NCBI GenBank assembly: GCA_038328565.1
Contig: JBBQMC010000001.1
Location: 4,237-68,236, forward strand
Length of the DNA stretch: 64,000 bases
Reading direction: 5' to 3'
Origin: Candidatus Limnocylindria bacterium
Lineage (GTDB): Bacteria > Chloroflexota > Limnocylindria > QHBO01
A program made the translations under genes and the position numbers. Under the pieces are notes generated by a model, which saw only the letters and a program-made list of their open reading frames with translations, made no database searches and had not been told where the DNA came from. Positions 1 to 64,000 of the stretch are shown here, in pieces. Position 1 is the first letter of the stretch. Each line of letters starts with the position of its first letter.

Positions 1-526
1 TCGCGGCTGCGGAGGGGCGAGCGCGCGTGGCGCGCTTCGGCTTCTCGTCGGCAGTGGCCTCGACCTTCGCGGCGGCCTTCGCGGCGCGAGGCGCTCGGGA
101 GGCTGCCGCCTTCGGCGTGGTCGCGGGAGCGGCAGATGAACGTGCCTTCGGCGCCGGCGTGGGCGCGGGCTTGGGAGCCGCCTTCGGCGTCGCCTCGGCC
201 TTCGACCGCTTCCCATTGGCGCTGATCTCGTCGATGCGCACACGCACGAGGTCCTGGCGGTGCCCGGTCCGGCGGCGGTACTTCACCTTCTGCTTGAACT
301 TGAAGATGACGATCTTCGGGCCGCGTTCGGCGCGAAGGACGGTGCCCGTCACGCTGGCGCCGTCGACGAGGGGCGTACCGACCATCACGTCGTCGCCGTC
401 GCCGACGAGCAGGACGCGCTCGAAGGTGACCGCGGCACCGGGCTCGATGCCCAGCTTCTCGACGAGCAGCTCGCTGCCCGCCTCGACGCGATACTGCTTT
501 CCGCCGCTGCTGACGACAGCGTACAT
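1..526 (-). CDS. rplU: 50S ribosomal protein L21, 3' end cut by window edge, with a long Ala/Lys/Pro-rich C-terminal tail
   Basis: Absent from the ORF track because it runs off the window. Reverse-strand ATG at 526-524 gives MYAVVSSGGKQYRVEAGSELLVEKL...GPKIVIFKFKQKVKYRRRTGHRQDLVRVRIDEI (canonical L21 core). At least 70 aa of AKP-rich sequence follow, with no stop before position 1. Confidence 0.9.
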   Translation of the reverse strand, partial: MYAVVSSGGKQYRVEAGSELLVEKLGIEPGAAVTFERVLLVGDGDDVMVGTPLVDGASVTGTVLRAERGPKIVIFKFKQKVKYRRRTGHRQDLVRVRIDEISANGKRSKAEATPKAAPKPAPTPAPKARSSAAPATTPKAAASRAPRAAKAAAKVEATADEKPKRATRARPSAAA

Positions 527-635
527 GGGTGGCTCCGTTTCGATGAATGGAAGGGATGGCGGTTACGCGCTCGGCCGTGGATCGGCGGCGCACAACGACG
601 CGGGCCGACCCGTGGTCGCCCGCGGAACGTGAAGT

Positions 636-1352
636 CTATCGGGCGATCGGCGGAGTGTCAACGAACAGGAGACGCGTCCGGACCGCGACGGCCGTGCGCA
701 GCGGGACGTCCAGCACCCCGATGACGTCCTCCGGCCTTCCCGCCCCGCTGGCATCGAGACGCAGCACCATCCGCAGCGTCGCGCGGCGCGCGCGCTCGTC
801 CACGGCGAGCACCTCGACGTCCTCGATGAGGGGCCGGAGATCGCGCATCCCGGCATCCGCGCGGCGCTCGGTCTCGCCCTTCCGGCGACGACCGGGGAGC
901 GTCCGGGTGGCGAGCAGCCGGACGACCGCTCCCCGCAGCCCAGCGGTTGTCAGCTCGTCGTTGCCAATGGCGGTCACCTCGTACTCCGCGGCGCGCAGCT
1001 GGGAGGAGGCGGACGGGAACCCGTGCCACACCTCGCGCGCGTCGATCAGCTCGAGCCCGTCGGGGAGCAGCTCGGCGGCGGCGCGGATGCGCTCGATCGG
1101 CACGAGCTCGTCGAAGTGCGCCTCGACGATCTCGCCGCGCAGCTCCAGCCCGATCGGCGGGTTCGCGGCGAGCTTGATCCGTGGCCGTGGGCGCAGCGCA
1201 TTCGTGTGGCTCAGCGGCAGGCCGGCGTCGGTAAACGCGTGCTCGAAGGCGGCGACGATGTCCGGCTGGCGCAGGCGCAGGGCGGGAGCACGGCGGGCGA
1301 AGAGGAGCTGCCATCGCTGACGCGGCTGCTCGGGCGTCGTTCGGGTCGTCAT
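636..1352 (-). CDS. DUF2344/TIGR03936-like radical-SAM-associated protein
   Basis: 238-aa ORF directly upstream of rplU on the same strand, the usual position of this family in Actinobacteria. Family call is from recalled length, synteny and sequence style, not from a search. Confidence 0.6.
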   Translation of the reverse strand: MTTRTTPEQPRQRWQLLFARRAPALRLRQPDIVAAFEHAFTDAGLPLSHTNALRPRPRIKLAANPPIGLELRGEIVEAHFDELVPIERIRAAAELLPDGLELIDAREVWHGFPSASSQLRAAEYEVTAIGNDELTTAGLRGAVVRLLATRTLPGRRRKGETERRADAGMRDLRPLIEDVEVLAVDERARRATLRMVLRLDASGAGRPEDVIGVLDVPLRTAVAVRTRLLFVDTPPIAR

Positions 1353-1529
1353 GTGGCGCCGATGCTACCGTTCGCCCGCCCGCACGGAAAGTGCGGCAGC
1401 GTGGCCCGCGGACGCTGACCCGTATCATGCCGCGGTGGGGCGCCAGGACGGCGCGAGCACGGGAGGCACGTCATCGCGGAGCTGCTTGGAGCGCTGAAGC
1501 GACATCGGCTGGCGCTGTTCGCCCTGGCC

Positions 1530-2681
1530 ATGATCGTCCTGGTCGCGTGGCTGGTGTGGTCGGCGCGGGGCGCGCTGGCCGCGTTCGTCATCGGCCTCGC
1601 GCTCGCATTCGTGCTCGACCCGATCGTCACCCTCCTCCAGCGACGGAGCGTCCCGCGCTGGGCCGGCGTGCTCCTCGCCTACGCGCTCGTGGTTGGCATC
1701 GCCTGGCTGCTCATCGCGTTCGCGCTGCCGCCGATCGGCCAGCAGGCGCGCGAGCTGATCCAGCGCGCCCCGCAATACGGCGCCTCGCTCAGCGAGTGGG
1801 AGGCGTCGGTCGTCGCCTGGTATCAGTCGCTGACCCTGCCCGCCGAGCTGCGCGACATCATCGACGCGTCGGTCGCACGCGCCCAGGAGGCGTTCGGGCA
1901 GATCGTGCAGGCCATCGCGGGACCGGTGGTCGAGACCCTCGTGCGCGCCGCGACCTTCATCCTCGGCCTCGTCATCGTTCCGGTCTGGCTCTTCTTCGTC
2001 CTGAAGGACCGCGAGCGCTTCCCGGGCGCGGTGCAGGGCGCGCTGCCGCCGGCCTGGCGCCCCGACGCCGGCGCGCTCCTCGCCATCCTGGCCCGCATCG
2101 GCGGTCGCTGGGTTCGCGGCCAGCTCCTGCTCGGCGCCTCCATCTTCCTGGCCACCACCATCGGCCTCACGATCGTCACAATCATCGGCTTCGGCGAGCT
2201 CGGGAAGTTCACGCTCGTGCTCGCGCTCATCGCCGGCGTGCTCGAGTGGTTCCCGATCATCGGTCCGATCATCGCCGCCGTCCCCGCCATCCTCATCGCC
2301 CTGACGATCTCGCCGGCGGCGGTCGTGGCGGTCGTCATCCTCTACACCGCGGTCCAGCAGCTCGAGAACAACCTGCTCGTGCCGAAGGTGATGGGCGACG
2401 CGGTGGAGCTCCATCCCGCGGTCATGATATTGGCGCTCGTGCTCGGCGGGGCGCTGTTCGGGCTCGGTGGCGCCATCCTCGCCGCACCGATCGTGGCAAT
2501 CGGCCGCGACCTGTATCGCTACGGGTTCCTGCGCCTCTCCGGTACGCCGGTCGGGCCGTCGCGCGCCGCCGCCCTCCGCGAGCCGGAAGAGAAGCCGGAG
2601 CCGGACGCGCTACCCGAGAAGCCCGAACCCACGGTTTCGGTCGATCGCGGCGCGGGGCCGGGCAGCAGCCCAGTCGCATGA
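1530..2681 (+). CDS. AI-2E family (PerM/UPF0118) transporter
   Basis: 383-aa multi-TM ORF with the C-terminal block NNLLVPKVMGDAVELHPAVMILALVLGGALFGLGGAILAAPIVA typical of AI-2E transporters. ATG 1530 is the only canonical start after the in-frame stop at 1416-1418. Confidence 0.85.
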   Translation: MIVLVAWLVWSARGALAAFVIGLALAFVLDPIVTLLQRRSVPRWAGVLLAYALVVGIAWLLIAFALPPIGQQARELIQRAPQYGASLSEWEASVVAWYQSLTLPAELRDIIDASVARAQEAFGQIVQAIAGPVVETLVRAATFILGLVIVPVWLFFVLKDRERFPGAVQGALPPAWRPDAGALLAILARIGGRWVRGQLLLGASIFLATTIGLTIVTIIGFGELGKFTLVLALIAGVLEWFPIIGPIIAAVPAILIALTISPAAVVAVVILYTAVQQLENNLLVPKVMGDAVELHPAVMILALVLGGALFGLGGAILAAPIVAIGRDLYRYGFLRLSGTPVGPSRAAALREPEEKPEPDALPEKPEPTVSVDRGAGPGSSPVA

Positions 2682-2855
2682 CCCGCGGCGGAGCCGAGGC
2701 GGTCGGGTTCACGCCAGCTGACCGGTAACCCGGCCAGACCCCGGTTGCGGCCATTGGGTTCACGCTGCGTGTGAACGCGAACCCTCCGGGGACGGTTTCG
2801 TCGGATGCGCGGCCACCGGGCGTGAATCGGCGACGTTGTCGACCCGGGCGTGCCG

Positions 2856-3992
2856 TTAGAACGTCGGCTTGCGCGAATGCATGCGGATGGACTCGAGGAT
2901 CCCCATCCCGAACAGCAGCGAGATGAGCGACGACCCGCCGTAGGTGACGAAGGGGAGCGGGATGCCCGTCACCGGCATGATGCCGATCACCATCCCGATG
3001 TTCACGAGCACCTGGAACAGGATCATGGCAGCCAGGCCCACGGCGACCATCGAGCCGAGCGTGTCCCGCGCCTGCCAGCCGATGAGCAGGATCCGCCACA
3101 CGAGGAGCGCGAACAGGGCCAGCAGCAGGATGCCGCCCACCAGCCCGAGCTCCTCACCGACCACGCTGTAGATGAAATCGGTGCTCTGTACGGGGAGCAG
3201 CCCGGCCTGGTTCTGGCGGCCCGCGGTGAGCCCCTGGCCGAGCAGGCCACCCGAGCCCACCGCGTTGATCGCCTGCACGAGCTGGTAGCAGGCCCCCTGC
3301 GCATCGGCGAACGGGTCGAGGAAGCAGAAGAGGCGCTGCCGCTGGTAATCCTGGAGCGCACCGATCGCGATGGGCGCGACGGCCACCACCCCGCCCGCCA
3401 GGATCGCCAGCCAACCGATGCTTGCGCCGCTCATGAACAGCATCGCGGCGAGGATCGCCACGAAGACGAGCGCGGTCCCGAGGTCCGGCTGTCGGAAGAC
3501 GAGGAACGTCGGGATCGCCATGAGCAGCCCGGCACCGACGATCGTCGACAGGCGACCGATGCGCTCGCGGCGCCCCGCGAGGAAGGCGGCGAGCACGACG
3601 ATCATGAGCACCTTGCTCACTTCGCTGAACTGGAAGTCGAGGCCGGCGACGGTGATCGACATCTGGGCGCCGAAGAGGCTCGTGCCGAGGAGCATCGTGA
3701 GCGCGAGGAGGCCGAGCACGGCCAGGTAGATCGGCACGATGAACGGCTCCAGCCAGTGGTAGTCGACGCTCGCCGCGACGAAGAACAGGCTGAGCCCGAT
3801 CGCGGCCCAGATGGCGGTCTTCACCGGCTGGGCGATCCCGCTGCCCGCCGCCGGGTCGTTGTAGCTCGCGGAGTAGCCCATCACGATCCCGAACCCGACC
3901 AGCAGCAGGACGTAGGCGAGAAGCTGCACGTCGAAGCGACGCCATCCCCGCCGGGTCACGGCACCGACGAAGGTCGAGCTGACGGCACCCAT
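2856..3992 (-). CDS. rodA: SEDS-family peptidoglycan glycosyltransferase RodA
   Basis: 378-aa multi-TM FtsW/RodA/SpoVE-type ORF (LLPVQSTDFIYSVVGEELGLVG, MPVTGIPLPFVTYGGSSL). Lies 3 nt downstream of the PBP2 gene. Confidence 0.9.
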   Translation of the reverse strand: MGAVSSTFVGAVTRRGWRRFDVQLLAYVLLLVGFGIVMGYSASYNDPAAGSGIAQPVKTAIWAAIGLSLFFVAASVDYHWLEPFIVPIYLAVLGLLALTMLLGTSLFGAQMSITVAGLDFQFSEVSKVLMIVVLAAFLAGRRERIGRLSTIVGAGLLMAIPTFLVFRQPDLGTALVFVAILAAMLFMSGASIGWLAILAGGVVAVAPIAIGALQDYQRQRLFCFLDPFADAQGACYQLVQAINAVGSGGLLGQGLTAGRQNQAGLLPVQSTDFIYSVVGEELGLVGGILLLALFALLVWRILLIGWQARDTLGSMVAVGLAAMILFQVLVNIGMVIGIMPVTGIPLPFVTYGGSSLISLLFGMGILESIRMHSRKPTF

Positions 3993-3995
3993 CGG

Positions 3996-5906
3996 TCAGT
4001 TCGCCGCCACGAGCGAGAAGTTGCGCGGGTCGAGCCGCAGATCCTGGTCGAGGTGGTAGTACTGCTGGAGGAAGTACTTGACGACCTCGAGCGACACGTT
4101 GCCTGGCACGATGGCCGAGTAGGAGAACGTGATCACGGCGAGGTCGGCATCGGTCGCGCCGGGCTTGCTCGGCAGGTAGGCGACGAACCACGAGTGGAAC
4201 GGCAGGACGCCCTCGCTCGTCGGCGTCCCGAACTCCGCCGTGCCCGTCTTGCCTGACAGGGCGCCTGGCAGGTGGAGGTCACGGATGTTGTAGGCATGCC
4301 CCGAGGTGATCACCTCGCGCGCCCCGATCCGCATCGTCCGCAGGTTCGCGTCGCTCGCCCCGACCTTCCCAACCTCGACCGGCGTGTACGGCTTCACCAG
4401 CTTGCCCCTGGCGTCCGTCTCGCCGCGCACGATGGCCGGCTCGAGGACGCGACCGCCGTTCGCCATCGTGCAGTACGCGTTGAGAAGCTGGAGCGGCGTG
4501 ACCGCGATGACGTTCTGGCCGATGCCCGCCTGCGCGAGCTCACCGGTGAAGACGCCCGGCCGCCCCTGGGATTGCGCCCATTTCGTGCTGGCCACGATGC
4601 CCGCCGCCTCGTCCGGCAGTCGAATGCCGCTCTTCTTGCCGAAGCCCAGCCGGTCCGCCCACAGCCCGAGCCGGTCGACGCCGAGCTTCACGGCCATCTG
4701 GTAGAAGAACGTGTCCGAGCTGATCGCGTAGGCATCGGTGATATCGAGCGGCCCGAAGCCGGCGTGGTTCCAGTCGAACAGGCATTGGCCCTTCGGCGCG
4801 TCAGGGATCTGGTAGCAGCCGTAGGTGGGCCAGCGTTGGGTCGGGGTCGTCACGCGCTCCTCGAGCGCCGCAAGGCCGGTGACGAGCTTGAAGGTCGAGC
4901 CTGGGGGGTAGATGTCCGAGATCGCGTGATTGCGGAGCGGCTGTCCCGGGGCGGCGAGGTAGGCCCGGTAGTCGGCGGCGCTGATCCCGCCCGCGAACTT
5001 GTTGTTGTCGTAGGACGGCAGCGAGACCATGGCCAGGATCTCGCCGGTCTGGGGGTTCATGACGATCGTCACGCCCTGCTTCAGCCCGACGGCGTCCATC
5101 CCCCAGCGGAGGGCGTTCGCCGCCACCCGCTGCACGTCGGAGTCGATCGTGAGCTGGAGGTTCTTCCCAGCCACCGGCTGGCGAAGCGTCTCGAGCACGT
5201 CCCCGGGACGCCCACCGGCCTTGCGCTCGACGAGCTCGCTGCCGTACGACCCACGCAGCTCCTTCTCGAACGTGCGCTCCACCCCTGCGCGGCCGATCGA
5301 GTCGTCGGGGAGATAGCCCTGCGGCTCGAGCGTGTCGAGCTCGTCGGCGGCAACGGCCCCGGTATAGCCGACGAGATGCGCCATCAGCCTGCCGTCGACC
5401 TTGCCGTGCTCGTCGAGGTACTCGCGCACCGGCTCAGCCTCGACGACGATGCCGGGCAGCTCGTCGCGCCGCTCGCCGAGAACGAGCGCCGCGTTGCGGT
5501 CGATGCCGCGCGCCAGTGGCACGAGGTCGTACGGCGAGCCGGTGAAGGCATCGAGGCGTCGGCGGAGCTCCCGCGGGTCGACGCCGGTTACGCGCGCCAC
5601 CTCGCCCAGGACGATGCCGGTCCGCTCACCCGGCAGATCAGCCTTGCGGGCCTTCACGGTCCACGACGGAACGTTGATCGCGAGCCGGCGCCCCGCGCGG
5701 TCGAAGATCAACCCGCGGGCGGCGGGGATCGGGACCTCCATCGTCACCGACGCGGCTCGGGCGGCATAGGTCGCCCCATCGATGATCTGGAGCTGCACGA
5801 GCCTCCCGGCAAGTGCGGTGAAGACCACGATCGCGGCCATGCCGAAGGCGAGGAAGCGCGCCCGGGACCGCGGCCGGTCGAGGCGGCCCTCGTTGAGGTC
5901 AGCCAT
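3996..5906 (-). CDS. mrdA: Penicillin-binding protein 2 (class B transpeptidase)
   Basis: 636 aa with an N-terminal membrane anchor and transpeptidase motifs STFK (PPGSTFKLVTG) and KTG (SGKTGTAEF). Sits between mreD and rodA. Confidence 0.9.
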   Translation of the reverse strand: MADLNEGRLDRPRSRARFLAFGMAAIVVFTALAGRLVQLQIIDGATYAARAASVTMEVPIPAARGLIFDRAGRRLAINVPSWTVKARKADLPGERTGIVLGEVARVTGVDPRELRRRLDAFTGSPYDLVPLARGIDRNAALVLGERRDELPGIVVEAEPVREYLDEHGKVDGRLMAHLVGYTGAVAADELDTLEPQGYLPDDSIGRAGVERTFEKELRGSYGSELVERKAGGRPGDVLETLRQPVAGKNLQLTIDSDVQRVAANALRWGMDAVGLKQGVTIVMNPQTGEILAMVSLPSYDNNKFAGGISAADYRAYLAAPGQPLRNHAISDIYPPGSTFKLVTGLAALEERVTTPTQRWPTYGCYQIPDAPKGQCLFDWNHAGFGPLDITDAYAISSDTFFYQMAVKLGVDRLGLWADRLGFGKKSGIRLPDEAAGIVASTKWAQSQGRPGVFTGELAQAGIGQNVIAVTPLQLLNAYCTMANGGRVLEPAIVRGETDARGKLVKPYTPVEVGKVGASDANLRTMRIGAREVITSGHAYNIRDLHLPGALSGKTGTAEFGTPTSEGVLPFHSWFVAYLPSKPGATDADLAVITFSYSAIVPGNVSLEVVKYFLQQYYHLDQDLRLDPRNFSLVAAN

Positions 5907-5915
5907 CGGTACGAG

Positions 5916-6506
5916 TTACCACGCCGGACGCTCCTCGAGCACGCCGAGGCGGTGCGCCGCGAGGCGCACGAACGGCAGCAGGAGACCGGCAATCGCGGCG
6001 TTGAGCACCGCGGCGGGCAGGATCAGGTCGAGCGCATCTGCCATGTTGATGGGGTCCCCGACGACCTGGGACACGAGGAGAGCGATGACGTCGGCCACCA
6101 CGCTCGCGACCAGCGTCGCAACGACCGGATAGACCCACACGAGCCGGCCAAGCAGGATCCCGCCGCCAGAGACCACGGCGCTCACGATGAGCAGGGCCAG
6201 CGGCAGGCTGCCGAGCGGGGCCGCGACCAGCACGTTGGCGGTCAGGCCGGCGACGAAGGCCCAGATCAGGCCCTGGGTAAAGCCGAAGACTGCGGTCACG
6301 AGCACGACGGCCACGAGGATGAAGTCGGGATAGACACCAGCGACCTGGATCACCGGCGCGAGGCCGGCGTGGATGATGGCGGCGAGGATGGCGAGGAGGA
6401 TGCTGGTGTAGGTGATGACCCGAGCTCCCGGGACTCGACGCGGATGGGCGGCTCGGCCGAGTATACCTGCCGCCGTGTCGTCACCCGGGCCTGCAGAGTT
6501 GTCCAC
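5916..6506 (-). CDS. mreD: Rod shape-determining protein MreD (probable)
   Basis: 196-aa polytopic membrane ORF. The VAGVYPDFILVAVVLVTAVFGFTQGLIWAFVAGLTANVL pattern resembles the MreD core, and it lies immediately upstream of mrdA-rodA. GTG 6506 is the only canonical start in the open frame. Confidence 0.6.
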   Translation of the reverse strand: MDNSAGPGDDTAAGILGRAAHPRRVPGARVITYTSILLAILAAIIHAGLAPVIQVAGVYPDFILVAVVLVTAVFGFTQGLIWAFVAGLTANVLVAAPLGSLPLALLIVSAVVSGGGILLGRLVWVYPVVATLVASVVADVIALLVSQVVGDPINMADALDLILPAAVLNAAIAGLLLPFVRLAAHRLGVLEERPAW

Positions 6507-6508
6507 AA

Positions 6509-6524
6509 TGTTCCACGTGAAACA
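6509..6524. promoter_or_regulatory. parS: parS centromere-like site
   Basis: TGTTCCACGTGAAACA at 6509-6524 matches the 16-bp parS consensus TGTTNCACGTGAAACA exactly. It lies about 100 bp upstream of parA. Confidence 0.85.
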
Positions 6525-6626
6525 TCGCGGTCGACTGTCGCCGGGGACCCGCGATAAGCCGTCGATAAGCGGCCGGATGAGGCTAAAACTGGTAGAATGC
6601 AGTTGCCCATCTGAACTCGCTGCGGA

Positions 6627-7386
6627 GTGCTCGTGGTCAGGGTTACGGCCTGCACAAACCAGAAGGGCGGCGTCGGCAAGACGACGACCGTGGTCAATTT
6701 GGCGGCCTATCTGGCCCTCTCCGGATCACCCACCCTCGTAATCGATATCGACCCCCAGGGCAATGCCACCAGCGGCCTGGGTGTGGATCGACGTACGCTC
6801 GATCGATCTGTCTACGACCTTCTCATCGAAGGCGTCCCCGTCGACGAGCTTGTCGTGGGAACGGCGATCGACGGTCTCGACCTCCTGCCCTCCACGCCGG
6901 GCCTGTCGGGAGCCGAGGTGGAGATGGTCGGGCTGCCGGCCCGCGAGCACCGGTTGGCAGCGAGCCTGGCGGGCCTGAATGGACGCTACGATCGGGTTTT
7001 CATCGACTGCCCGCCATCGCTCGGGCTGCTCACCGTGAACGCTCTGACGGCGGCGGACGGCGTGCTGATCCCGATCCAGACCGAGTACTACGCCCTGGAG
7101 GGCCTGAGTCAGCTGGTGAACACCATCCGCCTCATTCGTGAGGGCCTCAATCCGCGACTCGAGATCGATGGCGTGCTGCTGACCATGTACGACGGTCGCA
7201 CCCGCCTATCGGCGCAGGTGGCGGCCGAGGTGCGCCGACACATGAACGGCACCGTCTTCGACACGGTGGTGCCGCGCAGCATCCGCCTGTCGGAGGCACC
7301 GAGCCACGGCCTGCCAGTCGCGCTCTACGATCCCGCCTCGCGTGGGGCCGATGCCTATCGCGCCCTGGCCGGGGAGGTCGTCGCCC

Positions 7387-7394
<8 letters not shown>
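6627..7394 (+). CDS. parA: Chromosome partitioning ATPase ParA/Soj
   Basis: Deviant Walker A NQKGGVGKTTT, with IDIDPQGNAT and full-length similarity in style to Soj. The start may instead be GTG 6633, which has GGAG 6 nt upstream. Confidence 0.93.
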
Positions 7395-10297
<2,903 letters not shown>

Positions 10298-10326
10298 CGA
10301 GCACACTGCAGCGAGACGACAGACCG

Positions 10327-10578
10327 ATGCCATCGCGACACACCGCTGACATCCGCCAGGTGGGGGCCAAGACCGGGCGCTCGATCGAGGAGTGGTGCGA
10401 GCTGCTCGAGGCGAACGGCGTGGCCGAGCGCCGCGAGGCGGTCAACCTGCTGCGCGACGGCTACGCGGTCAGCCATGCGTTCGCGCTCGCCATCGCGGCC
10501 CACTGCCTGCGCAGCACCGGCGACGACGAGTGGGGCGGCGGGTACGGCGGGTACGACGATGAGGACGACACCTGGTGA
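10327..10578 (+). CDS. Small DUF4287-like protein
   Basis: ATG 10327 gives MPSRHTADIRQVGAKTGRSIEEWCELLEANGV...LLRDGYAVSHAFALAIAAH plus an acidic Gly/Tyr tail. The pattern resembles DUF4287 (from recall). Confidence 0.55.
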   Translation: MPSRHTADIRQVGAKTGRSIEEWCELLEANGVAERREAVNLLRDGYAVSHAFALAIAAHCLRSTGDDEWGGGYGGYDDEDDTW

Positions 10579-11093
10579 ACTCCGCCTCCCGCATCGGCAC
10601 CAGCCAGGCGATCGTCGCAAGCGACGGGCGGCGCTATGCCTTTGCCGATCACAACTGCTTCGCCTGCGGCGGCCAGAACCCGATCGGCATGCACCTCGAG
10701 ATCGTGCTCGGCGACGGGACGGCGAGCACGGAATGGGTCCCAACCGCGGCCTTCGTCGGCTGGGAGGAGAAGGTCCACGGCGGCATCCTCGCCACGCTCC
10801 TCGACGAGGTGATGGCCTGGGCGCCGGCGAGCCACGACTCGTGGGCAGTGACCGCCGAGATGAACATTCGCTTCCGCGCGCCGGCGAGCCCCGGCGAGCG
10901 GCTCGTCGCCACCGGCCGCGTCACCGATCGTCGGCGCCGGATCTATCACGTGACGGGCGAGGTGCGCGGGGCCGACGGCAGGCTCGTCGCCGGGGCCGAG
11001 GGCCGATTCCTCGGCGCGTCGCCATCCGAGAAGCGCGACCTCAAGGAGCGCTACGCCGTGCCGACGGATCTCTCGGCAGCGGGGCCCGCATGA
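10575..11093 (+). CDS. PaaI-family (hotdog fold) thioesterase with N-terminal Cys pair
   Basis: 172 aa with CFACGGQNPIGMHL followed by VHGGILATLLDEVMAWA, typical of PaaI/YbgC-like thioesterases. GTGA start/stop overlap with the preceding gene. Confidence 0.75.
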   Translation: MNSASRIGTSQAIVASDGRRYAFADHNCFACGGQNPIGMHLEIVLGDGTASTEWVPTAAFVGWEEKVHGGILATLLDEVMAWAPASHDSWAVTAEMNIRFRAPASPGERLVATGRVTDRRRRIYHVTGEVRGADGRLVAGAEGRFLGASPSEKRDLKERYAVPTDLSAAGPA

Positions 11094-11137
11094 CGACATT
11101 CACGACATTGACGACAAGCTAGGGACGAGACAGACCG

Positions 11138-13648
11138 ATGGAGATGGAACGCAGCAACGTCCGGCCGGTGTGGATCGAGGACGAGATGCGCACGGCGTAC
11201 ATCGACTACGCCATGAGCGTCATCGTCAGCCGCGCCCTGCCGGACGTGCGCGACGGCCTGAAGCCGGTGCATCGGCGGATCCTCTACACGATGCACGAGA
11301 TGGGACTGCGCTCCACGTCGTCGTATCGGAAGTGCGCCGGCGTCGTCGGCGAGGCGATGGCGAAGTACCACCCGCACGGCGACCTGGCGCTGTACGACAC
11401 GCTCGTCCGGATGGCGCAGGACTTCAGCCTCCGTTACCCGCTCGTGGACGGGCAGGGGAACTTCGGCTCCGTCGACGGTGATCCGCCGGCCGCGATGCGC
11501 TACACCGAGGCGCGGATGTCCTCGATCACCGACGAGGTGCTCGCCGACATCGAGAAGGAGACGGTCGACTTCGTCGACAACTACGACGGTCGCCTCCGGC
11601 AGCCGACCGTGCTCCCCTCCCGCCTGCCGAACCTCCTCGTCAACGGCTCGAGCGGCATCGCGGTCGGCATGGCCACGAACATACCGCCGCACAACCTGGT
11701 CGAGGTGTGCGACGCGATCACGCGGCTCATCGACAACCCGGAGATGACCGTCGACGAGCTGTGCGAGATCGTCACCGGCCCCGACTTCCCGACCGGCGGC
11801 ACGATCTTCCGCTTCGAGGACCAGCGCAACCAGCTCACCGGCGAGAAGGAGCGGGTCGATGCGATCCGCCACATGTACGCCACGGGGCGCGGCCGGATCA
11901 TCATGCGCGGCCAGGTCGCCTTCGAGGAAACGGCCGCCGGGCGCATGGCGGTCGTGATCACCGAGCTGCCGTACCAGGTCAACAAGACGACGCTCATCGA
12001 GAAGATGGCCGACCTCGTCGGGGCGAAGCGAATCACCGACGTGAGCGACATTCGCGACGAAAGCGACAGGGACGGGATGCGGATCGTCGTCGACGTCAAG
12101 CGCGACGGCTCGCCCCACACCGTCATGCAGCAGCTCTTCAAGCACACCCAGCTCCAGACGAGCTTCAGCGCCAACATGCTTGCCCTCGTCGACGGGCAGC
12201 CGGTCACGCTCGGGCTCAAGCGCATGCTCGAGCACTACATCGGCTTCCGGCGCGAGGTCGTCCGCCGGCGGAGCGAGTTCGACCTTGCGCGGGCACAGGA
12301 GCGCGCCCACATCCTCGAGGGCCTGAAGATCGCGCTCGACAACCTCGACCGCGTGATCGCCACGATTCGCGCCTCGGCCGACACCGATGCCGCGCGCACC
12401 GCCCTCATGAGCGGCTTCAACCTCTCGGAGGCGCAGGCCAACGCGATCCTCGAGATGCAGCTGCGCCGGCTGGCCGCGCTCGAGCGGAAGAAGATCGAGG
12501 ATGAATATCGGGCCGTCATCCAGCTCATCGCCGCGCTCGAGGACCTGCTCGCGAATCCGCGCAAGGTGCTCGCCGTCATCCAGGGCGAGCTCGCGGACCT
12601 GCGAAAGAAGTACGGCGACGACCGCAAGACACGGATTCACGCCGATGCGAACCGCGAGCTGACCGAAGAGGACCTCGTCGCTCGCGAGGACGTCGTCGTC
12701 ACCCTCAGCCAGCGCGGCTACATCAAGCGCCAGGCGATCGGCACCTTCCGCAGCCAGCGCCGCGGCGGCCGGGGCAAGCTGGCGATGATCACCCGCGAGG
12801 AGGACGCCGTGCGGCACCTCCTGGTCGCCAACACCCACGACTCGATCCTGTTCTTCACCAACCGCGGGCGTGTCTTCATCACGCGCGTCTATGCCCTCCC
12901 GGAGGCCAGCCGCCAGGCGAAGGGCCTGCCGATCATCAACCTGCCGGGCGTGCAGGTCGAGTCCGGGGAGTACGTGAGCGCGATCATCGCGCTGCCGCAG
13001 TTCGAGCCCGACCACTACCTCGTGATGGCCACCCGGCGCGGCATGATCAAGAAGACGTCGCTCGCCGACTACGGACGCATCCGCGCCAACGGGCTGATCG
13101 CCATCCATCTCGTCGACGGCGACGAGCTCCAGTGGGTCGGCCTGTCGGACGGCCACAGCGACATCATCATCGCCACGAAGAATGGCCAGGCGGCCCGCTT
13201 CCACGAGACCGAGGTGCGACCGATGGGCCGCGACACGCGCGGCGTGACCGGCATCCGCCTGAAGAAGGACGACGAGGTGGTGGGGATGGAGGTCATCCTC
13301 GACACGAACAACGAGCTCCTCGTCGTCACCGAGCAAGGCTACGGGAAGCGGACCGAGGTGCGGGACTTCCCCGTCAAGCATCGGGCCACCGGGGGCGTGA
13401 TCGCGAACTCGCTCAACGCCGATACCGGCGACGTGGCGGCGATCCGCCTCGTTGGACGCGATGACGAGGAGATGATGCTCATCACCGAGGACGGCACGAT
13501 CCTGCGGACCGAGGTCTCATCGGTCAATCGCTACCGCCGCGCCAGCCGCGGCGTGACGGTCATGAAGCCGCAGCCGGAAGACCGGATCGTGAGCATCACC
13601 GTCTTCGTCGACGATCGCGAGCCTGAGGAGACCGTCGAGGTCGAGTAG
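11138..13648 (+). CDS. gyrA: DNA gyrase subunit A
   Basis: 836 aa with IEDEMRTAYIDYAMSVIVSRALPDVRDGLKPVHRRILY, AMRYTEARM (catalytic Tyr region) and C-terminal beta-pinwheel repeats. Confidence 0.97.
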   Translation: MEMERSNVRPVWIEDEMRTAYIDYAMSVIVSRALPDVRDGLKPVHRRILYTMHEMGLRSTSSYRKCAGVVGEAMAKYHPHGDLALYDTLVRMAQDFSLRYPLVDGQGNFGSVDGDPPAAMRYTEARMSSITDEVLADIEKETVDFVDNYDGRLRQPTVLPSRLPNLLVNGSSGIAVGMATNIPPHNLVEVCDAITRLIDNPEMTVDELCEIVTGPDFPTGGTIFRFEDQRNQLTGEKERVDAIRHMYATGRGRIIMRGQVAFEETAAGRMAVVITELPYQVNKTTLIEKMADLVGAKRITDVSDIRDESDRDGMRIVVDVKRDGSPHTVMQQLFKHTQLQTSFSANMLALVDGQPVTLGLKRMLEHYIGFRREVVRRRSEFDLARAQERAHILEGLKIALDNLDRVIATIRASADTDAARTALMSGFNLSEAQANAILEMQLRRLAALERKKIEDEYRAVIQLIAALEDLLANPRKVLAVIQGELADLRKKYGDDRKTRIHADANRELTEEDLVAREDVVVTLSQRGYIKRQAIGTFRSQRRGGRGKLAMITREEDAVRHLLVANTHDSILFFTNRGRVFITRVYALPEASRQAKGLPIINLPGVQVESGEYVSAIIALPQFEPDHYLVMATRRGMIKKTSLADYGRIRANGLIAIHLVDGDELQWVGLSDGHSDIIIATKNGQAARFHETEVRPMGRDTRGVTGIRLKKDDEVVGMEVILDTNNELLVVTEQGYGKRTEVRDFPVKHRATGGVIANSLNADTGDVAAIRLVGRDDEEMMLITEDGTILRTEVSSVNRYRRASRGVTVMKPQPEDRIVSITVFVDDREPEETVEVE

Positions 13649-13924
13649 CAAGGCCGACGGAGCGTCGACGACGAAGCGACATCCAGGGCCACATCTTGGA
13701 GAACGGACGCGGGTTCATCGGGGGGATCGAGGATCTTGGTACCGCAGATCCTGCCTGGACCTCGACGCAGACCTTCGATGAACTCGTGGGCAGCCTCGTG
13801 AGCGCGCCTGCGGAATAGTCCGCCGACCTCGTCCACTCGAGGATCGCGGGCACGTCTTCCACGTGCGCGGCCCGCCGCCTCACGTAGAATCGGTGACGCC
13901 ACCACCGCCAACCGGGAGTCCCTG

Positions 13925-15004
13925 GTGTACGCCGACGAGTTCAGCATCTACACCGGCAACGCGAACCGCGCGCTGGCGCGGCGCATCTGCGCCTATCTCC
14001 ACACCCCGATGGGCGACGTGGAGGTCTTCCAGTTCAGCAACGAGAACACGTTCGTGCGCGTGCTCGAGAACGTGCGCGAGCAGGACGTCTTCCTCGTCCA
14101 GCCGACCAGCCGACCCGTGAACGACTCGATCATGGAGCTGCTGATCATGATCGATGCCTTCAAGCGCGCCTCGGCGGGCCGCATCACGGCGGTCATCCCG
14201 TACTACGCGTACGGCCGCTCCGACAAGAAGGACCAGCCGCGCGTTCCGATCACGGCACGCCTCATCGCCGACATGCTCACGGTCGCCGGCGCGGACCGCG
14301 TCCTGACCATGGACCTCCACCAGGGCCAGATCCAGGGCTTCTTCAGCATCCCGGTCGACGAGCTGACGGCGGTGAACCTGCTGGCCGGCTACATCAAGGG
14401 CAAGGGCCTGTCCGACATCGTCGTCGTCAGCGAGCTCGGCTTCGCGAAGAAGGCGCGCAACTTCGCCGAGCTGCTCTCGGCGCCGCTGGCGATCGTCGAG
14501 AAGCGGCGCATCGGCAACCAGGACAAGACCGAGCTGATGAACATCATCGGCGAGGTGAGCGGCAAGACCGCGGTCATCATCGACGACGAGATCGATACCG
14601 CCGGCTCGCTGATGGAGGCGGTCGGCGCGCTCCAGGCGGAGGGCGCGACGGCGATCTACTCCCTCGCCACGCACGGCGTCTTCAGCGGCGCCGCGCTGGA
14701 GCGGATCAATGACAGCGCGATCACCGAGGTGGTGGTGACCGACACGATCCCGCTCCAGGCGGGCGTCGACGACGGCAAGGTCACGATCCTGTCGGTGGCA
14801 CCGCTCTTCGGCGAGGCGATCCGCCGCATCCACCGTGGCGAGAGCGTCGGTGCGCTCTTCTCGTCCGAGGTCGACATGGTCGAAGAGATGACGTTCTGGT
14901 CGGAGGATGCCGAGTCGGACGACGCTCCGGGACCGGATGACGGCCCCGAGGCCGATGACGCGCCTGACGGCGAGCGGGAGCCCTTTCGAGTAGGGACGGG
15001 CTGA
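13925..15004 (+). CDS. prs: Ribose-phosphate pyrophosphokinase with acidic C-terminal extension
   Basis: 359 aa with AVIPYYAYGRSDKKDQPR, DLHQGQIQGFF and the PRPP loop VIIDDEIDTAGSL. GTG start. The last ~45 aa are Asp/Glu/Pro-rich and non-canonical. Confidence 0.93.
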   Translation: MYADEFSIYTGNANRALARRICAYLHTPMGDVEVFQFSNENTFVRVLENVREQDVFLVQPTSRPVNDSIMELLIMIDAFKRASAGRITAVIPYYAYGRSDKKDQPRVPITARLIADMLTVAGADRVLTMDLHQGQIQGFFSIPVDELTAVNLLAGYIKGKGLSDIVVVSELGFAKKARNFAELLSAPLAIVEKRRIGNQDKTELMNIIGEVSGKTAVIIDDEIDTAGSLMEAVGALQAEGATAIYSLATHGVFSGAALERINDSAITEVVVTDTIPLQAGVDDGKVTILSVAPLFGEAIRRIHRGESVGALFSSEVDMVEEMTFWSEDAESDDAPGPDDGPEADDAPDGEREPFRVGTG

Positions 15005-15013
15005 GCGCCGCGC

Positions 15014-15964
15014 ATGGTCGACATCAAGCTCGGCGTCCTGCTCTGGAGCCAGGCGAGCGATTGGGCGTCGTTCGAGCGCGCCGCGCGGCGGGTCGACGAC
15101 CTCGGCTACGACTCGCTCTGGACCTGGGACCACGTCTACGCCATCTTCGGCGATCCCTACCAGCCGATCTTCGAGGGCTGGACCACGCTCGCGGCGTGGG
15201 CGAAGGTCACGCGGCGCGTTCGGCTCGGCCTGCTCGTGGGCGCGAACACGTTCCGAAACCCCGGCCTGGTGGCGAAGCAGGCGGCCACGCTCGACCACCT
15301 GAGTGACGGGCGCGCGATCCTCGGCATCGGCGGCGCGTGGTTCGAGCTCGAGCACACGGCGCACGGGATCGAGTTCGGGCGTGGGTTCGGCGAGCGCCTC
15401 GACTGGCTCGAGGAGTCGGTCGCGGCCATGCGCGCCGTCCTCGACGGCGCATCGGTCACCTCACAGCCCGGCGGGCGCTACGCCTTCGACGACCTCCGGC
15501 ACCACCCACTGCCGCTCCAGGCGCGGCTGCCGATCATGATCGGTGGCTCCGGCGAGCGGAAGACGCTGCGCACCGTCGCCCGCCATGCCGACATGTGGAA
15601 CGCGATGGGCAGCGTCGAGAAGCTGCGCCACAAGGACGAGGTGCTGCGCCGCCACTGCGAGGAGGTCGGCCGCGACAGCGGCGAGATCGAGCGCACGGTG
15701 GGCTGCAAGCCCATCATCCGCGATACCCACGAGGCCGCACAGCGTGCGTGGGGGGAGCAGATGGCGCTGAACCGGACGCCGATGGACGACGTTCGCGACG
15801 ACGACACGTTCTGGGTCGGGGCGCCGGATGAGATCGCGGAGCGCATGGTCGCCTGCCGCGACATCGGCTTCTCGACCTTCCTGGCCGAGATCCCGGCGCC
15901 CTACGACCCGGAGACGCTCGAGCGCTGGATCGGCGAGGTCAAGCCGATGGTGGAGCACGCCTGA
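15014..15964 (+). CDS. LLM-class (luciferase-like) F420-dependent oxidoreductase
   Basis: 316 aa with [49 protein letters not shown] and [14 protein letters not shown], typical of the TIGR03560-like LLM family. Confidence 0.85.
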
Positions 15965-16019
15965 GCCGAGAGGCCCGAACTCCCAGATCGGTATCCGGCC
16001 CCTATACTCGACCTCCCAG

Positions 16020-18881
<2,862 letters not shown>

Positions 18882-19038
18882 TCGGTCCCGGACGGGCCTC
18901 CATGCGCCCTTGCTTGGACTAAGTACAGCTTTCCAGGAGATTGGGGGTTGGCGAGATCGGCGAGGAGCGCTAGCATGGTCCGATCACGCGAAGCGCGGCC
19001 ACGATGAGCACCGCTTCCCATAGAGCGAGGAGGGTTGA

Positions 19039-19332
19039 GTGAAGCAGCTGACGGCCCCCAGCCGAACACCGGCGGAGATTCCCGCCTCGAATGCAGCCTC
19101 ACTCCCACTCGTCACCCGATTTCGCGACCCCGAGCAACCCTACGAGGACCTCATCGTCTGCGAGCGCGACTGCGTGCGGTGCAGCTACGCGGCGACCCTC
19201 GACTGCGACGGCAACTGCGGCTCGTGCCCGCGCCAGAGCTACTGCCCCTGCGTGAACCCGGCGAAGCTGCGCGCCAAGACGCTGCGGCTCGGGGAGCTCG
19301 AGCTGCCGATGGTGAACGTTGGACGCGGTTAA
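19039..19332 (+). CDS. Hypothetical Cys-rich small protein (97 aa)
   Basis: GTG 19039 is preceded by GAGGAGGG (19027-19034). GC3 is high and codon usage looks genome-like. Contains 8 Cys, including two CxxxCxxC units (CERDCVRC, CDGNCGSC) and CPC. The 3' end overlaps the prfB TTG start by 14 nt. Confidence 0.5.
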   Translation: MKQLTAPSRTPAEIPASNAASLPLVTRFRDPEQPYEDLIVCERDCVRCSYAATLDCDGNCGSCPRQSYCPCVNPAKLRAKTLRLGELELPMVNVGRG

Positions 19333-20444
19333 GGACGAGGCGGAGCGGCTCGCGCGCCTGATCGCCGACACGTCGGTGCGCCTTTGACCTCGTCGCGAAG
19401 GAGCGCGAGCTCGAGGCGCTGACGCGCGAGAGCTCGGACCCCGCCCTCTGGGACGACCCTGCGGCCGCGCAGGTCATCATGCGGCGCGCCGAGGAGCTGC
19501 GAACCGAGATCGCCACCTGGCGTGACCTCGCCGCGCGCGCCGACGCGCTGGCCGAGATGGCGGAGCTCGCCGCCGTGGACGCGGAGGACACCGCCGCGAT
19601 GCTGCCGGACCTCGAGCGCGACCTCGTTGCGCTCCAGGCCGACTGGAAGCGGATGGAGGGCCAGCTCCTCCTCTCCGAGCCGTTCGACGAGCGCGCCGCC
19701 ATCGTGGCCGTGCATGCCGGCGCCGGCGGGACCGAGTCGCAGGACTGGGCGGAGATGCTGCTGCGCATGTACCTGCGCTGGGCGGAGCGCAGCCGCTACA
19801 AGACCGAGATCCTCGAGGCGACCGAGGGCGAGGAGGCGGGCCTGAAGTCGGTCACGTTCCAGATCGGCGGGCGCTGGGCGTACGGGCGCATGAAATCGGA
19901 GCGTGGCGTCCATCGGCTGGTGCGCATCAGCCCGTTCGACTCCCAGAACCGTCGCCACACGAGCTTCGCGCTCGTCGAGGTGATGCCCGAGGTCCCGGAA
20001 GACGCCGCGATCGAGATCGACGAGAAGGACCTGCGCATCGACACCTATCGGTCCAGCGGTGCCGGAGGCCAGCACGTCAACAAGACCGATTCGGCCGTCC
20101 GGATCACCCACCTGCCGACGAAGATCGTGGTGGCGGTGCAGAACGAGCGGAGCCAGCACCAGAACCGCGAGAAGGCCATGGCGGTGCTCCGCGCGAAGCT
20201 CATCGAGCGCCAGGAGGAGGAGCGCGAGGCGGAGATGCTGCGGCTGCGCGGGCAGCACGTGGAGGCCGGTTGGGGGAACCAGATCCGCAGCTACGTCCTC
20301 CAGCCGTACACGATGGTGAAGGACCTGCGCACCGGGGTCGAGACCGCGAACCCGACGGCCGTGCTCGACGGCGATCTCGACGCCTTCATCGACGGCTACC
20401 TGCGCTCGCGCATCGGCGAGGAGCACGCCGAGCCTGCCTCCTGA
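19319..20444 (+). CDS. prfB: Peptide chain release factor 2, translated via programmed +1 frameshift (19319..19384 joined to 19386..20444)
   Basis: TTG 19319 gives MDAVKDEAERLARLIADTSVRL, then CTT TGA C at 19382-19388. The +1 frame continues DLVAKERELEALTRESSDPALWDDP and includes SPF (ISPFDSQ) and GGQ (SSGAGGQHVNKT). The track shows only the downstream 321-aa part. Confidence 0.93.
19382..19388 (+). promoter_or_regulatory. RF2 autoregulatory +1 frameshift site CTT TGA C
   Basis: Exact match to the canonical CUU UGA C slippery/stop context. GGTG (complementary to the anti-SD) lies 3 nt upstream of CTT. Confidence 0.85.
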
Positions 20445-20494
20445 CCGATGCCGGCGCCACCGGGCGCCGATGCTAGGATGAGCCGGCACGACCG

Positions 20495-21229
20495 ATGACT
20501 TCCCTCCTGCGCCGCTCGGCGCGTCCCGCTGCGACCGGCCCGGTCATCAGCATGGTCGACGCCGGCCTCACCTACCCGAACGGCAAGGTGGCGCTCGCTG
20601 ACGTCAACGTCACGATCCCCGCCGGCGACTTCGTCTTCCTCGTCGGGCCGTCGGGGGCCGGCAAGAGCACGTTCATCCGGCTCCTGATCCGCGAGCTCGC
20701 GGCGAGCCATGGCCGCGTCCAGGTCGCCGGACGCGATCTCGGTCGCATGCGACGCGGGCAGGTACCCAAGCTGCGGCGCCGGATCGGCATCGTGTTCCAG
20801 GACTTCCGGCTGCTGCCGAACAAGACGGTCGCGGAGAACGTCGGCTTCGCGCTCGAGGTGACCGGCACGCCGCCATCGGCCATTCGGCAGCGGGTGCCGC
20901 AGCTCCTCAGCCTGGTGGGGCTGCAGGACCACGCGAACCATCTCCCCACCCAGCTCTCTGGCGGAGAGCAGCAGCGGACCGCCATCGCGCGTGCCCTCGT
21001 GCACGACCCGGCGATCCTCATCGCCGACGAGCCCACCGGCAACCTCGACCCCGTGACGAGCTGGGAGATCATCCAGCTCCTGATCCAGATCAACGAGCTC
21101 GGCACGACGGTGCTCATGGCGACCCACAACCAGGAGATCGTCAACGCCATGCGCCGGCGCGTGCTGGCGCTGGAGGGCGGCTCGCTCGTGCGCGACGAGT
21201 CCGGCGCCGCCTATGAGCGCGAGTACTGA
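20495..21229 (+). CDS. ftsE: Cell division ATP-binding protein FtsE
   Basis: 244 aa with GPSGAGKSTF, LSGGEQQRTAIARAL and ILIADEPTGNLD, followed by ftsX. The start could be the internal ATG (MVDAGLTY). Confidence 0.92.
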   Translation: MTSLLRRSARPAATGPVISMVDAGLTYPNGKVALADVNVTIPAGDFVFLVGPSGAGKSTFIRLLIRELAASHGRVQVAGRDLGRMRRGQVPKLRRRIGIVFQDFRLLPNKTVAENVGFALEVTGTPPSAIRQRVPQLLSLVGLQDHANHLPTQLSGGEQQRTAIARALVHDPAILIADEPTGNLDPVTSWEIIQLLIQINELGTTVLMATHNQEIVNAMRRRVLALEGGSLVRDESGAAYEREY

Positions 21230-21232
21230 CCG

Positions 21233-22138
21233 ATGCGTCACCTGGCCGGCTTCCTGCGCTTCTGCGGCTTCTCGGTGGTGCGCGCCTGGCAGGGCTTCTG
21301 GCGCAACGCGATGATGAGCCTCGCGGCGACCGCCACCGTCATCCTCATGCTCGTCCTGCTCTCCGGGCTGTTCATCGTCCTGACCGGGCTCAACTCGGGG
21401 ATCGACTTCATCGAGCGCAAGGTCGGCGTGACCGCCGAGCTCGTCGACAACCTGCCGGTCGCGGACCGCGACGCGCTCGTCACGATGGCGCGCGACCTGC
21501 CCGGCGTGACGGCGGTCGACTACATCTCCCCCGAGGCCGCGATGGCACGCCTGAAGGCCGCATTCGAGGAGCGCGGTCAGACGCTCGACCTCGCCGGCTC
21601 GAACGTCCAGCTCCAGGCGACGCTCGAGATCACGCTGCGCGACCCGACGCAGGCAGGGCCGGTGAGCCTTGCCCTCGCCGACGCGCAGGGCGTGCGGAAG
21701 GTGATCACGAAGCAGGAGGAGATCGACACCCTGCTCGGCGTCATCAACGCCATCCGCACGGTCGGCCTGGTGGCGATCGGCCTCATCGGCCTGACGGTGC
21801 TGTTCATGATCGTGAACACGATCCGGATCGCGGTCTACAGCCGCGCGGGCGAGATCGAGATCATGCGGCTCGTCGGGGCGTCGGACTCGTTCATCCGCTG
21901 GCCGTTCATCCTCGAAGGCATCCTGTGCGGCCTCATCGGCGCGGTCGTGGCCGTGATCCTCGTCAGCATCGTGTGGGACCCGATCCAGCCGATCCTGGTC
22001 AGCGTGTTCCAGATGCCGACCACGGTGAGCGCCCGGAACCTCGCCTCGTTGTCGGCGCTCCTCTTCGCGGTCGGGGTGGGGATCGGGGCGGTCGGCTCGT
22101 GGATCAGCGTGCGGTCGTACCTCGCGGCCGCGGCCTGA
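21233..22138 (+). CDS. ftsX: Cell division permease-like protein FtsX
   Basis: 301 aa with TM1, an extracytoplasmic domain and three C-terminal TMs (EIEIMRLVGASDSFIRWPF motif). Lies 3 nt after ftsE. Confidence 0.9.
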   Translation: MRHLAGFLRFCGFSVVRAWQGFWRNAMMSLAATATVILMLVLLSGLFIVLTGLNSGIDFIERKVGVTAELVDNLPVADRDALVTMARDLPGVTAVDYISPEAAMARLKAAFEERGQTLDLAGSNVQLQATLEITLRDPTQAGPVSLALADAQGVRKVITKQEEIDTLLGVINAIRTVGLVAIGLIGLTVLFMIVNTIRIAVYSRAGEIEIMRLVGASDSFIRWPFILEGILCGLIGAVVAVILVSIVWDPIQPILVSVFQMPTTVSARNLASLSALLFAVGVGIGAVGSWISVRSYLAAAA

Positions 22139-22221
22139 TCTGCGGGCGCCCGCATTGCGGAAGCCACATGGAGCCGTAACCGGGCGCGAATGGATCCGGT
22201 GCTACACTCCGGCGACTCCCC

Positions 22222-23655
22222 ATGACTGATCGTGCCCCGGGCGCCACGCCGCTGCCGCCCGATCCTGATCCCACCGCCCCTCGCCCCGAGCCGGAATCGC
22301 GCCTGCCCGCGTCTGGCGCGCCGCCACGCCCGATGCCGTCCGCCGCGGCGTGGCTCGTCAGCCTGGTGCTCGCCGCCGTCGTGGGCGCGCTCCTCTTCAG
22401 CGCCGGCTACCTGGTGCGTGGCGGTTCGGCCGGTGGCACCGGATCGTGCAACGCGCCGAGCCAGGCCTTCGCGGCCCTCTGCGAGGCGTACGACAAGCTG
22501 AAGACCGAGTACGTCGACACGCTCGACGACGCGAAGCTCGCCGCGGGCGCCATCCAGGGCATGTTCCAGTACGGCGTCGCCGACCCCTTCAGCGGCTACA
22601 TGCCGCCCGAGCAGTACCAGCAGGCGCTCGGCGACCTGTCCGGCAAGTTCACCGGCATCGGGGCGGAGATGGCGATGAAGAACCTCGCCGAGCCGGCCAA
22701 CCTCGCGGCCTGCACAGAGCTGTCCGACAACTGCGTCTTGGTGGTGGTGGCGCCGATCGCCGGCTCGCCGGCAGAGGCCGCCGGGCTGCGAGCGGGCGAC
22801 CTCGTGATCGCCGTCGACGGCGCGACCGTCAACGGCACCCAGATGCAGGACCAGATCACGAAGGTGCGCGGTCCGGCCGGCTCGAAGGTGACGCTCACTG
22901 TCAAGCGCGACGCGCAGACATTCGACCTCGCCATCACGCGCGCCGAGATCACGACCCGCGAGGTCACGACGAAGTTGATCGACGACCACATCGGCTACAT
23001 CGCGCTTCACGGCTTCAGCTCCTCGGCGGCGGACCAGTTCCACGACGGGCTGACGAAGGTGCTTGCCGACGGCGCCGACAAGATCGTCTTCGACCTTCGC
23101 GACAACCCCGGCGGCTACATCGAGGCGGCGCGGAAGATCGCGAGCGAGTTCGTGGCGTCCGGCCTCATCTTCAGCCAGGAGTCGTCCGGCGACCAGGTGA
23201 CACGCTGGGAGGCGACCGGGGGCGGCGCCGCGACGAGCGCCGGCATCCCCGTCGTCGTGCTCACGAACGAGGGGAGCGCCTCCGCCTCCGAGATCGTGGC
23301 CGCGGCGTTGAAGGAGACGGGGCGCGCGACGATCATCGGCCAGCACACCTTCGGCAAGAACACGGTGCAGGTCTGGGTGCCGCTCGAGAACAACGGCGGC
23401 GTGCGGATCACGATCAGCCGCTGGTTCTCGCCGAAGCACAACAGCGTCCATCCCGATGGCGTGCAGCCGGATATCGCCGTCGACGTGCCGGCAGGGACGC
23501 CGCCGGAGCAGGACCTCTATCTCGAGCGGGCGGTCCAGTTCCTCGCCACCGCCGGTGTCGGGCAGCCCCACCCATCCGCGTCGCCGGCGGCCGTCGTGCC
23601 GTCGAGCCGCGCCACCTCGTACGACGCGTCCGGGCTGAACCTCATCCACGTCTGA
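22222..23655 (+). CDS. S41-family carboxy-terminal processing peptidase with PDZ domain
   Basis: 477 aa with an N-terminal TM, a PDZ segment (GSPAEAAGLRAGDLVIAVDG), DLRDNPGGY and GSASASEIVAAAL (catalytic Ser region). Confidence 0.88.
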   Translation: MTDRAPGATPLPPDPDPTAPRPEPESRLPASGAPPRPMPSAAAWLVSLVLAAVVGALLFSAGYLVRGGSAGGTGSCNAPSQAFAALCEAYDKLKTEYVDTLDDAKLAAGAIQGMFQYGVADPFSGYMPPEQYQQALGDLSGKFTGIGAEMAMKNLAEPANLAACTELSDNCVLVVVAPIAGSPAEAAGLRAGDLVIAVDGATVNGTQMQDQITKVRGPAGSKVTLTVKRDAQTFDLAITRAEITTREVTTKLIDDHIGYIALHGFSSSAADQFHDGLTKVLADGADKIVFDLRDNPGGYIEAARKIASEFVASGLIFSQESSGDQVTRWEATGGGAATSAGIPVVVLTNEGSASASEIVAAALKETGRATIIGQHTFGKNTVQVWVPLENNGGVRITISRWFSPKHNSVHPDGVQPDIAVDVPAGTPPEQDLYLERAVQFLATAGVGQPHPSASPAAVVPSSRATSYDASGLNLIHV

Positions 23656-23790
23656 GACAGGTCCTTGTGCGGCGCCGCGGGCGCGTGCTAGCATCGCGCC
23701 AACGAAAGGAGGTGGTGTGCAGGTGAGTAGTTCCACGCACGCCACCACCGAGGCGGTGCGATAGCCCACTTCGCGTGGTAGCGACGGAAC

Positions 23791-23819
23791 AGAGCCGGCC
23801 GAAACGGCCGGCTCTTTCC
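23791..23819 (+). terminator. Perfect 10-bp GC hairpin with short T tail between ctp and smpB
   Basis: AGAGCCGGCC-GAAAC-GGCCGGCTCT at 23791-23815, followed by TTCC. It could terminate the ftsEX-ctp transcript or the short RBS-containing transcript that starts near 23700. Confidence 0.45.
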
Positions 23820-23854
23820 ATGCCCGCCTCCCAGCCACCGCGGAGACCAGACCG

Positions 23855-24316
23855 ATGCCCGACGAGACGATCGCCGTCAACCGGCGCGCGCGACACGAGT
23901 ACGCCATCGAGGAGACGCTCGAGGCGGGCATCGTGCTGACCGGGACCGAGATCAAGTCGATCCGTGCCCACCGCGTCAACCTGGCCGAGGCCTATGCGCG
24001 CATCGAGCGTGGCGAGGCCTGGCTTGTGGGCGCCCACATCGCGACGTACGCGCAGGGCAACCGCTGGAACCACGAGCCGACGCGGACGCGAAAGCTGCTG
24101 CTCCATCGGGACCAGATCACCGAGCTCATCGGGTTGACGAACCAGAAGGGCCTCACCCTGGTTCCGCTGCGCCTCTACATCCGCAGCGGCAACGCGAAGC
24201 TCGAGATCGGGGTCGCGCGCGGCAAGAAGGCGCACGACAAGCGACGCACCATCGCCGAGCGCGATATGCGCCGCGAGCTCCAGCGCGAGGTCAAGAACGC
24301 GCGCATCAAGCTCTGA
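23855..24316 (+). CDS. smpB: SsrA-binding protein SmpB
   Basis: 153 aa with NRRARHEYAIEETLEAGIVLTGTEIKSIR and LLLHRDQI. Lies immediately upstream of the tmRNA gene. Confidence 0.95.
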   Translation: MPDETIAVNRRARHEYAIEETLEAGIVLTGTEIKSIRAHRVNLAEAYARIERGEAWLVGAHIATYAQGNRWNHEPTRTRKLLLHRDQITELIGLTNQKGLTLVPLRLYIRSGNAKLEIGVARGKKAHDKRRTIAERDMRRELQREVKNARIKL

Positions 24317-24418
24317 GCCGGCAGGCGCGCCGGCGTTGCTGCACGTACGCACCACCAGATAGAACGGCTGTTCCCTTCGCCAGAGGGCTGTGGTAGAATC
24401 CGCGGCGTATCGGTCCGT

Positions 24419-24783
24419 GGGGATGTCAGGTTTCGACAGGGCTCAGGGACCGGGAATCGCAAGCCGAGGCGCCCTCGGGCCTCGTAAAAAGAGGGCACCA
24501 AAAGTAACTGGCAACAAGCCCAGCTACGCCTTCGCTGCTTAGGCAGTGAACATCGACGCCGTCTCCCCTCCCCGGACGGCGAAGATGTCATCAGGGGAGG
24601 TGCGGCGTTGCCGACTCCGGTGAGTGACGTCAAAGCGGCTCGCAAGGCCTACCGGATAGCCAGTGAGGCACCCCGCCGGTTGGGGGCCCGCGACGCGAAA
24701 TGCAAGTAAGCCGGAAACGCTTGTAGGAAGTTCCCGGCGACTAGGTTCTGGACGGGGAGTTCGATTCTCCCCCATCTCCACCA
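24419..24783 (+). ncRNA. ssrA: tmRNA (SsrA), one-piece
   Basis: 5' GGGGATGTCAGGTTTCGACAGGG and 3' GGACGGGGAGTTCGATTCTCCCCCATCTCCACCA. The acceptor stem GGGGATG/CATCTCC includes the G3:U pair. The tag reading frame GGC AAC AAG CCC AGC TAC GCC TTC GCT GCT TAG (24510-24542) encodes GNKPSYAFAA. Confidence 0.93.
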
Positions 24784-24926
24784 TTCATCATCGACGGCGG
24801 TCACGAGCACGTGGCCGCCGTTCGGGTGTCTAGGCATCGGTTCCTTCGGGTGCTACCCTCGCCCGCAGCGCGGCCCGACCGGTCTCATCGATCCCGTCGT
24901 TCACGAGGGGCCGCCGAAGGAGGCGT

Positions 24927-25502
24927 ATGAACTTCAGCAGTCTCTCGTCCAACGAAAAGCTCGCGGTCTACGGCTCGATCGCCGTCATCGTCGGGGCCAT
25001 CGTCGGCGGCACCGTATCAGCACTCGGGTGGCTCGCCCTGCTCGCCGCCCTCGCGATGCTGGCGGTCGTCTTCATGCCACAGTTCTCGCCGACGACGAAG
25101 CTGCCCGGATCCAAGGGCTCGCTCATGCTCGTCTGCGGTGGCGTCGCCGCCATCGTGGTCGTCCTCGGCCTCCTATCGATCCTTGGGCTGCTCAGCTACT
25201 ACTTCCAGCTGCTCCCGCTCAACGCCATCTTCTTCCTCATCGCCGTGGTCGGCGCGATCGTGATGGGTTGGGCAGGCTGGCAGGAGTTCCAGGCCGAGGG
25301 CGGCAAGTTCCAGCTCGGAGCGAGCACCGCCGCGCCGGCAGCACCGGCGAATCCACAGGCCCCGAGCGCGCCGGCAGCTCCGAGCGCGCCGGCAGCTCCC
25401 AGCGCGCCGGCAGCTCCCGGCGCGCCGGCATCATCCGAACCGATGCCTCCCGCCGCGCCTCCTGCGGCACCGTCGGATCCCGACGACTCGATGCCCTCCT
25501 AG
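24927..25502 (+). CDS. Hypothetical 4-TM membrane protein with Pro/Ala-repeat tail
   Basis: 191 aa. Strong RBS GAAGGAGG lies 2-3 nt before ATG 24927. Four hydrophobic segments, then (APSAPA)n. Confidence 0.65.
   Translation: MNFSSLSSNEKLAVYGSIAVIVGAIVGGTVSALGWLALLAALAMLAVVFMPQFSPTTKLPGSKGSLMLVCGGVAAIVVVLGLLSILGLLSYYFQLLPLNAIFFLIAVVGAIVMGWAGWQEFQAEGGKFQLGASTAAPAAPANPQAPSAPAAPSAPAAPSAPAAPGAPASSEPMPPAAPPAAPSDPDDSMPS
25364..25430 (+). repeat. 18-bp tandem repeat, about 3.7 copies (GAGCGCGCCGGCAGCTCC)
   Basis: Direct tandem copies at 25364, 25382 and 25400, plus a partial copy at 25418. They encode APSAPAAPSAPAAPSAPAAPGAP. Confidence 0.85.
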
Positions 25503-25520
25503 ACAAGCACCCACAGCGGC

Positions 25521-25994
25521 TCACCTGCCGCGCAGCAACCTGTAGCGTGTGACGAGCAGGTCGACCGAATCGACCTGCTCGTTCTCGTTGCCGCGGATGG
25601 CCGTCGTCGCGGCCGTCAGCCGGCGCACGACCACGTCCTCCGCGAGGCCATCGTCGATCGCGTCGACGGCGTCGGCGAGCAGTCGGTCGATCAGCACGGC
25701 ACCGATGGCGGCGGACCCGCTGCTGCCGGCGAGCCAGCGGACCGCCGAGGCGAGGTCCTCCTGGGTCGCCTCGAGCTCTGGAGGCGGGTCGGAGAGCGAC
25801 TCCTCGAACCACGCGATCACGGCGGCCAGCAGCTCGACCGCGTCGAAGGGGCGGCCGACGAGCAGGGTTCCGTCCGGGGCGAGATAGGCAACGACGTACC
25901 CGTCGGCCTCGCGCGCGAGGCCGACGCAGGCGCGCTCGCCCGCATGGGGCAACCTGCCCACCGCGGCCATGGCCACGCGCCGCCCCTCCACCAC
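25521..25994 (-). CDS. Hypothetical protein (157 aa)
   Basis: ORF with genome-like composition. The opposite-strand ORF (25549..25887) is Ser/Thr-rich antisense-type sequence. No recognisable motifs. Confidence 0.5.
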   Translation of the reverse strand: MVEGRRVAMAAVGRLPHAGERACVGLAREADGYVVAYLAPDGTLLVGRPFDAVELLAAVIAWFEESLSDPPPELEATQEDLASAVRWLAGSSGSAAIGAVLIDRLLADAVDAIDDGLAEDVVVRRLTAATTAIRGNENEQVDSVDLLVTRYRLLRGR

Positions 25995-26023
25995 CCCTGA
26001 CGACCCGCCCTCCGGCGTTCGGA

Positions 26024-27124
26024 TCAGCGCGGTTCGAGCTGGTTGGCGGGCAGGATCACGATCCGCCGGTTGGGCTCCACGCCCACGCTCTGCGTTCGGA
26101 TCCGCGGATTCTCGACCAGCGCCATGTGGACGATCCGGCGCTCGACGGCGGGCATCGCCTCGAGCTGGATGATCTTCCCGGTCTGGAGGACGCGCTTCGC
26201 GGCCCGCTCGGCGACGTCGCGAAGCTGGTCCTCGCGCCGGCCGCGGTAGTTCTCGACGTCTACCATGATCCGGTGGTGCTGCGCCTCGCCACGCGCCACC
26301 ATCAGGTTGACGATGTGCTGGAGGCTGGCGAGCTTCTCGCCGCGCCGCCCGATCAGCACTCCGAGCCCATCGCCGGTGACGTTGAGCTTCGAGGCCTCGT
26401 TGCCCATCGCGATCTCGACGCCGCCGTTGATGCCCATGAGGCGCAGCAGCTCGGTGAGCACTGTCTTCCCGTCCTCGAGGACGGTCCGCTCCTCGTCCGA
26501 CAGCTCGGCGAGCGGCTTGGCGGGCACGAACGGGGCGGGCTCACGCGCCGGTCGGTCGCGATCACGATCACGGTCGCGCTCACGCGGCGCAGCGGCCGGA
26601 CGTTCCCGGCCGTTCCTGCCTCGCCCACCGCGGCGGCCACGGCGCCGATCGTCGTCGCGCTCCCCGCCGACCTCGTAGGCGGCGAGTTCCGTCGCCTGGT
26701 CATCCGCGTCCGCCACGCCGGCCGCGGCCGGTTCCGACGGCTCCTGCGGCTCGTCGTCGGGGGTCTCGGCCGCCTCCGGCTCGGGGGCAACCTCGGGCTC
26801 CTGGGTGACGCGCGACGCACGACCGCGACCTCGGCCGCGCGGCGCCGCGGCCGGTGCATCGGCCTCCGCGTCGGTATCGGCAGCGGGCGCCGGGCTCGCC
26901 GGCTCCGGTGCGGACGCCGCAGACGGGCGGACGCTCGGCGCTGCCGCCACGGCGTACTTCGGGGCGGCCAGGATGCGGGCCTCCTCGCCGCCGACCCCCA
27001 GGATGCCGCGGCTGCCCTGGGAGAGGATCTCGATGTCGAGGTCGGACAGGTCGGACGCGAATTCCTTCATCGCCGTCCTGATCGCTTCCTCGACGTTCTT
27101 GCCACTGAACTCTCTGAACGTCAT
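26024..27124 (-). CDS. jag: Jag/SpoIIIJ-associated RNA-binding protein (KH + R3H) with a long disordered insert
   Basis: Has the N-terminal Jag_N style (GKNVEEAIRTAMKEF), a C-terminal KH/R3H region (IVNLMVAR, AVERRIVHMAL), and about 190 aa of low-complexity insert. ATGA overlap with yidC. Confidence 0.88.
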   Translation of the reverse strand: MTFREFSGKNVEEAIRTAMKEFASDLSDLDIEILSQGSRGILGVGGEEARILAAPKYAVAAAPSVRPSAASAPEPASPAPAADTDAEADAPAAAPRGRGRGRASRVTQEPEVAPEPEAAETPDDEPQEPSEPAAAGVADADDQATELAAYEVGGERDDDRRRGRRGGRGRNGRERPAAAPRERDRDRDRDRPAREPAPFVPAKPLAELSDEERTVLEDGKTVLTELLRLMGINGGVEIAMGNEASKLNVTGDGLGVLIGRRGEKLASLQHIVNLMVARGEAQHHRIMVDVENYRGRREDQLRDVAERAAKRVLQTGKIIQLEAMPAVERRIVHMALVENPRIRTQSVGVEPNRRIVILPANQLEPR

Positions 27125-28272
27125 CGCTTTCGGCCTCGTCGTTTGCCGCCCTTGCGAACCGGGTGCTGCCCGGCCTGCGGAGGGCGAGGGGTGGAGGGTC
27201 GAGGCGTGGCGGCCGAGCGGTCGCCATCGGTTCCCTGGTCGCGCGTCGCGTCCGAATCTTCGTCGCGCCGGCGCGGCCGGGGGGTTGGCTCAACGGTCGC
27301 GGGCGCCCAGGCGGGCTGCCAGCCGAAGAGCGGGAAGAGGTTGCCCCAACCCATGATGAGGTACTGCTGCACGACCAGGAAGGCCGTGTAGACCAGGTAG
27401 TAGAGGATCAGACCGCTGGGGAAGATGCCGCCCCAGAAGACGGTCAGGAACGGGAACAGGTACGTCATGGTGCTCGTCGCGGCGGCCGTCGGATCGTCCG
27501 GGTTGGCGCGTGGCGACGTCATCCGCACCTGGATGAACTGGAGGATCGCGGTGAGCACCGCGATGAGTGACAGCCCGAAGCCGAGCCCCGGGATGATGAT
27601 CGCGAACACGTGGTCCGGCCGAGCGAGGTCGAGACCGCCCAGCCAGGCGACCTTCGTATTCACCGCCTGGAGCAGATGCAGGGGCTCGATGAGCTGGCAG
27701 TTGAGCGGCAGGAAGTGGCTGAACTCGGGGACCTGGAACTGCTGGAGCGTGCAGCTGCCGCTGACCGGCGCGTTGAACTGGGTCGTCGAGCTGGCCACGG
27801 GCACGATGCCCGGCAGCGCCGCCTTGAGCTGGGTGAACGTGTCGGTCGCGACCTGCTGGGTGGTGAGGGTCACGACGTTGGAGGCGCGAATGAGCGCCTG
27901 GTACAGGGCGAGCAGGAACGGCAGCTGGATGAGGAGCGGCAGGCAGCCGCCGAACTGGTTGACGCCGTGCTCGCGGTAGAGCGCCATAGTCTCCTCGGCG
28001 ATCTTCTGCCGGTTGCCCTTGTGCTTCCGCTGCAGCTCCCGCACGAGGGGCTGCATCCGCTGCATCTCCTTCTGCGAGCGGATCTGGGCGTTGAACAGCG
28101 GGGCGACGAGGAAGCGGATGACGATGGTGAAGACGATGATCGCGAGCGCGAAGTCGCTGAACAGGACCCTGTAGAGCGCGATCAGGAGGTTGAACAGCGG
28201 GAGGAAGAAGACATCCCAGGGCGGGGTGAAGTGCTCGATCCCGAGGAAGCCTGCGGCAAGGATGGGGGTCAC
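27121..28272 (-). CDS. yidC: Membrane protein insertase YidC (short, Gram-positive type) with basic C-terminal tail
   Basis: 383 aa with AIIVFTIVIRFLVAPL, GCLPLLIQLPFLLALY and a KGGKRRGRKR tail. Sits in the rpmH-rnpA-yidD-yidC-jag block. Confidence 0.93.
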   Translation of the reverse strand: MTPILAAGFLGIEHFTPPWDVFFLPLFNLLIALYRVLFSDFALAIIVFTIVIRFLVAPLFNAQIRSQKEMQRMQPLVRELQRKHKGNRQKIAEETMALYREHGVNQFGGCLPLLIQLPFLLALYQALIRASNVVTLTTQQVATDTFTQLKAALPGIVPVASSTTQFNAPVSGSCTLQQFQVPEFSHFLPLNCQLIEPLHLLQAVNTKVAWLGGLDLARPDHVFAIIIPGLGFGLSLIAVLTAILQFIQVRMTSPRANPDDPTAAATSTMTYLFPFLTVFWGGIFPSGLILYYLVYTAFLVVQQYLIMGWGNLFPLFGWQPAWAPATVEPTPRPRRRDEDSDATRDQGTDGDRSAATPRPSTPRPPQAGQHPVRKGGKRRGRKR

Positions 28273-28290
28273 GTTCGCGATCAGCCTCGG

Positions 28291-28497
28291 TTACTGCACG
28301 GGGTCGTAACCGCCCGGGTGGAGCGGGTTGCAGCGGGCGATGCGACGCATGCCCATGGCGGAGCCACGCAGCAGCCCGTAGCGCTCGATCGCCTCGTACG
28401 CGTAGTGCGAGCAACTCGGCGAGTAGCGACAGGTCGGCGGCATCCAGAAGGTGAGCTTCTGGTAGGCGATGATCAGTCCCAGCCCGATCTTCCTCAT
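28291..28497 (-). CDS. yidD: Membrane protein insertion efficiency factor YidD
   Basis: 68 aa with [19 protein letters not shown] and [14 protein letters not shown]. Confidence 0.93.
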
Positions 28498-28829
28498 CTT
28501 CTCAAGTCCGAGCGCTCGAGGAGCGTCGCGAAGGCCGCGCGCAGCTCGGCATAGCCAACCGCGGCCGCCTCCGGCCGCGCGATCAGGAGGAGGTCCCAGC
28601 CTCCACCGATGAAGTCCAGCCGCTCCCGCGCGATCTCGCGCAGGCGCCGGCGTACCCGGTTCCGTACCACTGCTCCTCCGAGCGACCGGGGAGTGCTGAA
28701 GCCGATCCGCGCATCCGCGCGGTCGGTCCGCAGCCAGCGGAGGACGATCAGGCGATGCGACCGGGCCGTTCCGCTCCGCATCACGGCGTCGAAGTCGGCG
28801 CGCCGGCGGAGGGTGGCCAGCTTCGGCAC
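28494..28829 (-). CDS. rnpA: RNase P protein component
   Basis: GTG 28829 gives [30 protein letters not shown]. The 213-aa track ORF is an upstream over-extension into rpmH. ATGA overlap with yidD. Confidence 0.85.
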
Positions 28830-28855
28830 GAGCCGAAGGGCGTCGGTCGCGCGCG

Positions 28856-28993
28856 TCAGACGGTCAGCCGCTTGCGTCCCTTCGCACGGCGACGCGCAAG
28901 CACCCTGCGACCACCCTTCGTTGCCATGCGCGCCATGAAGCCATGCTCCCGCTTGCGGGCACGGCGCTTGGGCTGGTAGGTCGCCTTTCCCAT
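28856..28993 (-). CDS. rpmH: 50S ribosomal protein L34
   Basis: ATG 28993 gives [45 protein letters not shown] (45 aa). Confidence 0.95.
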
Positions 28994-29343
28994 GGGTCCG
29001 TGATCGTCCTCGTTGCGAGCTGGTCGGCCGGAGAGCGCGCGGCGCTCGAACTGCGAGTCGCGGCCGGCCGTGCCAGCCGCGGGCAGCGCCCACCGATGCC
29101 GTGTTGCGGTTCCTCGCGGATTGTACGGAGCGCACTCGCAGGGGTCAAACGTGGCGCATGATCGACGCGGCAGCGACGCCGGCACAGCGGGCGCCCGATT
29201 CCCTTGCCCCCGCCGAAACCGGGCTGCTACACTACCGCGACCCCGCGGACCGGAGGTCCTTCCGACACCGTTCCGGCCGCTCCCGCGGAGTGGTTATTCG
29301 ACCCATTTCGAGGCCCGCGTTGCGGGCGTGGAGACGGCTGTTG

Positions 29344-30684
29344 ATGGATGCGAAGCAGGTCTGGCGCGCCGTGTTGGGCGAGTTGCAGGTCAGCCTCTCG
29401 CCGGCGAACTTCGAGACCTGGCTGAAGGACACGCAGCTCGTCGAGATCGACGACAACCGCTTCCGGATCGCCGCGCCGAACGGCTTCGCACGCGATTGGC
29501 TCGACAATCGCTATCGCACCCTCATCAGCCAGACCCTGGCGCGCGTCGTCGGGGGATCGGTCCAGGTGGAGTTCGTCGTCGCCGACGCTCCCGGCCCGCT
29601 GCCCGACCAGGCGTCAGAGGAGACCCTCCAGCTTCCACCCCTCTCGGCCGGCGGCAACGCCCTCAACCTCAACGGGCGCTACATCTTCTCCAATTTCATC
29701 GTCGGCTCGGCCAACCGGCTCGCCCACGCCGCCGCGCTCAGCGTGGCCGAGCGACCGGGCCACGCCTACAACCCGCTCTTTCTCTACGGCGGGGTGGGCC
29801 TCGGCAAGACGCACCTCATGCACGCCATCGGCAACTCGGTGTCCGCCAAGTTCCCGCGCAAGCGCGTCCTCTACGCGTCGAGCGAGAAGTTCACGAACGA
29901 CTTCATCAACTCGATCCGCGAGCAGAAGATGGAGGACTTCCGGAACCGATATCGGCGCATCGATGTCCTCCTCATCGACGACATCCAGTTCATCGCCGAG
30001 CGCGAGCGGACCCAGGAGGAGTTCTTCCACACCTTCAACGCGATCCACGAGGCGGGGAAGCAGATCGTGCTCTCCTCCGATCGTCCGCCGAAGGCGATCA
30101 CGACCCTCGAGGAGCGGCTCCGCAGCAGGTTCGAGTGGGGCCTCATCGCCGACCTCACTCCGCCGGACCTCGAGACGCGCATCGCGATCCTGCGCAGCAA
30201 GGCGGAGGACCAGCTCGACCTCATCCCGCCGGACGTCATCGAGTTCATCGCGCGCAAGGTCGTGAGCAACGTGCGCGAGCTCGAGGGCGCCCTCAACCGG
30301 GTGATCGCCTACGCCAGCATGTCGGGCATGCCGATCAGCATCGAGCTCGCGTCGGCGGTCCTGTCGAACGTCATGTACAACCCGAAGAAGCGGTCGATCA
30401 CGCCGCAGCGCATCGTGCGCGCCGTGGCCGACTACTACGGGGTGAACCTCGACCTCCTGCGCAGCAGCAAGCGGGATCGCGCGATCGTCGTGCCGCGCCA
30501 GATCGCGATGTACCTCATGCGCGAGGAGACCGATATCAGCCTCCTCCGCATCGGTGCCGAGCTCGGCGGTCGCGACCATTCCACCGTGCTCCACGCCTAC
30601 GACAAGATCGCCCGCGAGCTCGGCGAGAACGACGAGATGCGGCGGGAGATCAACGCGGTGCGGGAGATGATCTACGCCGAATGA
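29344..30684 (+). CDS. dnaA: Chromosomal replication initiator DnaA
   Basis: In-frame ATG 29344 gives [29 protein letters not shown]. Has [15 protein letters not shown] (Walker A), LLIDDIQF and a domain IV HTH ([13 protein letters not shown]). Confidence 0.96.
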
Positions 30685-31061
30685 CGCCTCGCCGCCGGCT
30701 CGCGAGAAAGGCGCCCGGTGGTACTTCCGGCTCCGTCGAGGTGGATAACTCCGGCCTTCTCGTGGATATCTGCGCCTCCATGTGGAGAAATGCGCGCCGC
30801 AACCGTTCCGCGGTTGGGAGCGCGTCCACAGCAGGCCGTCAGTTTCCCACCCTACCACGCCGCTCCGGGCACCACCTCGTCAACACGCGAAGCGCTCTGT
30901 TTCAGGCACGAATCGGGAGGATCTCCACGCCGTCCACACGCCTACTGGGACGGCGACGGATAGGAAGTATTCTTGAAGAAGAACCATTCGTAACCGTATC
31001 GCGCAGCCGGTGGATGTGGATCCATGCTGCCGCCCTGAGCTGGAGGCATCGGTAGATCGGC
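30685..31061. other. Candidate oriC: DnaA-box cluster plus AT-rich element in the dnaA-dnaN spacer
   Basis: Eight 9-mers within 0-2 mismatches of TT(A/G/C)TCCACA, written as the box-sense sequence. TTATCCACC (30740-48, rev), ATATCCACG (30761-69, rev), TTCTCCACA (30781-89, rev), GCGTCCACA (30822-30), ATCTCCACG (30921-29), CCGTCCACA (30930-38), ACATCCACC (31009-17, rev), GGATCCACA (31015-23, rev). A 40-nt stretch at 30961-31000 is only 15/40 G+C in a ~70% GC genome. Confidence 0.65.
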
Positions 31062-32192
31062 ATGAACGTCTCGGTGATGCAGGAGAACCTGGTGCGCGGC
31101 CTCGGGATCGTCAGCCGGGCGGTGAGCAGCCGGGCGACGCTGCCCGTGCTGGCGAACGTCCTCCTTCGCACCCAGGACGGCGGCCTGAAGCTGACGGCCA
31201 CGAACCTCGAGATCGGGATCAACTGCTGGGTGGCCGGCAAGGTGAGCGAGGAGGGCGAGATCACCGTCCCGGCCAAGCTCCTCACCGACCTCGTGGGCAG
31301 CTTCCCGAACCAGCGCATCGACCTCGTGCTCTCGCCGAAGGACACGACCCTCAAGGTCACCTGTGCCGGGAGCCGAAGCTCGATCAAGGGCATCGAGGCC
31401 GACGAGTTTCCCGTGGTGGCTGCGATCGGTGACGCGCCCGCCACGCGCGTCGACGCGCGGGCCCTCCGCGAGGCGTTGGGCGAAGTGGTCTTCGCGGCCG
31501 CCACGGACGAGAGCCGGCCAATCCTCACCGGCGTCCTGACCCGCCTCGCTGGCAGTCGGATGACGCTCGCAGCCGCCGACAACTACCGGATCGCGGTCCG
31601 CCACCTCGAGCTCGCAGCGCCGGTGAATGGGGAGGTGCTCATCGTCGTTCCGGGCCGCTCGTACGGGGAGCTGATGCGGATCCTGCCCGACTCCGAGGCG
31701 CCAGTGGAGATCACCGTCACGCCGAACAAGAGCCAGGTCCTCTTCCATGCGGAGGGGATCGATCTCGTCAGCCGGCTGATCGAGGGCCAGTTCCCGAACT
31801 ACGAGCCCGTCATCCCGACCGCCCACACGTCGCGCGCGGTCATCGATCGCGAGGCCTTCCTGGCGGGCGCGCGGCGGGCGAGCATTTTCGCGCGCGACAG
31901 CGCGAACATCGTGAAAATCGCCGTCGGCAGCGAGGAGGAGGACGCGTCGGCGGTCTCGATCTCGGCCCATGCCGCCGACATCGGCGACGCGGCAGACTCG
32001 CTCGATGCGACGGTCGAGGGCTCGCCCACGACGATCGCGTTCAACGCCCGTTACCTGATCGACGTGCTCAGCAACCTCGGTGCGGAAGAGGCGGCGCTCG
32101 AGCTGTCCGGACCCCTCGCGCCGGGCGTCATCCGCGGGATCGGCAAGGACGACTACGTGCACGTCATCATGCCGGTCCGCACCGCGTCCTGA
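31062..32192 (+). CDS. dnaN: DNA polymerase III beta sliding clamp
   Basis: 376 aa. MNVSVMQENLVRGLGIVSRAVSSRATLPVLANVLL and three-domain clamp length. Position after dnaA. Confidence 0.96.
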   Translation: MNVSVMQENLVRGLGIVSRAVSSRATLPVLANVLLRTQDGGLKLTATNLEIGINCWVAGKVSEEGEITVPAKLLTDLVGSFPNQRIDLVLSPKDTTLKVTCAGSRSSIKGIEADEFPVVAAIGDAPATRVDARALREALGEVVFAAATDESRPILTGVLTRLAGSRMTLAAADNYRIAVRHLELAAPVNGEVLIVVPGRSYGELMRILPDSEAPVEITVTPNKSQVLFHAEGIDLVSRLIEGQFPNYEPVIPTAHTSRAVIDREAFLAGARRASIFARDSANIVKIAVGSEEEDASAVSISAHAADIGDAADSLDATVEGSPTTIAFNARYLIDVLSNLGAEEAALELSGPLAPGVIRGIGKDDYVHVIMPVRTAS

Positions 32193-32226
32193 CGTCGCGC
32201 CGGCCGCACCGATGAGGGCCTGACCG

Positions 32227-33396
32227 ATGCGCCTGGCCCGCCTGACGCTCGAGCACTTCCGCAGCTACGCGAGCGCCGAGCTGCACCTCGAACCCGGCCT
32301 GACGATCGTCGCCGGCCCGAACGGGGCGGGCAAGACGAATCTCCTCGAGGCGATCGTGGTGGCGATCACGGGGCGCTCGCCGCGCGCCGCGGTCGAGACC
32401 GAGCTGGTGGAGCACGGCGCCCCCTACGCCCGCATCCGGCTCGACCTCGTCGACCCTGCCGGCGGCGATGGTGCGCGCGTCGAATCGGTCCTCCCGGGGG
32501 CGGAGCCGCCGGTCGGGCTTCGCAAGCGGATGAGCGTGAACGGCCTCGCCCGGCGCTCGTCATCGGTGGGGGAGGTCGTGCGCGCCGTCCTCTTCCGGCC
32601 TGAGGAGATGCTCCTCCTCGTCGGGTCGCCGGGCGAGCGGCGGCGGTTTCTCGATGCGATCCTCGCCCAGCGGGACCGCCGCGTGGCCCGCGACCTCGTG
32701 GAGCTCGCGCGCGTCCTCGCCCAGCGCAACGCCCTCCTGCGCGCCATCCGCCGCGAGGAGACCGGGGTCGACGGGATGGCGTTCTGGGACGAGCAGCTCG
32801 TCACGATCGGCGCGCGGGTGACCGCGGCGCGGCTCGCGCTCGTCGTCGAGCTCGATACGCGGATCGGGCCGCTTCACGATGCCGTCGCGCCCAACGACGA
32901 GCGCAGCGATGCCGTCGCGCTCGCCTACGCGGACTCGCTCAAGGATGCCTGGGACGGCCGCGAGGCCGGCGTCGCGGATGCCGGCACGCTGGAGGCCGCG
33001 TACCGCCGCCGCCTGGTGGACGTGCGGCAGAAGGAGCTGTGGAACGGCGTCTCGCTCATTGGGCCGCAGCGCGACGATCTCGTCGTGCGCCTCGGCGAGC
33101 GGACCGTCGCGGCTCATGCCAGCCGGGGCCAGCAGCGGACGATCATCCTCGCCCTCAAGCTCGCCGAGACGGACCTGCTCGGCGTCGACGGGCCGAGGCC
33201 GATCGTCCTGCTCGATGACCTCTTCAGCGAGTTGGACCCGGAGCGCTCGGAGCGGGCGCTGGCCCTCCTCGCCGACCGCGGCCAGGTGCTCGTCACCACC
33301 GCGGACCCGGAGGCGATCCCGCCCGCGCGTCGGGCGCGCGTGCCGGTCTGGCACGTCGGCGACGGTCGCCTCTCGCTCGCCCCGCGGGTCGCGTAG
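32227..33396 (+). CDS. recF: DNA replication and repair protein RecF
   Basis: 389 aa with GPNGAGKTNLLEA (Walker A), SRGQQRTIILALKLAE (signature) and VLLDDLFSELD (Walker B). Confidence 0.93.
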   Translation: MRLARLTLEHFRSYASAELHLEPGLTIVAGPNGAGKTNLLEAIVVAITGRSPRAAVETELVEHGAPYARIRLDLVDPAGGDGARVESVLPGAEPPVGLRKRMSVNGLARRSSSVGEVVRAVLFRPEEMLLLVGSPGERRRFLDAILAQRDRRVARDLVELARVLAQRNALLRAIRREETGVDGMAFWDEQLVTIGARVTAARLALVVELDTRIGPLHDAVAPNDERSDAVALAYADSLKDAWDGREAGVADAGTLEAAYRRRLVDVRQKELWNGVSLIGPQRDDLVVRLGERTVAAHASRGQQRTIILALKLAETDLLGVDGPRPIVLLDDLFSELDPERSERALALLADRGQVLVTTADPEAIPPARRARVPVWHVGDGRLSLAPRVA

Positions 33397-33399
33397 GCC

Positions 33400-33732
33400 A
33401 TGTCCCGCGAGGAGTCCGGCGCCGCCCTCCAGCGCGCGCTGCTGGCGTGCATCGGTCCCGGCGCCGCCGCAGAGATGGCCCAGGCCCAGGCGCGCCTGGC
33501 ATGGGACGAGGTGGTCGAGGAGGCCGGGCTGGCACGGGGCGGGATGCGGAGCCGCGTCACGAAGGTGGCGAACGGGATCGCCCAGGTCGAGGCATCGGAG
33601 CCGATCCTTGCCGCAGAGCTCCGGATGCGCGGCGAGGCCCTCGCGTGGGCCGTGAATCGCCGCATGGCGGGCCGCCCGGGGGCGACCATCGAGTTGCGCG
33701 GGGTGGCCGTTTCGGTGGGTCGCTGGGAGTGA
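33400..33732 (+). CDS. DUF721 (DciA-like) protein
   Basis: 110-aa ORF directly after recF, the conserved position of DUF721 in Actinobacteria. Its length and the central block VANGIAQVEASEPILAAELRMRGEAL fit the family. Confidence 0.7.
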   Translation: MSREESGAALQRALLACIGPGAAAEMAQAQARLAWDEVVEEAGLARGGMRSRVTKVANGIAQVEASEPILAAELRMRGEALAWAVNRRMAGRPGATIELRGVAVSVGRWE

Positions 33733-33791
33733 TCCCCGGTTCCTATACTCAGTATGGGTCGAACTTCACCGCGCTTCGTTAGGTCTCGTCC

Positions 33792-36014
33792 ATGTCCTCG
33801 CGCCTTGCCACTCGCATCGGTCTGCCCGCAGCCGAGGAACGCGCTGCCGGGGCGCTCGACGTCGCGCGCTTCCACGAGCCGACGGTCGGGGCTCGGGCGC
33901 GGACGAAGGGATCGCTCTTCCTGCTGGCCCAGGTGACCGGCAGCGATCCGTCGCTCGGCCGGGCCGCGCGCGAGGCCCTCGACGAGATCGAGCGGGACTA
34001 TTACTACGACCTGTCGGTCGGCGCCCTCGGCGCGCTCGCGAAGGCGATCGAGGCGGCGAACCGGCGGCTCTACCACCATCGCCGCAAGCTCGGGATCGGG
34101 AAGCGCGGCGGGGTCGGCGTGGTGGCGGTCGCGGTGCGCGGGCGTGAGCTCCACGTCGCGAAGCTCGGCCCGGCGAGCGCGGTCGTCGTCCGCGGCGGCC
34201 GGATGTACGAGCTGCCGCCACCCCCGGCCGTGGCCGACGAGGATCCGCGCGTCCGGCGGCGCCGGGTTGCCGGCACCCTCGGCGAGGCGCTCCAGGTCGA
34301 GCCGTACACGTGGCAGGGCGAGCTCGCCGCCGGCGACCGGATCGCGCTGGTGAGCCGCAACCTCGCCCACGTGGTGGGCGTCGATGAGCTCAAGCGCTCG
34401 CTCGACGTGATGCGCCCCGCCGCTGCCGCCGAGCACCTTCAGCAGCTGTTCGCGATCCGCGGCGGCAGCGGCTCGGACGGGTTGCTCGTCATCGAGATCG
34501 ACGAGGTGGCGGCGACGGCGACGACCCGCCAGCTCGAGCCGGTGCGGCCGGCGGAGCCGCTCGCCGGGCTTCCGGACGAGAGCCCGGTCCCGCTCGCCGA
34601 CGCGATCGGGCGCCTGCTCCACCGTGCGGGCGCGGGGATCGACGCGCTCCAGGCGGCCTCGGGGCGCGGCCTGCTGCGGCTCATCAATGTCATCCTCGCC
34701 TTCGTCCCGCACCGGCGGCCCGGCTACCCGCGCACCGTGTCGCGGACCGATGAACGCGAATCGGGGCGCCGCCGCCGGCTGGGGCTGGCCTGGATGGTCG
34801 TGGTTGCCGGTATCGCCGCCGCCGGGGTGATGGTCGGATCACTGCCGTCGGCGACGCCCACCGACGCGATCCCGCGCGCCCAGGTGGCCCGCCGGGCGAT
34901 CACCGACGCCCAGCAGCTCGTGGCCCAGGTCGAGGACGAGGTCGAGGGTCGCGACCTCGTCGCGCGTGCCCCGGAACAGGCGAAGACGCTCCTCGACGAG
35001 GCGTTCGGGGCGGTGGAGCGCGCCGCTGGCGCCGGCGTCGCGACCACCGAGCTGGAACCGCTCCGCGCACGCGTGGATCGCGGCCTCGACGCGCTCTACC
35101 ACGTCGCCCGGATCCAGGACATTGCCATCGTGGCCGACCTCGCCAGCACGCTCGAGGCGGTTCACGCCACGCGGATGGTCGCCTCCTCCGATGGCGCGCT
35201 CTGGCTCGCCGACGAGGGCCGCGGTCGCGTGATCCGCGTCGACCCCGCGGACGGATCGGCGACCGTCGTCTATCGCGCGGGCCAGGAGCTTGCCGGCGGC
35301 GTCGCCGCCGCTCCCTGGCTCATCGCCACGGCCGCCACGGACGTGGTGGTCGTCGACCGCTCACGGCAGGTGTGGCGAATCGACCTCACCGAGCTGCTGC
35401 CGCACCGCATGCCGCTCAAGGGGATCGAGGCCATCTCGGCCGACAGCCAGCTCCTGGCGGCACTCCAGCATCGGCCGCCGCTCGAGATCTTCAACCTCTA
35501 TCTCGTCGACGCGGCGAATGGCGTCATCGACAAGTGGTCCCCGCCGGCTGTCATCCCGGTGACGTTCCCCAGCGCCCCGCAGCCCTTCCTCAGCGCCGAG
35601 CCCGACATCCCGCCCCAGCGGGCGCGCGACCTGCTCGTCGACGCGAACCTGTGGCTGCTCCAGCGCAATACGGTGACGCGGGTGAACTTCGGCACGCCGC
35701 TGCCGCAGACCGACTTCTCGCTCGACCCGCCGCCGGACGCCCAGGTCCGCGACGCGGTCGACTATCGCCTCTTCGACGCAGCGACAATCGGTGAGCGGGA
35801 GCTGTTCTTCGTCTACGACGCGGCGAACGCGCGGATCGTCGGTTTCCAGCGCGCGGATGGGGCGTTCGTCGGGCAGTGGATGGCGCCGCGGGCCGGCGCG
35901 CAGAAGGACCTGCTCGCCGACGTCGTCGGCCTGCATGTGGCGTCGGTGGCCGACGGCCCGCCGGTCGCCTACCTCGCCACCCTGGACCGGGTGGTGCGCG
36001 TCGTGCTCGAGTAG
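33792..36014 (+). CDS. Membrane protein: degenerate PP2C (PstP-like) cytoplasmic domain, one TM, extracytoplasmic repeat (beta-propeller-like) domain
   Basis: 740 aa. The N-terminal ~250 aa align by eye with PPM phosphatases, but metal-binding Asp positions are replaced (ADGMGG to AQVTGS, GDS to GPA, CSDG to VSRN). TM is LGLAWMVVVAGIAAAGVMVGSL. The C-terminal part has repeated blades such as LWLADEGRGRVIRVDP, VVVVDRSRQVWRIDL and LFFVYDAANARIVGF. Confidence 0.7.
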   Translation: MSSRLATRIGLPAAEERAAGALDVARFHEPTVGARARTKGSLFLLAQVTGSDPSLGRAAREALDEIERDYYYDLSVGALGALAKAIEAANRRLYHHRRKLGIGKRGGVGVVAVAVRGRELHVAKLGPASAVVVRGGRMYELPPPPAVADEDPRVRRRRVAGTLGEALQVEPYTWQGELAAGDRIALVSRNLAHVVGVDELKRSLDVMRPAAAAEHLQQLFAIRGGSGSDGLLVIEIDEVAATATTRQLEPVRPAEPLAGLPDESPVPLADAIGRLLHRAGAGIDALQAASGRGLLRLINVILAFVPHRRPGYPRTVSRTDERESGRRRRLGLAWMVVVAGIAAAGVMVGSLPSATPTDAIPRAQVARRAITDAQQLVAQVEDEVEGRDLVARAPEQAKTLLDEAFGAVERAAGAGVATTELEPLRARVDRGLDALYHVARIQDIAIVADLASTLEAVHATRMVASSDGALWLADEGRGRVIRVDPADGSATVVYRAGQELAGGVAAAPWLIATAATDVVVVDRSRQVWRIDLTELLPHRMPLKGIEAISADSQLLAALQHRPPLEIFNLYLVDAANGVIDKWSPPAVIPVTFPSAPQPFLSAEPDIPPQRARDLLVDANLWLLQRNTVTRVNFGTPLPQTDFSLDPPPDAQVRDAVDYRLFDAATIGERELFFVYDAANARIVGFQRADGAFVGQWMAPRAGAQKDLLADVVGLHVASVADGPPVAYLATLDRVVRVVLE

Positions 36015-36033
36015 CCGGCGCTATCATCGGGCC

Positions 36034-36585
36034 ATGGGCGAACTGCCGTACGGACGCGTGCGCCTCATCGAGATGGTCGTGGAGAGCGTCCGCGTCCACA
36101 TGCTCTCGAGCCAGCACGTCGTCATCCTGAAGGACAACGAGCGGGACCGATACCTGCCCATCTGGATCGGTCCGGCCGAGGCCAACGCGATCGCGATGCG
36201 CCTCCAGGGGCTGTCCGCCGAGCGCCCGCTGACCCACGACCTGCTCGTGAGCGTGGTCGCCACCCTGCACTCGACGATCAGCCGTATCGTCGTCACCCAC
36301 GTCAACGAGGGGACGTTCCACGCCCGCCTCTACCTCGAGAACGCGGATGGCGAGGAGGCGGAGGTGGACTCGCGAACGAGCGACGCGATCGCAGTCGCGG
36401 TCCGCACCGGCTCACCGATCTACGTTGACGAGCGGGTCCTCGACGAGGCCGGCGTCGAGCCGGACCATCTCGAGGAGGGCGAGACCGGTCCCGAGGACGA
36501 GAAGCTGGCGGTGTTCCGCGAGTTCATCAACTCGCTCGACGTCGACACGGACGCCGGCGACACCGGGCCACCGGACGAGCAGTAG
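36034..36585 (+). CDS. Bifunctional nuclease family (DUF151/BFN) protein with acidic tail
   Basis: ATG 36034 gives MGELPYGRVRLIEMVVESVRVHMLSSQHVVILKDNERDRYLPIWIGPAEANAIAMRLQG...RPLTHDLL, the BFN-domain pattern. Confidence 0.85.
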   Translation: MGELPYGRVRLIEMVVESVRVHMLSSQHVVILKDNERDRYLPIWIGPAEANAIAMRLQGLSAERPLTHDLLVSVVATLHSTISRIVVTHVNEGTFHARLYLENADGEEAEVDSRTSDAIAVAVRTGSPIYVDERVLDEAGVEPDHLEEGETGPEDEKLAVFREFINSLDVDTDAGDTGPPDEQ

Positions 36586-36625
36586 TTCCTGGCTGCGGCG
36601 CGCGTTCCGTCGGGGGTTCGGTCGC

Positions 36626-37405
36626 CTAGGTGCGGGAGCGCCTCGGCCCAAGCACCTCGCGGCGATGCAGCCAGAGGGCGATCCGCAGCTTCCCGATATC
36701 GCGGAACGTGCGGAGGATCTTCCGGAACGAGGCGCCCGTGTTCGTGCCCGCCGTCCGTGGGTAGTGGTTGACGCCGACCTGTGCGATCCGCTCGCCGCGC
36801 GCGCGGAGCTTGATCAGGAGCTCGGCCGACAGGAACGGGGAGTCGGCGTCGAGGCGCAGGCCGTCGAAGACCTCCCGTCGGAACAGCTTCATGGCGCAGT
36901 CGATGTCGCGCGCCCGCAGGCCGAAGAGGACGGACACGATGGCGTTGTACGTCTTGGCGATGAAGATCCGGTGCGCCGGATCGCGGCGCCTGATCCGGTA
37001 GCCGATCACCACGTCGACCGGCTTCTGGCGTGGGTCGTCGAGGCGGGAGATGAGACGCCCCATCTCGGTGAGGTCGAACTGGAGGTCGCCGTCGGAGAAC
37101 GAGATGAGGCGTCCGCGCGAGTTCGCGAAGCCCGTCCGCAGCGCGCCGCCGTAGCCGCGGTTCTCCTGATGGACGACGCGGACCTCGGGATGCGCAGCGG
37201 CGAGCGCGTCCGCGAGCTCGGAGGTGCGATCGGTCGAGCCGTCGTCGACGATGACGATCTCCATCGAGTCGACGAGCGGACCGATGTCGGCGAGCGCTCG
37301 TTCGACGGTGCGCTCCACGTTCTCCTCCTCGTTGAAGGCGGGGAAGAAGAAGCTGAGCTGGGGCGGATCGGTCTCGTGGGGCTCGCGCGTTGGCTCCGGG
37401 TTCAG
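36626..37405 (-). CDS. GT2 glycosyltransferase, polyprenol-phosphate sugar (Ppm1/DPM1-like) synthase; probable CTG start
   Basis: The track ORF starts at GTG 37318, which would delete the conserved first strand. The open frame upstream reads LNPEPTREPHETDPPQLSFFFPAFNEEENVERTV. Also has IVIVDDGSTDRT, ENRGYGGALRTGF and DGDLQFD. No ATG/GTG/TTG exists upstream. CTG 37405-37403 overlaps the upstream stop (CTGA) and has GAGGTG 5 nt upstream. Confidence 0.85.
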   Translation of the reverse strand: MNPEPTREPHETDPPQLSFFFPAFNEEENVERTVERALADIGPLVDSMEIVIVDDGSTDRTSELADALAAAHPEVRVVHQENRGYGGALRTGFANSRGRLISFSDGDLQFDLTEMGRLISRLDDPRQKPVDVVIGYRIRRRDPAHRIFIAKTYNAIVSVLFGLRARDIDCAMKLFRREVFDGLRLDADSPFLSAELLIKLRARGERIAQVGVNHYPRTAGTNTGASFRKILRTFRDIGKLRIALWLHRREVLGPRRSRT

Positions 37406-39021
37406 GGCAGCACCTCGACGATGTCCGTGTAGCCGCCGTACGTCTCGACCGGCCGCGTCCGGAAGACCGCCAGCAGGCGTGCCGCCTCCCAGTCCGGCGG
37501 CACGAGGTAGACGGGGCGCCGGCCGAGGTAGGCGCGAATGGCGGCGTCGATCGTACTCCAGCCATCGTCGAGGATGTTCCGCTCGTCGATGATCATGATG
37601 TCAGGGCGATCGCCGAGCACCCAGCGGTGGTACCACAGCGGCGTGCTGTAGCTCCACCAGCTGATGATCACCGCGTCCGGCGGCAGGGCTCGATACACGC
37701 TCGCGACCCACAGGTCCGCCTCGTGGTTGGCGGACTGGTCGCGCACGTCATAGCGGGTCACGAGCGCAACGACCGGCAGCAGCGCGCCGAGGAGGAGCAC
37801 GGTCGTGCCCGCGATCCGCGCCGCCGCCCGGCGGCCGGCAACGTCGAGCGTCCGCCGCGTCGCCTCTGCGATGGCGCGGCTTCCCGCCGCCGCGAGGCTG
37901 CCGACCGCCACGCCCACGAAGACGCAGGCCACGAGCGTGCTGAGCAGGTAGTAGCGGTCGATGTCCCCGTCCTGGAAGTTCATCGAGTAGAACACGTTCG
38001 AGACCATGAGCAGCACGAGGAATGCGAACGCCCCCAGGCGCTTGACGGCGAGGCTCGCGGCGCCCATCGCCACGACCAGCCAGCCCGGGCCGACGAGCTG
38101 TGCAGCGAGCACGCTCTCCGCCTTCGCCCACTTGAAGTCGATGTACTGGAGCGGGCTGCTCAGCTGGTCGAAGAGACCGTGGAACTGCTCGGCGAAGACG
38201 AGGTAGCGGAACCCCTCCCACGTTGTCGGGCGCGCGTAGAAGAGCGGCGGCTCGGGCCAGATGTGCGCCCGGATCGGGATGTAGAGGTAGACGAGGAGGC
38301 CGAGCAGCAGCAGCCCGGCGCACGCGAGGAGGAGGCGCCAGCGGCGCCAGATGCCGGGGTCGACGATGAACAGCCACGGACCGATGGCGAAGGCCATCAA
38401 CCCGGTCAGTGGATGGTTCCCCATCCCGATCCCGAACATGAGCGCAGCCACGGCCAGCCAGCGGCCGCGATGCCGCGACCCGGCCCATTCCGCGGCGCGC
38501 CACGTGACGAGCAGCCACACGATGAGCGCGGCGATGAAGATGTGGATGGCGTGGACGTCGGCGCGCAGGGCGTTCTCCCACACCTCGCCCGCGAACGCGA
38601 AGGCGGCACCCGCCACCGCCGCGGCGACGGCGGTGACCCAGCGGTTGCGCTCCTCGAGCAGGTGGGCGGTGATGAGGACCGTCAGGCCGGCCGCGAGCGC
38701 CACGCAGACCGCCGACAGCAGGTTCATGCGGTATGCGACCTCCCCGATCGGGAGCTGGCTCCACAGCCACCCCAGGAGGGCGTAGGTCGGGAAGCCGGTC
38801 GGATGGAAGATCGACAGGGTGTGCGGCACCGTCTGCGCCTCGCCGGTGTCCCAGAAGCCCGCCGCCGGCATGAGCGTGCGCAGGTAGATGGCGAAGGCGA
38901 CGAGGGTGATGAAGGCAGCCGCCCACGCCACGGGGCCGGAGACGTACGGCAGCCCGAGCCCGTGGTGTCGCGGCGCAACCGGGGGCGCCGCGGGCACGTC
39001 CGAGGCCCGATGTATACTCAC
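37402..39021 (-). CDS. DUF2723 (TMEM260-like) GT-C fold membrane glycosyltransferase
   Basis: The real gene is the C-terminal ~540 aa of the 793-aa track ORF. Has AGFWDTGEAQTVPHTLSIFHPTGFPTYALLGW (the FWDxGE and HPxGxP motifs of DUF2723), about 11 TM segments, then a soluble C-terminal domain. The start is GTG 39021 or GTG 38997. Confidence 0.8.
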   Translation of the reverse strand: MSIHRASDVPAAPPVAPRHHGLGLPYVSGPVAWAAAFITLVAFAIYLRTLMPAAGFWDTGEAQTVPHTLSIFHPTGFPTYALLGWLWSQLPIGEVAYRMNLLSAVCVALAAGLTVLITAHLLEERNRWVTAVAAAVAGAAFAFAGEVWENALRADVHAIHIFIAALIVWLLVTWRAAEWAGSRHRGRWLAVAALMFGIGMGNHPLTGLMAFAIGPWLFIVDPGIWRRWRLLLACAGLLLLGLLVYLYIPIRAHIWPEPPLFYARPTTWEGFRYLVFAEQFHGLFDQLSSPLQYIDFKWAKAESVLAAQLVGPGWLVVAMGAASLAVKRLGAFAFLVLLMVSNVFYSMNFQDGDIDRYYLLSTLVACVFVGVAVGSLAAAGSRAIAEATRRTLDVAGRRAAARIAGTTVLLLGALLPVVALVTRYDVRDQSANHEADLWVASVYRALPPDAVIISWWSYSTPLWYHRWVLGDRPDIMIIDERNILDDGWSTIDAAIRAYLGRRPVYLVPPDWEAARLLAVFRTRPVETYGGYTDIVEVLP

Positions 39022-39072
39022 CGCCGCCGTGCCGTGCCAGACTCGGCGTCGCCGTACCCGGCGACGCCTTCG

Positions 39073-42000
39073 ATGACCTCCCGTCCCATGCGGCGGCCGG
39101 ACGCGAGGCCATTCGCAGACGGCCTGCCTCTCGACCCCGGCGCGCTCCTCGGCGTCCTGATCCTCATTGGTCTGCTGCTGCGGGCCCTCATCGCTGGCAT
39201 CCTGCTGCCGACAAGCGGCTTCCGGATCGACATCGTCGACTTCGCGGCATGGGGGCAGCGACTCGCAAGTGTCGGGCCCGGCGCATTCTACGATCCGAGC
39301 GTCTTCAGCGATTATCCGCCCGGCTACCTCTACGTCCTCTGGGTCCTCGGGATCGTCGGCAAGCTGCTGTCCCCGCTGGTCGGGCAGGACGCCACCGCCG
39401 GGCTCGTGAAGATCCCCGGCATCCTCGCCGACGCGGGGGTCGCCTGGCTCCTCTTCAGCTATGGCAGGCGCTTTCTCCATCGCCGCTTCACGCTCGCCGG
39501 CAGGAGCTGGTCGGGCGGGGCGGTGGGACTGCTGGCCGCCGCCATCTACCTGTTCAACCCCGCGACGATCTTCAACAGCGCCATCTGGGGCCAGGTCGAC
39601 TCGGTGGGCACGCTCATCATCCTCGGCACCCTGTACGCGCTCGCGGCGGGCTGGACCGAAGCCGCCGCGCTCGGGGCCATCGTCGCCCTGCTCGTGAAGT
39701 TCCAGTACGCCTTCCTCATCCCGATCGTCGCTGTGGTCGGGATCCGCCGCCACCTCCTCGGCCGCTCCGCCGACCCGGCACACGATGACCAGCGTGACCC
39801 GCTGCGGGTGCTGACCTCACTCGCGGTGGGCGTCGGCGCGCTCGTGCTCCTGCTCGCCCCGTTCGGGATGACGGTGTGGTCGCCGAATCCGGATCCGAAC
39901 GTCAGCCTGATCGGCAAGTTCGGCCAGGCGGCGACGACGTACGAGGGGCTCGCGATCAACGCCATCAACCTGTGGCGCAACGCATGGAGCGGGCTCGGCG
40001 ACACGCTCCAGTGGGGCTGCGACGTGCCGGCCGTGCCGCCCGACCTGGGCTGCGGGGGACCCGGCATCGCGATCGCGGCTGGCGGCTTGGCCGTCTCATG
40101 GCAGCTGCTCGGAACGCTGCTCTTCGCCGCGGCCGCCCTGGTCGCCATCTGGCAGGTCTGGCGCCATGACGAGCCGGAGGGCATCCTCCTCGGCTCGTTG
40201 CTCGTGGCGGTCGCGTTCTTCGTGCTGCCGACCCGCGTCCACGAGCGCTACCTCTTCCCGGCCATCGCGCTCGGCGCGCTCCTCGTCCTGCGGGCGGCGC
40301 CGCGGCTGGCGCTGACCGGCACGCTCCTGGCGGTCGGGGCGGCGGTGGCCGTCGCCATCGGCCTCGACGTCGTGCCAGGCTTCCGCCTCGTCGGCGACGG
40401 CACCTGGCCCGCCTGGTTCCTCCTCATCTTCCCGCTGGCGGCCGCCGCCGTCGCCCTGCTGCTCGTCCGCTACGGGTGGGCCGCCCTGTTCGGCCTGCTC
40501 ACGCTCTCGCTGACCGCGAACGCGCTGTGGGTCTACACCGCCGACTGGTCGTTCGCCGGCGATCCGCCCATGAATCCGGGCTTCGGCGGCGGCGCCATGG
40601 ACCTCGGCCCGTTCTTCGACGACGTGATCTGGACCGATGCCGCCCTCTACCTGCTCGGGATCTCCATCGTCGTCGCATTCGGCTGGCTCGCGGTCCGGGT
40701 AGCGCGGGCCGCCCTGGCCCCGGCAGCCACGCGGGCGATCGAGCTCAGCGCGCCCGTCGCCGCAATGCCATCTCCTGCTGCCATGCCGCCCCTCCCGGAG
40801 GTCGCCATCACGAACGCCCGCGAGGAGGACCCGCTCTACCGAGAGCCGCGCCGTCGCCTCGATCGGCTCGACGCGCTCCTCCTCGTCGGGCTCGTCGTCT
40901 TCGGCCTCCTCTTCCGCCTCTGGCGCCTCGACGTCCCGCAGGCCTACCACTTCGACGAGGTCTACCACGCCCGCTCCGCGATGGAGTGGCTGTCCGACTG
41001 GGAGCACGGCTGGACCCGGGACACCTACGAATGGACACACCCGATGCTCGCGAAATACCTCATCGCGGCCGGGATCGTGGCCATGGACCCGAACAACGTG
41101 CGCGACACGACGGACGTCGCCAGCCCGGGACCGGCGATCGCGGTCGCTCCCGCCAGGAGCTTCGAGCAGCACCCGCGCTCGGTGACGTTCACCGTGGAGG
41201 GTGGCCAGATCGTGGCCCGCGATGCGCTCGACGGAACCGAGCTCAGCCGATGGTCCGCGGGAGGCGCGATCGCGTCGCTCGCGTGGGACATGACGGTCCA
41301 GCGCCTCCTCGCCGGCCGCGCCGAGGGCGGCATGGTCCAGGCGTACGACCTTGCCGGCTACCTCACAGAGAGCGGGCCGCGCGCTCCGCCGCCGGCAGGG
41401 GCGACCTGGGCGACCACGCTGGGCAGCGTCGACCAGCTCGTCGTGTCCGATGACGGGGCCACGATCCTCAGTCGCGGGCCGGATCGCATCGCGCGGCTCG
41501 ATCCGGCGGGGACGACGATCAGCGCCAGCGTCGAGTTGACGACCGGGGGCCTCGCCTATCTCCCGAAGGTCGAGACCACCGCGGCGTACGTGCTCGCGAC
41601 CGACGTGCGCGCCGGCGCGGTGAACGTCCTCGACCCCGCCACCCTTCAGCCCGCGGCAAGCAGGGAACCGCTCCAGCCGAACTCGACGCCGGTCGGACCG
41701 ATCCTGGTCCAGGGTTCCGGCGCCGACATGCAGATCTGGGTCCCGGTAGGGCCACAGCCCGGTGACCCGGGCGCCTTCCCGGCCACCGGCGGCGGGATCG
41801 CGGTGTTCGGCCATTCGTTCAGCCTCATTGGGACGACCCCGCTCCCCGGCGCGCCGCGCCAGATCGCCTGGGAGCCGGTGGTCAACATGGTCTACGTCAC
41901 CGGCGTCACCGATGACGGCGCGTCGCCGGTCCTGTGGGCCGTGGAGCCGCACGGCGAGTCCGGCAACGCCGGCCAGCTGCGCTCGGGCTTCTCGGTCTGG

Positions 42001-43905
42001 GACAGCACCGCCCTTCCCGGGGAGCCGCTGGCGATCGCGGTCGACGCGGTCGACACCGGCACGACCGATGACGACGCCCAGATCGTCGTCGTCACCGCGC
42101 CCGCCGCTGGCGGCACGACCGGAGCGCTCGTTGGCGTCGACACCCGCGAGGACGCGATCGCGTGGCGCATGGCCGGCGTCGTCTTCGGCGCCATCCTCGT
42201 CGGGCTCATCTACCTCCTGGGGGCCACGATGTTCCGCCGCCGGCGCATCGCGGTCCTCGCCGCGATCTTCGTTGCGGTCGACGGCATGAGCTACGTCATG
42301 AGCCGGATCGCGATGAACGACATCTTCACCGCGACCTTCATCGTCGCCGCGTACCTCCTGTTCTGGCAGGTGTGGTCGGGCCGATGGAGGGGCAGCGCAT
42401 GGTGGGCGCTGCCGCTCAGCGGCGTCCTGATCGGTCTCGCCGCGGCGAGCAAGTGGGTCGGCTTCTACGCGCTCGCCGGACTGCTCATCCTCGTCCTGGT
42501 GCGGTCGCCACTCGGGCGGCTGCTGCTCGTCGGCGCGATCGGCTTCCTGCTGGTCGTGACCGGCATCGACGCGCCGTGGCCGTTCCTCGTCGTGTGCGCC
42601 GCAGTCTTCGCGATCGCGATGGTCATCGTCTGGCGCTGGCCGATCCGGCTGCGCGGCGAGGAGCTGCTGGCACTGCCGGCGACCGGCCTCGCGCTGGGAG
42701 GCATCGGTCTGGCCTTCGCGATCGCCTACGGGCAGGTGGCCGGCAGGCAGCCGAAGGACGCGGTCGAGACGGTGTTCGCATTCCTGGCGCGCGGGGCGCA
42801 GGCGTCATGGCCGGCCTGGATCATGCTCGCCGTCGCGGCCATCCTCATCCTTGCGCGCGCCGCCTGGTCGCTCCGCGCCCGGAACGACGTCCGCTGGTGG
42901 GCCCCGGAAGAGCTTGGCGGCTTCTCGTGGCCGTGGGTCGGCGCGTGCCTCGTCATCGTGCCGCTCGCCGTCTACTTCCTCGCCTACGTGCCGTACCTGG
43001 CGCTCGGCCACACGATCGCGATCCCGAACGTCGGGCCCGGCTACGCGTGGTCGCTCGACGAGCTCCATGCCCAGATGTTCGGCTACCACTTCGGGCTCAC
43101 CGCCGGACATCCGTCGAGCTCGCCATGGTGGAGCTGGGCGCTCGACCTCAAACCCACCTGGTTCTACGGCCACAGCTACGACGACCGCACCACGGCGGCG
43201 ATCTACAACGGCGGCAACCCGATCCTCTTCTGGGCCGGCATCCCGGCCCTCGTCTTCGCCGGAATCATGGCCTGGCGCCGTCGCTCGCTGGCGCTGGTGC
43301 TCGTCGTCGTCGCGTTCGCCTTCCAGTTCCTGCCCTGGACCCGGATCGAGCGCGCGACGTTCATGTACCACTACTTCACCGCGGTCCTGTTCGCGATGGT
43401 GGCGCTCGCCTACGCCGTCGACGAGCTCCTCGTCCGCCCCGACTGGCGGCCGTATGGCATCGCCTTCCTCAGCCTGGCGGCGGTGGCCGGCATCCTCGTC
43501 TTCCCGCTGGGATCGGCGCTCGCAATGCCGGACTGGTACATCAATGCGGCCCGGGCGCTACCGCCGTGGAACTACGCCTTCCAGTTCCCCGGACCGCCAT
43601 CCGGCTCGCGCGCGCAGCTCGTCAGCAGCAACCTGCCGAAGCTCCTGGCGGGCCTGGCGGTCGGATTCGTGGCCGCCGTGTTCGCCCTGCTCGGACGGGA
43701 CACCTGGGAGAGCGAGCGCGTCCGGCGCGCCTCAGCGGCGGCGGGAGAAGGAGGCGACGACGATGACGAGGCCGGCGACCAGCAGCCCGACGGGCCAGAC
43801 GCGCGACCACGGGATCGCGGGGAGGTACTGGGCGGCGAGCGCCCAGGCCCCGACGACGATGAGGATGCCGCCGACGATCAAGGCGCCGCTCCCCGGTTCG
43901 AGTGA
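39073..43905 (+). CDS. Giant fusion glycosyltransferase: N-terminal GT-C module + PMT/GT39-type module carrying a ~355-aa inserted soluble domain
   Basis: Part of the 2171-aa track ORF; its first ~560 codons are antisense to the DUF2723 gene and are rejected. Module 1 has RIDIVDFAAW, DYPPGYLYVLW and VHERYLFP. Module 2 has FDEVYHARSAMEW, WTHPMLAKYLIA, SRIAMNDIF and ATFMYHYFTAVLF. Possible starts are ATG 39010, 39073 or 39088. Confidence 0.8.
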   Translation: MTSRPMRRPDARPFADGLPLDPGALLGVLILIGLLLRALIAGILLPTSGFRIDIVDFAAWGQRLASVGPGAFYDPSVFSDYPPGYLYVLWVLGIVGKLLSPLVGQDATAGLVKIPGILADAGVAWLLFSYGRRFLHRRFTLAGRSWSGGAVGLLAAAIYLFNPATIFNSAIWGQVDSVGTLIILGTLYALAAGWTEAAALGAIVALLVKFQYAFLIPIVAVVGIRRHLLGRSADPAHDDQRDPLRVLTSLAVGVGALVLLLAPFGMTVWSPNPDPNVSLIGKFGQAATTYEGLAINAINLWRNAWSGLGDTLQWGCDVPAVPPDLGCGGPGIAIAAGGLAVSWQLLGTLLFAAAALVAIWQVWRHDEPEGILLGSLLVAVAFFVLPTRVHERYLFPAIALGALLVLRAAPRLALTGTLLAVGAAVAVAIGLDVVPGFRLVGDGTWPAWFLLIFPLAAAAVALLLVRYGWAALFGLLTLSLTANALWVYTADWSFAGDPPMNPGFGGGAMDLGPFFDDVIWTDAALYLLGISIVVAFGWLAVRVARAALAPAATRAIELSAPVAAMPSPAAMPPLPEVAITNAREEDPLYREPRRRLDRLDALLLVGLVVFGLLFRLWRLDVPQAYHFDEVYHARSAMEWLSDWEHGWTRDTYEWTHPMLAKYLIAAGIVAMDPNNVRDTTDVASPGPAIAVAPARSFEQHPRSVTFTVEGGQIVARDALDGTELSRWSAGGAIASLAWDMTVQRLLAGRAEGGMVQAYDLAGYLTESGPRAPPPAGATWATTLGSVDQLVVSDDGATILSRGPDRIARLDPAGTTISASVELTTGGLAYLPKVETTAAYVLATDVRAGAVNVLDPATLQPAASREPLQPNSTPVGPILVQGSGADMQIWVPVGPQPGDPGAFPATGGGIAVFGHSFSLIGTTPLPGAPRQIAWEPVVNMVYVTGVTDDGASPVLWAVEPHGESGNAGQLRSGFSVWDSTALPGEPLAIAVDAVDTGTTDDDAQIVVVTAPAAGGTTGALVGVDTREDAIAWRMAGVVFGAILVGLIYLLGATMFRRRRIAVLAAIFVAVDGMSYVMSRIAMNDIFTATFIVAAYLLFWQVWSGRWRGSAWWALPLSGVLIGLAAASKWVGFYALAGLLILVLVRSPLGRLLLVGAIGFLLVVTGIDAPWPFLVVCAAVFAIAMVIVWRWPIRLRGEELLALPATGLALGGIGLAFAIAYGQVAGRQPKDAVETVFAFLARGAQASWPAWIMLAVAAILILARAAWSLRARNDVRWWAPEELGGFSWPWVGACLVIVPLAVYFLAYVPYLALGHTIAIPNVGPGYAWSLDELHAQMFGYHFGLTAGHPSSSPWWSWALDLKPTWFYGHSYDDRTTAAIYNGGNPILFWAGIPALVFAGIMAWRRRSLALVLVVVAFAFQFLPWTRIERATFMYHYFTAVLFAMVALAYAVDELLVRPDWRPYGIAFLSLAAVAGILVFPLGSALAMPDWYINAARALPPWNYAFQFPGPPSGSRAQLVSSNLPKLLAGLAVGFVAAVFALLGRDTWESERVRRASAAAGEGGDDDDEAGDQQPDGPDARPRDRGEVLGGERPGPDDDEDAADDQGAAPRFE

Positions 43906-44169
43906 CAGATTGACCGGCTTGCGGACCGCGGGTCGCAGCGGATCGGCCGATGGCGCATCGGCGGCCGGGGCGGCCGCATCGGTCCCTTCCTCGGGGATGA
44001 CGAACAGGAGCAACAGGTAGACGAGGATCGCGGCACCGTTCGTGGCGATCGCGAGGATCACCCATGCGATCCGGACCCAGGTCGGGTCGACCCCCAGCTG
44101 CTGACCGATGCCTCCCGCCACCCCGCCGATCATCCGTTCATGCCGCGAGCGCAGCAGCCGTCCGTTCAT
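43732..44169 (-). CDS. PspC domain-containing membrane protein
   Basis: ATG 44169 gives MNGRLLRSRHERMIGGVAGGIGQQLGVDPTWVRIAWVILAI...LVYLLLLFVIPEE (PspC domain), followed by two further TM segments. Confidence 0.8.
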   Translation of the reverse strand: MNGRLLRSRHERMIGGVAGGIGQQLGVDPTWVRIAWVILAIATNGAAILVYLLLLFVIPEEGTDAAAPAADAPSADPLRPAVRKPVNLSLEPGSGALIVGGILIVVGAWALAAQYLPAIPWSRVWPVGLLVAGLVIVVASFSRRR

Positions 44170-44450
44170 GCCGCCGATTCTCGCAGGTCGCCGCCCTTTT
44201 CTTGACACGCGCCGCGGGCGAGACGTAGACTGCCGCTCCGTCACTCGACCGAGGCCGCGCCTGCGTGCGCCCTCACCGTCCCTGGCGGACCGGCGATCTC
44301 ACCCATCTATGGAGAGCGGCAACTGGCCATGAATCTTCCGAACTGCGCATTCCCGCGCACCAAGGCGCCTACCAACGGCGTCGCGGACGGGAGATCTGCG
44401 CCCACCTCGAGCTGAGAACCGGCGGCAACGCCGCCAACGACAGCCACGAG

Positions 44451-44480
44451 CCGTGGGCCGGATCCGGACCACGGTTTTTT
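44451..44480 (+). terminator. Intrinsic-terminator-like hairpin plus T6 in the 5' leader of the ABC operon
   Basis: CCGTGGGCCGGA/TCCGGACCACGG hairpin (44451-44474) followed by TTTTTT (44475-44480). This is the only T6 run I noticed outside coding sequence. It lies 137 nt upstream of ATG 44618. Confidence 0.6.
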
Positions 44481-44617
44481 GATGCCCCAGTGGCGTCGCC
44501 GGAGCCGTGGTCCCTCCCGGGATCACGGCTCGTTCTGCGTCCGGGACGGACGAGCCACGAGGCCACCAGCAACCGATGACTGACCCGGCGGACGACGACG
44601 ACGATAAGGAGCACCGG

Positions 44618-45535
44618 ATGACCGGCGTGCTTGAACAGATGAATAGCGCACCGCAGCAGCGGCCCGCCTCGATGGCGGCCACCCAGCGGCGCCCGCGGCT
44701 TCAGCCGATCGTCGAGGGCGGGGTGCCGGCCCTTCTCGCGGACCACGTCACGAAGCGATTCGTGGTGGGCCGGAAGAAGAAGCCCGTCATCGCGGTCAAC
44801 GACGTGAGCCTGCGCATCCCGCGCGGCGAGATCTACGGGATCCTCGGCGCCAACGGGAGCGGGAAGTCGACGCTCATCCGGCTCGTCAGCACCCTGCTAA
44901 CGCTCGACGCCGGGCGGGTGGAGGTCTTCGGCCACGACATCGAGCGCGACGAGATGGCCGTCAAGCGCGTCATCAACCGGGTGAGCGTGGACGCGGCCTT
45001 CTTCAAGAAGCTGTCGCCCCACGAGAACCTGACCTACGCGGCCCGTCTCTACGGGATGGACGCCGGTCAGGCGAAGCGCGACGCGATCGAGATCCTGGCG
45101 CGCCTCGGCATCGGCGAGAAGCGGCTCAACCGGCCGCTCGAGCAGATGAGCCGTGGAATGCAGCAGAAGGTCGCCATCGCGCGGGCGCTGCTGACGAGCC
45201 CAACGCTCCTCCTGCTGGACGAGCCGACCACAGGCCTCGACCCGCGCTCGAAGCTGGACGTCCAGTCGTTCATCGAGGAGCTGCGGGACACGCATGACGC
45301 GACGATCGTGCTCACGACGCACGACCTCGACGAGGCGGAGCGGCTCTGCGATCGGCTCGCGATCATCAACGACGGCCGGCTCGTGGTGGAGGACACCGCG
45401 GACGGCCTCAAGGCCATGGTGGCCGAGCGGTTTGGCCTGCCGGCGACCCTGGAGAGCGTCTTCATGAAGTACACCGGCAAGTCGCTCGACGACGACATCG
45501 GTGACGACGACAAGGACGACGACAGCGACGAATGA
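44618..45535 (+). CDS. ABC transporter ATP-binding protein (DrrA/ABC-2 exporter type) with poly-Asp tail
   Basis: ATG 44618 is preceded by AAGGAG. Has GANGSGKSTL, MSRGMQQKVAIARAL and LLLLDEPTTGLD. The tail is DDDIGDDDKDDDSDE. Confidence 0.9.
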   Translation: MTGVLEQMNSAPQQRPASMAATQRRPRLQPIVEGGVPALLADHVTKRFVVGRKKKPVIAVNDVSLRIPRGEIYGILGANGSGKSTLIRLVSTLLTLDAGRVEVFGHDIERDEMAVKRVINRVSVDAAFFKKLSPHENLTYAARLYGMDAGQAKRDAIEILARLGIGEKRLNRPLEQMSRGMQQKVAIARALLTSPTLLLLDEPTTGLDPRSKLDVQSFIEELRDTHDATIVLTTHDLDEAERLCDRLAIINDGRLVVEDTADGLKAMVAERFGLPATLESVFMKYTGKSLDDDIGDDDKDDDSDE

Positions 45536-45759
45536 GACAGAAAGGAGGTGAGAACACCGTGCTGAACAGCCTGCCGATGCCGCAGGACCTCGTGAGCGTC
45601 AATGACGCGCACGTGGCGCAGCTGCGCCACGAGATCCGGGCCCGACGCAACCATCGGCCCGAACGCCGCCCCGTGCGGCGCTGGGTCGGTCGCCTGCTGG
45701 TCCGAATGGGCCAGCGCCTGGCGGCGGAGCCCGGTTTCCGGCCGGCCCGGTCCCTCTAG
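45532..45759 (+). CDS. Hypothetical Arg-rich micro-protein encoded between the ABC ATPase and permease genes
   Basis: Either ATG 45532 (ATGA overlap with the ATPase stop, 75 aa) or GTG 45559 (66 aa), which is preceded by AAAGGAGGTGA. GC3 is very high throughout. No TM segment and no recognisable domain. Confidence 0.45.
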   Translation: MRQKGGENTVLNSLPMPQDLVSVNDAHVAQLRHEIRARRNHRPERRPVRRWVGRLLVRMGQRLAAEPGFRPARSL

Positions 45760-45808
45760 TCGAGGGACTCGGGTCGGCACATCCGCCTCCCGACAGGAGT
45801 CCACTGAC

Positions 45809-46609
45809 ATGTCCCTGATGACCCGCGAGCTGAAGGCGTCGTACGCCTTCGTCGAGCGGAACTTCAATCTCACCCGGCGCTACTGGGCCTGGGAGGTCGC
45901 GTTCCTCGTCTACGCCGTGGCCGGCGCGCTCGCCGTGTCGCTCATCGGCAAGGACCAGGGCGATGACCGCCTGCTCCTGACGCTCGTCATCGGTGCCGTC
46001 TTCTGGAACTACCTGTCGGTCGTCTTCAGCTTCATCGCCGAAACGGTCGCCTGGGAACGCTGGGAAGGGACCCTGGAGTACACCTTCATGGCCCCCGTGC
46101 GCCGCTACGCGCAGATGGTCGGCTCGACGCTCTACGCGATTGCGTACGGGTTCGTCCACACCGTGGTCGTGCTCGCGGTGCTCGCCCTGTTCTTCGAGCT
46201 CGACCTCGCGCATGCGAATTTCGTGACCGCGGCGGTGTTCATGGTGCTCGGGTCCCTCTCGTTCATCGGGATCGGGATCATGACCGCCATCCTGCCGCTC
46301 ATGTACGTGGAGCGCGGGGCACAGATGACGTTCGTCCTGCAGTCGGTGCTGCTGCTCATCAGCGGCGTCTACTACAGCGTCGACATCCTCCCCGGATGGA
46401 TGCAGGTGCTGAGCCACTTCAGCCCTGCGACCTACGTCCTCGACGGCGTGCGCGCCGGCCTCATCGACGGGACGCCGATCACGGCGCTCGTCGGCGACGT
46501 CTGGCCGCTCGTGGTGATGGGCGCGGTCTTCATCCCACTGGGGATCTGGGCCTTCGGTCGCGCCGAGCGCTACGCGAAGCGGACCGGCAAGCTGAAGCGC
46601 GTCGGATGA
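45809..46609 (+). CDS. ABC-2 type transporter permease
   Basis: ATG 45809 gives MSLMTRELKASYAFVERNFNLTRRYWAWEVAFLVY. 266 aa and 6 TM, the typical ABC-2 (DrrB-like) pattern. Confidence 0.85.
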   Translation: MSLMTRELKASYAFVERNFNLTRRYWAWEVAFLVYAVAGALAVSLIGKDQGDDRLLLTLVIGAVFWNYLSVVFSFIAETVAWERWEGTLEYTFMAPVRRYAQMVGSTLYAIAYGFVHTVVVLAVLALFFELDLAHANFVTAAVFMVLGSLSFIGIGIMTAILPLMYVERGAQMTFVLQSVLLLISGVYYSVDILPGWMQVLSHFSPATYVLDGVRAGLIDGTPITALVGDVWPLVVMGAVFIPLGIWAFGRAERYAKRTGKLKRVG

Positions 46610-46724
46610 TGCCGACCGGAAGGATTGGACCAATGGATCGGCAGCAGCACGCTGATCTCACCCCCGGCCGCGCGGCGGATGGCGCCGCGCGGCACCTCAC
46701 CTCATCCACCATGGAGCCCGAGCG

Positions 46725-47753
46725 ATGACCACCTCTACCACGAGCCGCCTCGACCCGCCGGTCGTGCCCGGCCTCACCCTCCGCGTCCACGACGGGACGA
46801 CCGGAGTCGCCGCGCAGATGGCGCCGATCGCGCTGGCCGCGAATCGCGCCGATGGCGTGCAGTCCCACGTCGACGAGAGCGAGCTTGCGAACTGGCTCGA
46901 CTATGCAGGCGACCACTTCGACCCGGCGCGCGACATCGTGCTGGCCGAGCTCGACGGCACGCTCGTCGGCTATGCGTGGGTCGAGTGGGTCGACACGACC
47001 GAGGGCATGCGCGAGTTCCGGCTCGGCGGGTACGTGCACCCTGACCAGACCGGCCGCGGCATCGGCCGCAACCTGCTCGCCTGGCAGGAGGCGCATGCCG
47101 CCACGCTCCCCGCTGCCCTGGACGCCACCACGACCCTGGGCTACGGCAGCTGGTCGCCGGAGGAGCGCGCCGCGAAGCGGCACCTCTTCGAGCGCGCCGG
47201 CTACGAGGTGGCGCGCTACTTCTTCGAGATGCGGCGTAGGAATCTCGACGCCGTCGACGTGCCGCCCATGCCCGCGGGGCTCGAGATCCGGCCCATCGGT
47301 CATGATCGGACCAGCCAGAAGCAACTGTGGGACGCCGATGTGGAGGCGTTCCGCGGCGACCACTGGGGCGGCTTCGACGACTCCGACGCGAACTTCGATC
47401 GTTCGATGGCCGATCCTGACCACGACCCGGACCTGTTCGTCATCGCCTGGGACGGTGACGAGATCGCCGGTGGCGTGACGAACGCGATCTGGAAGGCCGA
47501 CAACGAGGCGTTCAACCGCCGTCGCGGCTGGCTCGAGACGGTCTTCGTCCGTCGTCCCTGGCGTCGCCGTGGCCTCGGCGCGGCGATCGTGGCGCGGTCG
47601 CTCGTCCGCCTCCGCGAGGCGGGCATGGACGAGGCGATGCTCGGCGTCGACAGCGGCAACCCGAACGGCGCGCTCGGCCTCTACGAGCGGGCCGGCTTCG
47701 TCGTCCATACGCGGTCGTACGCCCTGCGCCGCCCGTTCGAGGTGATGCGATGA
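46725..47753 (+). CDS. Two-domain GNAT N-acetyltransferase, MshD (mycothiol synthase)-like, paralog 1
   Basis: 342 aa. The C-terminal GNAT has VFVRRPWRRRGLGAAIVARSL (acetyl-CoA loop) and NPNGALGLYERAGF. Confidence 0.85.
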   Translation: MTTSTTSRLDPPVVPGLTLRVHDGTTGVAAQMAPIALAANRADGVQSHVDESELANWLDYAGDHFDPARDIVLAELDGTLVGYAWVEWVDTTEGMREFRLGGYVHPDQTGRGIGRNLLAWQEAHAATLPAALDATTTLGYGSWSPEERAAKRHLFERAGYEVARYFFEMRRRNLDAVDVPPMPAGLEIRPIGHDRTSQKQLWDADVEAFRGDHWGGFDDSDANFDRSMADPDHDPDLFVIAWDGDEIAGGVTNAIWKADNEAFNRRRGWLETVFVRRPWRRRGLGAAIVARSLVRLREAGMDEAMLGVDSGNPNGALGLYERAGFVVHTRSYALRRPFEVMR

Positions 47754-48760
47754 CCGTTTCGACGCTCACCATCCGCCCCTACGCCGGTGAGGCGGACCTG
47801 CCGCGCCTGGTGGCCATCTTCAACGCGGTCGCGGAGGCCGACGGGTTGCACGACCGCCGCTCGGTGGAGCAGCTGGCGGCCTGGTACGCGACCCCGACCG
47901 CGCACCTCGACCCGGGCCGCGACATTCTGGTCGCGGAGGAGGACGGTCGTCCCATCGGCTACGGCCGCCACAGCTGGGTCGACACGACCGATGGGCTGCG
48001 GGAGCACCGCGTCTTCGTGTTCGCGGTTCCCGACCGGCGCGACGCACTCGAGCCGCTGATGAACGCGCTCGAGGCCCGGGTTGCGGAGGCCGCCGCGGAG
48101 CAGGACGCCGCTGGCCCGGACGGCGCGGCGGGCCGGCGTCGCGTGCTCGGTACGTTCGTGCCAGACACCCAGGCCTGGCGGAAGGACGCGTTCACGCGCC
48201 GCGGCTACGCGCCGGTGCGGTGGGGCTTCGAGATGGTGCGCCCGAACCTGGACGCGATCGAGGTGCCGCCACTGCCCGACGGGCTCGAGCTGCGACCGGT
48301 GGAGGGTCGTGCGGGGCTGCGCCGGCTGTGGGACGCCGATGTCGAGGCATTCCGCGACCACTGGGGCGGCTTCGACGACTCCGACGAGGCCTTCGAGGCG
48401 TGGCTCGCCGAGCCGGACCTCGACCCGAGCCTGTGCGTCGTGGCCTGGGACGGCGACGAGATCGCCGGCGCCGTGATCAACGCCATCAACGCCCACGAGA
48501 ACGGGCTCATCGGCCAGCAGCGCGGCTGGCTGGATTCGGTCTTCGTCCGGCGCCCGTGGCGGCGGCGCGGGCTGGCGGCCGCGCTCGTGGCGCGCTCACT
48601 CGTCCTGCTCCGGGAGCGTGGCCTGGACAGCGCCGTCCTGGGCGTCGACGCCGAGAACCCGACCGGCGCCCTGGGGGTCTACGAGCGCGCCGGCTTCGCG
48701 GTCGTCTCGCGCGACGTCAACCTCCGACGCCCGTGGCCGCCGGAAGGCATGGACCGATGA
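47750..48760 (+). CDS. Two-domain GNAT N-acetyltransferase, MshD-like, paralog 2
   Basis: 336 aa, collinear with paralog 1 (roughly half to 60% identical by eye). ATGA overlap with paralog 1. Confidence 0.85.
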   Translation: MTVSTLTIRPYAGEADLPRLVAIFNAVAEADGLHDRRSVEQLAAWYATPTAHLDPGRDILVAEEDGRPIGYGRHSWVDTTDGLREHRVFVFAVPDRRDALEPLMNALEARVAEAAAEQDAAGPDGAAGRRRVLGTFVPDTQAWRKDAFTRRGYAPVRWGFEMVRPNLDAIEVPPLPDGLELRPVEGRAGLRRLWDADVEAFRDHWGGFDDSDEAFEAWLAEPDLDPSLCVVAWDGDEIAGAVINAINAHENGLIGQQRGWLDSVFVRRPWRRRGLAAALVARSLVLLRERGLDSAVLGVDAENPTGALGVYERAGFAVVSRDVNLRRPWPPEGMDR

Positions 48761-49776
48761 GCAGCGCCGTCGCCGTCGAGGTCCCGAATGCGCCGGCCAT
48801 CCCCGGCCTCAGCTTCCGCCGCCCGCGCGTGCCCGAGGACTACCCGGGGCTGACCGCGGTGTTCAACGCCATGGCGCGCGCCGACGGCCTCGAGATGCGG
48901 GTGACGACGGACCGGGTCGCGCACTGGTACGAGCACACCCGCGGCTGGGACCCGCTCGTCGACGAGGTCGTGGTGGAGGTCGAGGGTCGGATCGTCGGGT
49001 ACGCCGACGTGCGGCACATCCCCGACACGGATGGCACGAACGTGTACGCGGTCGTCGGCGCGATCGAGCCGTCCGTACGGCGGCGTGGCCTCGGCACCGC
49101 GCTGCTGCCGTTCAACGAGGCGCGGGCGCGCGAGCGGGCGATCGCCGAGCTCGGAACCACGGCTGGCGTCATGCTCCACGCGTGGGCCGGCGATGGCGGG
49201 CCGGGGGCGATCGCGCTCCTCGAGGGCGCCGGCTACGGCGTGGCGCGTTACTTCTTCGACATGGTGCGCCCCTCCCTGGATGCGATCCCGGAGATGCCGC
49301 TGCCGGCGGGCATCGAGGTTCGGCCGGTCGTGCCCGCCGACCATCGGCGGATCTTCGACGCCGATTCGGAAGCATTCCGTGACCACTGGGGCGGGATGGA
49401 CGAGTCCGACGCTGCGTTCGACCGCTTCTTCAGCGGTCCCGACTTCGAGCCCGAGCTGTGGCGCGTGGCGTGGGACGGCTCCGAGGTGGCGGGGGTCGTG
49501 ATGGTGGAGCGGATGCCGGCCTACGACGAGGAGCACCGGACTCGGCGCGCTGAGGTCAGCGGAGTGAGCGTCCGGCGACCGTGGCGTGGACGAGGCCTCG
49601 CGCGGGCGCTCGTCGCGGATGCCCTGCGCGGCGCTCGGGACGCGGGCATGACGAGCGCGACGCTGGGCGTCGATGCGGAGAATCCCACGGGCGCGCTGGG
49701 GGTCTACGAGGCGGTCGGTTTCGGGGTGGATCGCCGGAGCCGCGCCTACCGGAGGCCGATGGAGCGCACCGCTTGA
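48757..49776 (+). CDS. Two-domain GNAT N-acetyltransferase, MshD-like, paralog 3
   Basis: In-frame ATG 48757 (ATGA overlap) gives MSSAVAVEVPNAPAIPGLSFRRP. Has VSVRRPWRGRGLARALVADAL and NPTGALGVYEAVGF. Confidence 0.85.
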   Translation: MSSAVAVEVPNAPAIPGLSFRRPRVPEDYPGLTAVFNAMARADGLEMRVTTDRVAHWYEHTRGWDPLVDEVVVEVEGRIVGYADVRHIPDTDGTNVYAVVGAIEPSVRRRGLGTALLPFNEARARERAIAELGTTAGVMLHAWAGDGGPGAIALLEGAGYGVARYFFDMVRPSLDAIPEMPLPAGIEVRPVVPADHRRIFDADSEAFRDHWGGMDESDAAFDRFFSGPDFEPELWRVAWDGSEVAGVVMVERMPAYDEEHRTRRAEVSGVSVRRPWRGRGLARALVADALRGARDAGMTSATLGVDAENPTGALGVYEAVGFGVDRRSRAYRRPMERTA

Positions 49777-50747
49777 GCGAGGTCGCGCTGCGAACCTTCG
49801 ATACGCGCGATATCCCGGACCTCGTGCGGCTGTGGAACGAGATGTTCGCCGCCGCTGGGCTGAACGAGCGCCGCGGCATCGACCAGTTCACCGCGCTGTA
49901 TGCCCGAGTCACCCCCAGCCAGGATCCCTGGGCCGACGTCATCGTGGCCGAGCTCGAGGGCACGGCCGTGGGCTATGCGCGCCACCACTGGGTCGACACC
50001 GCCGACGGGGTCCGGGAGCACCGGGTCTGGATCTTCGCGGGACCCGACCACCGTGGCGGAACTGCCGAGCGGCTCCAGGACGCCGCGGACCAACGGGCCC
50101 GTGCGGTGGCCATTGCGCAGGGACCGATCGACCGGCCGCGCGCTTGGCGCATGGGCCAGCGACCGCCAGGCGTGGCGCATCCGGATGCTCGAGGCGCGTG
50201 GCTTCCATGCCGCGCGCTGGACGTTCGAGATGGAGCGCCCGACGCTCGACCACATCCGCGTGCCGGGCACGCCCGCCGGCATCGAGCTCAGGCGGGCGGA
50301 CGGCGACCCGGCCTCGCTGCGCCGGCTCTGGGACGCCAGCGGTGAGGCGTTCGAGGACCACTGGGGCGGGATCGATCGGTCCGACGCTGGGTTCGACGTG
50401 TGGCGATCCGAGCCGTACACCGATCCCGGCCCCTTCGTCGTGGCCTGGGATGGCGACCAGCTCGCCGGTGGGGTGATGCCGATCGTGAACGCCGCCGAGA
50501 ACCGCGAGCTGGGCGTGAACCGTGGCTGGATGATGTCCGTCTTCGTGCGGCGCTCGTGGCGGAGGCGTGGCCTGGGTGCATCGCTCGTCGGCGCCGCGCT
50601 GACCCGCCTCCGCGAACGCGGCCTGTCGAGCGCCGTCCTGACCGTCGACGCGGACAACCCGACCGGGCCGTCGGGCTGTATGAGCGCGCCGGATTCGCCG
50701 TCAGCGGGCGTGAGATCAGCTACCGGCGCCCGATGGAGGAGCGTTGA
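49773..50747 (+). pseudogene. MshD-like GNAT paralog 4, interrupted by two compensating frameshifts
   Basis: TTG 49773 (TTGA overlap) opens frame 0: SEVALRTFDTRDIPDLVRLWNEMF...HHWVDTADGVREHRVWIF. Homology moves to frame +1 near 50125-50142 (LGAWASDRQAWRIRMLEARGFHAARWTFEMERP...VFVRRSWRRRGLGASLV). It returns to frame 0 near 50661-50668 (GLYERAGFAVSGREISYRRPMEER, stop 50745-50747). Confidence 0.75.
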
Positions 50748-50930
50748 GCGGCGCGGCCCCACGTGCGCTTACACGTCCCGTATCTATCGGACGGTCAGAG
50801 GGCATTCCTTACCGTCCCTGCAGCCTCCGGACGCGGAGCGGCCGTTACGTTGGCCGTTCGTTGCGCGGACTGCAACAATCGGTCACTCATTGGCCGTTAC
50901 GAACACGGGTGGTAAGAGCCGCGGCCACCG

Positions 50931-52124
50931 CTACTCCGCCGGCTCCGCACTGACCCGCTCGCGGACCTCGTGGTAGTAGTCGACGATGCGCGCGGTGACG
51001 CTCGGCCAGCTGTACTCCGGCGCGGTTGCGCGGCCCGCCTCGCCCATTTCGTTGCGCAGCTCCGGGTCACGGGCCAGCGCATAGAGGGCGGCGGCCAGAG
51101 CGCGCTGGTTCTTCGGCTCCACGAGCAGCCCCTGGACGTTGCGCTGGACGACCTGCTTGTAGCCGTGGATGTCGGACGCGACGATCGGGACGCCCGCTGC
51201 CATCGCCTCGAGCAGGACGATGCCGAAGCTCTCCTGGCCCGTGGCGGGCGCGCAGAAGATGTCCGCCGACGCGAAGTAGCGGGCCTTGGCGAGGTCGCTG
51301 ACACGGCCAAGGAACTCGACGTCGCGGATCCCCCGCAGGCCTACGAAGCGCCGATACTCGCGCGCCTTCGGCCCGGTGCCGACGATGAGCAGCCGGGCGT
51401 CGACGCGCCGCTTGCGGAGCCGATGGTAGGCCCGCAGCAGATGGCCGAGGCCCTTGCGCTCCTCGAAGCGCCCGACGAAGAGGATGTTCAGGGTGCCGTC
51501 GCGGAGCTCGTCGTACGGCTCGGCATCGGCGTAGAGGTCGAGGTCGACGCCGTTCGGGATGATCGTGTAGTCGCCGGGGAAGTAGCGCGAGATGAAGTGC
51601 CGCGCGGCGCCCGAGACGGCCAGCCGGCCATGCAGCCGCTCCGCCAGCCGGCCGGCGAAGCGGCGGCCGACCCAGTAGCTGGGGCTGAAGCCGCCGAAGG
51701 CGTGAAACGTGGCGATGTTGACGGTGTGCGAGGCGTCGAGCAGGGTCGGTGACAGGAACGGCACGAGCGGCTCGTGGAAGTGGAGGATGTCGAAGCGCTC
51801 GGCGTCGAGGAGCTCGCGCGCCTGCTGCTTGAAGCGCAGGCTGAGGGTCACGCGCCCGACGCTGCCATTGGCCGGGAACGCCCACCCGGTCCCGAGGCGG
51901 ATGACGTGGCCCTCGCTCTCGCGCTGGCGCCCGTACTTGCTCGTGATGATCCACGCGTCGTGGCCGAGCGCGGTGAGCTGCTCGTACTGATTGCGGACGT
52001 GGTCGTTGACGCCACCCGGATGCGGGTAGCCGTACGGGCTGACGATCCCCACCTTCAGCGCGCCGCGCGGGTCGCGCGACGCCGGCGACCGGTCGCGCGC
52101 CGGCGGGGTCTCGAGCTGCGTCAT
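50931..52124 (-). CDS. pimA: GT4 glycosyltransferase, PimA-like phosphatidylinositol mannosyltransferase
   Basis: ATG 52124 gives MTQLETPP...LKVGIVSPYGYPHPGGVNDHVRNQYEQL. The C-terminal part has the GT4 E-x7-E region (ESFGIVLLEAMAAG). Context is the PI/PIM cluster. Sugar and acceptor specificity are inferred. Confidence 0.75.
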   Translation of the reverse strand: MTQLETPPARDRSPASRDPRGALKVGIVSPYGYPHPGGVNDHVRNQYEQLTALGHDAWIITSKYGRQRESEGHVIRLGTGWAFPANGSVGRVTLSLRFKQQARELLDAERFDILHFHEPLVPFLSPTLLDASHTVNIATFHAFGGFSPSYWVGRRFAGRLAERLHGRLAVSGAARHFISRYFPGDYTIIPNGVDLDLYADAEPYDELRDGTLNILFVGRFEERKGLGHLLRAYHRLRKRRVDARLLIVGTGPKAREYRRFVGLRGIRDVEFLGRVSDLAKARYFASADIFCAPATGQESFGIVLLEAMAAGVPIVASDIHGYKQVVQRNVQGLLVEPKNQRALAAALYALARDPELRNEMGEAGRATAPEYSWPSVTARIVDYYHEVRERVSAEPAE

Positions 52125-52912
52125 CGCCACTCTCCTGTCGGCCGCAGAGTATGCCGCAGGTGCCGTCCCTTGGCGACGAGCTGGCGGCCGTAGACGGCGA
52201 CGTTGTGCCAGTTCGTCCAGAAGTCGCCAGCCGGCTCGGTCGTCCCCGCCATGAGCGAGGACCGATAGTCGCCGGCGCTCACGCCGTCGAACCAGGTCCA
52301 CGCCGTCCCGACCGCCTCGAGGATGTGGGCGTCGCTGTTCCCGACCGCCGGCAGGTGGAGCAGCTCCGCGTTCAGGCGGTCGCGGGCGGCGCGTCGTGAG
52401 CGACCGGCGGCGGACGGGTTCATGAGCTCGATCCCGTCGAGACGGAGCGTCGGATCGGTCGCCTCGTGGGCCGCGCGCAGCGAGCGCGCCCCGATCGACG
52501 GGGTCAGCGGCGCCAGCGGGTGGGCGGCGATCGCCAGGCCGCCCTGCGCGTGGATCGCCGCGAGGGATTCGGGAAGCGGCCGCAGCGCGCGGACGCGATC
52601 GGTCAGAAAGAGGCCGAGCAGGTGGCCGCGGCGCGAAGTGACCTCCTCACCCACGACGAGGTCGTACCCGTAGGTGCCGCGCGCGTGGAGCTCGAGCGCG
52701 CGCTGCGCGCCGTCGATCCGCTCGTGATCGGTGATCGCGATCACGTCGAGGTCGGTCGCCTCCTCCACCCAGTCGAGCAGCTGGGCCACCGCCGCCGTCC
52801 CGTCGGACCACAGGGTGTGGAGATGCATGTCGGCCTTGCCGCGCGCGCCGCCGCCCCGTGGCCGCCGTTCGGACGCCGCGATGCGCGCCGCGGAAACGGA
52901 CGCAGCGCTCAT
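52121..52912 (-). CDS. PHP-domain metal-dependent phosphoesterase
   Basis: ATG 52912 (ATGA overlap upstream, ATGA overlap downstream with pimA). Has DMHLHTLWSDG, IAITDHE, LAIAAHP and VGNSDAH, the PHP His/Asp motifs. Confidence 0.8.
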   Translation of the reverse strand: MSAASVSAARIAASERRPRGGGARGKADMHLHTLWSDGTAAVAQLLDWVEEATDLDVIAITDHERIDGAQRALELHARGTYGYDLVVGEEVTSRRGHLLGLFLTDRVRALRPLPESLAAIHAQGGLAIAAHPLAPLTPSIGARSLRAAHEATDPTLRLDGIELMNPSAAGRSRRAARDRLNAELLHLPAVGNSDAHILEAVGTAWTWFDGVSAGDYRSSLMAGTTEPAGDFWTNWHNVAVYGRQLVAKGRHLRHTLRPTGEWR

Positions 52913-53799
52913 GCGCGCTGGTCGGTCCAGTAGGGCTGGAAGATCGCGAACCACTGCTCCGGCGCCTCGGCGATCGCGGTCTCGAACGTGCGCGCCATCT
53001 CGCCGGTGATGCGCTCGATCCGCCCGCGGCGTGACTCGCCATCTCGCGCGGCCACGTCGAGATTCCACAGCCGGGCGGTGAATCGGTCCGGCCCGGTACG
53101 CAGGCAGCGCGCGATGACGAGCGGGCGCCCGGTCGTGGCCGCGAGCCACGCCGGGCCGGCCGGCAGCGTCACCGGGTGGCCGAACATCGTCACCGTCACC
53201 CCGTCACCGGCGAGGTCGCGGTCGGCGACGAGCGCGGCGATCTCGCCGCGGCGGAGCGCGTCCACCATCTGGCGCCGCGCGCGCGACAGCGGCACCACCC
53301 GCATCCCGTGCCCGGCCGCGCGGCGGGCGCGTAGGAAGTCATAGAGCTCGGGCGGCTCCGTCTCCTCCACCGGTGCCACGCCGGTGATCCCCTCCGCCTC
53401 GACGAAGTGTCCGAACGGCTCGAAGTTGCCGAGGTGCGGCAGGGCGACCACCGCGCCGCCGCGCACGACCGCCGCCAGGGCGTCCCAGTCGTCGACCGTC
53501 ACGTGGCGCCGCGCTTCGCGCCGGTCGTAGTGGGGCGCACGGAGCAGCTCGACGTAGTAGCGAGCGTATTCGACGAAGGCGCGCTCGACCAGGCGTCGCA
53601 GCGGCGCGCCCTCCGCGGGCCGTCCGAGCGCGACCTGGACCCGCCGCAGCCCTTCGCTCACGCGCGCGCGCCGCGCGGCGTCACGTCGATGCCAGGCGCG
53701 GCCGCCCGCATCGGCGATCCCGTAGGCGACCCCGGCGGGAAGGCTGCGCATCACGAGATCCGCGACGCGGAGACCGAGCCGCAGCCCGAGCGACCGCAT
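52909..53799 (-). CDS. LpxL/HtrB-family lipid acyltransferase (PatA-like), copy B
   Basis: ATG 53799 gives MRSLGLRLGLRVADLV. Has the HLGNFE (HX4D/E) motif and PAGPAWLA. Shares 1 nt (TGATG) with the upstream paralog's stop. Confidence 0.8.
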   Translation of the reverse strand: MRSLGLRLGLRVADLVMRSLPAGVAYGIADAGGRAWHRRDAARRARVSEGLRRVQVALGRPAEGAPLRRLVERAFVEYARYYVELLRAPHYDRREARRHVTVDDWDALAAVVRGGAVVALPHLGNFEPFGHFVEAEGITGVAPVEETEPPELYDFLRARRAAGHGMRVVPLSRARRQMVDALRRGEIAALVADRDLAGDGVTVTMFGHPVTLPAGPAWLAATTGRPLVIARCLRTGPDRFTARLWNLDVAARDGESRRGRIERITGEMARTFETAIAEAPEQWFAIFQPYWTDQRA

Positions 53800-54815
53800 C
53801 ACGCGGTCGCCCCGCGCCCCGTCCAGTCCTCCCCGTTCCGGGCGCGCTCGAGCGCGGCCGCGGCGGCGGCGCGCTGCGCATCGGTCTCCGGCCAGACGCT
53901 GCGGAAGAGATACCACTGGCCCGGATCCTCGGCGATCACCGCGCCGAGCGCATCGGCGAGCGCCTGGGTCGCGCGGTGGATCGAGGCCGGGTCATCCCTC
54001 TCGGCGCGGATCGTCGACAGGCCACGGGCGACGAACGTGTCGCGCCCGGTGCGCTGGCACCAGACCGGGAGCATCGGTGCGCCGGACTTCGCCGACAGGG
54101 TCGCCGGGCCGGCGGGAAACGTGGTCGGCGCGCCGAGGAATTCGACCGGCACGTCGCCGGGCCGGTAGCCGCCATCGCAGAAGAGGACGAGGTTCCCGCC
54201 CTGGTGCAGCACCTTGAACAGGGCGCGCAGGTTGCGCCAGCCGATGACATGCAGCCCGTGGCGCGCGCGCTCCGCCTTGAGGTGGTCGTACAGCCGGCCG
54301 TAGGTCGTGTCGTCGGCCACCACGTGAAGCTCCTCGCCGGCGAGGTGGAGCGCGGGACCGATCATGTCCATCCCTCCGACGTGGACCGTGCAGACGAGCA
54401 CGCCGTTCTCCCCGGCGCGCGCCTCGGGGAGCACCTCGACGTTGTCGATGGCGATCATGCGGCGCACCTCGGTGTCGGAGAGCGAGGGCAGGCGCATGAC
54501 GTCGGCGAGGTACTTCGCGTAGTTGCGGAATGCGCGCCGCGTGGCGCGCTGCACGGCCGGTGCGTCGGCCGGCAGTCCCATCGCGTGGCCGATGTTGGCG
54601 CGGATCACGTCGCGCTTGTCGCCCGCCAGGTCGTGCGCCGCGTTGCCCGCCGCCGCGGCGATCGGCAGCACGATGCCGCGCGGGAGCGCGCCGATGAGGC
54701 GCTCCGCGGCGAGGTAGGCCCAGTAGGTGAGCAGCTCCCGCTTGCGCTCCGGCCGCTGCGGGACGCCGCGACGGACGGACGCCGTGCGCCCGCCCGTCTC
54801 CGCCGGTGCGGTCAC
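53799..54815 (-). CDS. LpxL/HtrB-family lipid acyltransferase (PatA-like), copy A
   Basis: 338 aa with HVGGMD (HX4D), FPAGPATLSAKSGAPMLPV and DPGQWYLF, typical of PIM/lauroyl acyltransferases. Confidence 0.8.
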   Translation of the reverse strand: MTAPAETGGRTASVRRGVPQRPERKRELLTYWAYLAAERLIGALPRGIVLPIAAAAGNAAHDLAGDKRDVIRANIGHAMGLPADAPAVQRATRRAFRNYAKYLADVMRLPSLSDTEVRRMIAIDNVEVLPEARAGENGVLVCTVHVGGMDMIGPALHLAGEELHVVADDTTYGRLYDHLKAERARHGLHVIGWRNLRALFKVLHQGGNLVLFCDGGYRPGDVPVEFLGAPTTFPAGPATLSAKSGAPMLPVWCQRTGRDTFVARGLSTIRAERDDPASIHRATQALADALGAVIAEDPGQWYLFRSVWPETDAQRAAAAAALERARNGEDWTGRGATA

Positions 54816-54819
54816 CCCG

Positions 54820-56049
54820 TCAGCGCGCGGCGGCAGCGCCCTTCGACCTCTTCGGCTCGGCGAGCTTGCGGAGCTGCCGCTTCGCGGCCTTCTCCGTCCC
54901 GACGAGCGTCTCGTTGTCCTCGCCGCGGATGAAGGCCTCGACGCGGTTGTAGGCGATGTCGTCGTGGATCTGGAGCGGCGGCGACTTCATGAAATACGCG
55001 CTCGGTGCCACCAGGGTCCCGGCCAGGCCGCGATCCAGGCCGAGCTTCGCGCAGCGGAGGGCATCGGTGATGACGCCGGCACTGTTGGGTGAGTCCCAGA
55101 CCTCGAGCTTGAGCTCCAGGTTTAGCGGCACGTCGCCAAACGTCGTGCCCTCGATCCGGATGTGGCACCACTTGCGATCCTTGAGCCATGGCACGTAGTC
55201 GGACGGGCCGACGTGAATGTCCCCGTCGTCGATCTCGTAGTCGATCATCGACGTCACCGCGTTCGTCTTGCTGATCTTCTTGGACTCGAGCCGCTCGCGC
55301 TCGAGCATGTTGAGGAAGTCGGTGTTGCCGCCGAAGTTCAGCTGGTAGGTGCGGTCGATGCGCACGCCGCGGTCCATGAAGAGGCGGGTCAGCACGCGAT
55401 GCGTGATCGTGGCGCCGACCTGGCTCTTGATGTCGTCACCGATGACCGGCAACCCGGCCTCCGCGAAGCGGCGCTGCCAGTATGGCTCGCGCCCGATGAA
55501 CACGGGGATCGCGTTCACGAACGCCACGCCGGCCTGGATCGCCTGCTCGGCGTACCACTTCGTTGCCTGCTCGCTGCCGACCGGCAGGTAGCTGACCATG
55601 ACGTCGACCTTGCGCTCCTTGAGAATGCCCACGATGTCGGCCGTCGGCCCGGGCGCCTTCTCGATGACCTGCGAGAGGTACTTGCCCAGCCCGTCGTGCG
55701 TCATGCCACGCTCGACCGTCACGCCGAGATGCGGAACGTCGGCGAACTTGTACGTGTTGTTCTGGCCGGAGAAGATCGCCTCGGAGAGGTCCTTGCCGAC
55801 CTTCTCGCGGTCGATGTCGAAGGCGGCCACGAAGTCGATGTCACGAATGTGGTAGCCACCGAGATCCACATGCATGAGGCCCGGGATGAAGTCGCCGGGC
55901 TTCGCGTCGGCATAGTAGATCCGGCCCTGGACGAGGCTGCTGGCGCAGTTGCCGACGCCCACGATCGCGACCCGCACCTTGCCGTCGCTCGGCCGATGCC
56001 CGTTGCTCGCGGCCTTTCCGTTGCCGGCGTGCTTTCCGTTGTTCGCCAC
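54820..56049 (-). CDS. ino1: myo-Inositol-1-phosphate (inositol-3-phosphate) synthase
   Basis: 409 aa with [40 protein letters not shown] and [25 protein letters not shown]. Closely resembles actinobacterial Ino1. Confidence 0.95.
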
Positions 56050-56069
56050 GCTGTACTCCGTTCTGCTGG

Positions 56070-56741
56070 TCAGTGGTCGTCTGTGACGGTCGCGCCGGCG
56101 GTGAGCCGGTGGACGTACCAGATGCGCTGGAAGGCGGTCGCCACGGTGAGGACCGCGATGAGGCCGATGGCGCCGAGCAGGCCCGGCAGCCAGCCGAGAC
56201 CCGCCAGCGCGATGCCGGCGATGATGAGTGCCAGCCGCTCGGTGCGTGGCGCCAGGCCAATCGAGGCATCGACCCCGATCCCCTGCGCACGCGCGTGAGC
56301 GTAGCTGACGATGAACGAGCCGGCGAGGGCGACGATCACGCCGAGCACCGGGACGAGCGGCTCCGCTGTGAACTGCAGCAGGAATGCGGCCAGCCCGAGG
56401 TAGAGGATCGCCTCGCCCGCGCGGTCGAGCGTGGAGTCGAGGAAGCCCCCGAACGGCGTGCCGCCACCCTGCGCACGGGCGATGGCCCCGTCAACCGCGT
56501 CGAGGACCGATCCAGCGAGCAGCACAGCCGCCCCCACGAAGAGGTTGCCGGTGCCGATGAGCACGGCGGCGATGGCGGTGATGACGAGGCCGATCACGGT
56601 GATCGTGTTGGCCGTGATGCCCGCCGCCAGCGCGCCACGCACGATCGGATGGAGGACGGCGCGTCCGGCCTGCTTCAGCCAGCTGGGGGCGAGGGAGTCG
56701 CCGCGCGCGATGTCGTGGGTGTGGGAGTGGCTAGCCGACAT
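56070..56741 (-). CDS. pgsA1: CDP-alcohol phosphatidyltransferase, phosphatidylinositol-phosphate synthase type
   Basis: 223 aa with [30 protein letters not shown], matching D-x2-DG-x2-AR-x8-G-x3-D-x3-D. Adjacent to ino1 and the pimA/acyltransferase genes, as in mycobacteria. Confidence 0.88.
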
Positions 56742-57084
56742 CCGGCACCTCCCCGGTGGTGGAGGCCATTGTCACGCCGCTCGTGCCGCCGATGAGGCGT
56801 GCCTCCACCTCGTGGAGCTCCTCGAATGCGGCGAGGCGGAGGCGGCAGAGCGTCTCGCGACCCTGCTTCTGGGTGTCGATCAGGCCGGCGACGCGAAGGA
56901 TGCGCAGGTGCCAGCTGATGAGCGGCTGCGACAGCCCAACGCGCACCGAGAGCTGGCCCACCGGCATCGGTCCCGCCTCGGCGAGGATCCCGATTACGCG
57001 CAGGCGGGTCTCGTCGCCGAGCGAGCGGTAGAGGACGCGAAGGCGGCGCAGGTCGCTGTCGGCGCGGTCACGAGGGAGCGTCAT
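56731..57084 (-). CDS. ArsR/SmtB-family transcriptional regulator
   Basis: ATG 57084 gives MTLPRDRADSDLRRLRVLYRSLGDETRLRVIGILAEAGPMPVGQLSVRVGLSQPLISWHLRILRVAGLI (winged HTH). The 3' end overlaps pgsA1 by 11 nt. Confidence 0.85.
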   Translation of the reverse strand: MTLPRDRADSDLRRLRVLYRSLGDETRLRVIGILAEAGPMPVGQLSVRVGLSQPLISWHLRILRVAGLIDTQKQGRETLCRLRLAAFEELHEVEARLIGGTSGVTMASTTGEVPDVG

Positions 57085-57145
57085 GCGAGAGTCACTCTTT
57101 ATCAAAGTTCTGCTTATGTAAGCGGGCGCTTATGCTACGGGACCG

Positions 57146-58015
57146 ATGCCGGAGCCGTCAAGGCGCCGTGCTACCGTGCCGCCTGTGACGATCTCGACCC
57201 CCGACGCGCTGTGGGCGTCGCAGACGCTGCGCCACCTCCAACCGGCCGCGATCCAGTGCCGCGGCCTGCGCCGCAGGATCGCCGGCGCGCCGGTGCTCGA
57301 CGGCCTCGACCTCGTCGTCCCGGTCGGCGCGCGTCTCCTCGTCGCATCGCGGCCGCCCGACGCCGCGTCGCTGCTGCTCCGCATCCTCGCCGGCGTCGCC
57401 CGGCCGGATGGCGGCACGCTGCGGCTCGCCGGCCTCGAGCTCGGCGACGACCTGCCCGGTGGCTGGGCGCGACGGGTCGCCTACCTCCCGCCCACCGACG
57501 CGCTGCCGGTCTGGATGTCGGCGCGCGAGGCCATCGACCTGTCGGCCCGGCTCCTCGACTACGACCGCGCCGAGCGCGCGACGCGCGTCGAACGCGCCAT
57601 GGCGCGCGCCAGCATCCCAGCCGCGTTCGAGCTGGACCGGCCGTTGCGCCGCGCTTCGCAGATTGAACGCCAGCTCGTGGCGCTCGCGGCCGCCCTGGTT
57701 GGCGACCCGGAGATCCTCCTCCTCGACGAGCCGCTGCGTGCGCTCGAACCCAGGGAACGGTCGCGTATTCTCGGCGCGCTCGGCGAGCGGGCCACGCTCG
57801 TCGTCGCCAGCCGATCTCCGGTCGTCGACGAGGGCGTCGCGCGCGAGGTCGCGTTCATCGACCACGGGCGGCTGGCGGTCCACGCCCCGATCACCGAGCT
57901 CACGCGACGCGGCCTGCCACTCACCGTTGCCGGGCTCGAGCGGCTCGCCGCCGGTCCGCACGGTGGCGCGGCCCTGGCGGCCACGCGTCCCGCAGCTGCG
58001 ACGAAGGCGCGATGA
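57146..58015 (+). CDS. ABC-type nucleotide-binding-domain protein with degenerate catalytic motifs
   Basis: 289 aa with overall NBD layout. Walker A is ASRPPDAASLL (no GK[ST]), the signature is ASQIERQ instead of LSGGQ, and the H-loop region is ASRSP. Walker B ILLLDEP is retained. Confidence 0.7.
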   Translation: MPEPSRRRATVPPVTISTPDALWASQTLRHLQPAAIQCRGLRRRIAGAPVLDGLDLVVPVGARLLVASRPPDAASLLLRILAGVARPDGGTLRLAGLELGDDLPGGWARRVAYLPPTDALPVWMSAREAIDLSARLLDYDRAERATRVERAMARASIPAAFELDRPLRRASQIERQLVALAAALVGDPEILLLDEPLRALEPRERSRILGALGERATLVVASRSPVVDEGVAREVAFIDHGRLAVHAPITELTRRGLPLTVAGLERLAAGPHGGAALAATRPAAATKAR

Positions 58016-58701
58016 ATCGCCTGGCGACGCTCGCCGGCCTCTCATTGCGCGAGCTGTGGATCGGCTATCGCCTCCTCGTCGCGATGCTTGCCTTCGCAGT
58101 CAGCGGCCTGGTGGTGGCGATTGCGCCGGCGCCCGGGTGGCGCGCCCACGCCCTCGCTGTGGTGGCTGCGATCGCGCTCGCCTCCGGCCTCATGGCCGAT
58201 GCCGTCGCGGGTGATCGCCGCCGCGGCTTCGTCGGCTGGCTCGTTGCGCGCGCGGTGCCGCGCGCGACCGTCGCCACCGGCTGGCTGTGCGCCGCCGCGA
58301 TCTCCGTCCTCGCCGGCGTGGCGCTCGCCGTTGCCACCGCGAGCACGGTGGGTGCCGCCGCAATGGGACCCGCCGACATGGCCGCCCTCCCCGGCGTGGC
58401 GGCGGCGGTCGCCGCCGCAGGGGCCGCCGCCACTGGCCTGGCGATCGCGCTCGGCCTGCTCATGGCGCCGCCGCTGGCGCTGCCGATCACCACGGTCGTG
58501 GTCGCCGCCTGGCTGGCGGGGATCGTCCTCTTCGCGCCGACCGGCGCGCCACTGCCCGGCAGCGGGCTCGCCCTGCTCGCCGATCTCGGCGTCGGCGCGC
58601 TGGGGCCCGGGGTCGCGCTGCGCGCCGCCGGCGTGACGCTGGCCGCCGCCGCCGCCGCGTGGGCCGCGGCCGTCCTCGTCGCGAACCGGGTCGACCTGTG
58701 A
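58012..58701 (+). CDS. Hypothetical polytopic membrane protein (ABC-2-permease-like)
   Basis: 229 aa with about 6 Ala/Leu/Val-rich TM segments. ATGA overlap with the NBD gene and GTGA overlap with the MFS gene. Confidence 0.6.
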   Translation: MNRLATLAGLSLRELWIGYRLLVAMLAFAVSGLVVAIAPAPGWRAHALAVVAAIALASGLMADAVAGDRRRGFVGWLVARAVPRATVATGWLCAAAISVLAGVALAVATASTVGAAAMGPADMAALPGVAAAVAAAGAAATGLAIALGLLMAPPLALPITTVVVAAWLAGIVLFAPTGAPLPGSGLALLADLGVGALGPGVALRAAGVTLAAAAAAWAAAVLVANRVDL

Positions 58702-60293
58702 GCGAGGGGACAACGCGCCTCCACCCGGTCGCCGCGTGGGCCGTCCTCGTCACCGCCTCGCTCGGCGTCTTCCTCGGCGGGGTCGAGCTCATGGTCGTCG
58801 CCATCGCGCTGCCGTCCATCGTGGCCAGCTTCGGCGGCTGGGCGGATCTCGGCCACGCCAGCTGGATCGTGAACGCCTACCTCCTCGCCTACATCGTCGC
58901 CATGCCGCTCGCCGGACGCGGCGCCGACCTGTGGGGGGCGCGGCGCCTCTACGTGGTGGCGCTGATCCTGTTCGCGCTCGGCAGCGCGGGTGCGGGCATG
59001 TCGCGCCTCGCCGGGCCGGCCACGGGGCTCGACTGGCTGATCGCGGCGCGCGTGGTCCAGGGCCTCGGCGGCGGCGCCCTCGTGCCGCTTTCGATGTCGC
59101 TCGCCAGCCACCTCTTCAGCGGCCGCACGCGGGCGGCGGCGCTCGGCATTGAGGGCGCGGCGACGTTCGTGGGGATGGCGATCGGGCCGAGCTACGGGGC
59201 GTGGGTCCTCCAGAACGTGAGCCTGCCGATCCCCGGCCTGGACCTCGTGAACTGGCAATGGATCTTCATCCTCAACGTGCCCGCCGCGATCATCACTCTC
59301 TTCCTGATCTACGTCATCGCCGGTGGCGTGGAGACCCCACGCGCGCGCGGCGGCATCGACGTCGTCGGCGCGCTGCTCGCCTCGGTCGCGCTCGTCGCCG
59401 GGGTCGGCGGCGTGACGCTCTCCGGCGCGCACGGCTGGACCGATCCCCTCGTGCTCGGCGCCCTCGCCCTCTTCGTGCTCTCCGGGGCGGCGTTCGTGTG
59501 GTTCGAGCTGCGGCGGACGCACCCGCTCGTGAACCCGCGCCTCTTCGCGGACCGCGGCTTCTCTGCCTCGAACGCGGTCAGCCTGCTCACCGGCTACACG
59601 CTGGCGACTGCCATCATCGGCGGGCCGGTGTTCGTCAGCCGCGTCCTGTTCGGATCCGATGGTCAGGCCGCGGCCGCCCTGACCGCGCTCACCGCTGCCA
59701 TCGCCGTCGGCGCCGTGGCGGGCGGCGCGATCACCGCCCTGGTCGGCGAGCGGCCCACCACCGTCCTCGGCGCCCTGCTCAGCATCGGCGGGCTCGTCCT
59801 CGCCCTCGGCTGGGGGACCGACACGGACCTGCCGCGGCTCGCCCGCGACCTCGCGATCTATGGCGCCGGCTTCGGGCTCACGGTGAGCCCCCGCGCGACC
59901 GCGGCCGTGGAGGCGGCCGGCGCATCAGCCTACGGCGTGGCGAGCGCGATGCTCCAGATCACGCGGACGATCGGGATGAGCGTGGGGCTGGCCGTCCTCA
60001 CCAGCATCGGTCAGAACCGGATCGACGAGCTGACGGCACTCGTCAACGACCCCGGGCGGCGCGACGCGCTCGTGCAGCAGCTCGGCCATCCGGAGTTCGT
60101 CGGTGTCGACCCGCGCGGCAGCCTCGCCCTCGTCGACGTGCTGGAGACGTGGTCGAAGGGCCAGGCGGCGCTCGTCCTCAACCTCGTCATCGCCATCGCG
60201 CTCGGGGTGGCGGTCGTGACGCTCGTTCCCGCGCTCCTGCTCCCCGGGCGGCGGCGCGAGCGCGCGACGGCCGGCCAGCTTGAGGTTGGCTAG
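58698..60293 (+). CDS. MFS transporter, DHA2 (EmrB/QacA, 14-TM) type
   Basis: GTG 58698 gives VSEGTTRLHPVAAWAVLVTASLGVFLGGVELMVVAIALPSI. Has the PLAGRGADLWGARR motif A-like loop and about 14 TM segments. Confidence 0.88.
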   Translation: MSEGTTRLHPVAAWAVLVTASLGVFLGGVELMVVAIALPSIVASFGGWADLGHASWIVNAYLLAYIVAMPLAGRGADLWGARRLYVVALILFALGSAGAGMSRLAGPATGLDWLIAARVVQGLGGGALVPLSMSLASHLFSGRTRAAALGIEGAATFVGMAIGPSYGAWVLQNVSLPIPGLDLVNWQWIFILNVPAAIITLFLIYVIAGGVETPRARGGIDVVGALLASVALVAGVGGVTLSGAHGWTDPLVLGALALFVLSGAAFVWFELRRTHPLVNPRLFADRGFSASNAVSLLTGYTLATAIIGGPVFVSRVLFGSDGQAAAALTALTAAIAVGAVAGGAITALVGERPTTVLGALLSIGGLVLALGWGTDTDLPRLARDLAIYGAGFGLTVSPRATAAVEAAGASAYGVASAMLQITRTIGMSVGLAVLTSIGQNRIDELTALVNDPGRRDALVQQLGHPEFVGVDPRGSLALVDVLETWSKGQAALVLNLVIAIALGVAVVTLVPALLLPGRRRERATAGQLEVG

Positions 60294-61003
60294 CCCGAGG
60301 TCACCGGGTCGGCGACGATGATCAGCTCGCCGTAGTTGCGGTTGAACCCCTGGCTGGTCTGCATCGTCAGCCGCTCATGGTCGGTCGGCTGCGTCCAGGT
60401 CGCACCCTCGCTGCAGTCGCCCTTCGCGTACTTGAGGGCCAGCGGCTCGGCATCGGGCGGGATCGGCGGGGCGCGATCGTCCGGGCATGACACGTTCGGA
60501 TGGACCTCCGTCACCCGGTAGACGAGGACGCCGCCGTCCGACATCAGGATCCGCACCTCCGCCCCGACCTGCACGTTCCACAGGTTCTTGAACAGCGGCA
60601 CCGGGACGTTCCGGGCGTGGGCGAAGATGTACGAGTTCGTGCCGCGGCCCGGCTGCGACGAGTTGCGCAGGATGTAGGCGCCCTGGAGCGCCGGGTCATC
60701 GTCGTTCTGCGCCGACCCTGATTCGAACACCTTCACGTTGATCCCGACCGAGCGGATCTCGAGCTGGACCGCGGTCGCGGTCGAGCCGAACGTCGGCGAA
60801 GGCGACGCGGTGGCCGTGCTCGACGTCCCGCTCGAGCCGCTGGGGCTCACGATCGCCACCGGGGTGCGGGTCGGGAGGGGGATCGGCGGCAGGCTGGAGG
60901 ACGGCGGCCGCCCGAGGTCGAGCTGGCCTGCGATGATGAGACCGATGCCCACCACGGCGAGCAGCAGCGGCACGATCGTGCCGGCGGAACGGAAGCGCCT
61001 CAC
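60290..61003 (-). CDS. Sortase-fold protein with Ser at the catalytic Cys position
   Basis: 237 aa with an N-terminal TM and a Ser/Thr/Pro linker. The His motif is NSYIFAHAR, followed by LWNVQVGAEVRILMSDGGVLVYRVTEV. RLTMQTSQG stands where sortases have L-T-L-x-T-C. The Ser codon is AGC at 60355-60353. Confidence 0.65.
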   Translation of the reverse strand: MRRFRSAGTIVPLLLAVVGIGLIIAGQLDLGRPPSSSLPPIPLPTRTPVAIVSPSGSSGTSSTATASPSPTFGSTATAVQLEIRSVGINVKVFESGSAQNDDDPALQGAYILRNSSQPGRGTNSYIFAHARNVPVPLFKNLWNVQVGAEVRILMSDGGVLVYRVTEVHPNVSCPDDRAPPIPPDAEPLALKYAKGDCSEGATWTQPTDHERLTMQTSQGFNRNYGELIIVADPVTSG

Positions 61004-61021
61004 GCGGCGGAGTCTAGCCGC

Positions 61022-61825
61022 ATGACCTCACCGACGCCCGACGCGGCGTTCGAGATCGCGTCGGCGGCGCTCGCCGCCGAACCCGCCGGCCTGCTCACCG
61101 ATCTCGACGGCACGCTGGCACCGATCGTCGAAGACCCGAACGCCGTGGCGCTCGACCCTCGCGCGGCCGATGCGCTGCGCGCGCTTGCCCGGCGGCTCGC
61201 GGTGACGGGGATCGTGACCGGCCGGGCGGCGGCCGACGCGCGCGCGATCACGGGCGTGCCGGGGCTCCTCGTCATCGGCAACCACGGCCTCGAGCGCCTC
61301 GATCCACGCGCCACGGAGCCGATGCCGGCGCCGGAGTTCGCGTGGGTGGCGGCGACGCTCGAGCGGTGGATGGCCGCCGTGCGCGCCGCGGTGCCTGACT
61401 CGGGGCTCACGTTCGATGCCAAGGGGTTATCGGCGACGGTCCACTACCGCCGCGCGTCCGAACCGGCGACGGCGCGCGCCCGGATCCTGGCGGCACTCGC
61501 GGCTGCGGCCGACGACCGGATCGAGGTGCGCGAGGGCAGGATGAGCGTGGAACTGCGCCCGGCGGGCGCGGGGGACAAGGGCGTGGCCGTGCGCGAGGTG
61601 GTCGCGCGCCACGGGCTGCGCGGCCTCGTCGTCGCGGGCGACGACACCACCGACCTCGACATGTTCCACGCCGCCGCCGAGCTCCGCGACGCCGGCCACG
61701 TGCGGGCGGCGATCCTCGCCGTGGGGGGCGGGTCCGAGGTGCCGCCCGCCGTCGCGGACGCGGCCGACATGGTGCTCGCCTCGGTCGCCGCCTTCGTGGA
61801 CCTGCTGCGGCGGCTCGCCGGCTGA
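61022..61825 (+). CDS. otsB: Trehalose-6-phosphate phosphatase (HAD)
   Basis: 267 aa with LLTDLDGTLAPIV (DxDGT), SGR-equivalent VTGRAA, and GDDTTDLDMF. Confidence 0.88.
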   Translation: MTSPTPDAAFEIASAALAAEPAGLLTDLDGTLAPIVEDPNAVALDPRAADALRALARRLAVTGIVTGRAAADARAITGVPGLLVIGNHGLERLDPRATEPMPAPEFAWVAATLERWMAAVRAAVPDSGLTFDAKGLSATVHYRRASEPATARARILAALAAAADDRIEVREGRMSVELRPAGAGDKGVAVREVVARHGLRGLVVAGDDTTDLDMFHAAAELRDAGHVRAAILAVGGGSEVPPAVADAADMVLASVAAFVDLLRRLAG

Positions 61826-61838
61826 GCGGCGGACCGGG

Positions 61839-63377
61839 TCAGCGGCGCTCGACGATCTCGGCGAGGTCGCTGAGCTGGTGACGCAGCCACCACGTGATGT
61901 CCTCCCGCTCGACGCCGGCACGGAGCCGCTCGAGTCGCAGTGCACGCTCAGGCTCGCGCATCTCGATGGCGTCGCGCAGCGCGTCGGCCGTCCCCACCAC
62001 GTCCGCCGGGGCGACCGGGATGACGCCGTCCGCCATCTGATCGTAGGCGCCCGCCGTCTCCGACAGGACGATGGCCGCGTTGCGGCGGCTCACGATCGCG
62101 GCCTCCTTGGCCACGAGGTTCATCCCGTCGACGAGGGGATTGATGAGGACGACATCGGCGACCGCGAGGCCGGCGAGCGCCTGGGCGTAGTCGTTCTCGA
62201 AGAACAGCTGGATCGGCCGATGGCCGGCGCGTGAGAAGCGCGCGTTGATGCGGTCGATCGTCGCCTGGACCTCGCGCGCGTAGTGACCGTACTCGCGCAG
62301 CCCGGTGCGCGACGGAACGAGGAAGGCGAGAAACGTGACCCGGCCCCGGTAGCGCGGGTTCCGCTGGAGGAGCGTCTCGAACGCGGCGAAGCCGCGCAGG
62401 ATGTTCTTCGAGGGCTCGAGGCGGTCGACGCGGACGATGATCGGGCCGCGGGCGGCGGCGAGCAGGGCGTCCGCGCGCCGCATCGCGCGCGGCGTCGTCG
62501 ATACGCGCCGCGTGGTCTCGGGGTCGATGCTGATGGGATACGCGCGCACGCGGGCGACGTGCCCATCGGGCAGGGTGACGGTCGCCGATCGGTAGTCGAC
62601 GGCCGCGCCGTGCAGGAAGGTCTCCGCGGTGCGCAGGAAGTTGTGCGCGTAGCGCGCCGTCTGGAAGCCGACCACGTCGTTGGCGGCGAGGCCGGCGACG
62701 ATCCCCTCCCGGATCACCGGCGCCATGACCTGCCAGATCGACGACGGCGGCCACGGGATGTGGGTGAAGTGGCTGAGCACCGCATCGGGGCGCGCGCGTC
62801 GGATCGTGGCCGCGGCGAGGTAGAGGTGATAGTCGTGGAGCATGATCCGGGGCGACCGGTCGCGGCGCGGCACCTCGGCCAGGATGGCGAGCGCCACGGC
62901 CTCGTTCATCGGCACGTAGCCCTGCGTCCAGGCGCGCATGGTGGCCACGTCGATGGACGGCCGCTCCGGGAGGTTCCACATCTGGTGCTGAAGGAACCAG
63001 AGGAGCGGGTTGGCGATGACGTTGTAGGCCGCGTCGTAGACGCCGCGATCGACGGTCGCGAAGCGCAGCCGGAGCCCCTCGTCACCGGTCGCGGCATCGA
63101 TCCGCTTCGGGTCCGCCGCCGCCCGCCGGTCCCCCTCGCCCATGGCCGCCGCCACCCACGTGACCGGCACGTGGCGGTTGATCTCGCCAAGGGCGGTGAC
63201 GAGGCCACCCGACCCGCGTCGCGGGCGGAGCGTGCCGTCCGCCCCGGTCGTGAACGTGACCGGGCCGCGGTTGGTGGCGATGAGCAGCCGGCGGTCCCCG
63301 AGCAGGCGCTCCGCAGCGCGAACGAGGGCGTCATCCGGACCGCGGGACCGCGAGCTCGGAGCGGTGCGCCGGGCCAT
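61839..63377 (-). CDS. otsA: Alpha,alpha-trehalose-phosphate synthase (GT20)
   Basis: ATG 63377 gives MARRTAPSS...RLLIATNRGPVTFT. Has ANPLLWFLQH, LHDYHLYL, VDRLEPSKN and LINPLVDGMNLVAKE. Confidence 0.92.
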   Translation of the reverse strand: MARRTAPSSRSRGPDDALVRAAERLLGDRRLLIATNRGPVTFTTGADGTLRPRRGSGGLVTALGEINRHVPVTWVAAAMGEGDRRAAADPKRIDAATGDEGLRLRFATVDRGVYDAAYNVIANPLLWFLQHQMWNLPERPSIDVATMRAWTQGYVPMNEAVALAILAEVPRRDRSPRIMLHDYHLYLAAATIRRARPDAVLSHFTHIPWPPSSIWQVMAPVIREGIVAGLAANDVVGFQTARYAHNFLRTAETFLHGAAVDYRSATVTLPDGHVARVRAYPISIDPETTRRVSTTPRAMRRADALLAAARGPIIVRVDRLEPSKNILRGFAAFETLLQRNPRYRGRVTFLAFLVPSRTGLREYGHYAREVQATIDRINARFSRAGHRPIQLFFENDYAQALAGLAVADVVLINPLVDGMNLVAKEAAIVSRRNAAIVLSETAGAYDQMADGVIPVAPADVVGTADALRDAIEMREPERALRLERLRAGVEREDITWWLRHQLSDLAEIVERR

Positions 63378-63379
63378 GG

Positions 63380-64000
63380 TCAGAACAGGCTGCCGGCTGA
63401 CGCCCTCAGGATCTGCACGATCGCGTTCGGCAGGATGCCGAGCGCGAGGACCCCACCCACGGCCAGCACGAGGCCGAGCGTGCCACTTGCCGACTCGTCG
63501 ATCGGCGCCGGGTCGTCCTCCGGCTCGCGCATGTACATCGTGACCACAACCCGCAGGTAGTAGAACGCGGCGAGCGCGGCGTTGAGCACGATCGCCACCG
63601 CCAGCCAGACGAGGCCGGCGTCGACGGTCGCGGCGAGGACGTACCACTTCGCGAAGAAGCCGACCGTTGGCGGGATGCCGGTCAGGCTGAGGAGGAGGAT
63701 TGCCATCGCCGCGGCGAGGCCCGGCGACCGCGACGCCAGGCCGGCGAAGGATCCGAGCCCGCCATAGCGGCGGGGGTCGCGCTGGAGCATGCCCACCACC
63801 GCGAAGGCCGCCATGTTCATGACCCCGTAGCCCAGGACGTAGAACAGGATCGCCTCGATCCCCTGGCGCTGGACCGCGGTCGAGGTGGCGGCGGCGAAGG
63901 TGGCGAGGCCGGCCATGATGTACCCGGTGTGGGCGATGCTCGAGTAGGCGAGCATGCGCTTCACGTTCGTCTGGGCCATGGCGACGATGTTGCCGCCGGT
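63380..64000 (-). CDS. nuoN: NADH-quinone oxidoreductase subunit N (C-terminal part; 5' end beyond window)
   Basis: The frame is open to the window end. KRMLAYSSIAHTGYIMAGL and GIPPTVGFFAKWYVL are typical of NuoN/antiporter-like subunits. The subunit assignment (N rather than M or L) is inferred from its being last in the operon. Confidence 0.75.
   Translation of the reverse strand, partial: TGGNIVAMAQTNVKRMLAYSSIAHTGYIMAGLATFAAATSTAVQRQGIEAILFYVLGYGVMNMAAFAVVGMLQRDPRRYGGLGSFAGLASRSPGLAAAMAILLLSLTGIPPTVGFFAKWYVLAATVDAGLVWLAVAIVLNAALAAFYYLRVVVTMYMREPEDDPAPIDESASGTLGLVLAVGGVLALGILPNAIVQILRASAGSLF

Follow-up and report, generated by a model that had tools for sequence, protein, structure and literature searches.

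An origin-proximal locus of the 'Ca. Limnocylindria' pairs a GT2 glycosyltransferase with a double GT-C fusion, near a phosphatidylinositol-mannoside operon

Three adjacent glycosyltransferase genes in a 64,000-nucleotide stretch of a 'Ca. Limnocylindria' genome (hereafter, the window) raise the question of what their products build and on which acceptor. An earlier note on this DNA had read them as a three-gene island for the mannosylation of extracytoplasmic proteins or glycans. We know of no cultured representative of the Limnocylindria. The analysis presented here places these genes in a larger origin-proximal locus, of which they would form the outer-face half and which encodes, in addition, a phosphatidylinositol-mannoside pathway of mycobacterial type.

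Results

Family assignment of the three glycosyltransferases

The three open reading frames are present at the coordinates and on the strands given in Table 1, and profile searches place their products in the GT2, DUF2723 (TMEM260-like) and PMT families, as the earlier note had proposed. The set comprises one donor-making enzyme and three lipid-linked-sugar transferase modules.

Table 1. Features of the glycosyltransferase locus and of the downstream operon (positions in the window).
Feature	Position	Strand	Details
GT2 glycosyltransferase	36626-37405	-	259 aa; Pfam PF00535, E 1.8e-29
TMEM260-like GT-C (CAZy GT117, formerly DUF2723)	37402-39021	-	539 aa; GTG start at 39021
-10-like box TATACT	39013-39018	+	whole conserved element 39013-39076
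Arg-rich upstream ORF	GTG 39029 to TGA 39074-39076	+	15 codons; peptide MPCQTRRRRTRRRLR; starts 10 nt after TATACT
Double GT-C fusion	39073-43905	+	1610 aa; ALG6/PimE/PIG-M-like N-module and PMT-like (GT39) C-module
N-terminal GT-C module	39073-40716	+	residues 1-548; ALG6/PimE/PIG-U/PIG-M-like fold
Pro/Ala-rich linker between modules	40717-40857	+	residues 549-595; pLDDT <50 in both models
C-module TM1 and first outer loop	40858-41094	+	invariant PMT-type F-D-E motif (D628, E629); HPxLAKY helix
Seven-bladed beta-propeller	41095-42141	+	residues 675-1023; inserted in first outer loop of PMT-like module
C-module transmembrane core, GT39/PMT-like	42142-43707	+	PF02366 E 1.9e-13; PF16192 E 2.4e-17
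Fusion C-terminal tail	43708-43905	+	acidic, poorly conserved; antisense to 3' end of PspC-domain gene
PspC-domain gene	43732-44244	-	convergent neighbor of the fusion
PimA-PHP-PatA-PatA-Ino1-PIP-synthase operon	50931-56741	-	7 kb downstream of fusion
PimA-type GT4 (GDP-mannose:phosphatidylinositol alpha-mannosyltransferase)	50931-52301	-	phmmer vs M. smegmatis PimA (4n9w, 2gej)
PHP-domain metallophosphoesterase	52121-53149	-	Pfam PHP_C and PHP; NCBIfam CehA/McbA metallohydrolase domain
Two PatA-like acyltransferases	52909-53916, 53799-54815	-	NCBIfam NF005919 'phosphatidylinositol mannoside acyltransferase'
myo-Inositol-3-phosphate synthase (Ino1)	54820-56049	-	TIGR03450, 558 bits, E 1e-167; Pfam PF01658
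Phosphatidylinositol-phosphate synthase (PgsA1 type)	56070-56741	-	NCBIfam NF045883, 140 bits

The GT2 protein, in which transmembrane segment prediction found no helix, is a candidate polyprenyl-phosphate-sugar synthase of the Ppm1/DPM1/ArnC/GtrB type, and its sugar is probably mannose. Sugar specificity is not readable from the sequence, and the closest solved relatives are ArnC enzymes (best full-length PDB matches, 7e-18), not mannose enzymes; Pyrococcus DPM synthase (6e-11) and the GtrB-type sll0501 (7e-10) score lower. The top NCBIfam matches (ArnC, dolichyl-P-hexose transferase, PgfS, AglJ and PpgS) all fall far under their equivalog cut-offs. The gene has an unusual start. No ATG, GTG or TTG precedes the conserved LSFFFPAFNEEEN motif in the window, and the apparent start at 37405 is a CTG overlapping the TGA of the upstream GT117 gene (cTGa), whereas more than 50 homologous loci carry an ordinary ATG, GTG or TTG 8-17 codons ahead of that motif. 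Apart from the window, only L001, the window's closest relative, has the CTG; L072 also lacks a canonical start, yet does not use CTG. Co-transcription of the GT2 and GT117 genes is plausible.

The GT117 protein matches Pfam PF11028 (E 5.6e-31; 108 bits, cut-off 24) and human TMEM260 (9rql; phmmer E 1e-21 over residues 29-482), and its D58 and H73, invariant in 41 orthologs, align with the human donor-site residues D52 and H67. Compared with human TMEM260, however, the window's protein has no TPR acceptor-recruiting domain, carries a Ser within an invariant SWWSYST where the human enzyme has its catalytic base D441, and aligns no like residues with R264, Y267 and R355. Protein O-mannosylation as performed by TMEM260 is hence not simply transferable, given the missing TPR domain and the Ser, and the literature searched contains no characterized bacterial GT117, in line with the description of bacterial DUF2723 proteins as uncharacterized.

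The fusion protein combines two different GT-C modules

That the third gene encodes a double GT-C fusion held up, but only its second module is of PMT type. Pfam matches above cut-offs cover residues 83-257 (PIG-U-like), 1028-1144 (PMT) and 1330-1477 (PMT_4TMC). The AlphaFold model of the N-module (m3ef45f00f194; pLDDT 87, pTM 0.89) retrieves ALG6 (1e-6), PimE (1e-4), PIG-U (2e-4), GPI mannosyltransferase I (7e-4) and ALG3 (8e-4) in Foldseek searches against the PDB, with TM-scores of 0.52-0.62, normalized to the target, against the ALG6/PIG-M/ALG3/PIG-U-type matches and only 10-15% sequence identity to the structural matches. The Pfam PIG-U match scores 33 bits. This modeled fold places the N-module in a group in which the catalytic members work on lipid-linked glycans, and several of the top matches (PimE, PIG-U and GPI mannosyltransferase I) handle PI-based glycolipids. 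Asp53, in the first outer loop (RIDxxDF), is invariant across orthologs, which is consistent with catalysis. The linker that follows is poorly conserved in a 69-sequence alignment.

In the C-module, the invariant columns of alignment A2 comprise F58, D59, E60, Y62, H63 and T86-H87-P88. A profile search against the PDB returns Pmt1, Pmt2 and Pmt4 only, and Foldseek matches Pmt4 (9i5k, 2.5e-7), whereas the score on NCBIfam's equivalog for bacterial Pmt is 40 bits, with the cut-off at 800. The propeller (27 strands, pLDDT mostly >90 in model mc7b1871a86d9) matches WD40, YVTN and BamB propellers in Foldseek at E ~1e-7. It sits between TM1, which has RRR ahead of it, and TM2, which has FRRRR behind it, a topology that predicts a location outside the cytoplasm. 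The overlap between the fusion tail and the PspC-domain gene is present in most loci.

A conserved element separates the divergent genes

The divergent pairing noted earlier, with 50-90 bp between starts, is real: 51 nt lie between the GTG of GT117 (39021) and the ATG of the fusion (39073). This stretch is not empty, since it holds a -10-like box that is invariant across the class and a short upstream open reading frame whose stop overlaps the fusion's ATG (ATGA). In all loci assessed (61/61), TATACT is followed after 9-10 nt by a TTG or GTG codon. In at least five of the six loci that branch deepest (L018, L020, L059, L070 and L074), the fusion itself starts at this codon; in L077, another of the six, the codon opens a 380-codon frame that shares this N-terminus and was labeled by the script as an upstream reading frame. 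In the remaining loci it opens a reading frame of typically 8-16 codons. The box is also retained in the distant loci L081 and L083, followed there by an AGGAGG-type leader.

GT2 and the fusion form a vertically inherited core

Neither the term island nor the three-gene composition as a unit withstood comparison across loci. The window is the oriC region of the genome, GC content is uniform across the region (0.67-0.75), and the genes lie inside a syntenic block, running from dnaA, dnaN and recF to an ABC transporter, whose gene order is conserved class-wide. Inherited vertically, the locus is part of the origin-proximal core of the whole class. Enough upstream DNA was available for 57 species-level loci. 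GT2 and the fusion diverge in 55 of these, and contig ends truncate the other two. GT117 sits between the pair in 35 and is missing in 22, which leaves GT2 and the fusion as the conserved core and makes GT117 an accessory, dispensable member. The pairing persists in the distant locus L083 (GT2, at the same position, 50%; fusion ~39%; DnaA 74% identical). A GT117 ortholog (39% identity) is found in the distant L081, and the slot of GT117 is taken or shared by a GT87-like GT-C in this distant lineage. The neighborhood survey thus places the adjacency far beyond chance. That the three genes are functionally unrelated neighbors is effectively refuted: nothing but general regional collinearity speaks for it, against the pairing in 55 of 57 loci and in a lineage with 37-40% fusion identity, the overlapping or abutting of GT117 and GT2 as an operon, and the fact that all enzymes make or need the same class of lipid-linked donor.

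A phosphatidylinositol-mannoside operon accompanies the fusion

The earlier note had missed a PI-mannoside operon in the same window, which shifts the likeliest acceptor from proteins to PI-anchored glycolipids. Its PimA-type GT4 matches M. smegmatis PimA over the full length (E 2e-58; next match ~1e-20), and its PIP synthase matches M. tuberculosis PgsA1 (6h53) in the PDB at E 1e-26. The two PatA-like proteins score 168 and 129 bits on NF005919 (cut-off 209), with PatA as sole PDB match (1e-18). The PHP protein, a candidate PIP phosphatase by inference, is encoded at the same operon position in L081, L083 and L086. The operon contains no second GT4 of the PimB' type.

Of 43 Limnocylindria loci, 37 have the operon after the fusion, with the PimA gene 4.3-9.9 kb away. 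The conserved 7-kb spacing is weak evidence by itself, because the whole oriC region is collinear, and the argument for a link rests mainly on direct adjacency in one sister lineage. In L081, L083 and L086, the three members of a lineage with 1771-1827-aa fusions whose gene context was examined, the PspC, ABC and GNAT genes that elsewhere lie in between are missing and the operon directly abuts the fusion gene. Additionally, a 2012-aa fusion homolog adjoins an inositol monophosphatase-family gene; no inositol genes were found near the distant fusion L085.

Discussion

A proposed pathway and its alternatives

With moderate confidence, we propose that this conserved locus serves envelope-glycolipid synthesis. 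The family and fold assignments, the conserved catalytic motifs and the gene linkage are observed; from them we infer which sugar is used, which acceptor receives it, in what order the steps run and what the propeller does. The soluble GT2 would load polyprenyl phosphate at the cytoplasmic face, most likely with mannose from GDP-mannose, and a putative flippase would carry the lipid-linked donor across the membrane; none was found, and no scanned neighbor matches the GtrA-like family. Outside, the fusion would consume the donor through two active GT-C modules, with the propeller, docked in the PMT-like catalytic loop, probably holding the acceptor. An optional third GT-C, GT117 here, GT87-like in the sister lineage and absent in many species, might add a dispensable decoration. 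The likeliest acceptor would be the acylated phosphatidylinositol mannoside made by the downstream operon, and the whole locus would build a PI-anchored, PIM/lipomannan-like glycolipid, parallel to actinobacterial Ppm1 with PimE, MptA and MptB. The pairing of a GT2 with a GT-C that uses a lipid-phosphate sugar outside the membrane is an established scheme (PMC8035078, PMC11127046), and PimE transfers mannose from polyprenyl-phosphate-mannose onto AcPIM4 (PMC12041525).

A dedicated protein O-mannosylation machine, as envisaged in the earlier note, is a live though less probable rival. The PMT-like module would start O-mannose chains on Ser/Thr of propeller-held exported proteins, the N-module would add the next mannose, and GT117 would modify another set of client proteins, much as TMEM260 modifies IPT domains. 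The PMT and PMT_4TMC matches, the invariant DE motif and the restriction of the C-module's PDB sequence and profile matches to Pmt1, Pmt2 and Pmt4, with a Pmt4-like fold, argue for it, as do the GT117 match to TMEM260 with donor-site residues kept and the large outer-loop binding domain, which parallels the MIR and TPR domains of known O-mannosyltransferases. To our knowledge, moreover, every characterized GT39 glycosylates proteins, which counts against the glycolipid model, the C-module being a GT39 PMT by sequence. The distance from the bacterial Pmt equivalog, the departures of GT117 from TMEM260 and the lipid-linked targets of the N-module's catalytic relatives nonetheless weigh on the other side; no obvious Ser/Thr-rich client is found among adjacent genes, and the repeated linkage to inositol-lipid genes is left unexplained. 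Both processes could also run side by side: in Actinobacteria, a single Ppm1 pool supplies the two.

It appears improbable that the locus instead decorates another envelope polymer (a secondary cell-wall polysaccharide, S-layer glycan or peptidoglycan-linked glycan) with a non-mannose sugar, in the manner of Gtr, Arn or CsbB-YfhO systems, the nearness of the PI operon being a by-product of oriC gene order. The regional collinearity is compatible with this, as are the affinity of GT2 to ArnC and to PgfS, AglJ and PpgS, which carry different sugars, and the many polymers modified by three-component systems (PMC8035078, PMC11127046). Abutment of the PI operon on the fusion where PspC, ABC and GNAT are absent, however, argues against pure synteny drift, and the genes scanned include no Wzx/Wzy or initiating phosphoglycosyltransferase. 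The donor also speaks against it, ALG6, with Dol-P-Glc, being the exception among the relatives of the N-module. The characterized GT39 and GT117 enzymes known, together with PimE (PMC12041525) and GPI mannosyltransferase I, use lipid-phosphate-mannose.

Comparison with known systems

Like the three-component systems (GtrA/GtrB/GtrC, ArnC/ArnT, CsbB/GtcA/YfhO, PgfS), the locus sets a lipid-phosphate-sugar GT2 beside GT-C users (PMC8035078, PMC11127046, PMC11092751), and its variable GT-C partner (none, GT117 or GT87-like) recalls the variable Gtr-type transferases. It differs in having no GtrA-type flippase gene, a GT2 without transmembrane helices and three GT-C modules, two of them fused, and in belonging to the chromosomal core, not to a prophage or a cassette for serotype conversion. 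With GT39 PMTs (yeast Pmt1/2/4, bacterial Pmt Rv1002c/SCO3154) the C-module shares the PMT and PMT_4TMC domains, the loop-1 DE motif and the Pmt4 fold, but its extra domain is a ~350-aa propeller in loop 1, not a MIR domain in loop 5, a different GT-C precedes it in the same polypeptide, and it lies far from the bacterial equivalog. GT117 resembles human TMEM260 over the full-length GT-C core, including part of the Rossmann-like outer domain, and, unlike it, is dispensable in the class and encoded in an operon with GT2 near glycolipid genes. The N-module finds its best structural matches in eukaryotic ALG6/PIG-M/ALG3-type GT-Cs and PIG-U, and differs from the non-catalytic PIG-U in the invariant loop-1 Asp, which is compatible with catalysis.

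In model actinobacteria, ppm1, pimE and pmt are unlinked, whereas here GT2 is linked to the GT-C genes. The PIM/lipomannan pathway of these organisms (PgsA1, Ino1, PimA, PatA, Ppm1, PimE, MptA/MptB) is otherwise paralleled by the counterparts of PgsA1, Ino1, PimA and PatA in one operon, by a soluble GT2 of the polyprenyl-P-sugar synthase type with a GT-C of PimE-like fold, and, in the proposed scheme, by cytoplasmic GDP-mannose steps followed by outer-face lipid-phosphate-mannose steps. The window departs from it in an operon without PimB' and with a PHP phosphoesterase and a second PatA paralog, and in the fusion, in a member of the phylum Chloroflexota, of two outer-face GT-Cs into one protein, one of them PMT-like and propeller-bearing.

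A class-wide origin-proximal locus with a two-gene core

The GT2, GT117 and fusion genes lie beside the replication origin in a window of uniform G+C content (~70%), separated from recF by a small DciA-like gene, a gene for a 740-aa membrane protein with no Pfam match and a gene with a bifunctional-nuclease domain (BFN). A scan of species-representative genomes returned 80 loci, and searches with the window proteins (tblastn) revealed conservation of the order dnaA-dnaN-recF-small-740aa-BFN-GT2(-)-[GT117(-)]-fusion(+)-PspC(-)-ABC. The GT2 gene is divergent to the fusion in 55 of the 57 loci with enough upstream DNA, the other two being cut by contig ends. The earlier note had allowed that the three genes might never co-occur elsewhere and be neighbors by chance; this pairing excludes chance adjacency. 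Its description of the locus as an island, in contrast, did not survive: origin-proximal synteny is class-wide and G+C is uniform, and a mobile or horizontally acquired element was rejected on these grounds.

Features of the window discussed in the text
Feature	Coordinates	Strand	Remarks
yidC and jag	26024-28290	-	origin-region genes
dnaA	29101-30684		
dnaN	31062-32192		
recF	32227-33396		
Small gene	33400-33732	+	
~740-aa protein	33792-36014	+	
GT2	36626-37405	-	259 aa; PF00535, E 1.8e-29, residues 18-181
GT117	37402-39021	-	539 aa, TMEM260-like GT-C; PF11028, 108 bits (cut-off 24.2)
Fusion	39073-43905	+	1610 aa; Pfam PIG-U-like, PMT, PMT_4TMC
ABC-2-type transporter (ATPase and permease)	44507-46609	+	
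Four GNAT genes	46725-50976	+	
PimA-type GT4	50931-52301	-	M. smegmatis PimA, E 2e-58, full length
PHP phosphoesterase	52121-53149	-	
PatA-like acyltransferases (two)	52909-53916 and 53799-54815	-	NF005919, 168 and 129 bits; sole PDB matches PatA
Ino1	54820-56049	-	558 bits
PIP synthase	56070-56741	-	PgsA1, E 1e-26
Sortase	60290-61003	-	
Trehalose-phosphatase	61022-61825	+	

Homology searches yielded more than 1190 fusion homologs; all 120 listed are ~1500-1650 aa long, and the named ones among these belong to Chloroflexota/'Ca. Limnocylindria', save one metagenome-assembled genome (MAG) labelled Binatia. An exhaustive search of representatives enlarged the set to 3912 homologs with the threshold at E <= 1e-3 (446 with E <= 1e-30), including a distant lineage of double GT-C proteins of 1771-1827 aa with 37-40% identity to the window C-module. 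GT117 lies between GT2 and the fusion in 35 of the 57 loci, and the GT2-fusion gap spans 22-405 bp in the remaining 22. On a neighbor-joining tree of the C-module, the deepest clades are devoid of GT117, and one large clade harbors it with at least six scattered absences. In the homologous locus L083, which presents the same origin synteny, a DnaA 74% identical to that of the window and a GT2 50% identical, the GT117 slot is taken by a 469-aa GT87-like GT-C protein with no similarity to the window GT117, indicating that unrelated GT-C families fill this slot. In L081, a GT117 ortholog (39% identical) and a GT87-like protein both precede the fusion. We conclude that GT2 and the fusion are the core of the locus, and that the slot between them houses a variable accessory GT-C.

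Several observations concern the surrounding genes and assemblies. The small gene after recF has no Pfam match in the window, and its positional counterpart in L083 matches PF05258 (DciA), the DnaC/DnaI-independent helicase operator. In every locus, recF and the DciA-like gene are followed by the gene for the ~740-aa protein (4954-7185 in L083), at what in many bacteria is the gyrB position. This protein is conserved without belonging to a Pfam family; it has a single TM helix, an N-terminus weakly similar to PP2C and a C-terminus weakly similar to BamB/beta-propellers. Four loci with full Limnocylindria origin synteny (L027, L049, L055 and L068) come from MAGs labelled Zixiibacteriota, Steroidobacteraceae or Binatia, and are probably mis-binned contigs or mislabelled bins. 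The closest relative of the window in the genome collection (L072, CAWGUL010000003.1) is ~90% identical, and the fragmented tblastn matches of most of its genes suggest frameshift errors in that assembly.

The fusion joins two GT-C modules and a predicted beta-propeller

The fusion was modelled as two pieces, using 69-sequence alignments as input. The model of the N-module (residues 1-548; pLDDT 87, pTM 0.89) has a GT-C fold, and its best Foldseek matches in the PDB are ALG6 (1e-6), PimE (1e-4), PIG-U (2e-4), GPI mannosyltransferase I (7e-4) and ALG3 (8e-4). Except for the non-catalytic PIG-U, these proteins act on lipid-linked glycans, and PimE, PIG-U and GPI mannosyltransferase I handle phosphatidylinositol (PI)-based glycolipids. 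The first outer loop contains the motif RIDxxDF at the start of the loop-1 helix, with D53 invariant and D56 nearly so; the invariant Asp53 is consistent with the N-module being an active enzyme. In Pfam, the window N-module matches PIG-U and has no match to PF09594 (GT87), for which precomputed matches exist in a few fusion orthologs (P0093, P0095 and P0096). A profile of the whole fusion recovered only Pmt1, Pmt2 and Pmt4 from the PDB, and nothing, PimE included, for the N-module.

Residues 549-595 form a disordered Pro/Ala-rich linker. At the start of the C-module (model pLDDT 82.7), a TM helix leads into the first outer loop, which bears the PMT-type F627-D628-E629, invariant across 69 sequences. 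The PMT family expected by the earlier note for one of the three proteins is borne out here by Pfam (PMT, 51 bits against a cut-off of 22.7; PMT_4TMC, 63.5 against 32.4), and the TM core of the C-module matches Pmt4 (Foldseek 2.5e-7). Equivalence to bacterial Pmt (NCBIfam NF058602) was not obtained, the score being 40 bits where 800 are required and the match being confined to the C-terminal TM region. Residues 675-1023 are confidently predicted in the C-module model as an all-beta domain of 27 strands, which Foldseek matches to seven-bladed WD40, YVTN and BamB propellers. The charge pattern of the C-module, with RRR before TM1 and FRRRR after TM2, implies a topology in which the propeller would lie outside the cytoplasm, beside the catalytic loop, a position functionally like that of the MIR or TPR domains of other O-mannosyltransferases.

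A genuine unfused form of PMT plus propeller is represented by P0244 (967 aa, locus L088); a second apparent stand-alone protein, P0243, was rejected as truncated by a contig end. The 3' ends of the fusion and PspC genes overlap convergently by ~170 nt (window 43732-43905), an arrangement conserved in most loci, and the acidic, poorly conserved tail of the fusion is the antisense reading of the hydrophobic C-terminal helices of PspC.

A lipid-phosphate-sugar synthase-type GT2 and a TMEM260-like GT117

The proposal that the GT2 is of the lipid-phosphate-sugar synthase type was upheld at the family level by the presence of a GT-A GT2 catalytic domain. Its best PDB matches are to ArnC (7e-18, residues 16-237, nearly the whole length), followed by two soluble GT2 matches (residues 15-113) and, further down, Pyrococcus DPM synthase (6e-11) and the GtrB-type sll0501 (7e-10). 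Polyprenyl phosphate is the sugar acceptor of ArnC, Pyrococcus DPM synthase and sll0501. NCBIfam matches include ArnC, dolichyl-P-hexose transferase, PgfS, AglJ and PpgS, and no NCBIfam equivalog was reached (top score 71 bits against a cut-off of 529). The acidic DxD-type motifs VDDGSTD and SDGDLQFD are readable in the translation. A hydropathy scan found no TM helix, and the C-terminus, FRKILRTFRDIGKLRIALWL, is amphipathic-looking; human DPM1 and the catalytic domain of mycobacterial Ppm1 likewise have no TM helices.

The start of the window GT2 gene (37318-37405(-)) is unusual, in that no ATG, GTG or TTG precedes the conserved N-terminal motif and the sole candidate, common to L001, is a CTG overlapping the TGA of the GT117 gene (cTGa). 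In over 50 further loci, a canonical start lies 8-17 codons ahead of the motif. The window arrangement might reflect termination-reinitiation, the use of a non-canonical codon or a start codon that was lost recently.

The DUF2723/TMEM260 assignment was likewise sustained, both by Pfam and by phmmer, which aligns GT117 residues 29-482 with human TMEM260 residues 24-467 (E 1e-21, ~450 residues); orthologs now bear the NCBI name 'glycosyltransferase family 117 protein'. In a cryo-EM preprint on TMEM260 (10.64898/2026.03.17.711096), D52 and H67 are donor-site residues, R264, Y267 and R355 bind phosphate and sugar, D441 in a Rossmann-like outer domain is the catalytic base, and a C-terminal TPR domain recruits the protein acceptor. 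In the alignment, D52 and H67 pair with GT117 D58 and H73, both unchanged across 41 orthologs. D441 aligns with S457 of an invariant SWWSYST motif in a pairwise HMMER alignment, where a shifted functional equivalent is possible. R264, Y267 and R355 fall in a stretch aligned with low confidence, opposite E278, H281 and Ala; the motifs kept by the orthologs are instead YLVFAEQF and DGDIDRYY. No TPR domain was matched by Pfam in GT117, which ends at residue 539, with the alignment stopping at residue 467 of the 729 in TMEM260. On this residue pattern, the donor side of GT117 looks conserved, but the acceptor side does not. The discoverers of TMEM260 mention only 'distant homologs in bacteria', and our literature searches for bacterial GT117/DUF2723 returned no functional description.

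A conserved element upstream of the fusion

All 61 of 61 loci harbor the element TATACTCACCGCC(A/G)CC(T/G)TG upstream of the fusion (window 39013-39076(+)), at the same position in L001-L080, in which 9-10 nt separate a -10-like TATACT box from a downstream TTG or GTG; the box is also present in L081 and L083. This TTG/GTG serves as the near-leaderless start of the fusion itself in no fewer than five of the six loci that branch deepest. In the other loci it mostly opens an Arg-rich upstream ORF of 8-16 codons (MPCQTRRRRTRRRLR in the window), the stop of which overlaps, as in the window, or closely precedes the fusion ATG. The other strand of the element provides the apparent GTG start of GT117, and since these bases are shared, what is conserved at GT117 residues 1-5 is probably the DNA sequence. 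The element was detected only through comparison between loci: a consensus promoter/terminator scan (36300-44500) returned nothing in the divergent region, and an Rfam scan (35500-45000) identified no family.

Linkage to a phosphatidylinositol-mannoside operon

The early PI-mannoside (PIM) set, consisting of PIP synthase, Ino1, PimA and PatA, is present in full in an operon 7 kb downstream of the fusion, whose gene order recalls the mycobacterial pgsA1-patA-pimA operon. No PimB' was found within the operon, which has a single GT4 matching PDB PimB' at only 1e-19, versus 2e-58 for PimA. The PHP phosphoesterase might carry out the PIP phosphatase step; a PHP protein beside the unfused L088 homolog was not counted as support, its match to the window PHP being family-level only (E 1e-6, 82 aa). 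The presence of this operon makes it almost certain, as judged from gene content, that these organisms make acylated PI-mannosides.

The operon lies 4.3-9.9 kb past the fusion in 37 of the 43 Limnocylindria loci with enough downstream sequence. In L081, L083 and L086, GT4-PHP-acyltransferase(s) is the immediate neighbor of the fusion, in convergent orientation, and L081, which reaches furthest, continues with a second acyltransferase, an inositol-phosphate synthase and a CDP-alcohol phosphatidyltransferase. A 2012-aa distant fusion adjoins an inositol-monophosphatase-family gene, and another, in L085, presents no link to inositol-lipid genes. The GT-C locus is repeatedly linked to the PI-mannoside pathway.

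Across the class, the genes that separate the GT-C locus from the PI operon include an ABC-2-type transporter; as the only transporter nearby, it is a speculative candidate for a flippase or exporter of the glycolipid or donor. This transporter is followed, ahead of the operon, by a run of four GNAT genes, two or more of which have double GNAT domains; the best NCBIfam match of the four is the mycothiol synthase MshD (37-66 bits against a cut-off of 163). Further downstream, in the same envelope-related neighborhood, a sortase gene adjoins a trehalose-phosphatase gene.

A model for PI-mannoside extension and its alternatives

The best-supported model, which we hold to be evenly balanced between right and wrong, is that the locus extends a PI-mannoside outside the membrane using polyprenyl-P-mannose. 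Drawing on the observed families, folds, conserved motifs and linkage, we infer the following sugar, acceptor and order of steps. GT2 would generate polyprenyl-P-mannose at the inner face, and a flippase would move it across the membrane; no Pfam match to the GtrA flippase family occurs among the genes scanned (19-62 kb). The two modules of the fusion would then extend the PI-mannoside into a PIM/lipomannan-like lipid, with the propeller perhaps holding the acceptor, and GT117 or the GT87-like enzyme would add a dispensable decoration.

The main rival is protein O-mannosylation, in line with the extracytoplasmic protein or glycan mannosylation proposed in the earlier note; this model is founded on membership of the GT39 and GT117 families and might hold alongside the glycolipid model; the gene context of the PMT-like module points to inositol lipids, and we regard this rival as unlikely. 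A decoration system acting on another polymer with another sugar seems decidedly improbable.

A further reading we advance tentatively and consider open to doubt: this class of uncultured Chloroflexota might build a PI-anchored, actinobacteria-like lipomannan through a two-headed GT-C, in which a PimE/ALG6-like module is joined to a PMT-like one with a beta-propeller, and bacterial GT117 might be an optional glycolipid decorator rather than a protein O-mannosyltransferase. If so, the Actinobacteria would not be the inventors of PIM/LM-type envelopes, and the protein specificity of TMEM260 (TPR domain, D441) would have been acquired later on a glycolipid-modifying scaffold.

Significance and relation to known systems

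PI-mannosides and lipomannan are regarded as hallmarks of the Actinobacteria, and in mycobacteria they serve as targets for drugs and vaccines. For the evolution of monoderm envelopes, a seemingly complete counterpart in the Chloroflexota would be relevant. Literature searches (Limnocylindria glycosyltransferases; PIM or lipomannan in Chloroflexi) returned nothing relevant, and neither this locus nor a PIM/LM-type pathway in Chloroflexota was found described in the searchable literature. For bacterial GT117, the locus also supplies a genomic context for the first time: the gene shares an operon with a lipid-phosphate-sugar synthase gene, is dispensable and can be exchanged for that of a GT87-like enzyme. 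A testable hypothesis on the ancestral role of the TMEM260 family follows. The fusion itself constitutes a compact, well-predicted structural target in which to study how a beta-propeller works together with two GT-C active sites.

Systems of this kind are known, and the new elements are the joining of two GT-C modules in one protein with a propeller in loop 1, an accessory GT-C slot of variable content, links to both a donor synthase and a PI operon, and the phylum. The model fits the general scheme in which a GT2 is paired with a GT-C (PMC8035078, PMC11127046), and the proposed pathway parallels that of the Actinobacteria, with Ppm1 and PimE/MptA/MptB (PMC12041525, PMC3229680); in the locus described here, fusion of the outer-face enzymes, linkage to the donor synthase and a position beside the replication origin are class-wide.

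Follow-up and report, generated by a model that had tools for sequence, protein, structure and literature searches.

A conserved Limnocylindria protein fusing a GT-C module to a PMT module with an inserted beta-propeller

The fusion gene and its locus

The window (the whole stretch of DNA that was analysed, 64,000 nucleotides) originates from a soil Chloroflexota bacterium of the class Limnocylindria, an abundant, uncultured soil and freshwater lineage. It encodes a large membrane protein in which a GT-C module, a linker and a PMT module with a propeller insert follow each other in this order, an overall architecture that we regard as almost certain. The features of the locus are the following, with amino acid (aa) positions referring to the fusion protein:

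36626 to 37405, minus strand: GT2 gene of the ArnC/DPMS/GtrB type (Pfam Glycos_transf_2, E-value 2e-24; PDB matches)
37402 to approximately 39021, minus strand: TMEM260-like (DUF2723) GT-C gene, divergent to the fusion gene (Pfam E-value 5e-31)
39073 to 43905, plus strand: whole fusion gene, encoding a 1,610-aa polytopic membrane protein (continuous high GC3, full-length homologues, single ORF in 55 related loci)
39073 to 40716, plus strand: N-terminal GT-C module, aa 1-548 (Pfam PIG-U, family profile, Foldseek; pLDDT mostly 85-97)
39223 to 39252, plus strand: RIDIVDFAAW motif, aa 51-60, with D53 and D56 where the first juxtamembrane helix begins behind TM1
40309 to 40482, plus strand: lineage-specific two-TM insertion in the N-terminal module, aa 413-470 (two hydrophobic helices; column occupancy approximately 20% among 120 homologues)
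40717 to 40854, plus strand: Pro/Ala-rich linker, aa 549-594 (pLDDT below 50, low conservation, variable length and occupancy)
40855 to 41097, plus strand: TM1 of the PMT module and beginning of extracytoplasmic loop 1, aa 595-675 (DE motif, HPMLAK helix)
41098 to 42141, plus strand: seven-bladed beta-propeller, aa 676-1023 (approximately 29 strands in the AF2 model, pLDDT mostly above 90; Foldseek propeller matches)
42142 to 43032, plus strand: PMT core TM region, aa 1024-1320 (Pfam PMT, phmmer match to yeast Pmt1 6p25_A, Foldseek match to Pmt4 9i5k)
43033 to 43542, plus strand: PMT_4TMC region, aa 1321-1490 (PF16192 at aa 1330-1477, E-value 2.4e-17)
43543 to 43902, plus strand: additional C-terminal TM helix followed by a disordered, acidic tail, aa 1491-1610 (from the model; low conservation)

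The frame that contains the fusion gene is open from 37390 to 43905 (2,171 codons), and the original prediction of a frame open at least from 39073 to 43905 and coding for about 1,600 aa was thereby borne out (1,610 codons). The frame remains open upstream of 39073 because its part from 37390 to approximately 39000 is the antisense shadow of the minus-strand TMEM260-like gene, across which GC3 is high in a different frame. An ATG at 39010 was dropped as start codon in favour of the ATG at 39073 (MTSRPMRRPDARP...), since the N-termini of the homologues align to MTSRP..., with M1 and T2 at least 90% conserved in the homologue alignment; the stop codon is located at 43903-43905. GC3 of the fusion frame ranged from 0.87 to 0.96 in each 300-nt segment between approximately 39190 and 43690 and was 0.90 in the segment spanning the module junction (40690-40990). 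Orthologous fusions were found in number: at least 120 clusters (90% identity) of 1,480-1,650-aa proteins could be aligned over their full length at 50-91% identity, and a single ORF of at least 1,471 codons covering both modules was present in 55 of the 80 related genome loci, the 55 belonging to species-representative genomes that are almost all Limnocylindria. The ORF is thus not a product of chance or assembly, and 39073-43905 is one real, continuous gene.

That two adjacent genes were merged near 40800 through faulty assembly or base calling is exceedingly improbable, and for 39073-43905 this is essentially refuted. Such a merger could draw on one syntenic long-read contig (L081), on which the N-terminal module (493 aa) and the PMT module (1,134 aa) are separate and the break falls in the linker. 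On this contig, however, the second frame reaches back without a stop for 46 nt into the first ORF, so that one indel would join both, and PMT genes are visibly shattered in sister contigs from the same sample series (L084) and from a separate NCBI assembly (L086); the split was therefore not counted as evidence of a natural unfused arrangement. Six broken MFD copies, all from one long-read MAG series, have scattered break positions inside the modules, none at the junction, and other broken genes lie alongside them. Continuity of GC3 over the junction and the single ORF in 55 independent assemblies, none of which contains a stop or frameshift that splits it, likewise speak against a merger. 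Contig L087 was rejected as a split fusion because it carries a standalone paralogue followed by another fusion, and P0149 and P0404 were rejected as unfused arrangements, as each of them is a standalone paralogue from an unrelated locus.

Within Limnocylindria the fusion belongs to the core genes and is located near the origin, with the fixed synteny dnaA-dnaN-recF-x-nuclease-GT2(-)-[TMEM260(-)]-fusion, and it also occurs in one Actinomycetota MAG. Some of the homologues carry the JGI label "PMT / Gpi18-like mannosyltransferase". The TMEM260-like gene is the immediate neighbour of the fusion gene and was found at the same position in 36 related loci. Downstream of it, the GT2 gene was found in divergent orientation to the fusion at each of the 57 loci whose flanks were long enough (72-91% identity); its best PDB matches were ArnC (E-value 9e-18), DPMS (7.5e-11) and GtrB (1e-9), and by similarity it is probably a polyprenyl-phosphate-sugar synthase making the donor. 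An ABC-2 exporter is also among the neighbouring genes.

The N-terminal GT-C module

Two complete GT-C modules had been proposed for this protein, and profile and structure searches detected each of them independently, by PMT and PMT_4TMC in the C-terminal part and by PIG-U in the N-terminal part. All 36 matches of the two-module AlphaFold model (pLDDT 79, pTM only 0.64) with a probability of at least 0.9 were GT-C proteins, the matched structures being ALG6, Pmt4, AglB, PIG-U, PimE, ALG3, GPI-mannosyltransferase I and ArnT. The seven motifs quoted in the original prediction are all present. The count of two parts was nevertheless incomplete, as the beta-propeller had been missed.

The N-terminal module belongs to a family without a dedicated Pfam or NCBIfam model, and neither it nor its standalone paralogues had an NCBIfam match. 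It has approximately 14 predicted TM helices compared with approximately 12 in most homologues; the two inserted helices are an even number and therefore preserve its topology. Its sole Pfam match was PIG-U (PF06728; 33-35 bits against a gathering threshold of 24.5), which covered aa 82-257 only and points to partial kinship at the level of the fold rather than to functional membership of that family. Weak Pfam matches among 30 members of the module family were to Alg6_Alg8 (13/30), PIG-U (11/30) and GT87 (6/30, the best with an E-value of 2e-7). For GT87 (PF09594) the window protein had no match at an E-value of 1e-2 or below, and a precomputed match was present for 3 of the 120 full-length homologues listed. 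Used alone as a sequence query against the PDB the module gave no match even at an E-value of 10, whereas the family profile retrieved GPI mannosyltransferase 1 (E-value 3.5e-5). Foldseek matched its fold to ALG6, PIG-U, PimE, ALG3 and GPI-MT-I; the match to PimE (9dm5) had an E-value of 1.6e-3 and a TM-score of 0.54 in what is a comparison of folds rather than a residue-level structural alignment.

Conservation of putative active-site residues was assessed in 65 close homologues, in the standalone paralogues and in 18 fusion lineages only 30-45% identical, which included the Actinomycetota MAG and versions without the insert. In the model the first juxtamembrane helix starts at aa 51, and D53 and D56 are candidate catalytic aspartates. 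D53 and W60 were invariant in the 65 fusions, in 30 sequences including standalone paralogues and in the 18 divergent lineages; D56, whose position agrees with the D55/D58/Y62 spacing of PimE, is not kept in the standalone paralogues. The conserved residues comprise D53, D120, Q174/D176, K209/Q211 and H390-E391-R392-Y393, the last group lying in VHERYLFP (aa 389-396), and a further motif quoted in the original prediction, DYPPGYLYVLW, is at aa 80-90. Among them the invariant D53, D120, D176, K209 and H390/R392 are residues of active-site type. PimE carries its catalytic Asp, D58, at the JM1 tip and uses K195 and H322 for the phosphate (PMC12041525); the invariant residues of the N-terminal module are of the same types (Asp, Lys, His) and are located at outward-facing helix ends. 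With tblastn identities of 56-66%, compared with 53-58% for the PMT module, the N-terminal module is at least as conserved as its partner.

PIG-U is a non-catalytic GT-C-fold subunit of GPI transamidase, and this best Pfam match of the query module is one reason to consider that the module could be a non-catalytic pseudo-glycosyltransferase, which would stabilise the PMT module or recruit the acceptor while only the PMT module transfers sugar. The mycobacterial GT87-like partner of Pmt, which is reported to lack catalytic residues and yet to be needed for Pmt function (bioRxiv 10.64898/2026.07.15.738315), is a further argument for this possibility, and non-catalytic roles of this kind have been put forward for Rv0051 and, in the Pmt1-Pmt2 structure, for Pmt2. 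We nevertheless consider it unlikely, while giving it appreciable weight. Fusions and standalone paralogues at 30-45% identity share without exception the first-loop Asp, D120, WGQVD, KPQ and TRVHERY, as would be expected if the GT-C were an active enzyme (compare PimE D58, K195 and H322; PMC12041525), and the standalone paralogues occur in sugar-nucleotide/polysaccharide gene clusters without PMT, so that the family appears to have an enzyme life of its own.

The linker, the PMT module and the inserted propeller

The linker, which is presumably cytoplasmic, ends in a conserved REPxRRLDRLD motif, and nine K/R residues lie ahead of TM1 of the PMT module. The DE motif (D628-E629, nt 40954-40959) is in loop 1 just after TM1, within FDEVYHARSAMEW (aa 627-639), and is followed by WTHPMLAKYLIA (aa 654-665); SRIAMNDIF (aa 1077-1085) and ATFMYHYF (aa 1428-1435) are located further downstream. 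F-D-E-V-Y-H and T-H-P-x-L-A-K were invariant in 65 sequences and conserved in 16 of the 18 divergent fusions, the form of the former across homologues being FDE(V/I)YH.

The propeller shares loop 1 of the PMT module with the DE motif, since the TM helix following it is homologous to TM2 of Pmt1 (alignment to Pmt1 residues 137-248) and is itself followed by RRRR. It had no Pfam match even at an E-value of 10, and its Foldseek matches were WD40, YVTN and BamB propellers with TM-scores of up to 0.80. Loop 1 contains 44 D/E compared with 20 K/R residues, and we place the propeller on the extracytoplasmic side. Its approximately 350 aa account for the size of the PMT module (approximately 950 rather than 500 aa) and, by splitting the domain, for the restriction of the Pfam PMT match (PF02366; 51 bits against a cut-off of 22.7, aa 1028-1144) to profile positions 82-199. 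PMT_4TMC (PF16192) scored 63.5 bits against a cut-off of 32.4. The extra C-terminal helix corresponds to residues 952-988 of the C-terminal module, beyond which pLDDT is below 50. No Pfam match to a MIR domain was found in the fusion protein, whose only large soluble domain is the propeller.

The PMT module scored 40 bits against the NCBIfam Pmt equivalog model NF058602 (cut-off 800) and is, judged from its sequence, a distant family member and not an orthologue of characterised Pmt. This distance leaves some room for a pathway of envelope glycans, in which the PMT-like module, perhaps both modules, would glycosylate a non-protein acceptor (an envelope glycolipid or polysaccharide) and the propeller would bind the polymer. 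Relatives in the GT39 clan, ArnT and PMT_2, act on lipids, and the polysaccharide-type clusters of the standalone paralogues and the neighbouring ABC-2 exporter could be read in the same way. We consider this quite unlikely given the specific PMT and PMT_4TMC matches, the intact DE and HPxLAK motifs and Pmt4 and Pmt1 as the closest GT39-type structures; the ABC genes, moreover, lie 0.6-5 kb downstream at a distance that varies between loci. The neighbouring TMEM260-like gene also argues for protein acceptors, as this family is reported to be one of protein O-mannosyltransferases in animals (PMC10214176).

It is very unlikely that the two GT-C modules act independently on unrelated substrates and are fused only for co-expression in equal amounts. 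The long, disordered and poorly conserved linker and the modest pTM of the two-module model would be compatible with such independence, but the same pairing recurs in the same order in deeply divergent lineages, the mycobacterial counterparts co-purify (bioRxiv 10.64898/2026.07.15.738315), and partners that stay fused for so long usually belong to one pathway or complex.

Putative function and comparison with known systems

Bacterial protein O-mannosylation has long been held to need one small Pmt enzyme. We favour, with some reservation, the reading of the fusion as a single-chain, three-part glycosylation machine at the outer face of the cytoplasmic membrane, whose likeliest function would be to O-glycosylate proteins outside the membrane, its two GT-C modules performing initiation and extension. 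On the cytoplasmic side, the GT2 enzyme would charge polyprenyl phosphate with a hexose, mannose being the probable one; once the lipid-linked sugar has been flipped, the PMT module would pass the hexose on to Ser/Thr residues of exported proteins. These would be selected or presented by the propeller in the loop of the DE motif, and the propeller would thereby stand in for the eukaryotic MIR domain and for Rv3212, the separate propeller of mycobacteria. The N-terminal module would be held beside the PMT module as the covalent equivalent of a Pmt1-Pmt2 or Pmt-Rv0051 pair, and because all of its active-site-type residues are kept it would most likely add a further sugar, in an extension step like that of GT87 PimE in mycobacteria, rather than be a mere scaffold. 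The parts of this proposal differ in strength: activity of the PMT module on proteins is likely, catalytic activity of the second GT-C module on the same acceptors falls slightly short of an even chance, and the full scheme, in which both sites are functional and the fused N-terminal module extends the O-glycans that the PMT module starts on propeller-held proteins, is tentative and rather doubtful.

If the full scheme were true, two GT-C subunits paired beneath a beta-rich cap would be the general and ancient working unit of protein O-mannosylation, with yeast Pmt1-Pmt2/MIR and mycobacterial Pmt/Rv0051/Rv3212 alongside, and Limnocylindria would keep a single-chain version whose partner is still an enzyme. 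The fusion offers a first point of access to the envelope glycosylation of Limnocylindria and a single-polypeptide target for structure determination, and its enzyme-like second GT-C module could reveal the former role of the degenerate mycobacterial partner.

The tandem had been suspected to be undescribed. Only one report on tandem or fused GT-C enzymes was found in the literature, a preprint of July 2026 that mentions in one sentence a translational fusion of Paenibacillus GT39 enzymes with an enzyme of the GT87 family (UniProt V9WAU2; bioRxiv 10.64898/2026.07.15.738315). The principle of a PMT fused to a second GT-C is thus not wholly undescribed, and it is the three-in-one form with a catalytically intact-looking second module that is new. 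The Paenibacillus protein resembles the fusion in the covalent joining of a PMT-type to a second GT-C, a likeness drawn from that one-sentence description only, and differs in belonging to another phylum (Bacillota).

In the Pmt1-Pmt2 and Pmt4 dimers (6P25, 9I5K, 9E61) the GT39 fold, the loop-1 DE motif, PMT_4TMC and the pairing of GT-C subunits are shared with the fusion, and a beta-rich luminal domain caps the active site, a part that the propeller would play in the fusion. The partner is a GT39 paralogue in the dimers, whereas here it is a covalently paired GT-C of the ALG6/PIG-U/GT87 type, and the cap is a MIR beta-trefoil in the TM7-TM8 loop instead of the putative propeller cap in loop 1. 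The original prediction of a tandem mimicking the Pmt1-Pmt2 dimer is plausible by analogy. The N-terminal module has its fold in common with PimE (GT87, 9DM5), ALG6 (6SNH), GPI-MT-I (9WNO) and ALG3 (9S6R) at Foldseek TM-scores of 0.54-0.63 on the target, and resembles these enzymes in residue types, with an Asp at the start of JM1 and outward-facing Lys and His; at the sequence level the resemblance is marginal and divided among several families (Pfam E-values 1e-8 to 1e-2). PimE itself extends O-mannose chains in mycobacteria (PMC12757957). Animal TMTC1-4 and TMEM260 likewise combine a GT-C enzyme with a covalent repeat domain presumed to select acceptors, but have one GT-C module and a C-terminal TPR, in contrast to the inserted propeller and second GT-C of the fusion. 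The loop-1 propeller would join MIR, TPR and carbohydrate-binding modules as acceptor-binding attachments on GT-C enzymes.

The mycobacterial complex comprises Pmt (Rv1002c), GT87-like Rv0051, the beta-propeller Rv3212 and DivIVA-like Rv1209; Pmt co-purifies with the Rv0051 and Rv3212 homologues, and the argument for a multi-protein machine rests on interaction predictions and this pull-down (bioRxiv 10.64898/2026.07.15.738315). Both systems combine a GT39 enzyme, a second GT-C and a propeller that is extracytoplasmic, presumably so in the fusion, and both would depend on a polyprenyl-phosphate sugar; the propeller is near the DE active site in the complex and in the DE-motif loop in the fusion. 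The mycobacterial parts are separate, interacting proteins, whereas three of those four kinds of part are found here in one polypeptide, likened by kind of part rather than by sequence homology to Rv0051 or Rv3212. The mycobacterial propeller has eight blades and is a separate anchored protein, that of the fusion has seven and is inserted into PMT loop 1; Rv0051 is reported without catalytic residues, whereas the second GT-C of the fusion keeps residues of active-site type. A fusion of the same three kinds of part across a whole class of another phylum would provide independent "Rosetta-stone" support for the proposed mycobacterial machine.

Reading frame and conservation of the fusion gene

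The frame of the fusion gene is open over 37390-43905 (2,171 codons). Since the G+C content of the whole window is about 70%, an open frame by itself is weak evidence for a gene, and the ORF at 39073-43905 was judged to be one because of its codon-position signal and its homology. Within the first 1.6 kb of the open frame the high GC3 belongs to another frame, and a minus-strand gene from 37402 to about 39021 has a TMEM260-like Pfam match (E-value 5e-31); this part is the antisense shadow of the TMEM260-like gene and is non-coding on the plus strand. In the frame of the ORF, GC3 is 0.87-0.96 in all 300-nt windows from about 39190 to about 43690, including the proposed junction. The N-termini of homologs line up with MTSRPMRRPDARP, and at least 90% of them keep M1 and T2, which points to ATG 39073 as the start codon of a product of 1,610 aa.

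The single continuous ORF of the original prediction was confirmed by the high GC3 across the junction and by its relatives. A search of 5.8 billion proteins recovered at least 120 clusters of full-length homologs (1,480-1,650 aa), which aligned end to end at 50-91% identity and, where named, belonged to Chloroflexota/Candidatus Limnocylindria MAGs. A scan of species-representative genomes yielded 80 loci; 55 of them have both modules in a single ORF, 1,471 codons or longer, and most of the remaining loci are truncated at contig ends. The six broken copies all come from MAGs named MFD..., which we take to be Nanopore assemblies. The 55 intact loci show no stop or frameshift splitting the ORF; in the six broken copies the breaks are scattered inside the modules with none at the junction, and the adjoining genes are likewise fragmented. 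Given the full-length clusters, the intact loci and the position of these breaks, it is very unlikely that the long ORF is an artefact.

The search for orthologous fusions suggested in the original prediction returned many, including a sister group (1,640-1,950 aa) with the parts in the same order, likewise from Limnocylindria/Limnocylindrales, and one fusion (1,214 aa) from an Actinomycetota MAG. In two representatives (961 and 1,073 aa) both GT-C modules are present and the large insert is missing. Among the relatives examined, no locus was securely shown to carry the N and PMT modules as separate adjacent genes. On the syntenic long-read contig L081 (8001-13041) gene calling separates the N module (493 aa) from the PMT module (1,134 aa), and the frame of the latter stays open for 46 nt upstream, reaching into the ORF of the former; the gene may be truly split there, or the assembly may contain a one-base indel.

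Architecture of the membrane modules and the propeller

Parts of the fusion protein (gene on the plus strand)
aa 1-548, plus: N module, partial Pfam PIG-U match (33-35 bits)
aa 413-470 (window 40309-40482), plus: two-TM-helix insertion in the N module, in only about 20% of homologs
aa 549-594, plus: linker with pLDDT below 50 and an Arg-rich end
aa 595 to about 1545, plus: PMT module, Pfam PMT and PMT_4TMC
aa 676-1023, plus: beta-propeller of 348 residues, from a second model and fold matches

Every motif quoted in the original prediction was found at its given position, and both proposed GT-C modules were recovered. Because of a size limit, an AlphaFold2 model of the two membrane modules was built with the propeller excised (mean pLDDT 79); it matched GT-C structures only (ALG6, Pmt4, AglB, PIG-U, PimE, ALG3, GPI-MT-I, ArnT, and Emb proteins). 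With the N module alone as query, 3,209 relatives were found among 1.84 billion representatives. Among them are many standalone proteins (440-560 aa); of the best 150, about 30 are long and carry the module N-terminally. Family members matched Alg6_Alg8 (13 of 30), PIG-U (11 of 30), GT87 (6 of 30), and PMT_2 (5 of 30) weakly, and the family profile matched GPI mannosyltransferase 1 in the PDB (E-value 3.5e-5). Because of this spread and the PDB match, the N module represents a GT-C family without a model of its own, and it cannot be assigned with confidence to GT87, GT57, or PIG-U.

Fourteen TM helices were counted in the N module from the model helices and the hydropathy profile. The number is even with or without the aa 413-470 insertion, whose two helices leave the topology unchanged, so that the Arg-rich linker end is predicted to be cytoplasmic and PMT TM1 to enter the membrane in the canonical direction.

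The PMT module carries the features of the Pfam-level GT39 definition (PMT, PMT_4TMC, and the DE motif) and falls outside the Pmt equivalog. Its TM1 is followed by the DE helix (F627-D628-E629), the HPMLAK helix, and a 348-residue all-beta domain; the remainder is matched by Pfam PMT and PMT_4TMC, and at its C-terminus the protein has one additional TM helix followed by an acidic tail. The all-beta domain had no match in Pfam. In the second model, which includes it (pLDDT 83, pTM 0.86), it has about 29 strands, mostly with pLDDT above 90, and its fold matches BamB and, with TM up to 0.80, seven-bladed propellers of the WD40 and YVTN types. The following TM helix aligns to yeast Pmt1 residues 137-248 and is succeeded by RRRR, and the propeller-bearing loop is acidic (44 D/E vs. 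20 K/R). Homology and the positive-inside rule therefore place the propeller, putatively, in extracytoplasmic loop 1, which also holds the catalytic DE motif. The MIR domain of eukaryotic PMTs is absent from the fusion protein.

Among 65 close homologs the invariant residues of the PMT module include D628, E629, H632, and many more. Those of the N module include D53, D120, Q174, K209, Q211, and T387-R388-V389-H390-E391-R392-Y393, and D176 is shared by at least 90% of these homologs. The N-module residues stay invariant or at least 90% conserved when standalone paralogs (29-38% identity) are added, and they are also kept in 18 divergent fusion lineages. Overall, conservation of the N module (56-66%) is no lower than that of the PMT module (53-58%). 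In PimE the catalytic base D58 lies at the tip of JM1 and the phosphate is held by K195 and H322 (PMC12041525). The N module has conserved Asp, Lys, and His of the same types at outward-facing positions in the predicted topology, D53 lying at the start of the first juxtamembrane helix in the model, and these may be equivalent to the PimE residues.

Genomic context and paralogs

Neighboring genes in the window
29290-33396, plus: dnaA, dnaN, and recF in a row
33792-36014, plus: 740-aa protein, conserved in all related loci, where recF and the nuclease-domain gene flank it
36626-37405, minus: GT2, matching ArnC (E-value 9e-18), archaeal dolichol-phosphate mannose synthase (7.5e-11), and GtrB (1e-9)
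44576-46609: ABC-2 exporter pair, upstream of the GNAT genes
46725-48760, plus: two adjacent GNAT acetyltransferase genes, the first with two GNAT-matched stretches

The dnaA, dnaN, and recF genes are consecutive, so the window probably includes the region around the chromosomal origin of replication. About 6 kb separate recF from the fusion gene in all relatives, and the order is fixed: dnaA, dnaN, recF, the 740-aa protein, a bifunctional-nuclease-domain protein, the minus-strand GT2 (often with the TMEM260-like GT-C), and the fusion, with ABC-2 transporter and then GNAT genes downstream. This downstream block is kept in most relatives. The 740-aa protein had no match in Pfam; a repeat within it (aa 463-506) has a match to designer 'Pizza' propellers (E-value 1e-8), which derive from an NHL-repeat (PknD-type) propeller.

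All 57 loci whose upstream sequence is long enough carry GT2, oriented divergently from the fusion (72-91% identity); the TMEM260-like gene is present in 36 loci. No ATG, GTG, or TTG lies upstream of the conserved N-terminal strand of GT2, LSFFFPAFNEE, and an in-frame CTG (37405-37403) overlaps the TGA stop of the TMEM260-like gene (37404-37402; CTGA), which suggests a CTG start or translational coupling. In the known pairs ArnC/ArnT, GtrB/GtrC, and Ppm1/Pmt a polyprenyl-phosphate-sugar synthase accompanies a lipid-sugar-dependent transferase; by analogy, GT2 beside such putative transferases is the layout expected of an extracytoplasmic glycosylation pathway.

Standalone N-module paralogs were found in Limnocylindria and other Chloroflexota as well as in one actinobacterial and one Planctomycetota MAG, some within sugar-nucleotide/polysaccharide clusters or tandem arrays. 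At L087 (7001-10722) a standalone paralog (497 aa) overlaps the start of another N-module-PMT fusion by 4 nt, the standalone copy having 37% and the fused copy 31% identity to the N module of the window; this cluster also holds PIG-V-like (Mannosyl_trans2) and TMEM260-like GT-Cs and a GT2. L082 (7001-13831) is a cluster of three N-module-like GT-C paralogs (481, 470, and 471 aa) with no PMT gene nearby, and at L085 a paralog lies amid dTDP-sugar, epimerase, methyltransferase, and GT2 genes. At L084 (3001-5487, minus strand) TMEM260_N and GT2 domains were called as one 828-aa protein, possibly another fusion; the neighboring PMT gene of that contig is visibly frameshifted.

Proposed function and comparison with known systems

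From this architecture and conservation we infer as most likely a three-step mechanism, in which GT2 would supply polyprenyl-phosphate-hexose, the PMT module would start O-glycosylation of exported proteins presented by the propeller, and the tethered N module would add a further sugar. In mycobacteria the GT87 enzyme PimE lengthens O-mannose chains (review, PMC12757957). As a second alternative the acceptor would be a non-protein molecule, and it is unlikely that the two modules act independently of each other.

For GT-C enzymes in fused or tandem form, our literature search yielded a single relevant source (bioRxiv 10.64898/2026.07.15.738315). There, mycobacterial Pmt co-purifies with three proteins that it is also predicted to bind: Rv0051 (GT87-like, without catalytic residues), Rv3212 (an eight-bladed periplasmic propeller above the active site), and Rv1209 (DivIVA-like), an arrangement likened to Pmt1-Pmt2 with MIR domains. 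It also reports Paenibacillus GT39 enzymes fused to a GT87-family enzyme, so that the hetero-tandem, which the original prediction held to be undescribed, has a precedent, whereas the three-part single-chain variant is new. The three-part fusion is real and conserved, and a novel form of a kind only lately recognized.

By analogy, the Limnocylindria fusion is predicted to work like a Pmt/Rv0051/Rv3212-type machine; it would lend independent support to a multi-component PMT machine and offer a tractable single-chain version of it. The main rival to a sugar-adding N module is that it serves as a scaffold, as proposed for Rv0051. Rv0051 is reported to lack catalytic residues, whereas the Limnocylindria partner looks catalytically intact, and its being possibly a working enzyme is of interest in itself. 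The mycobacterial complex consists of separate proteins with Rv3212 as its propeller, whereas in Limnocylindria the three parts form one chain and the propeller is inserted in PMT loop 1.
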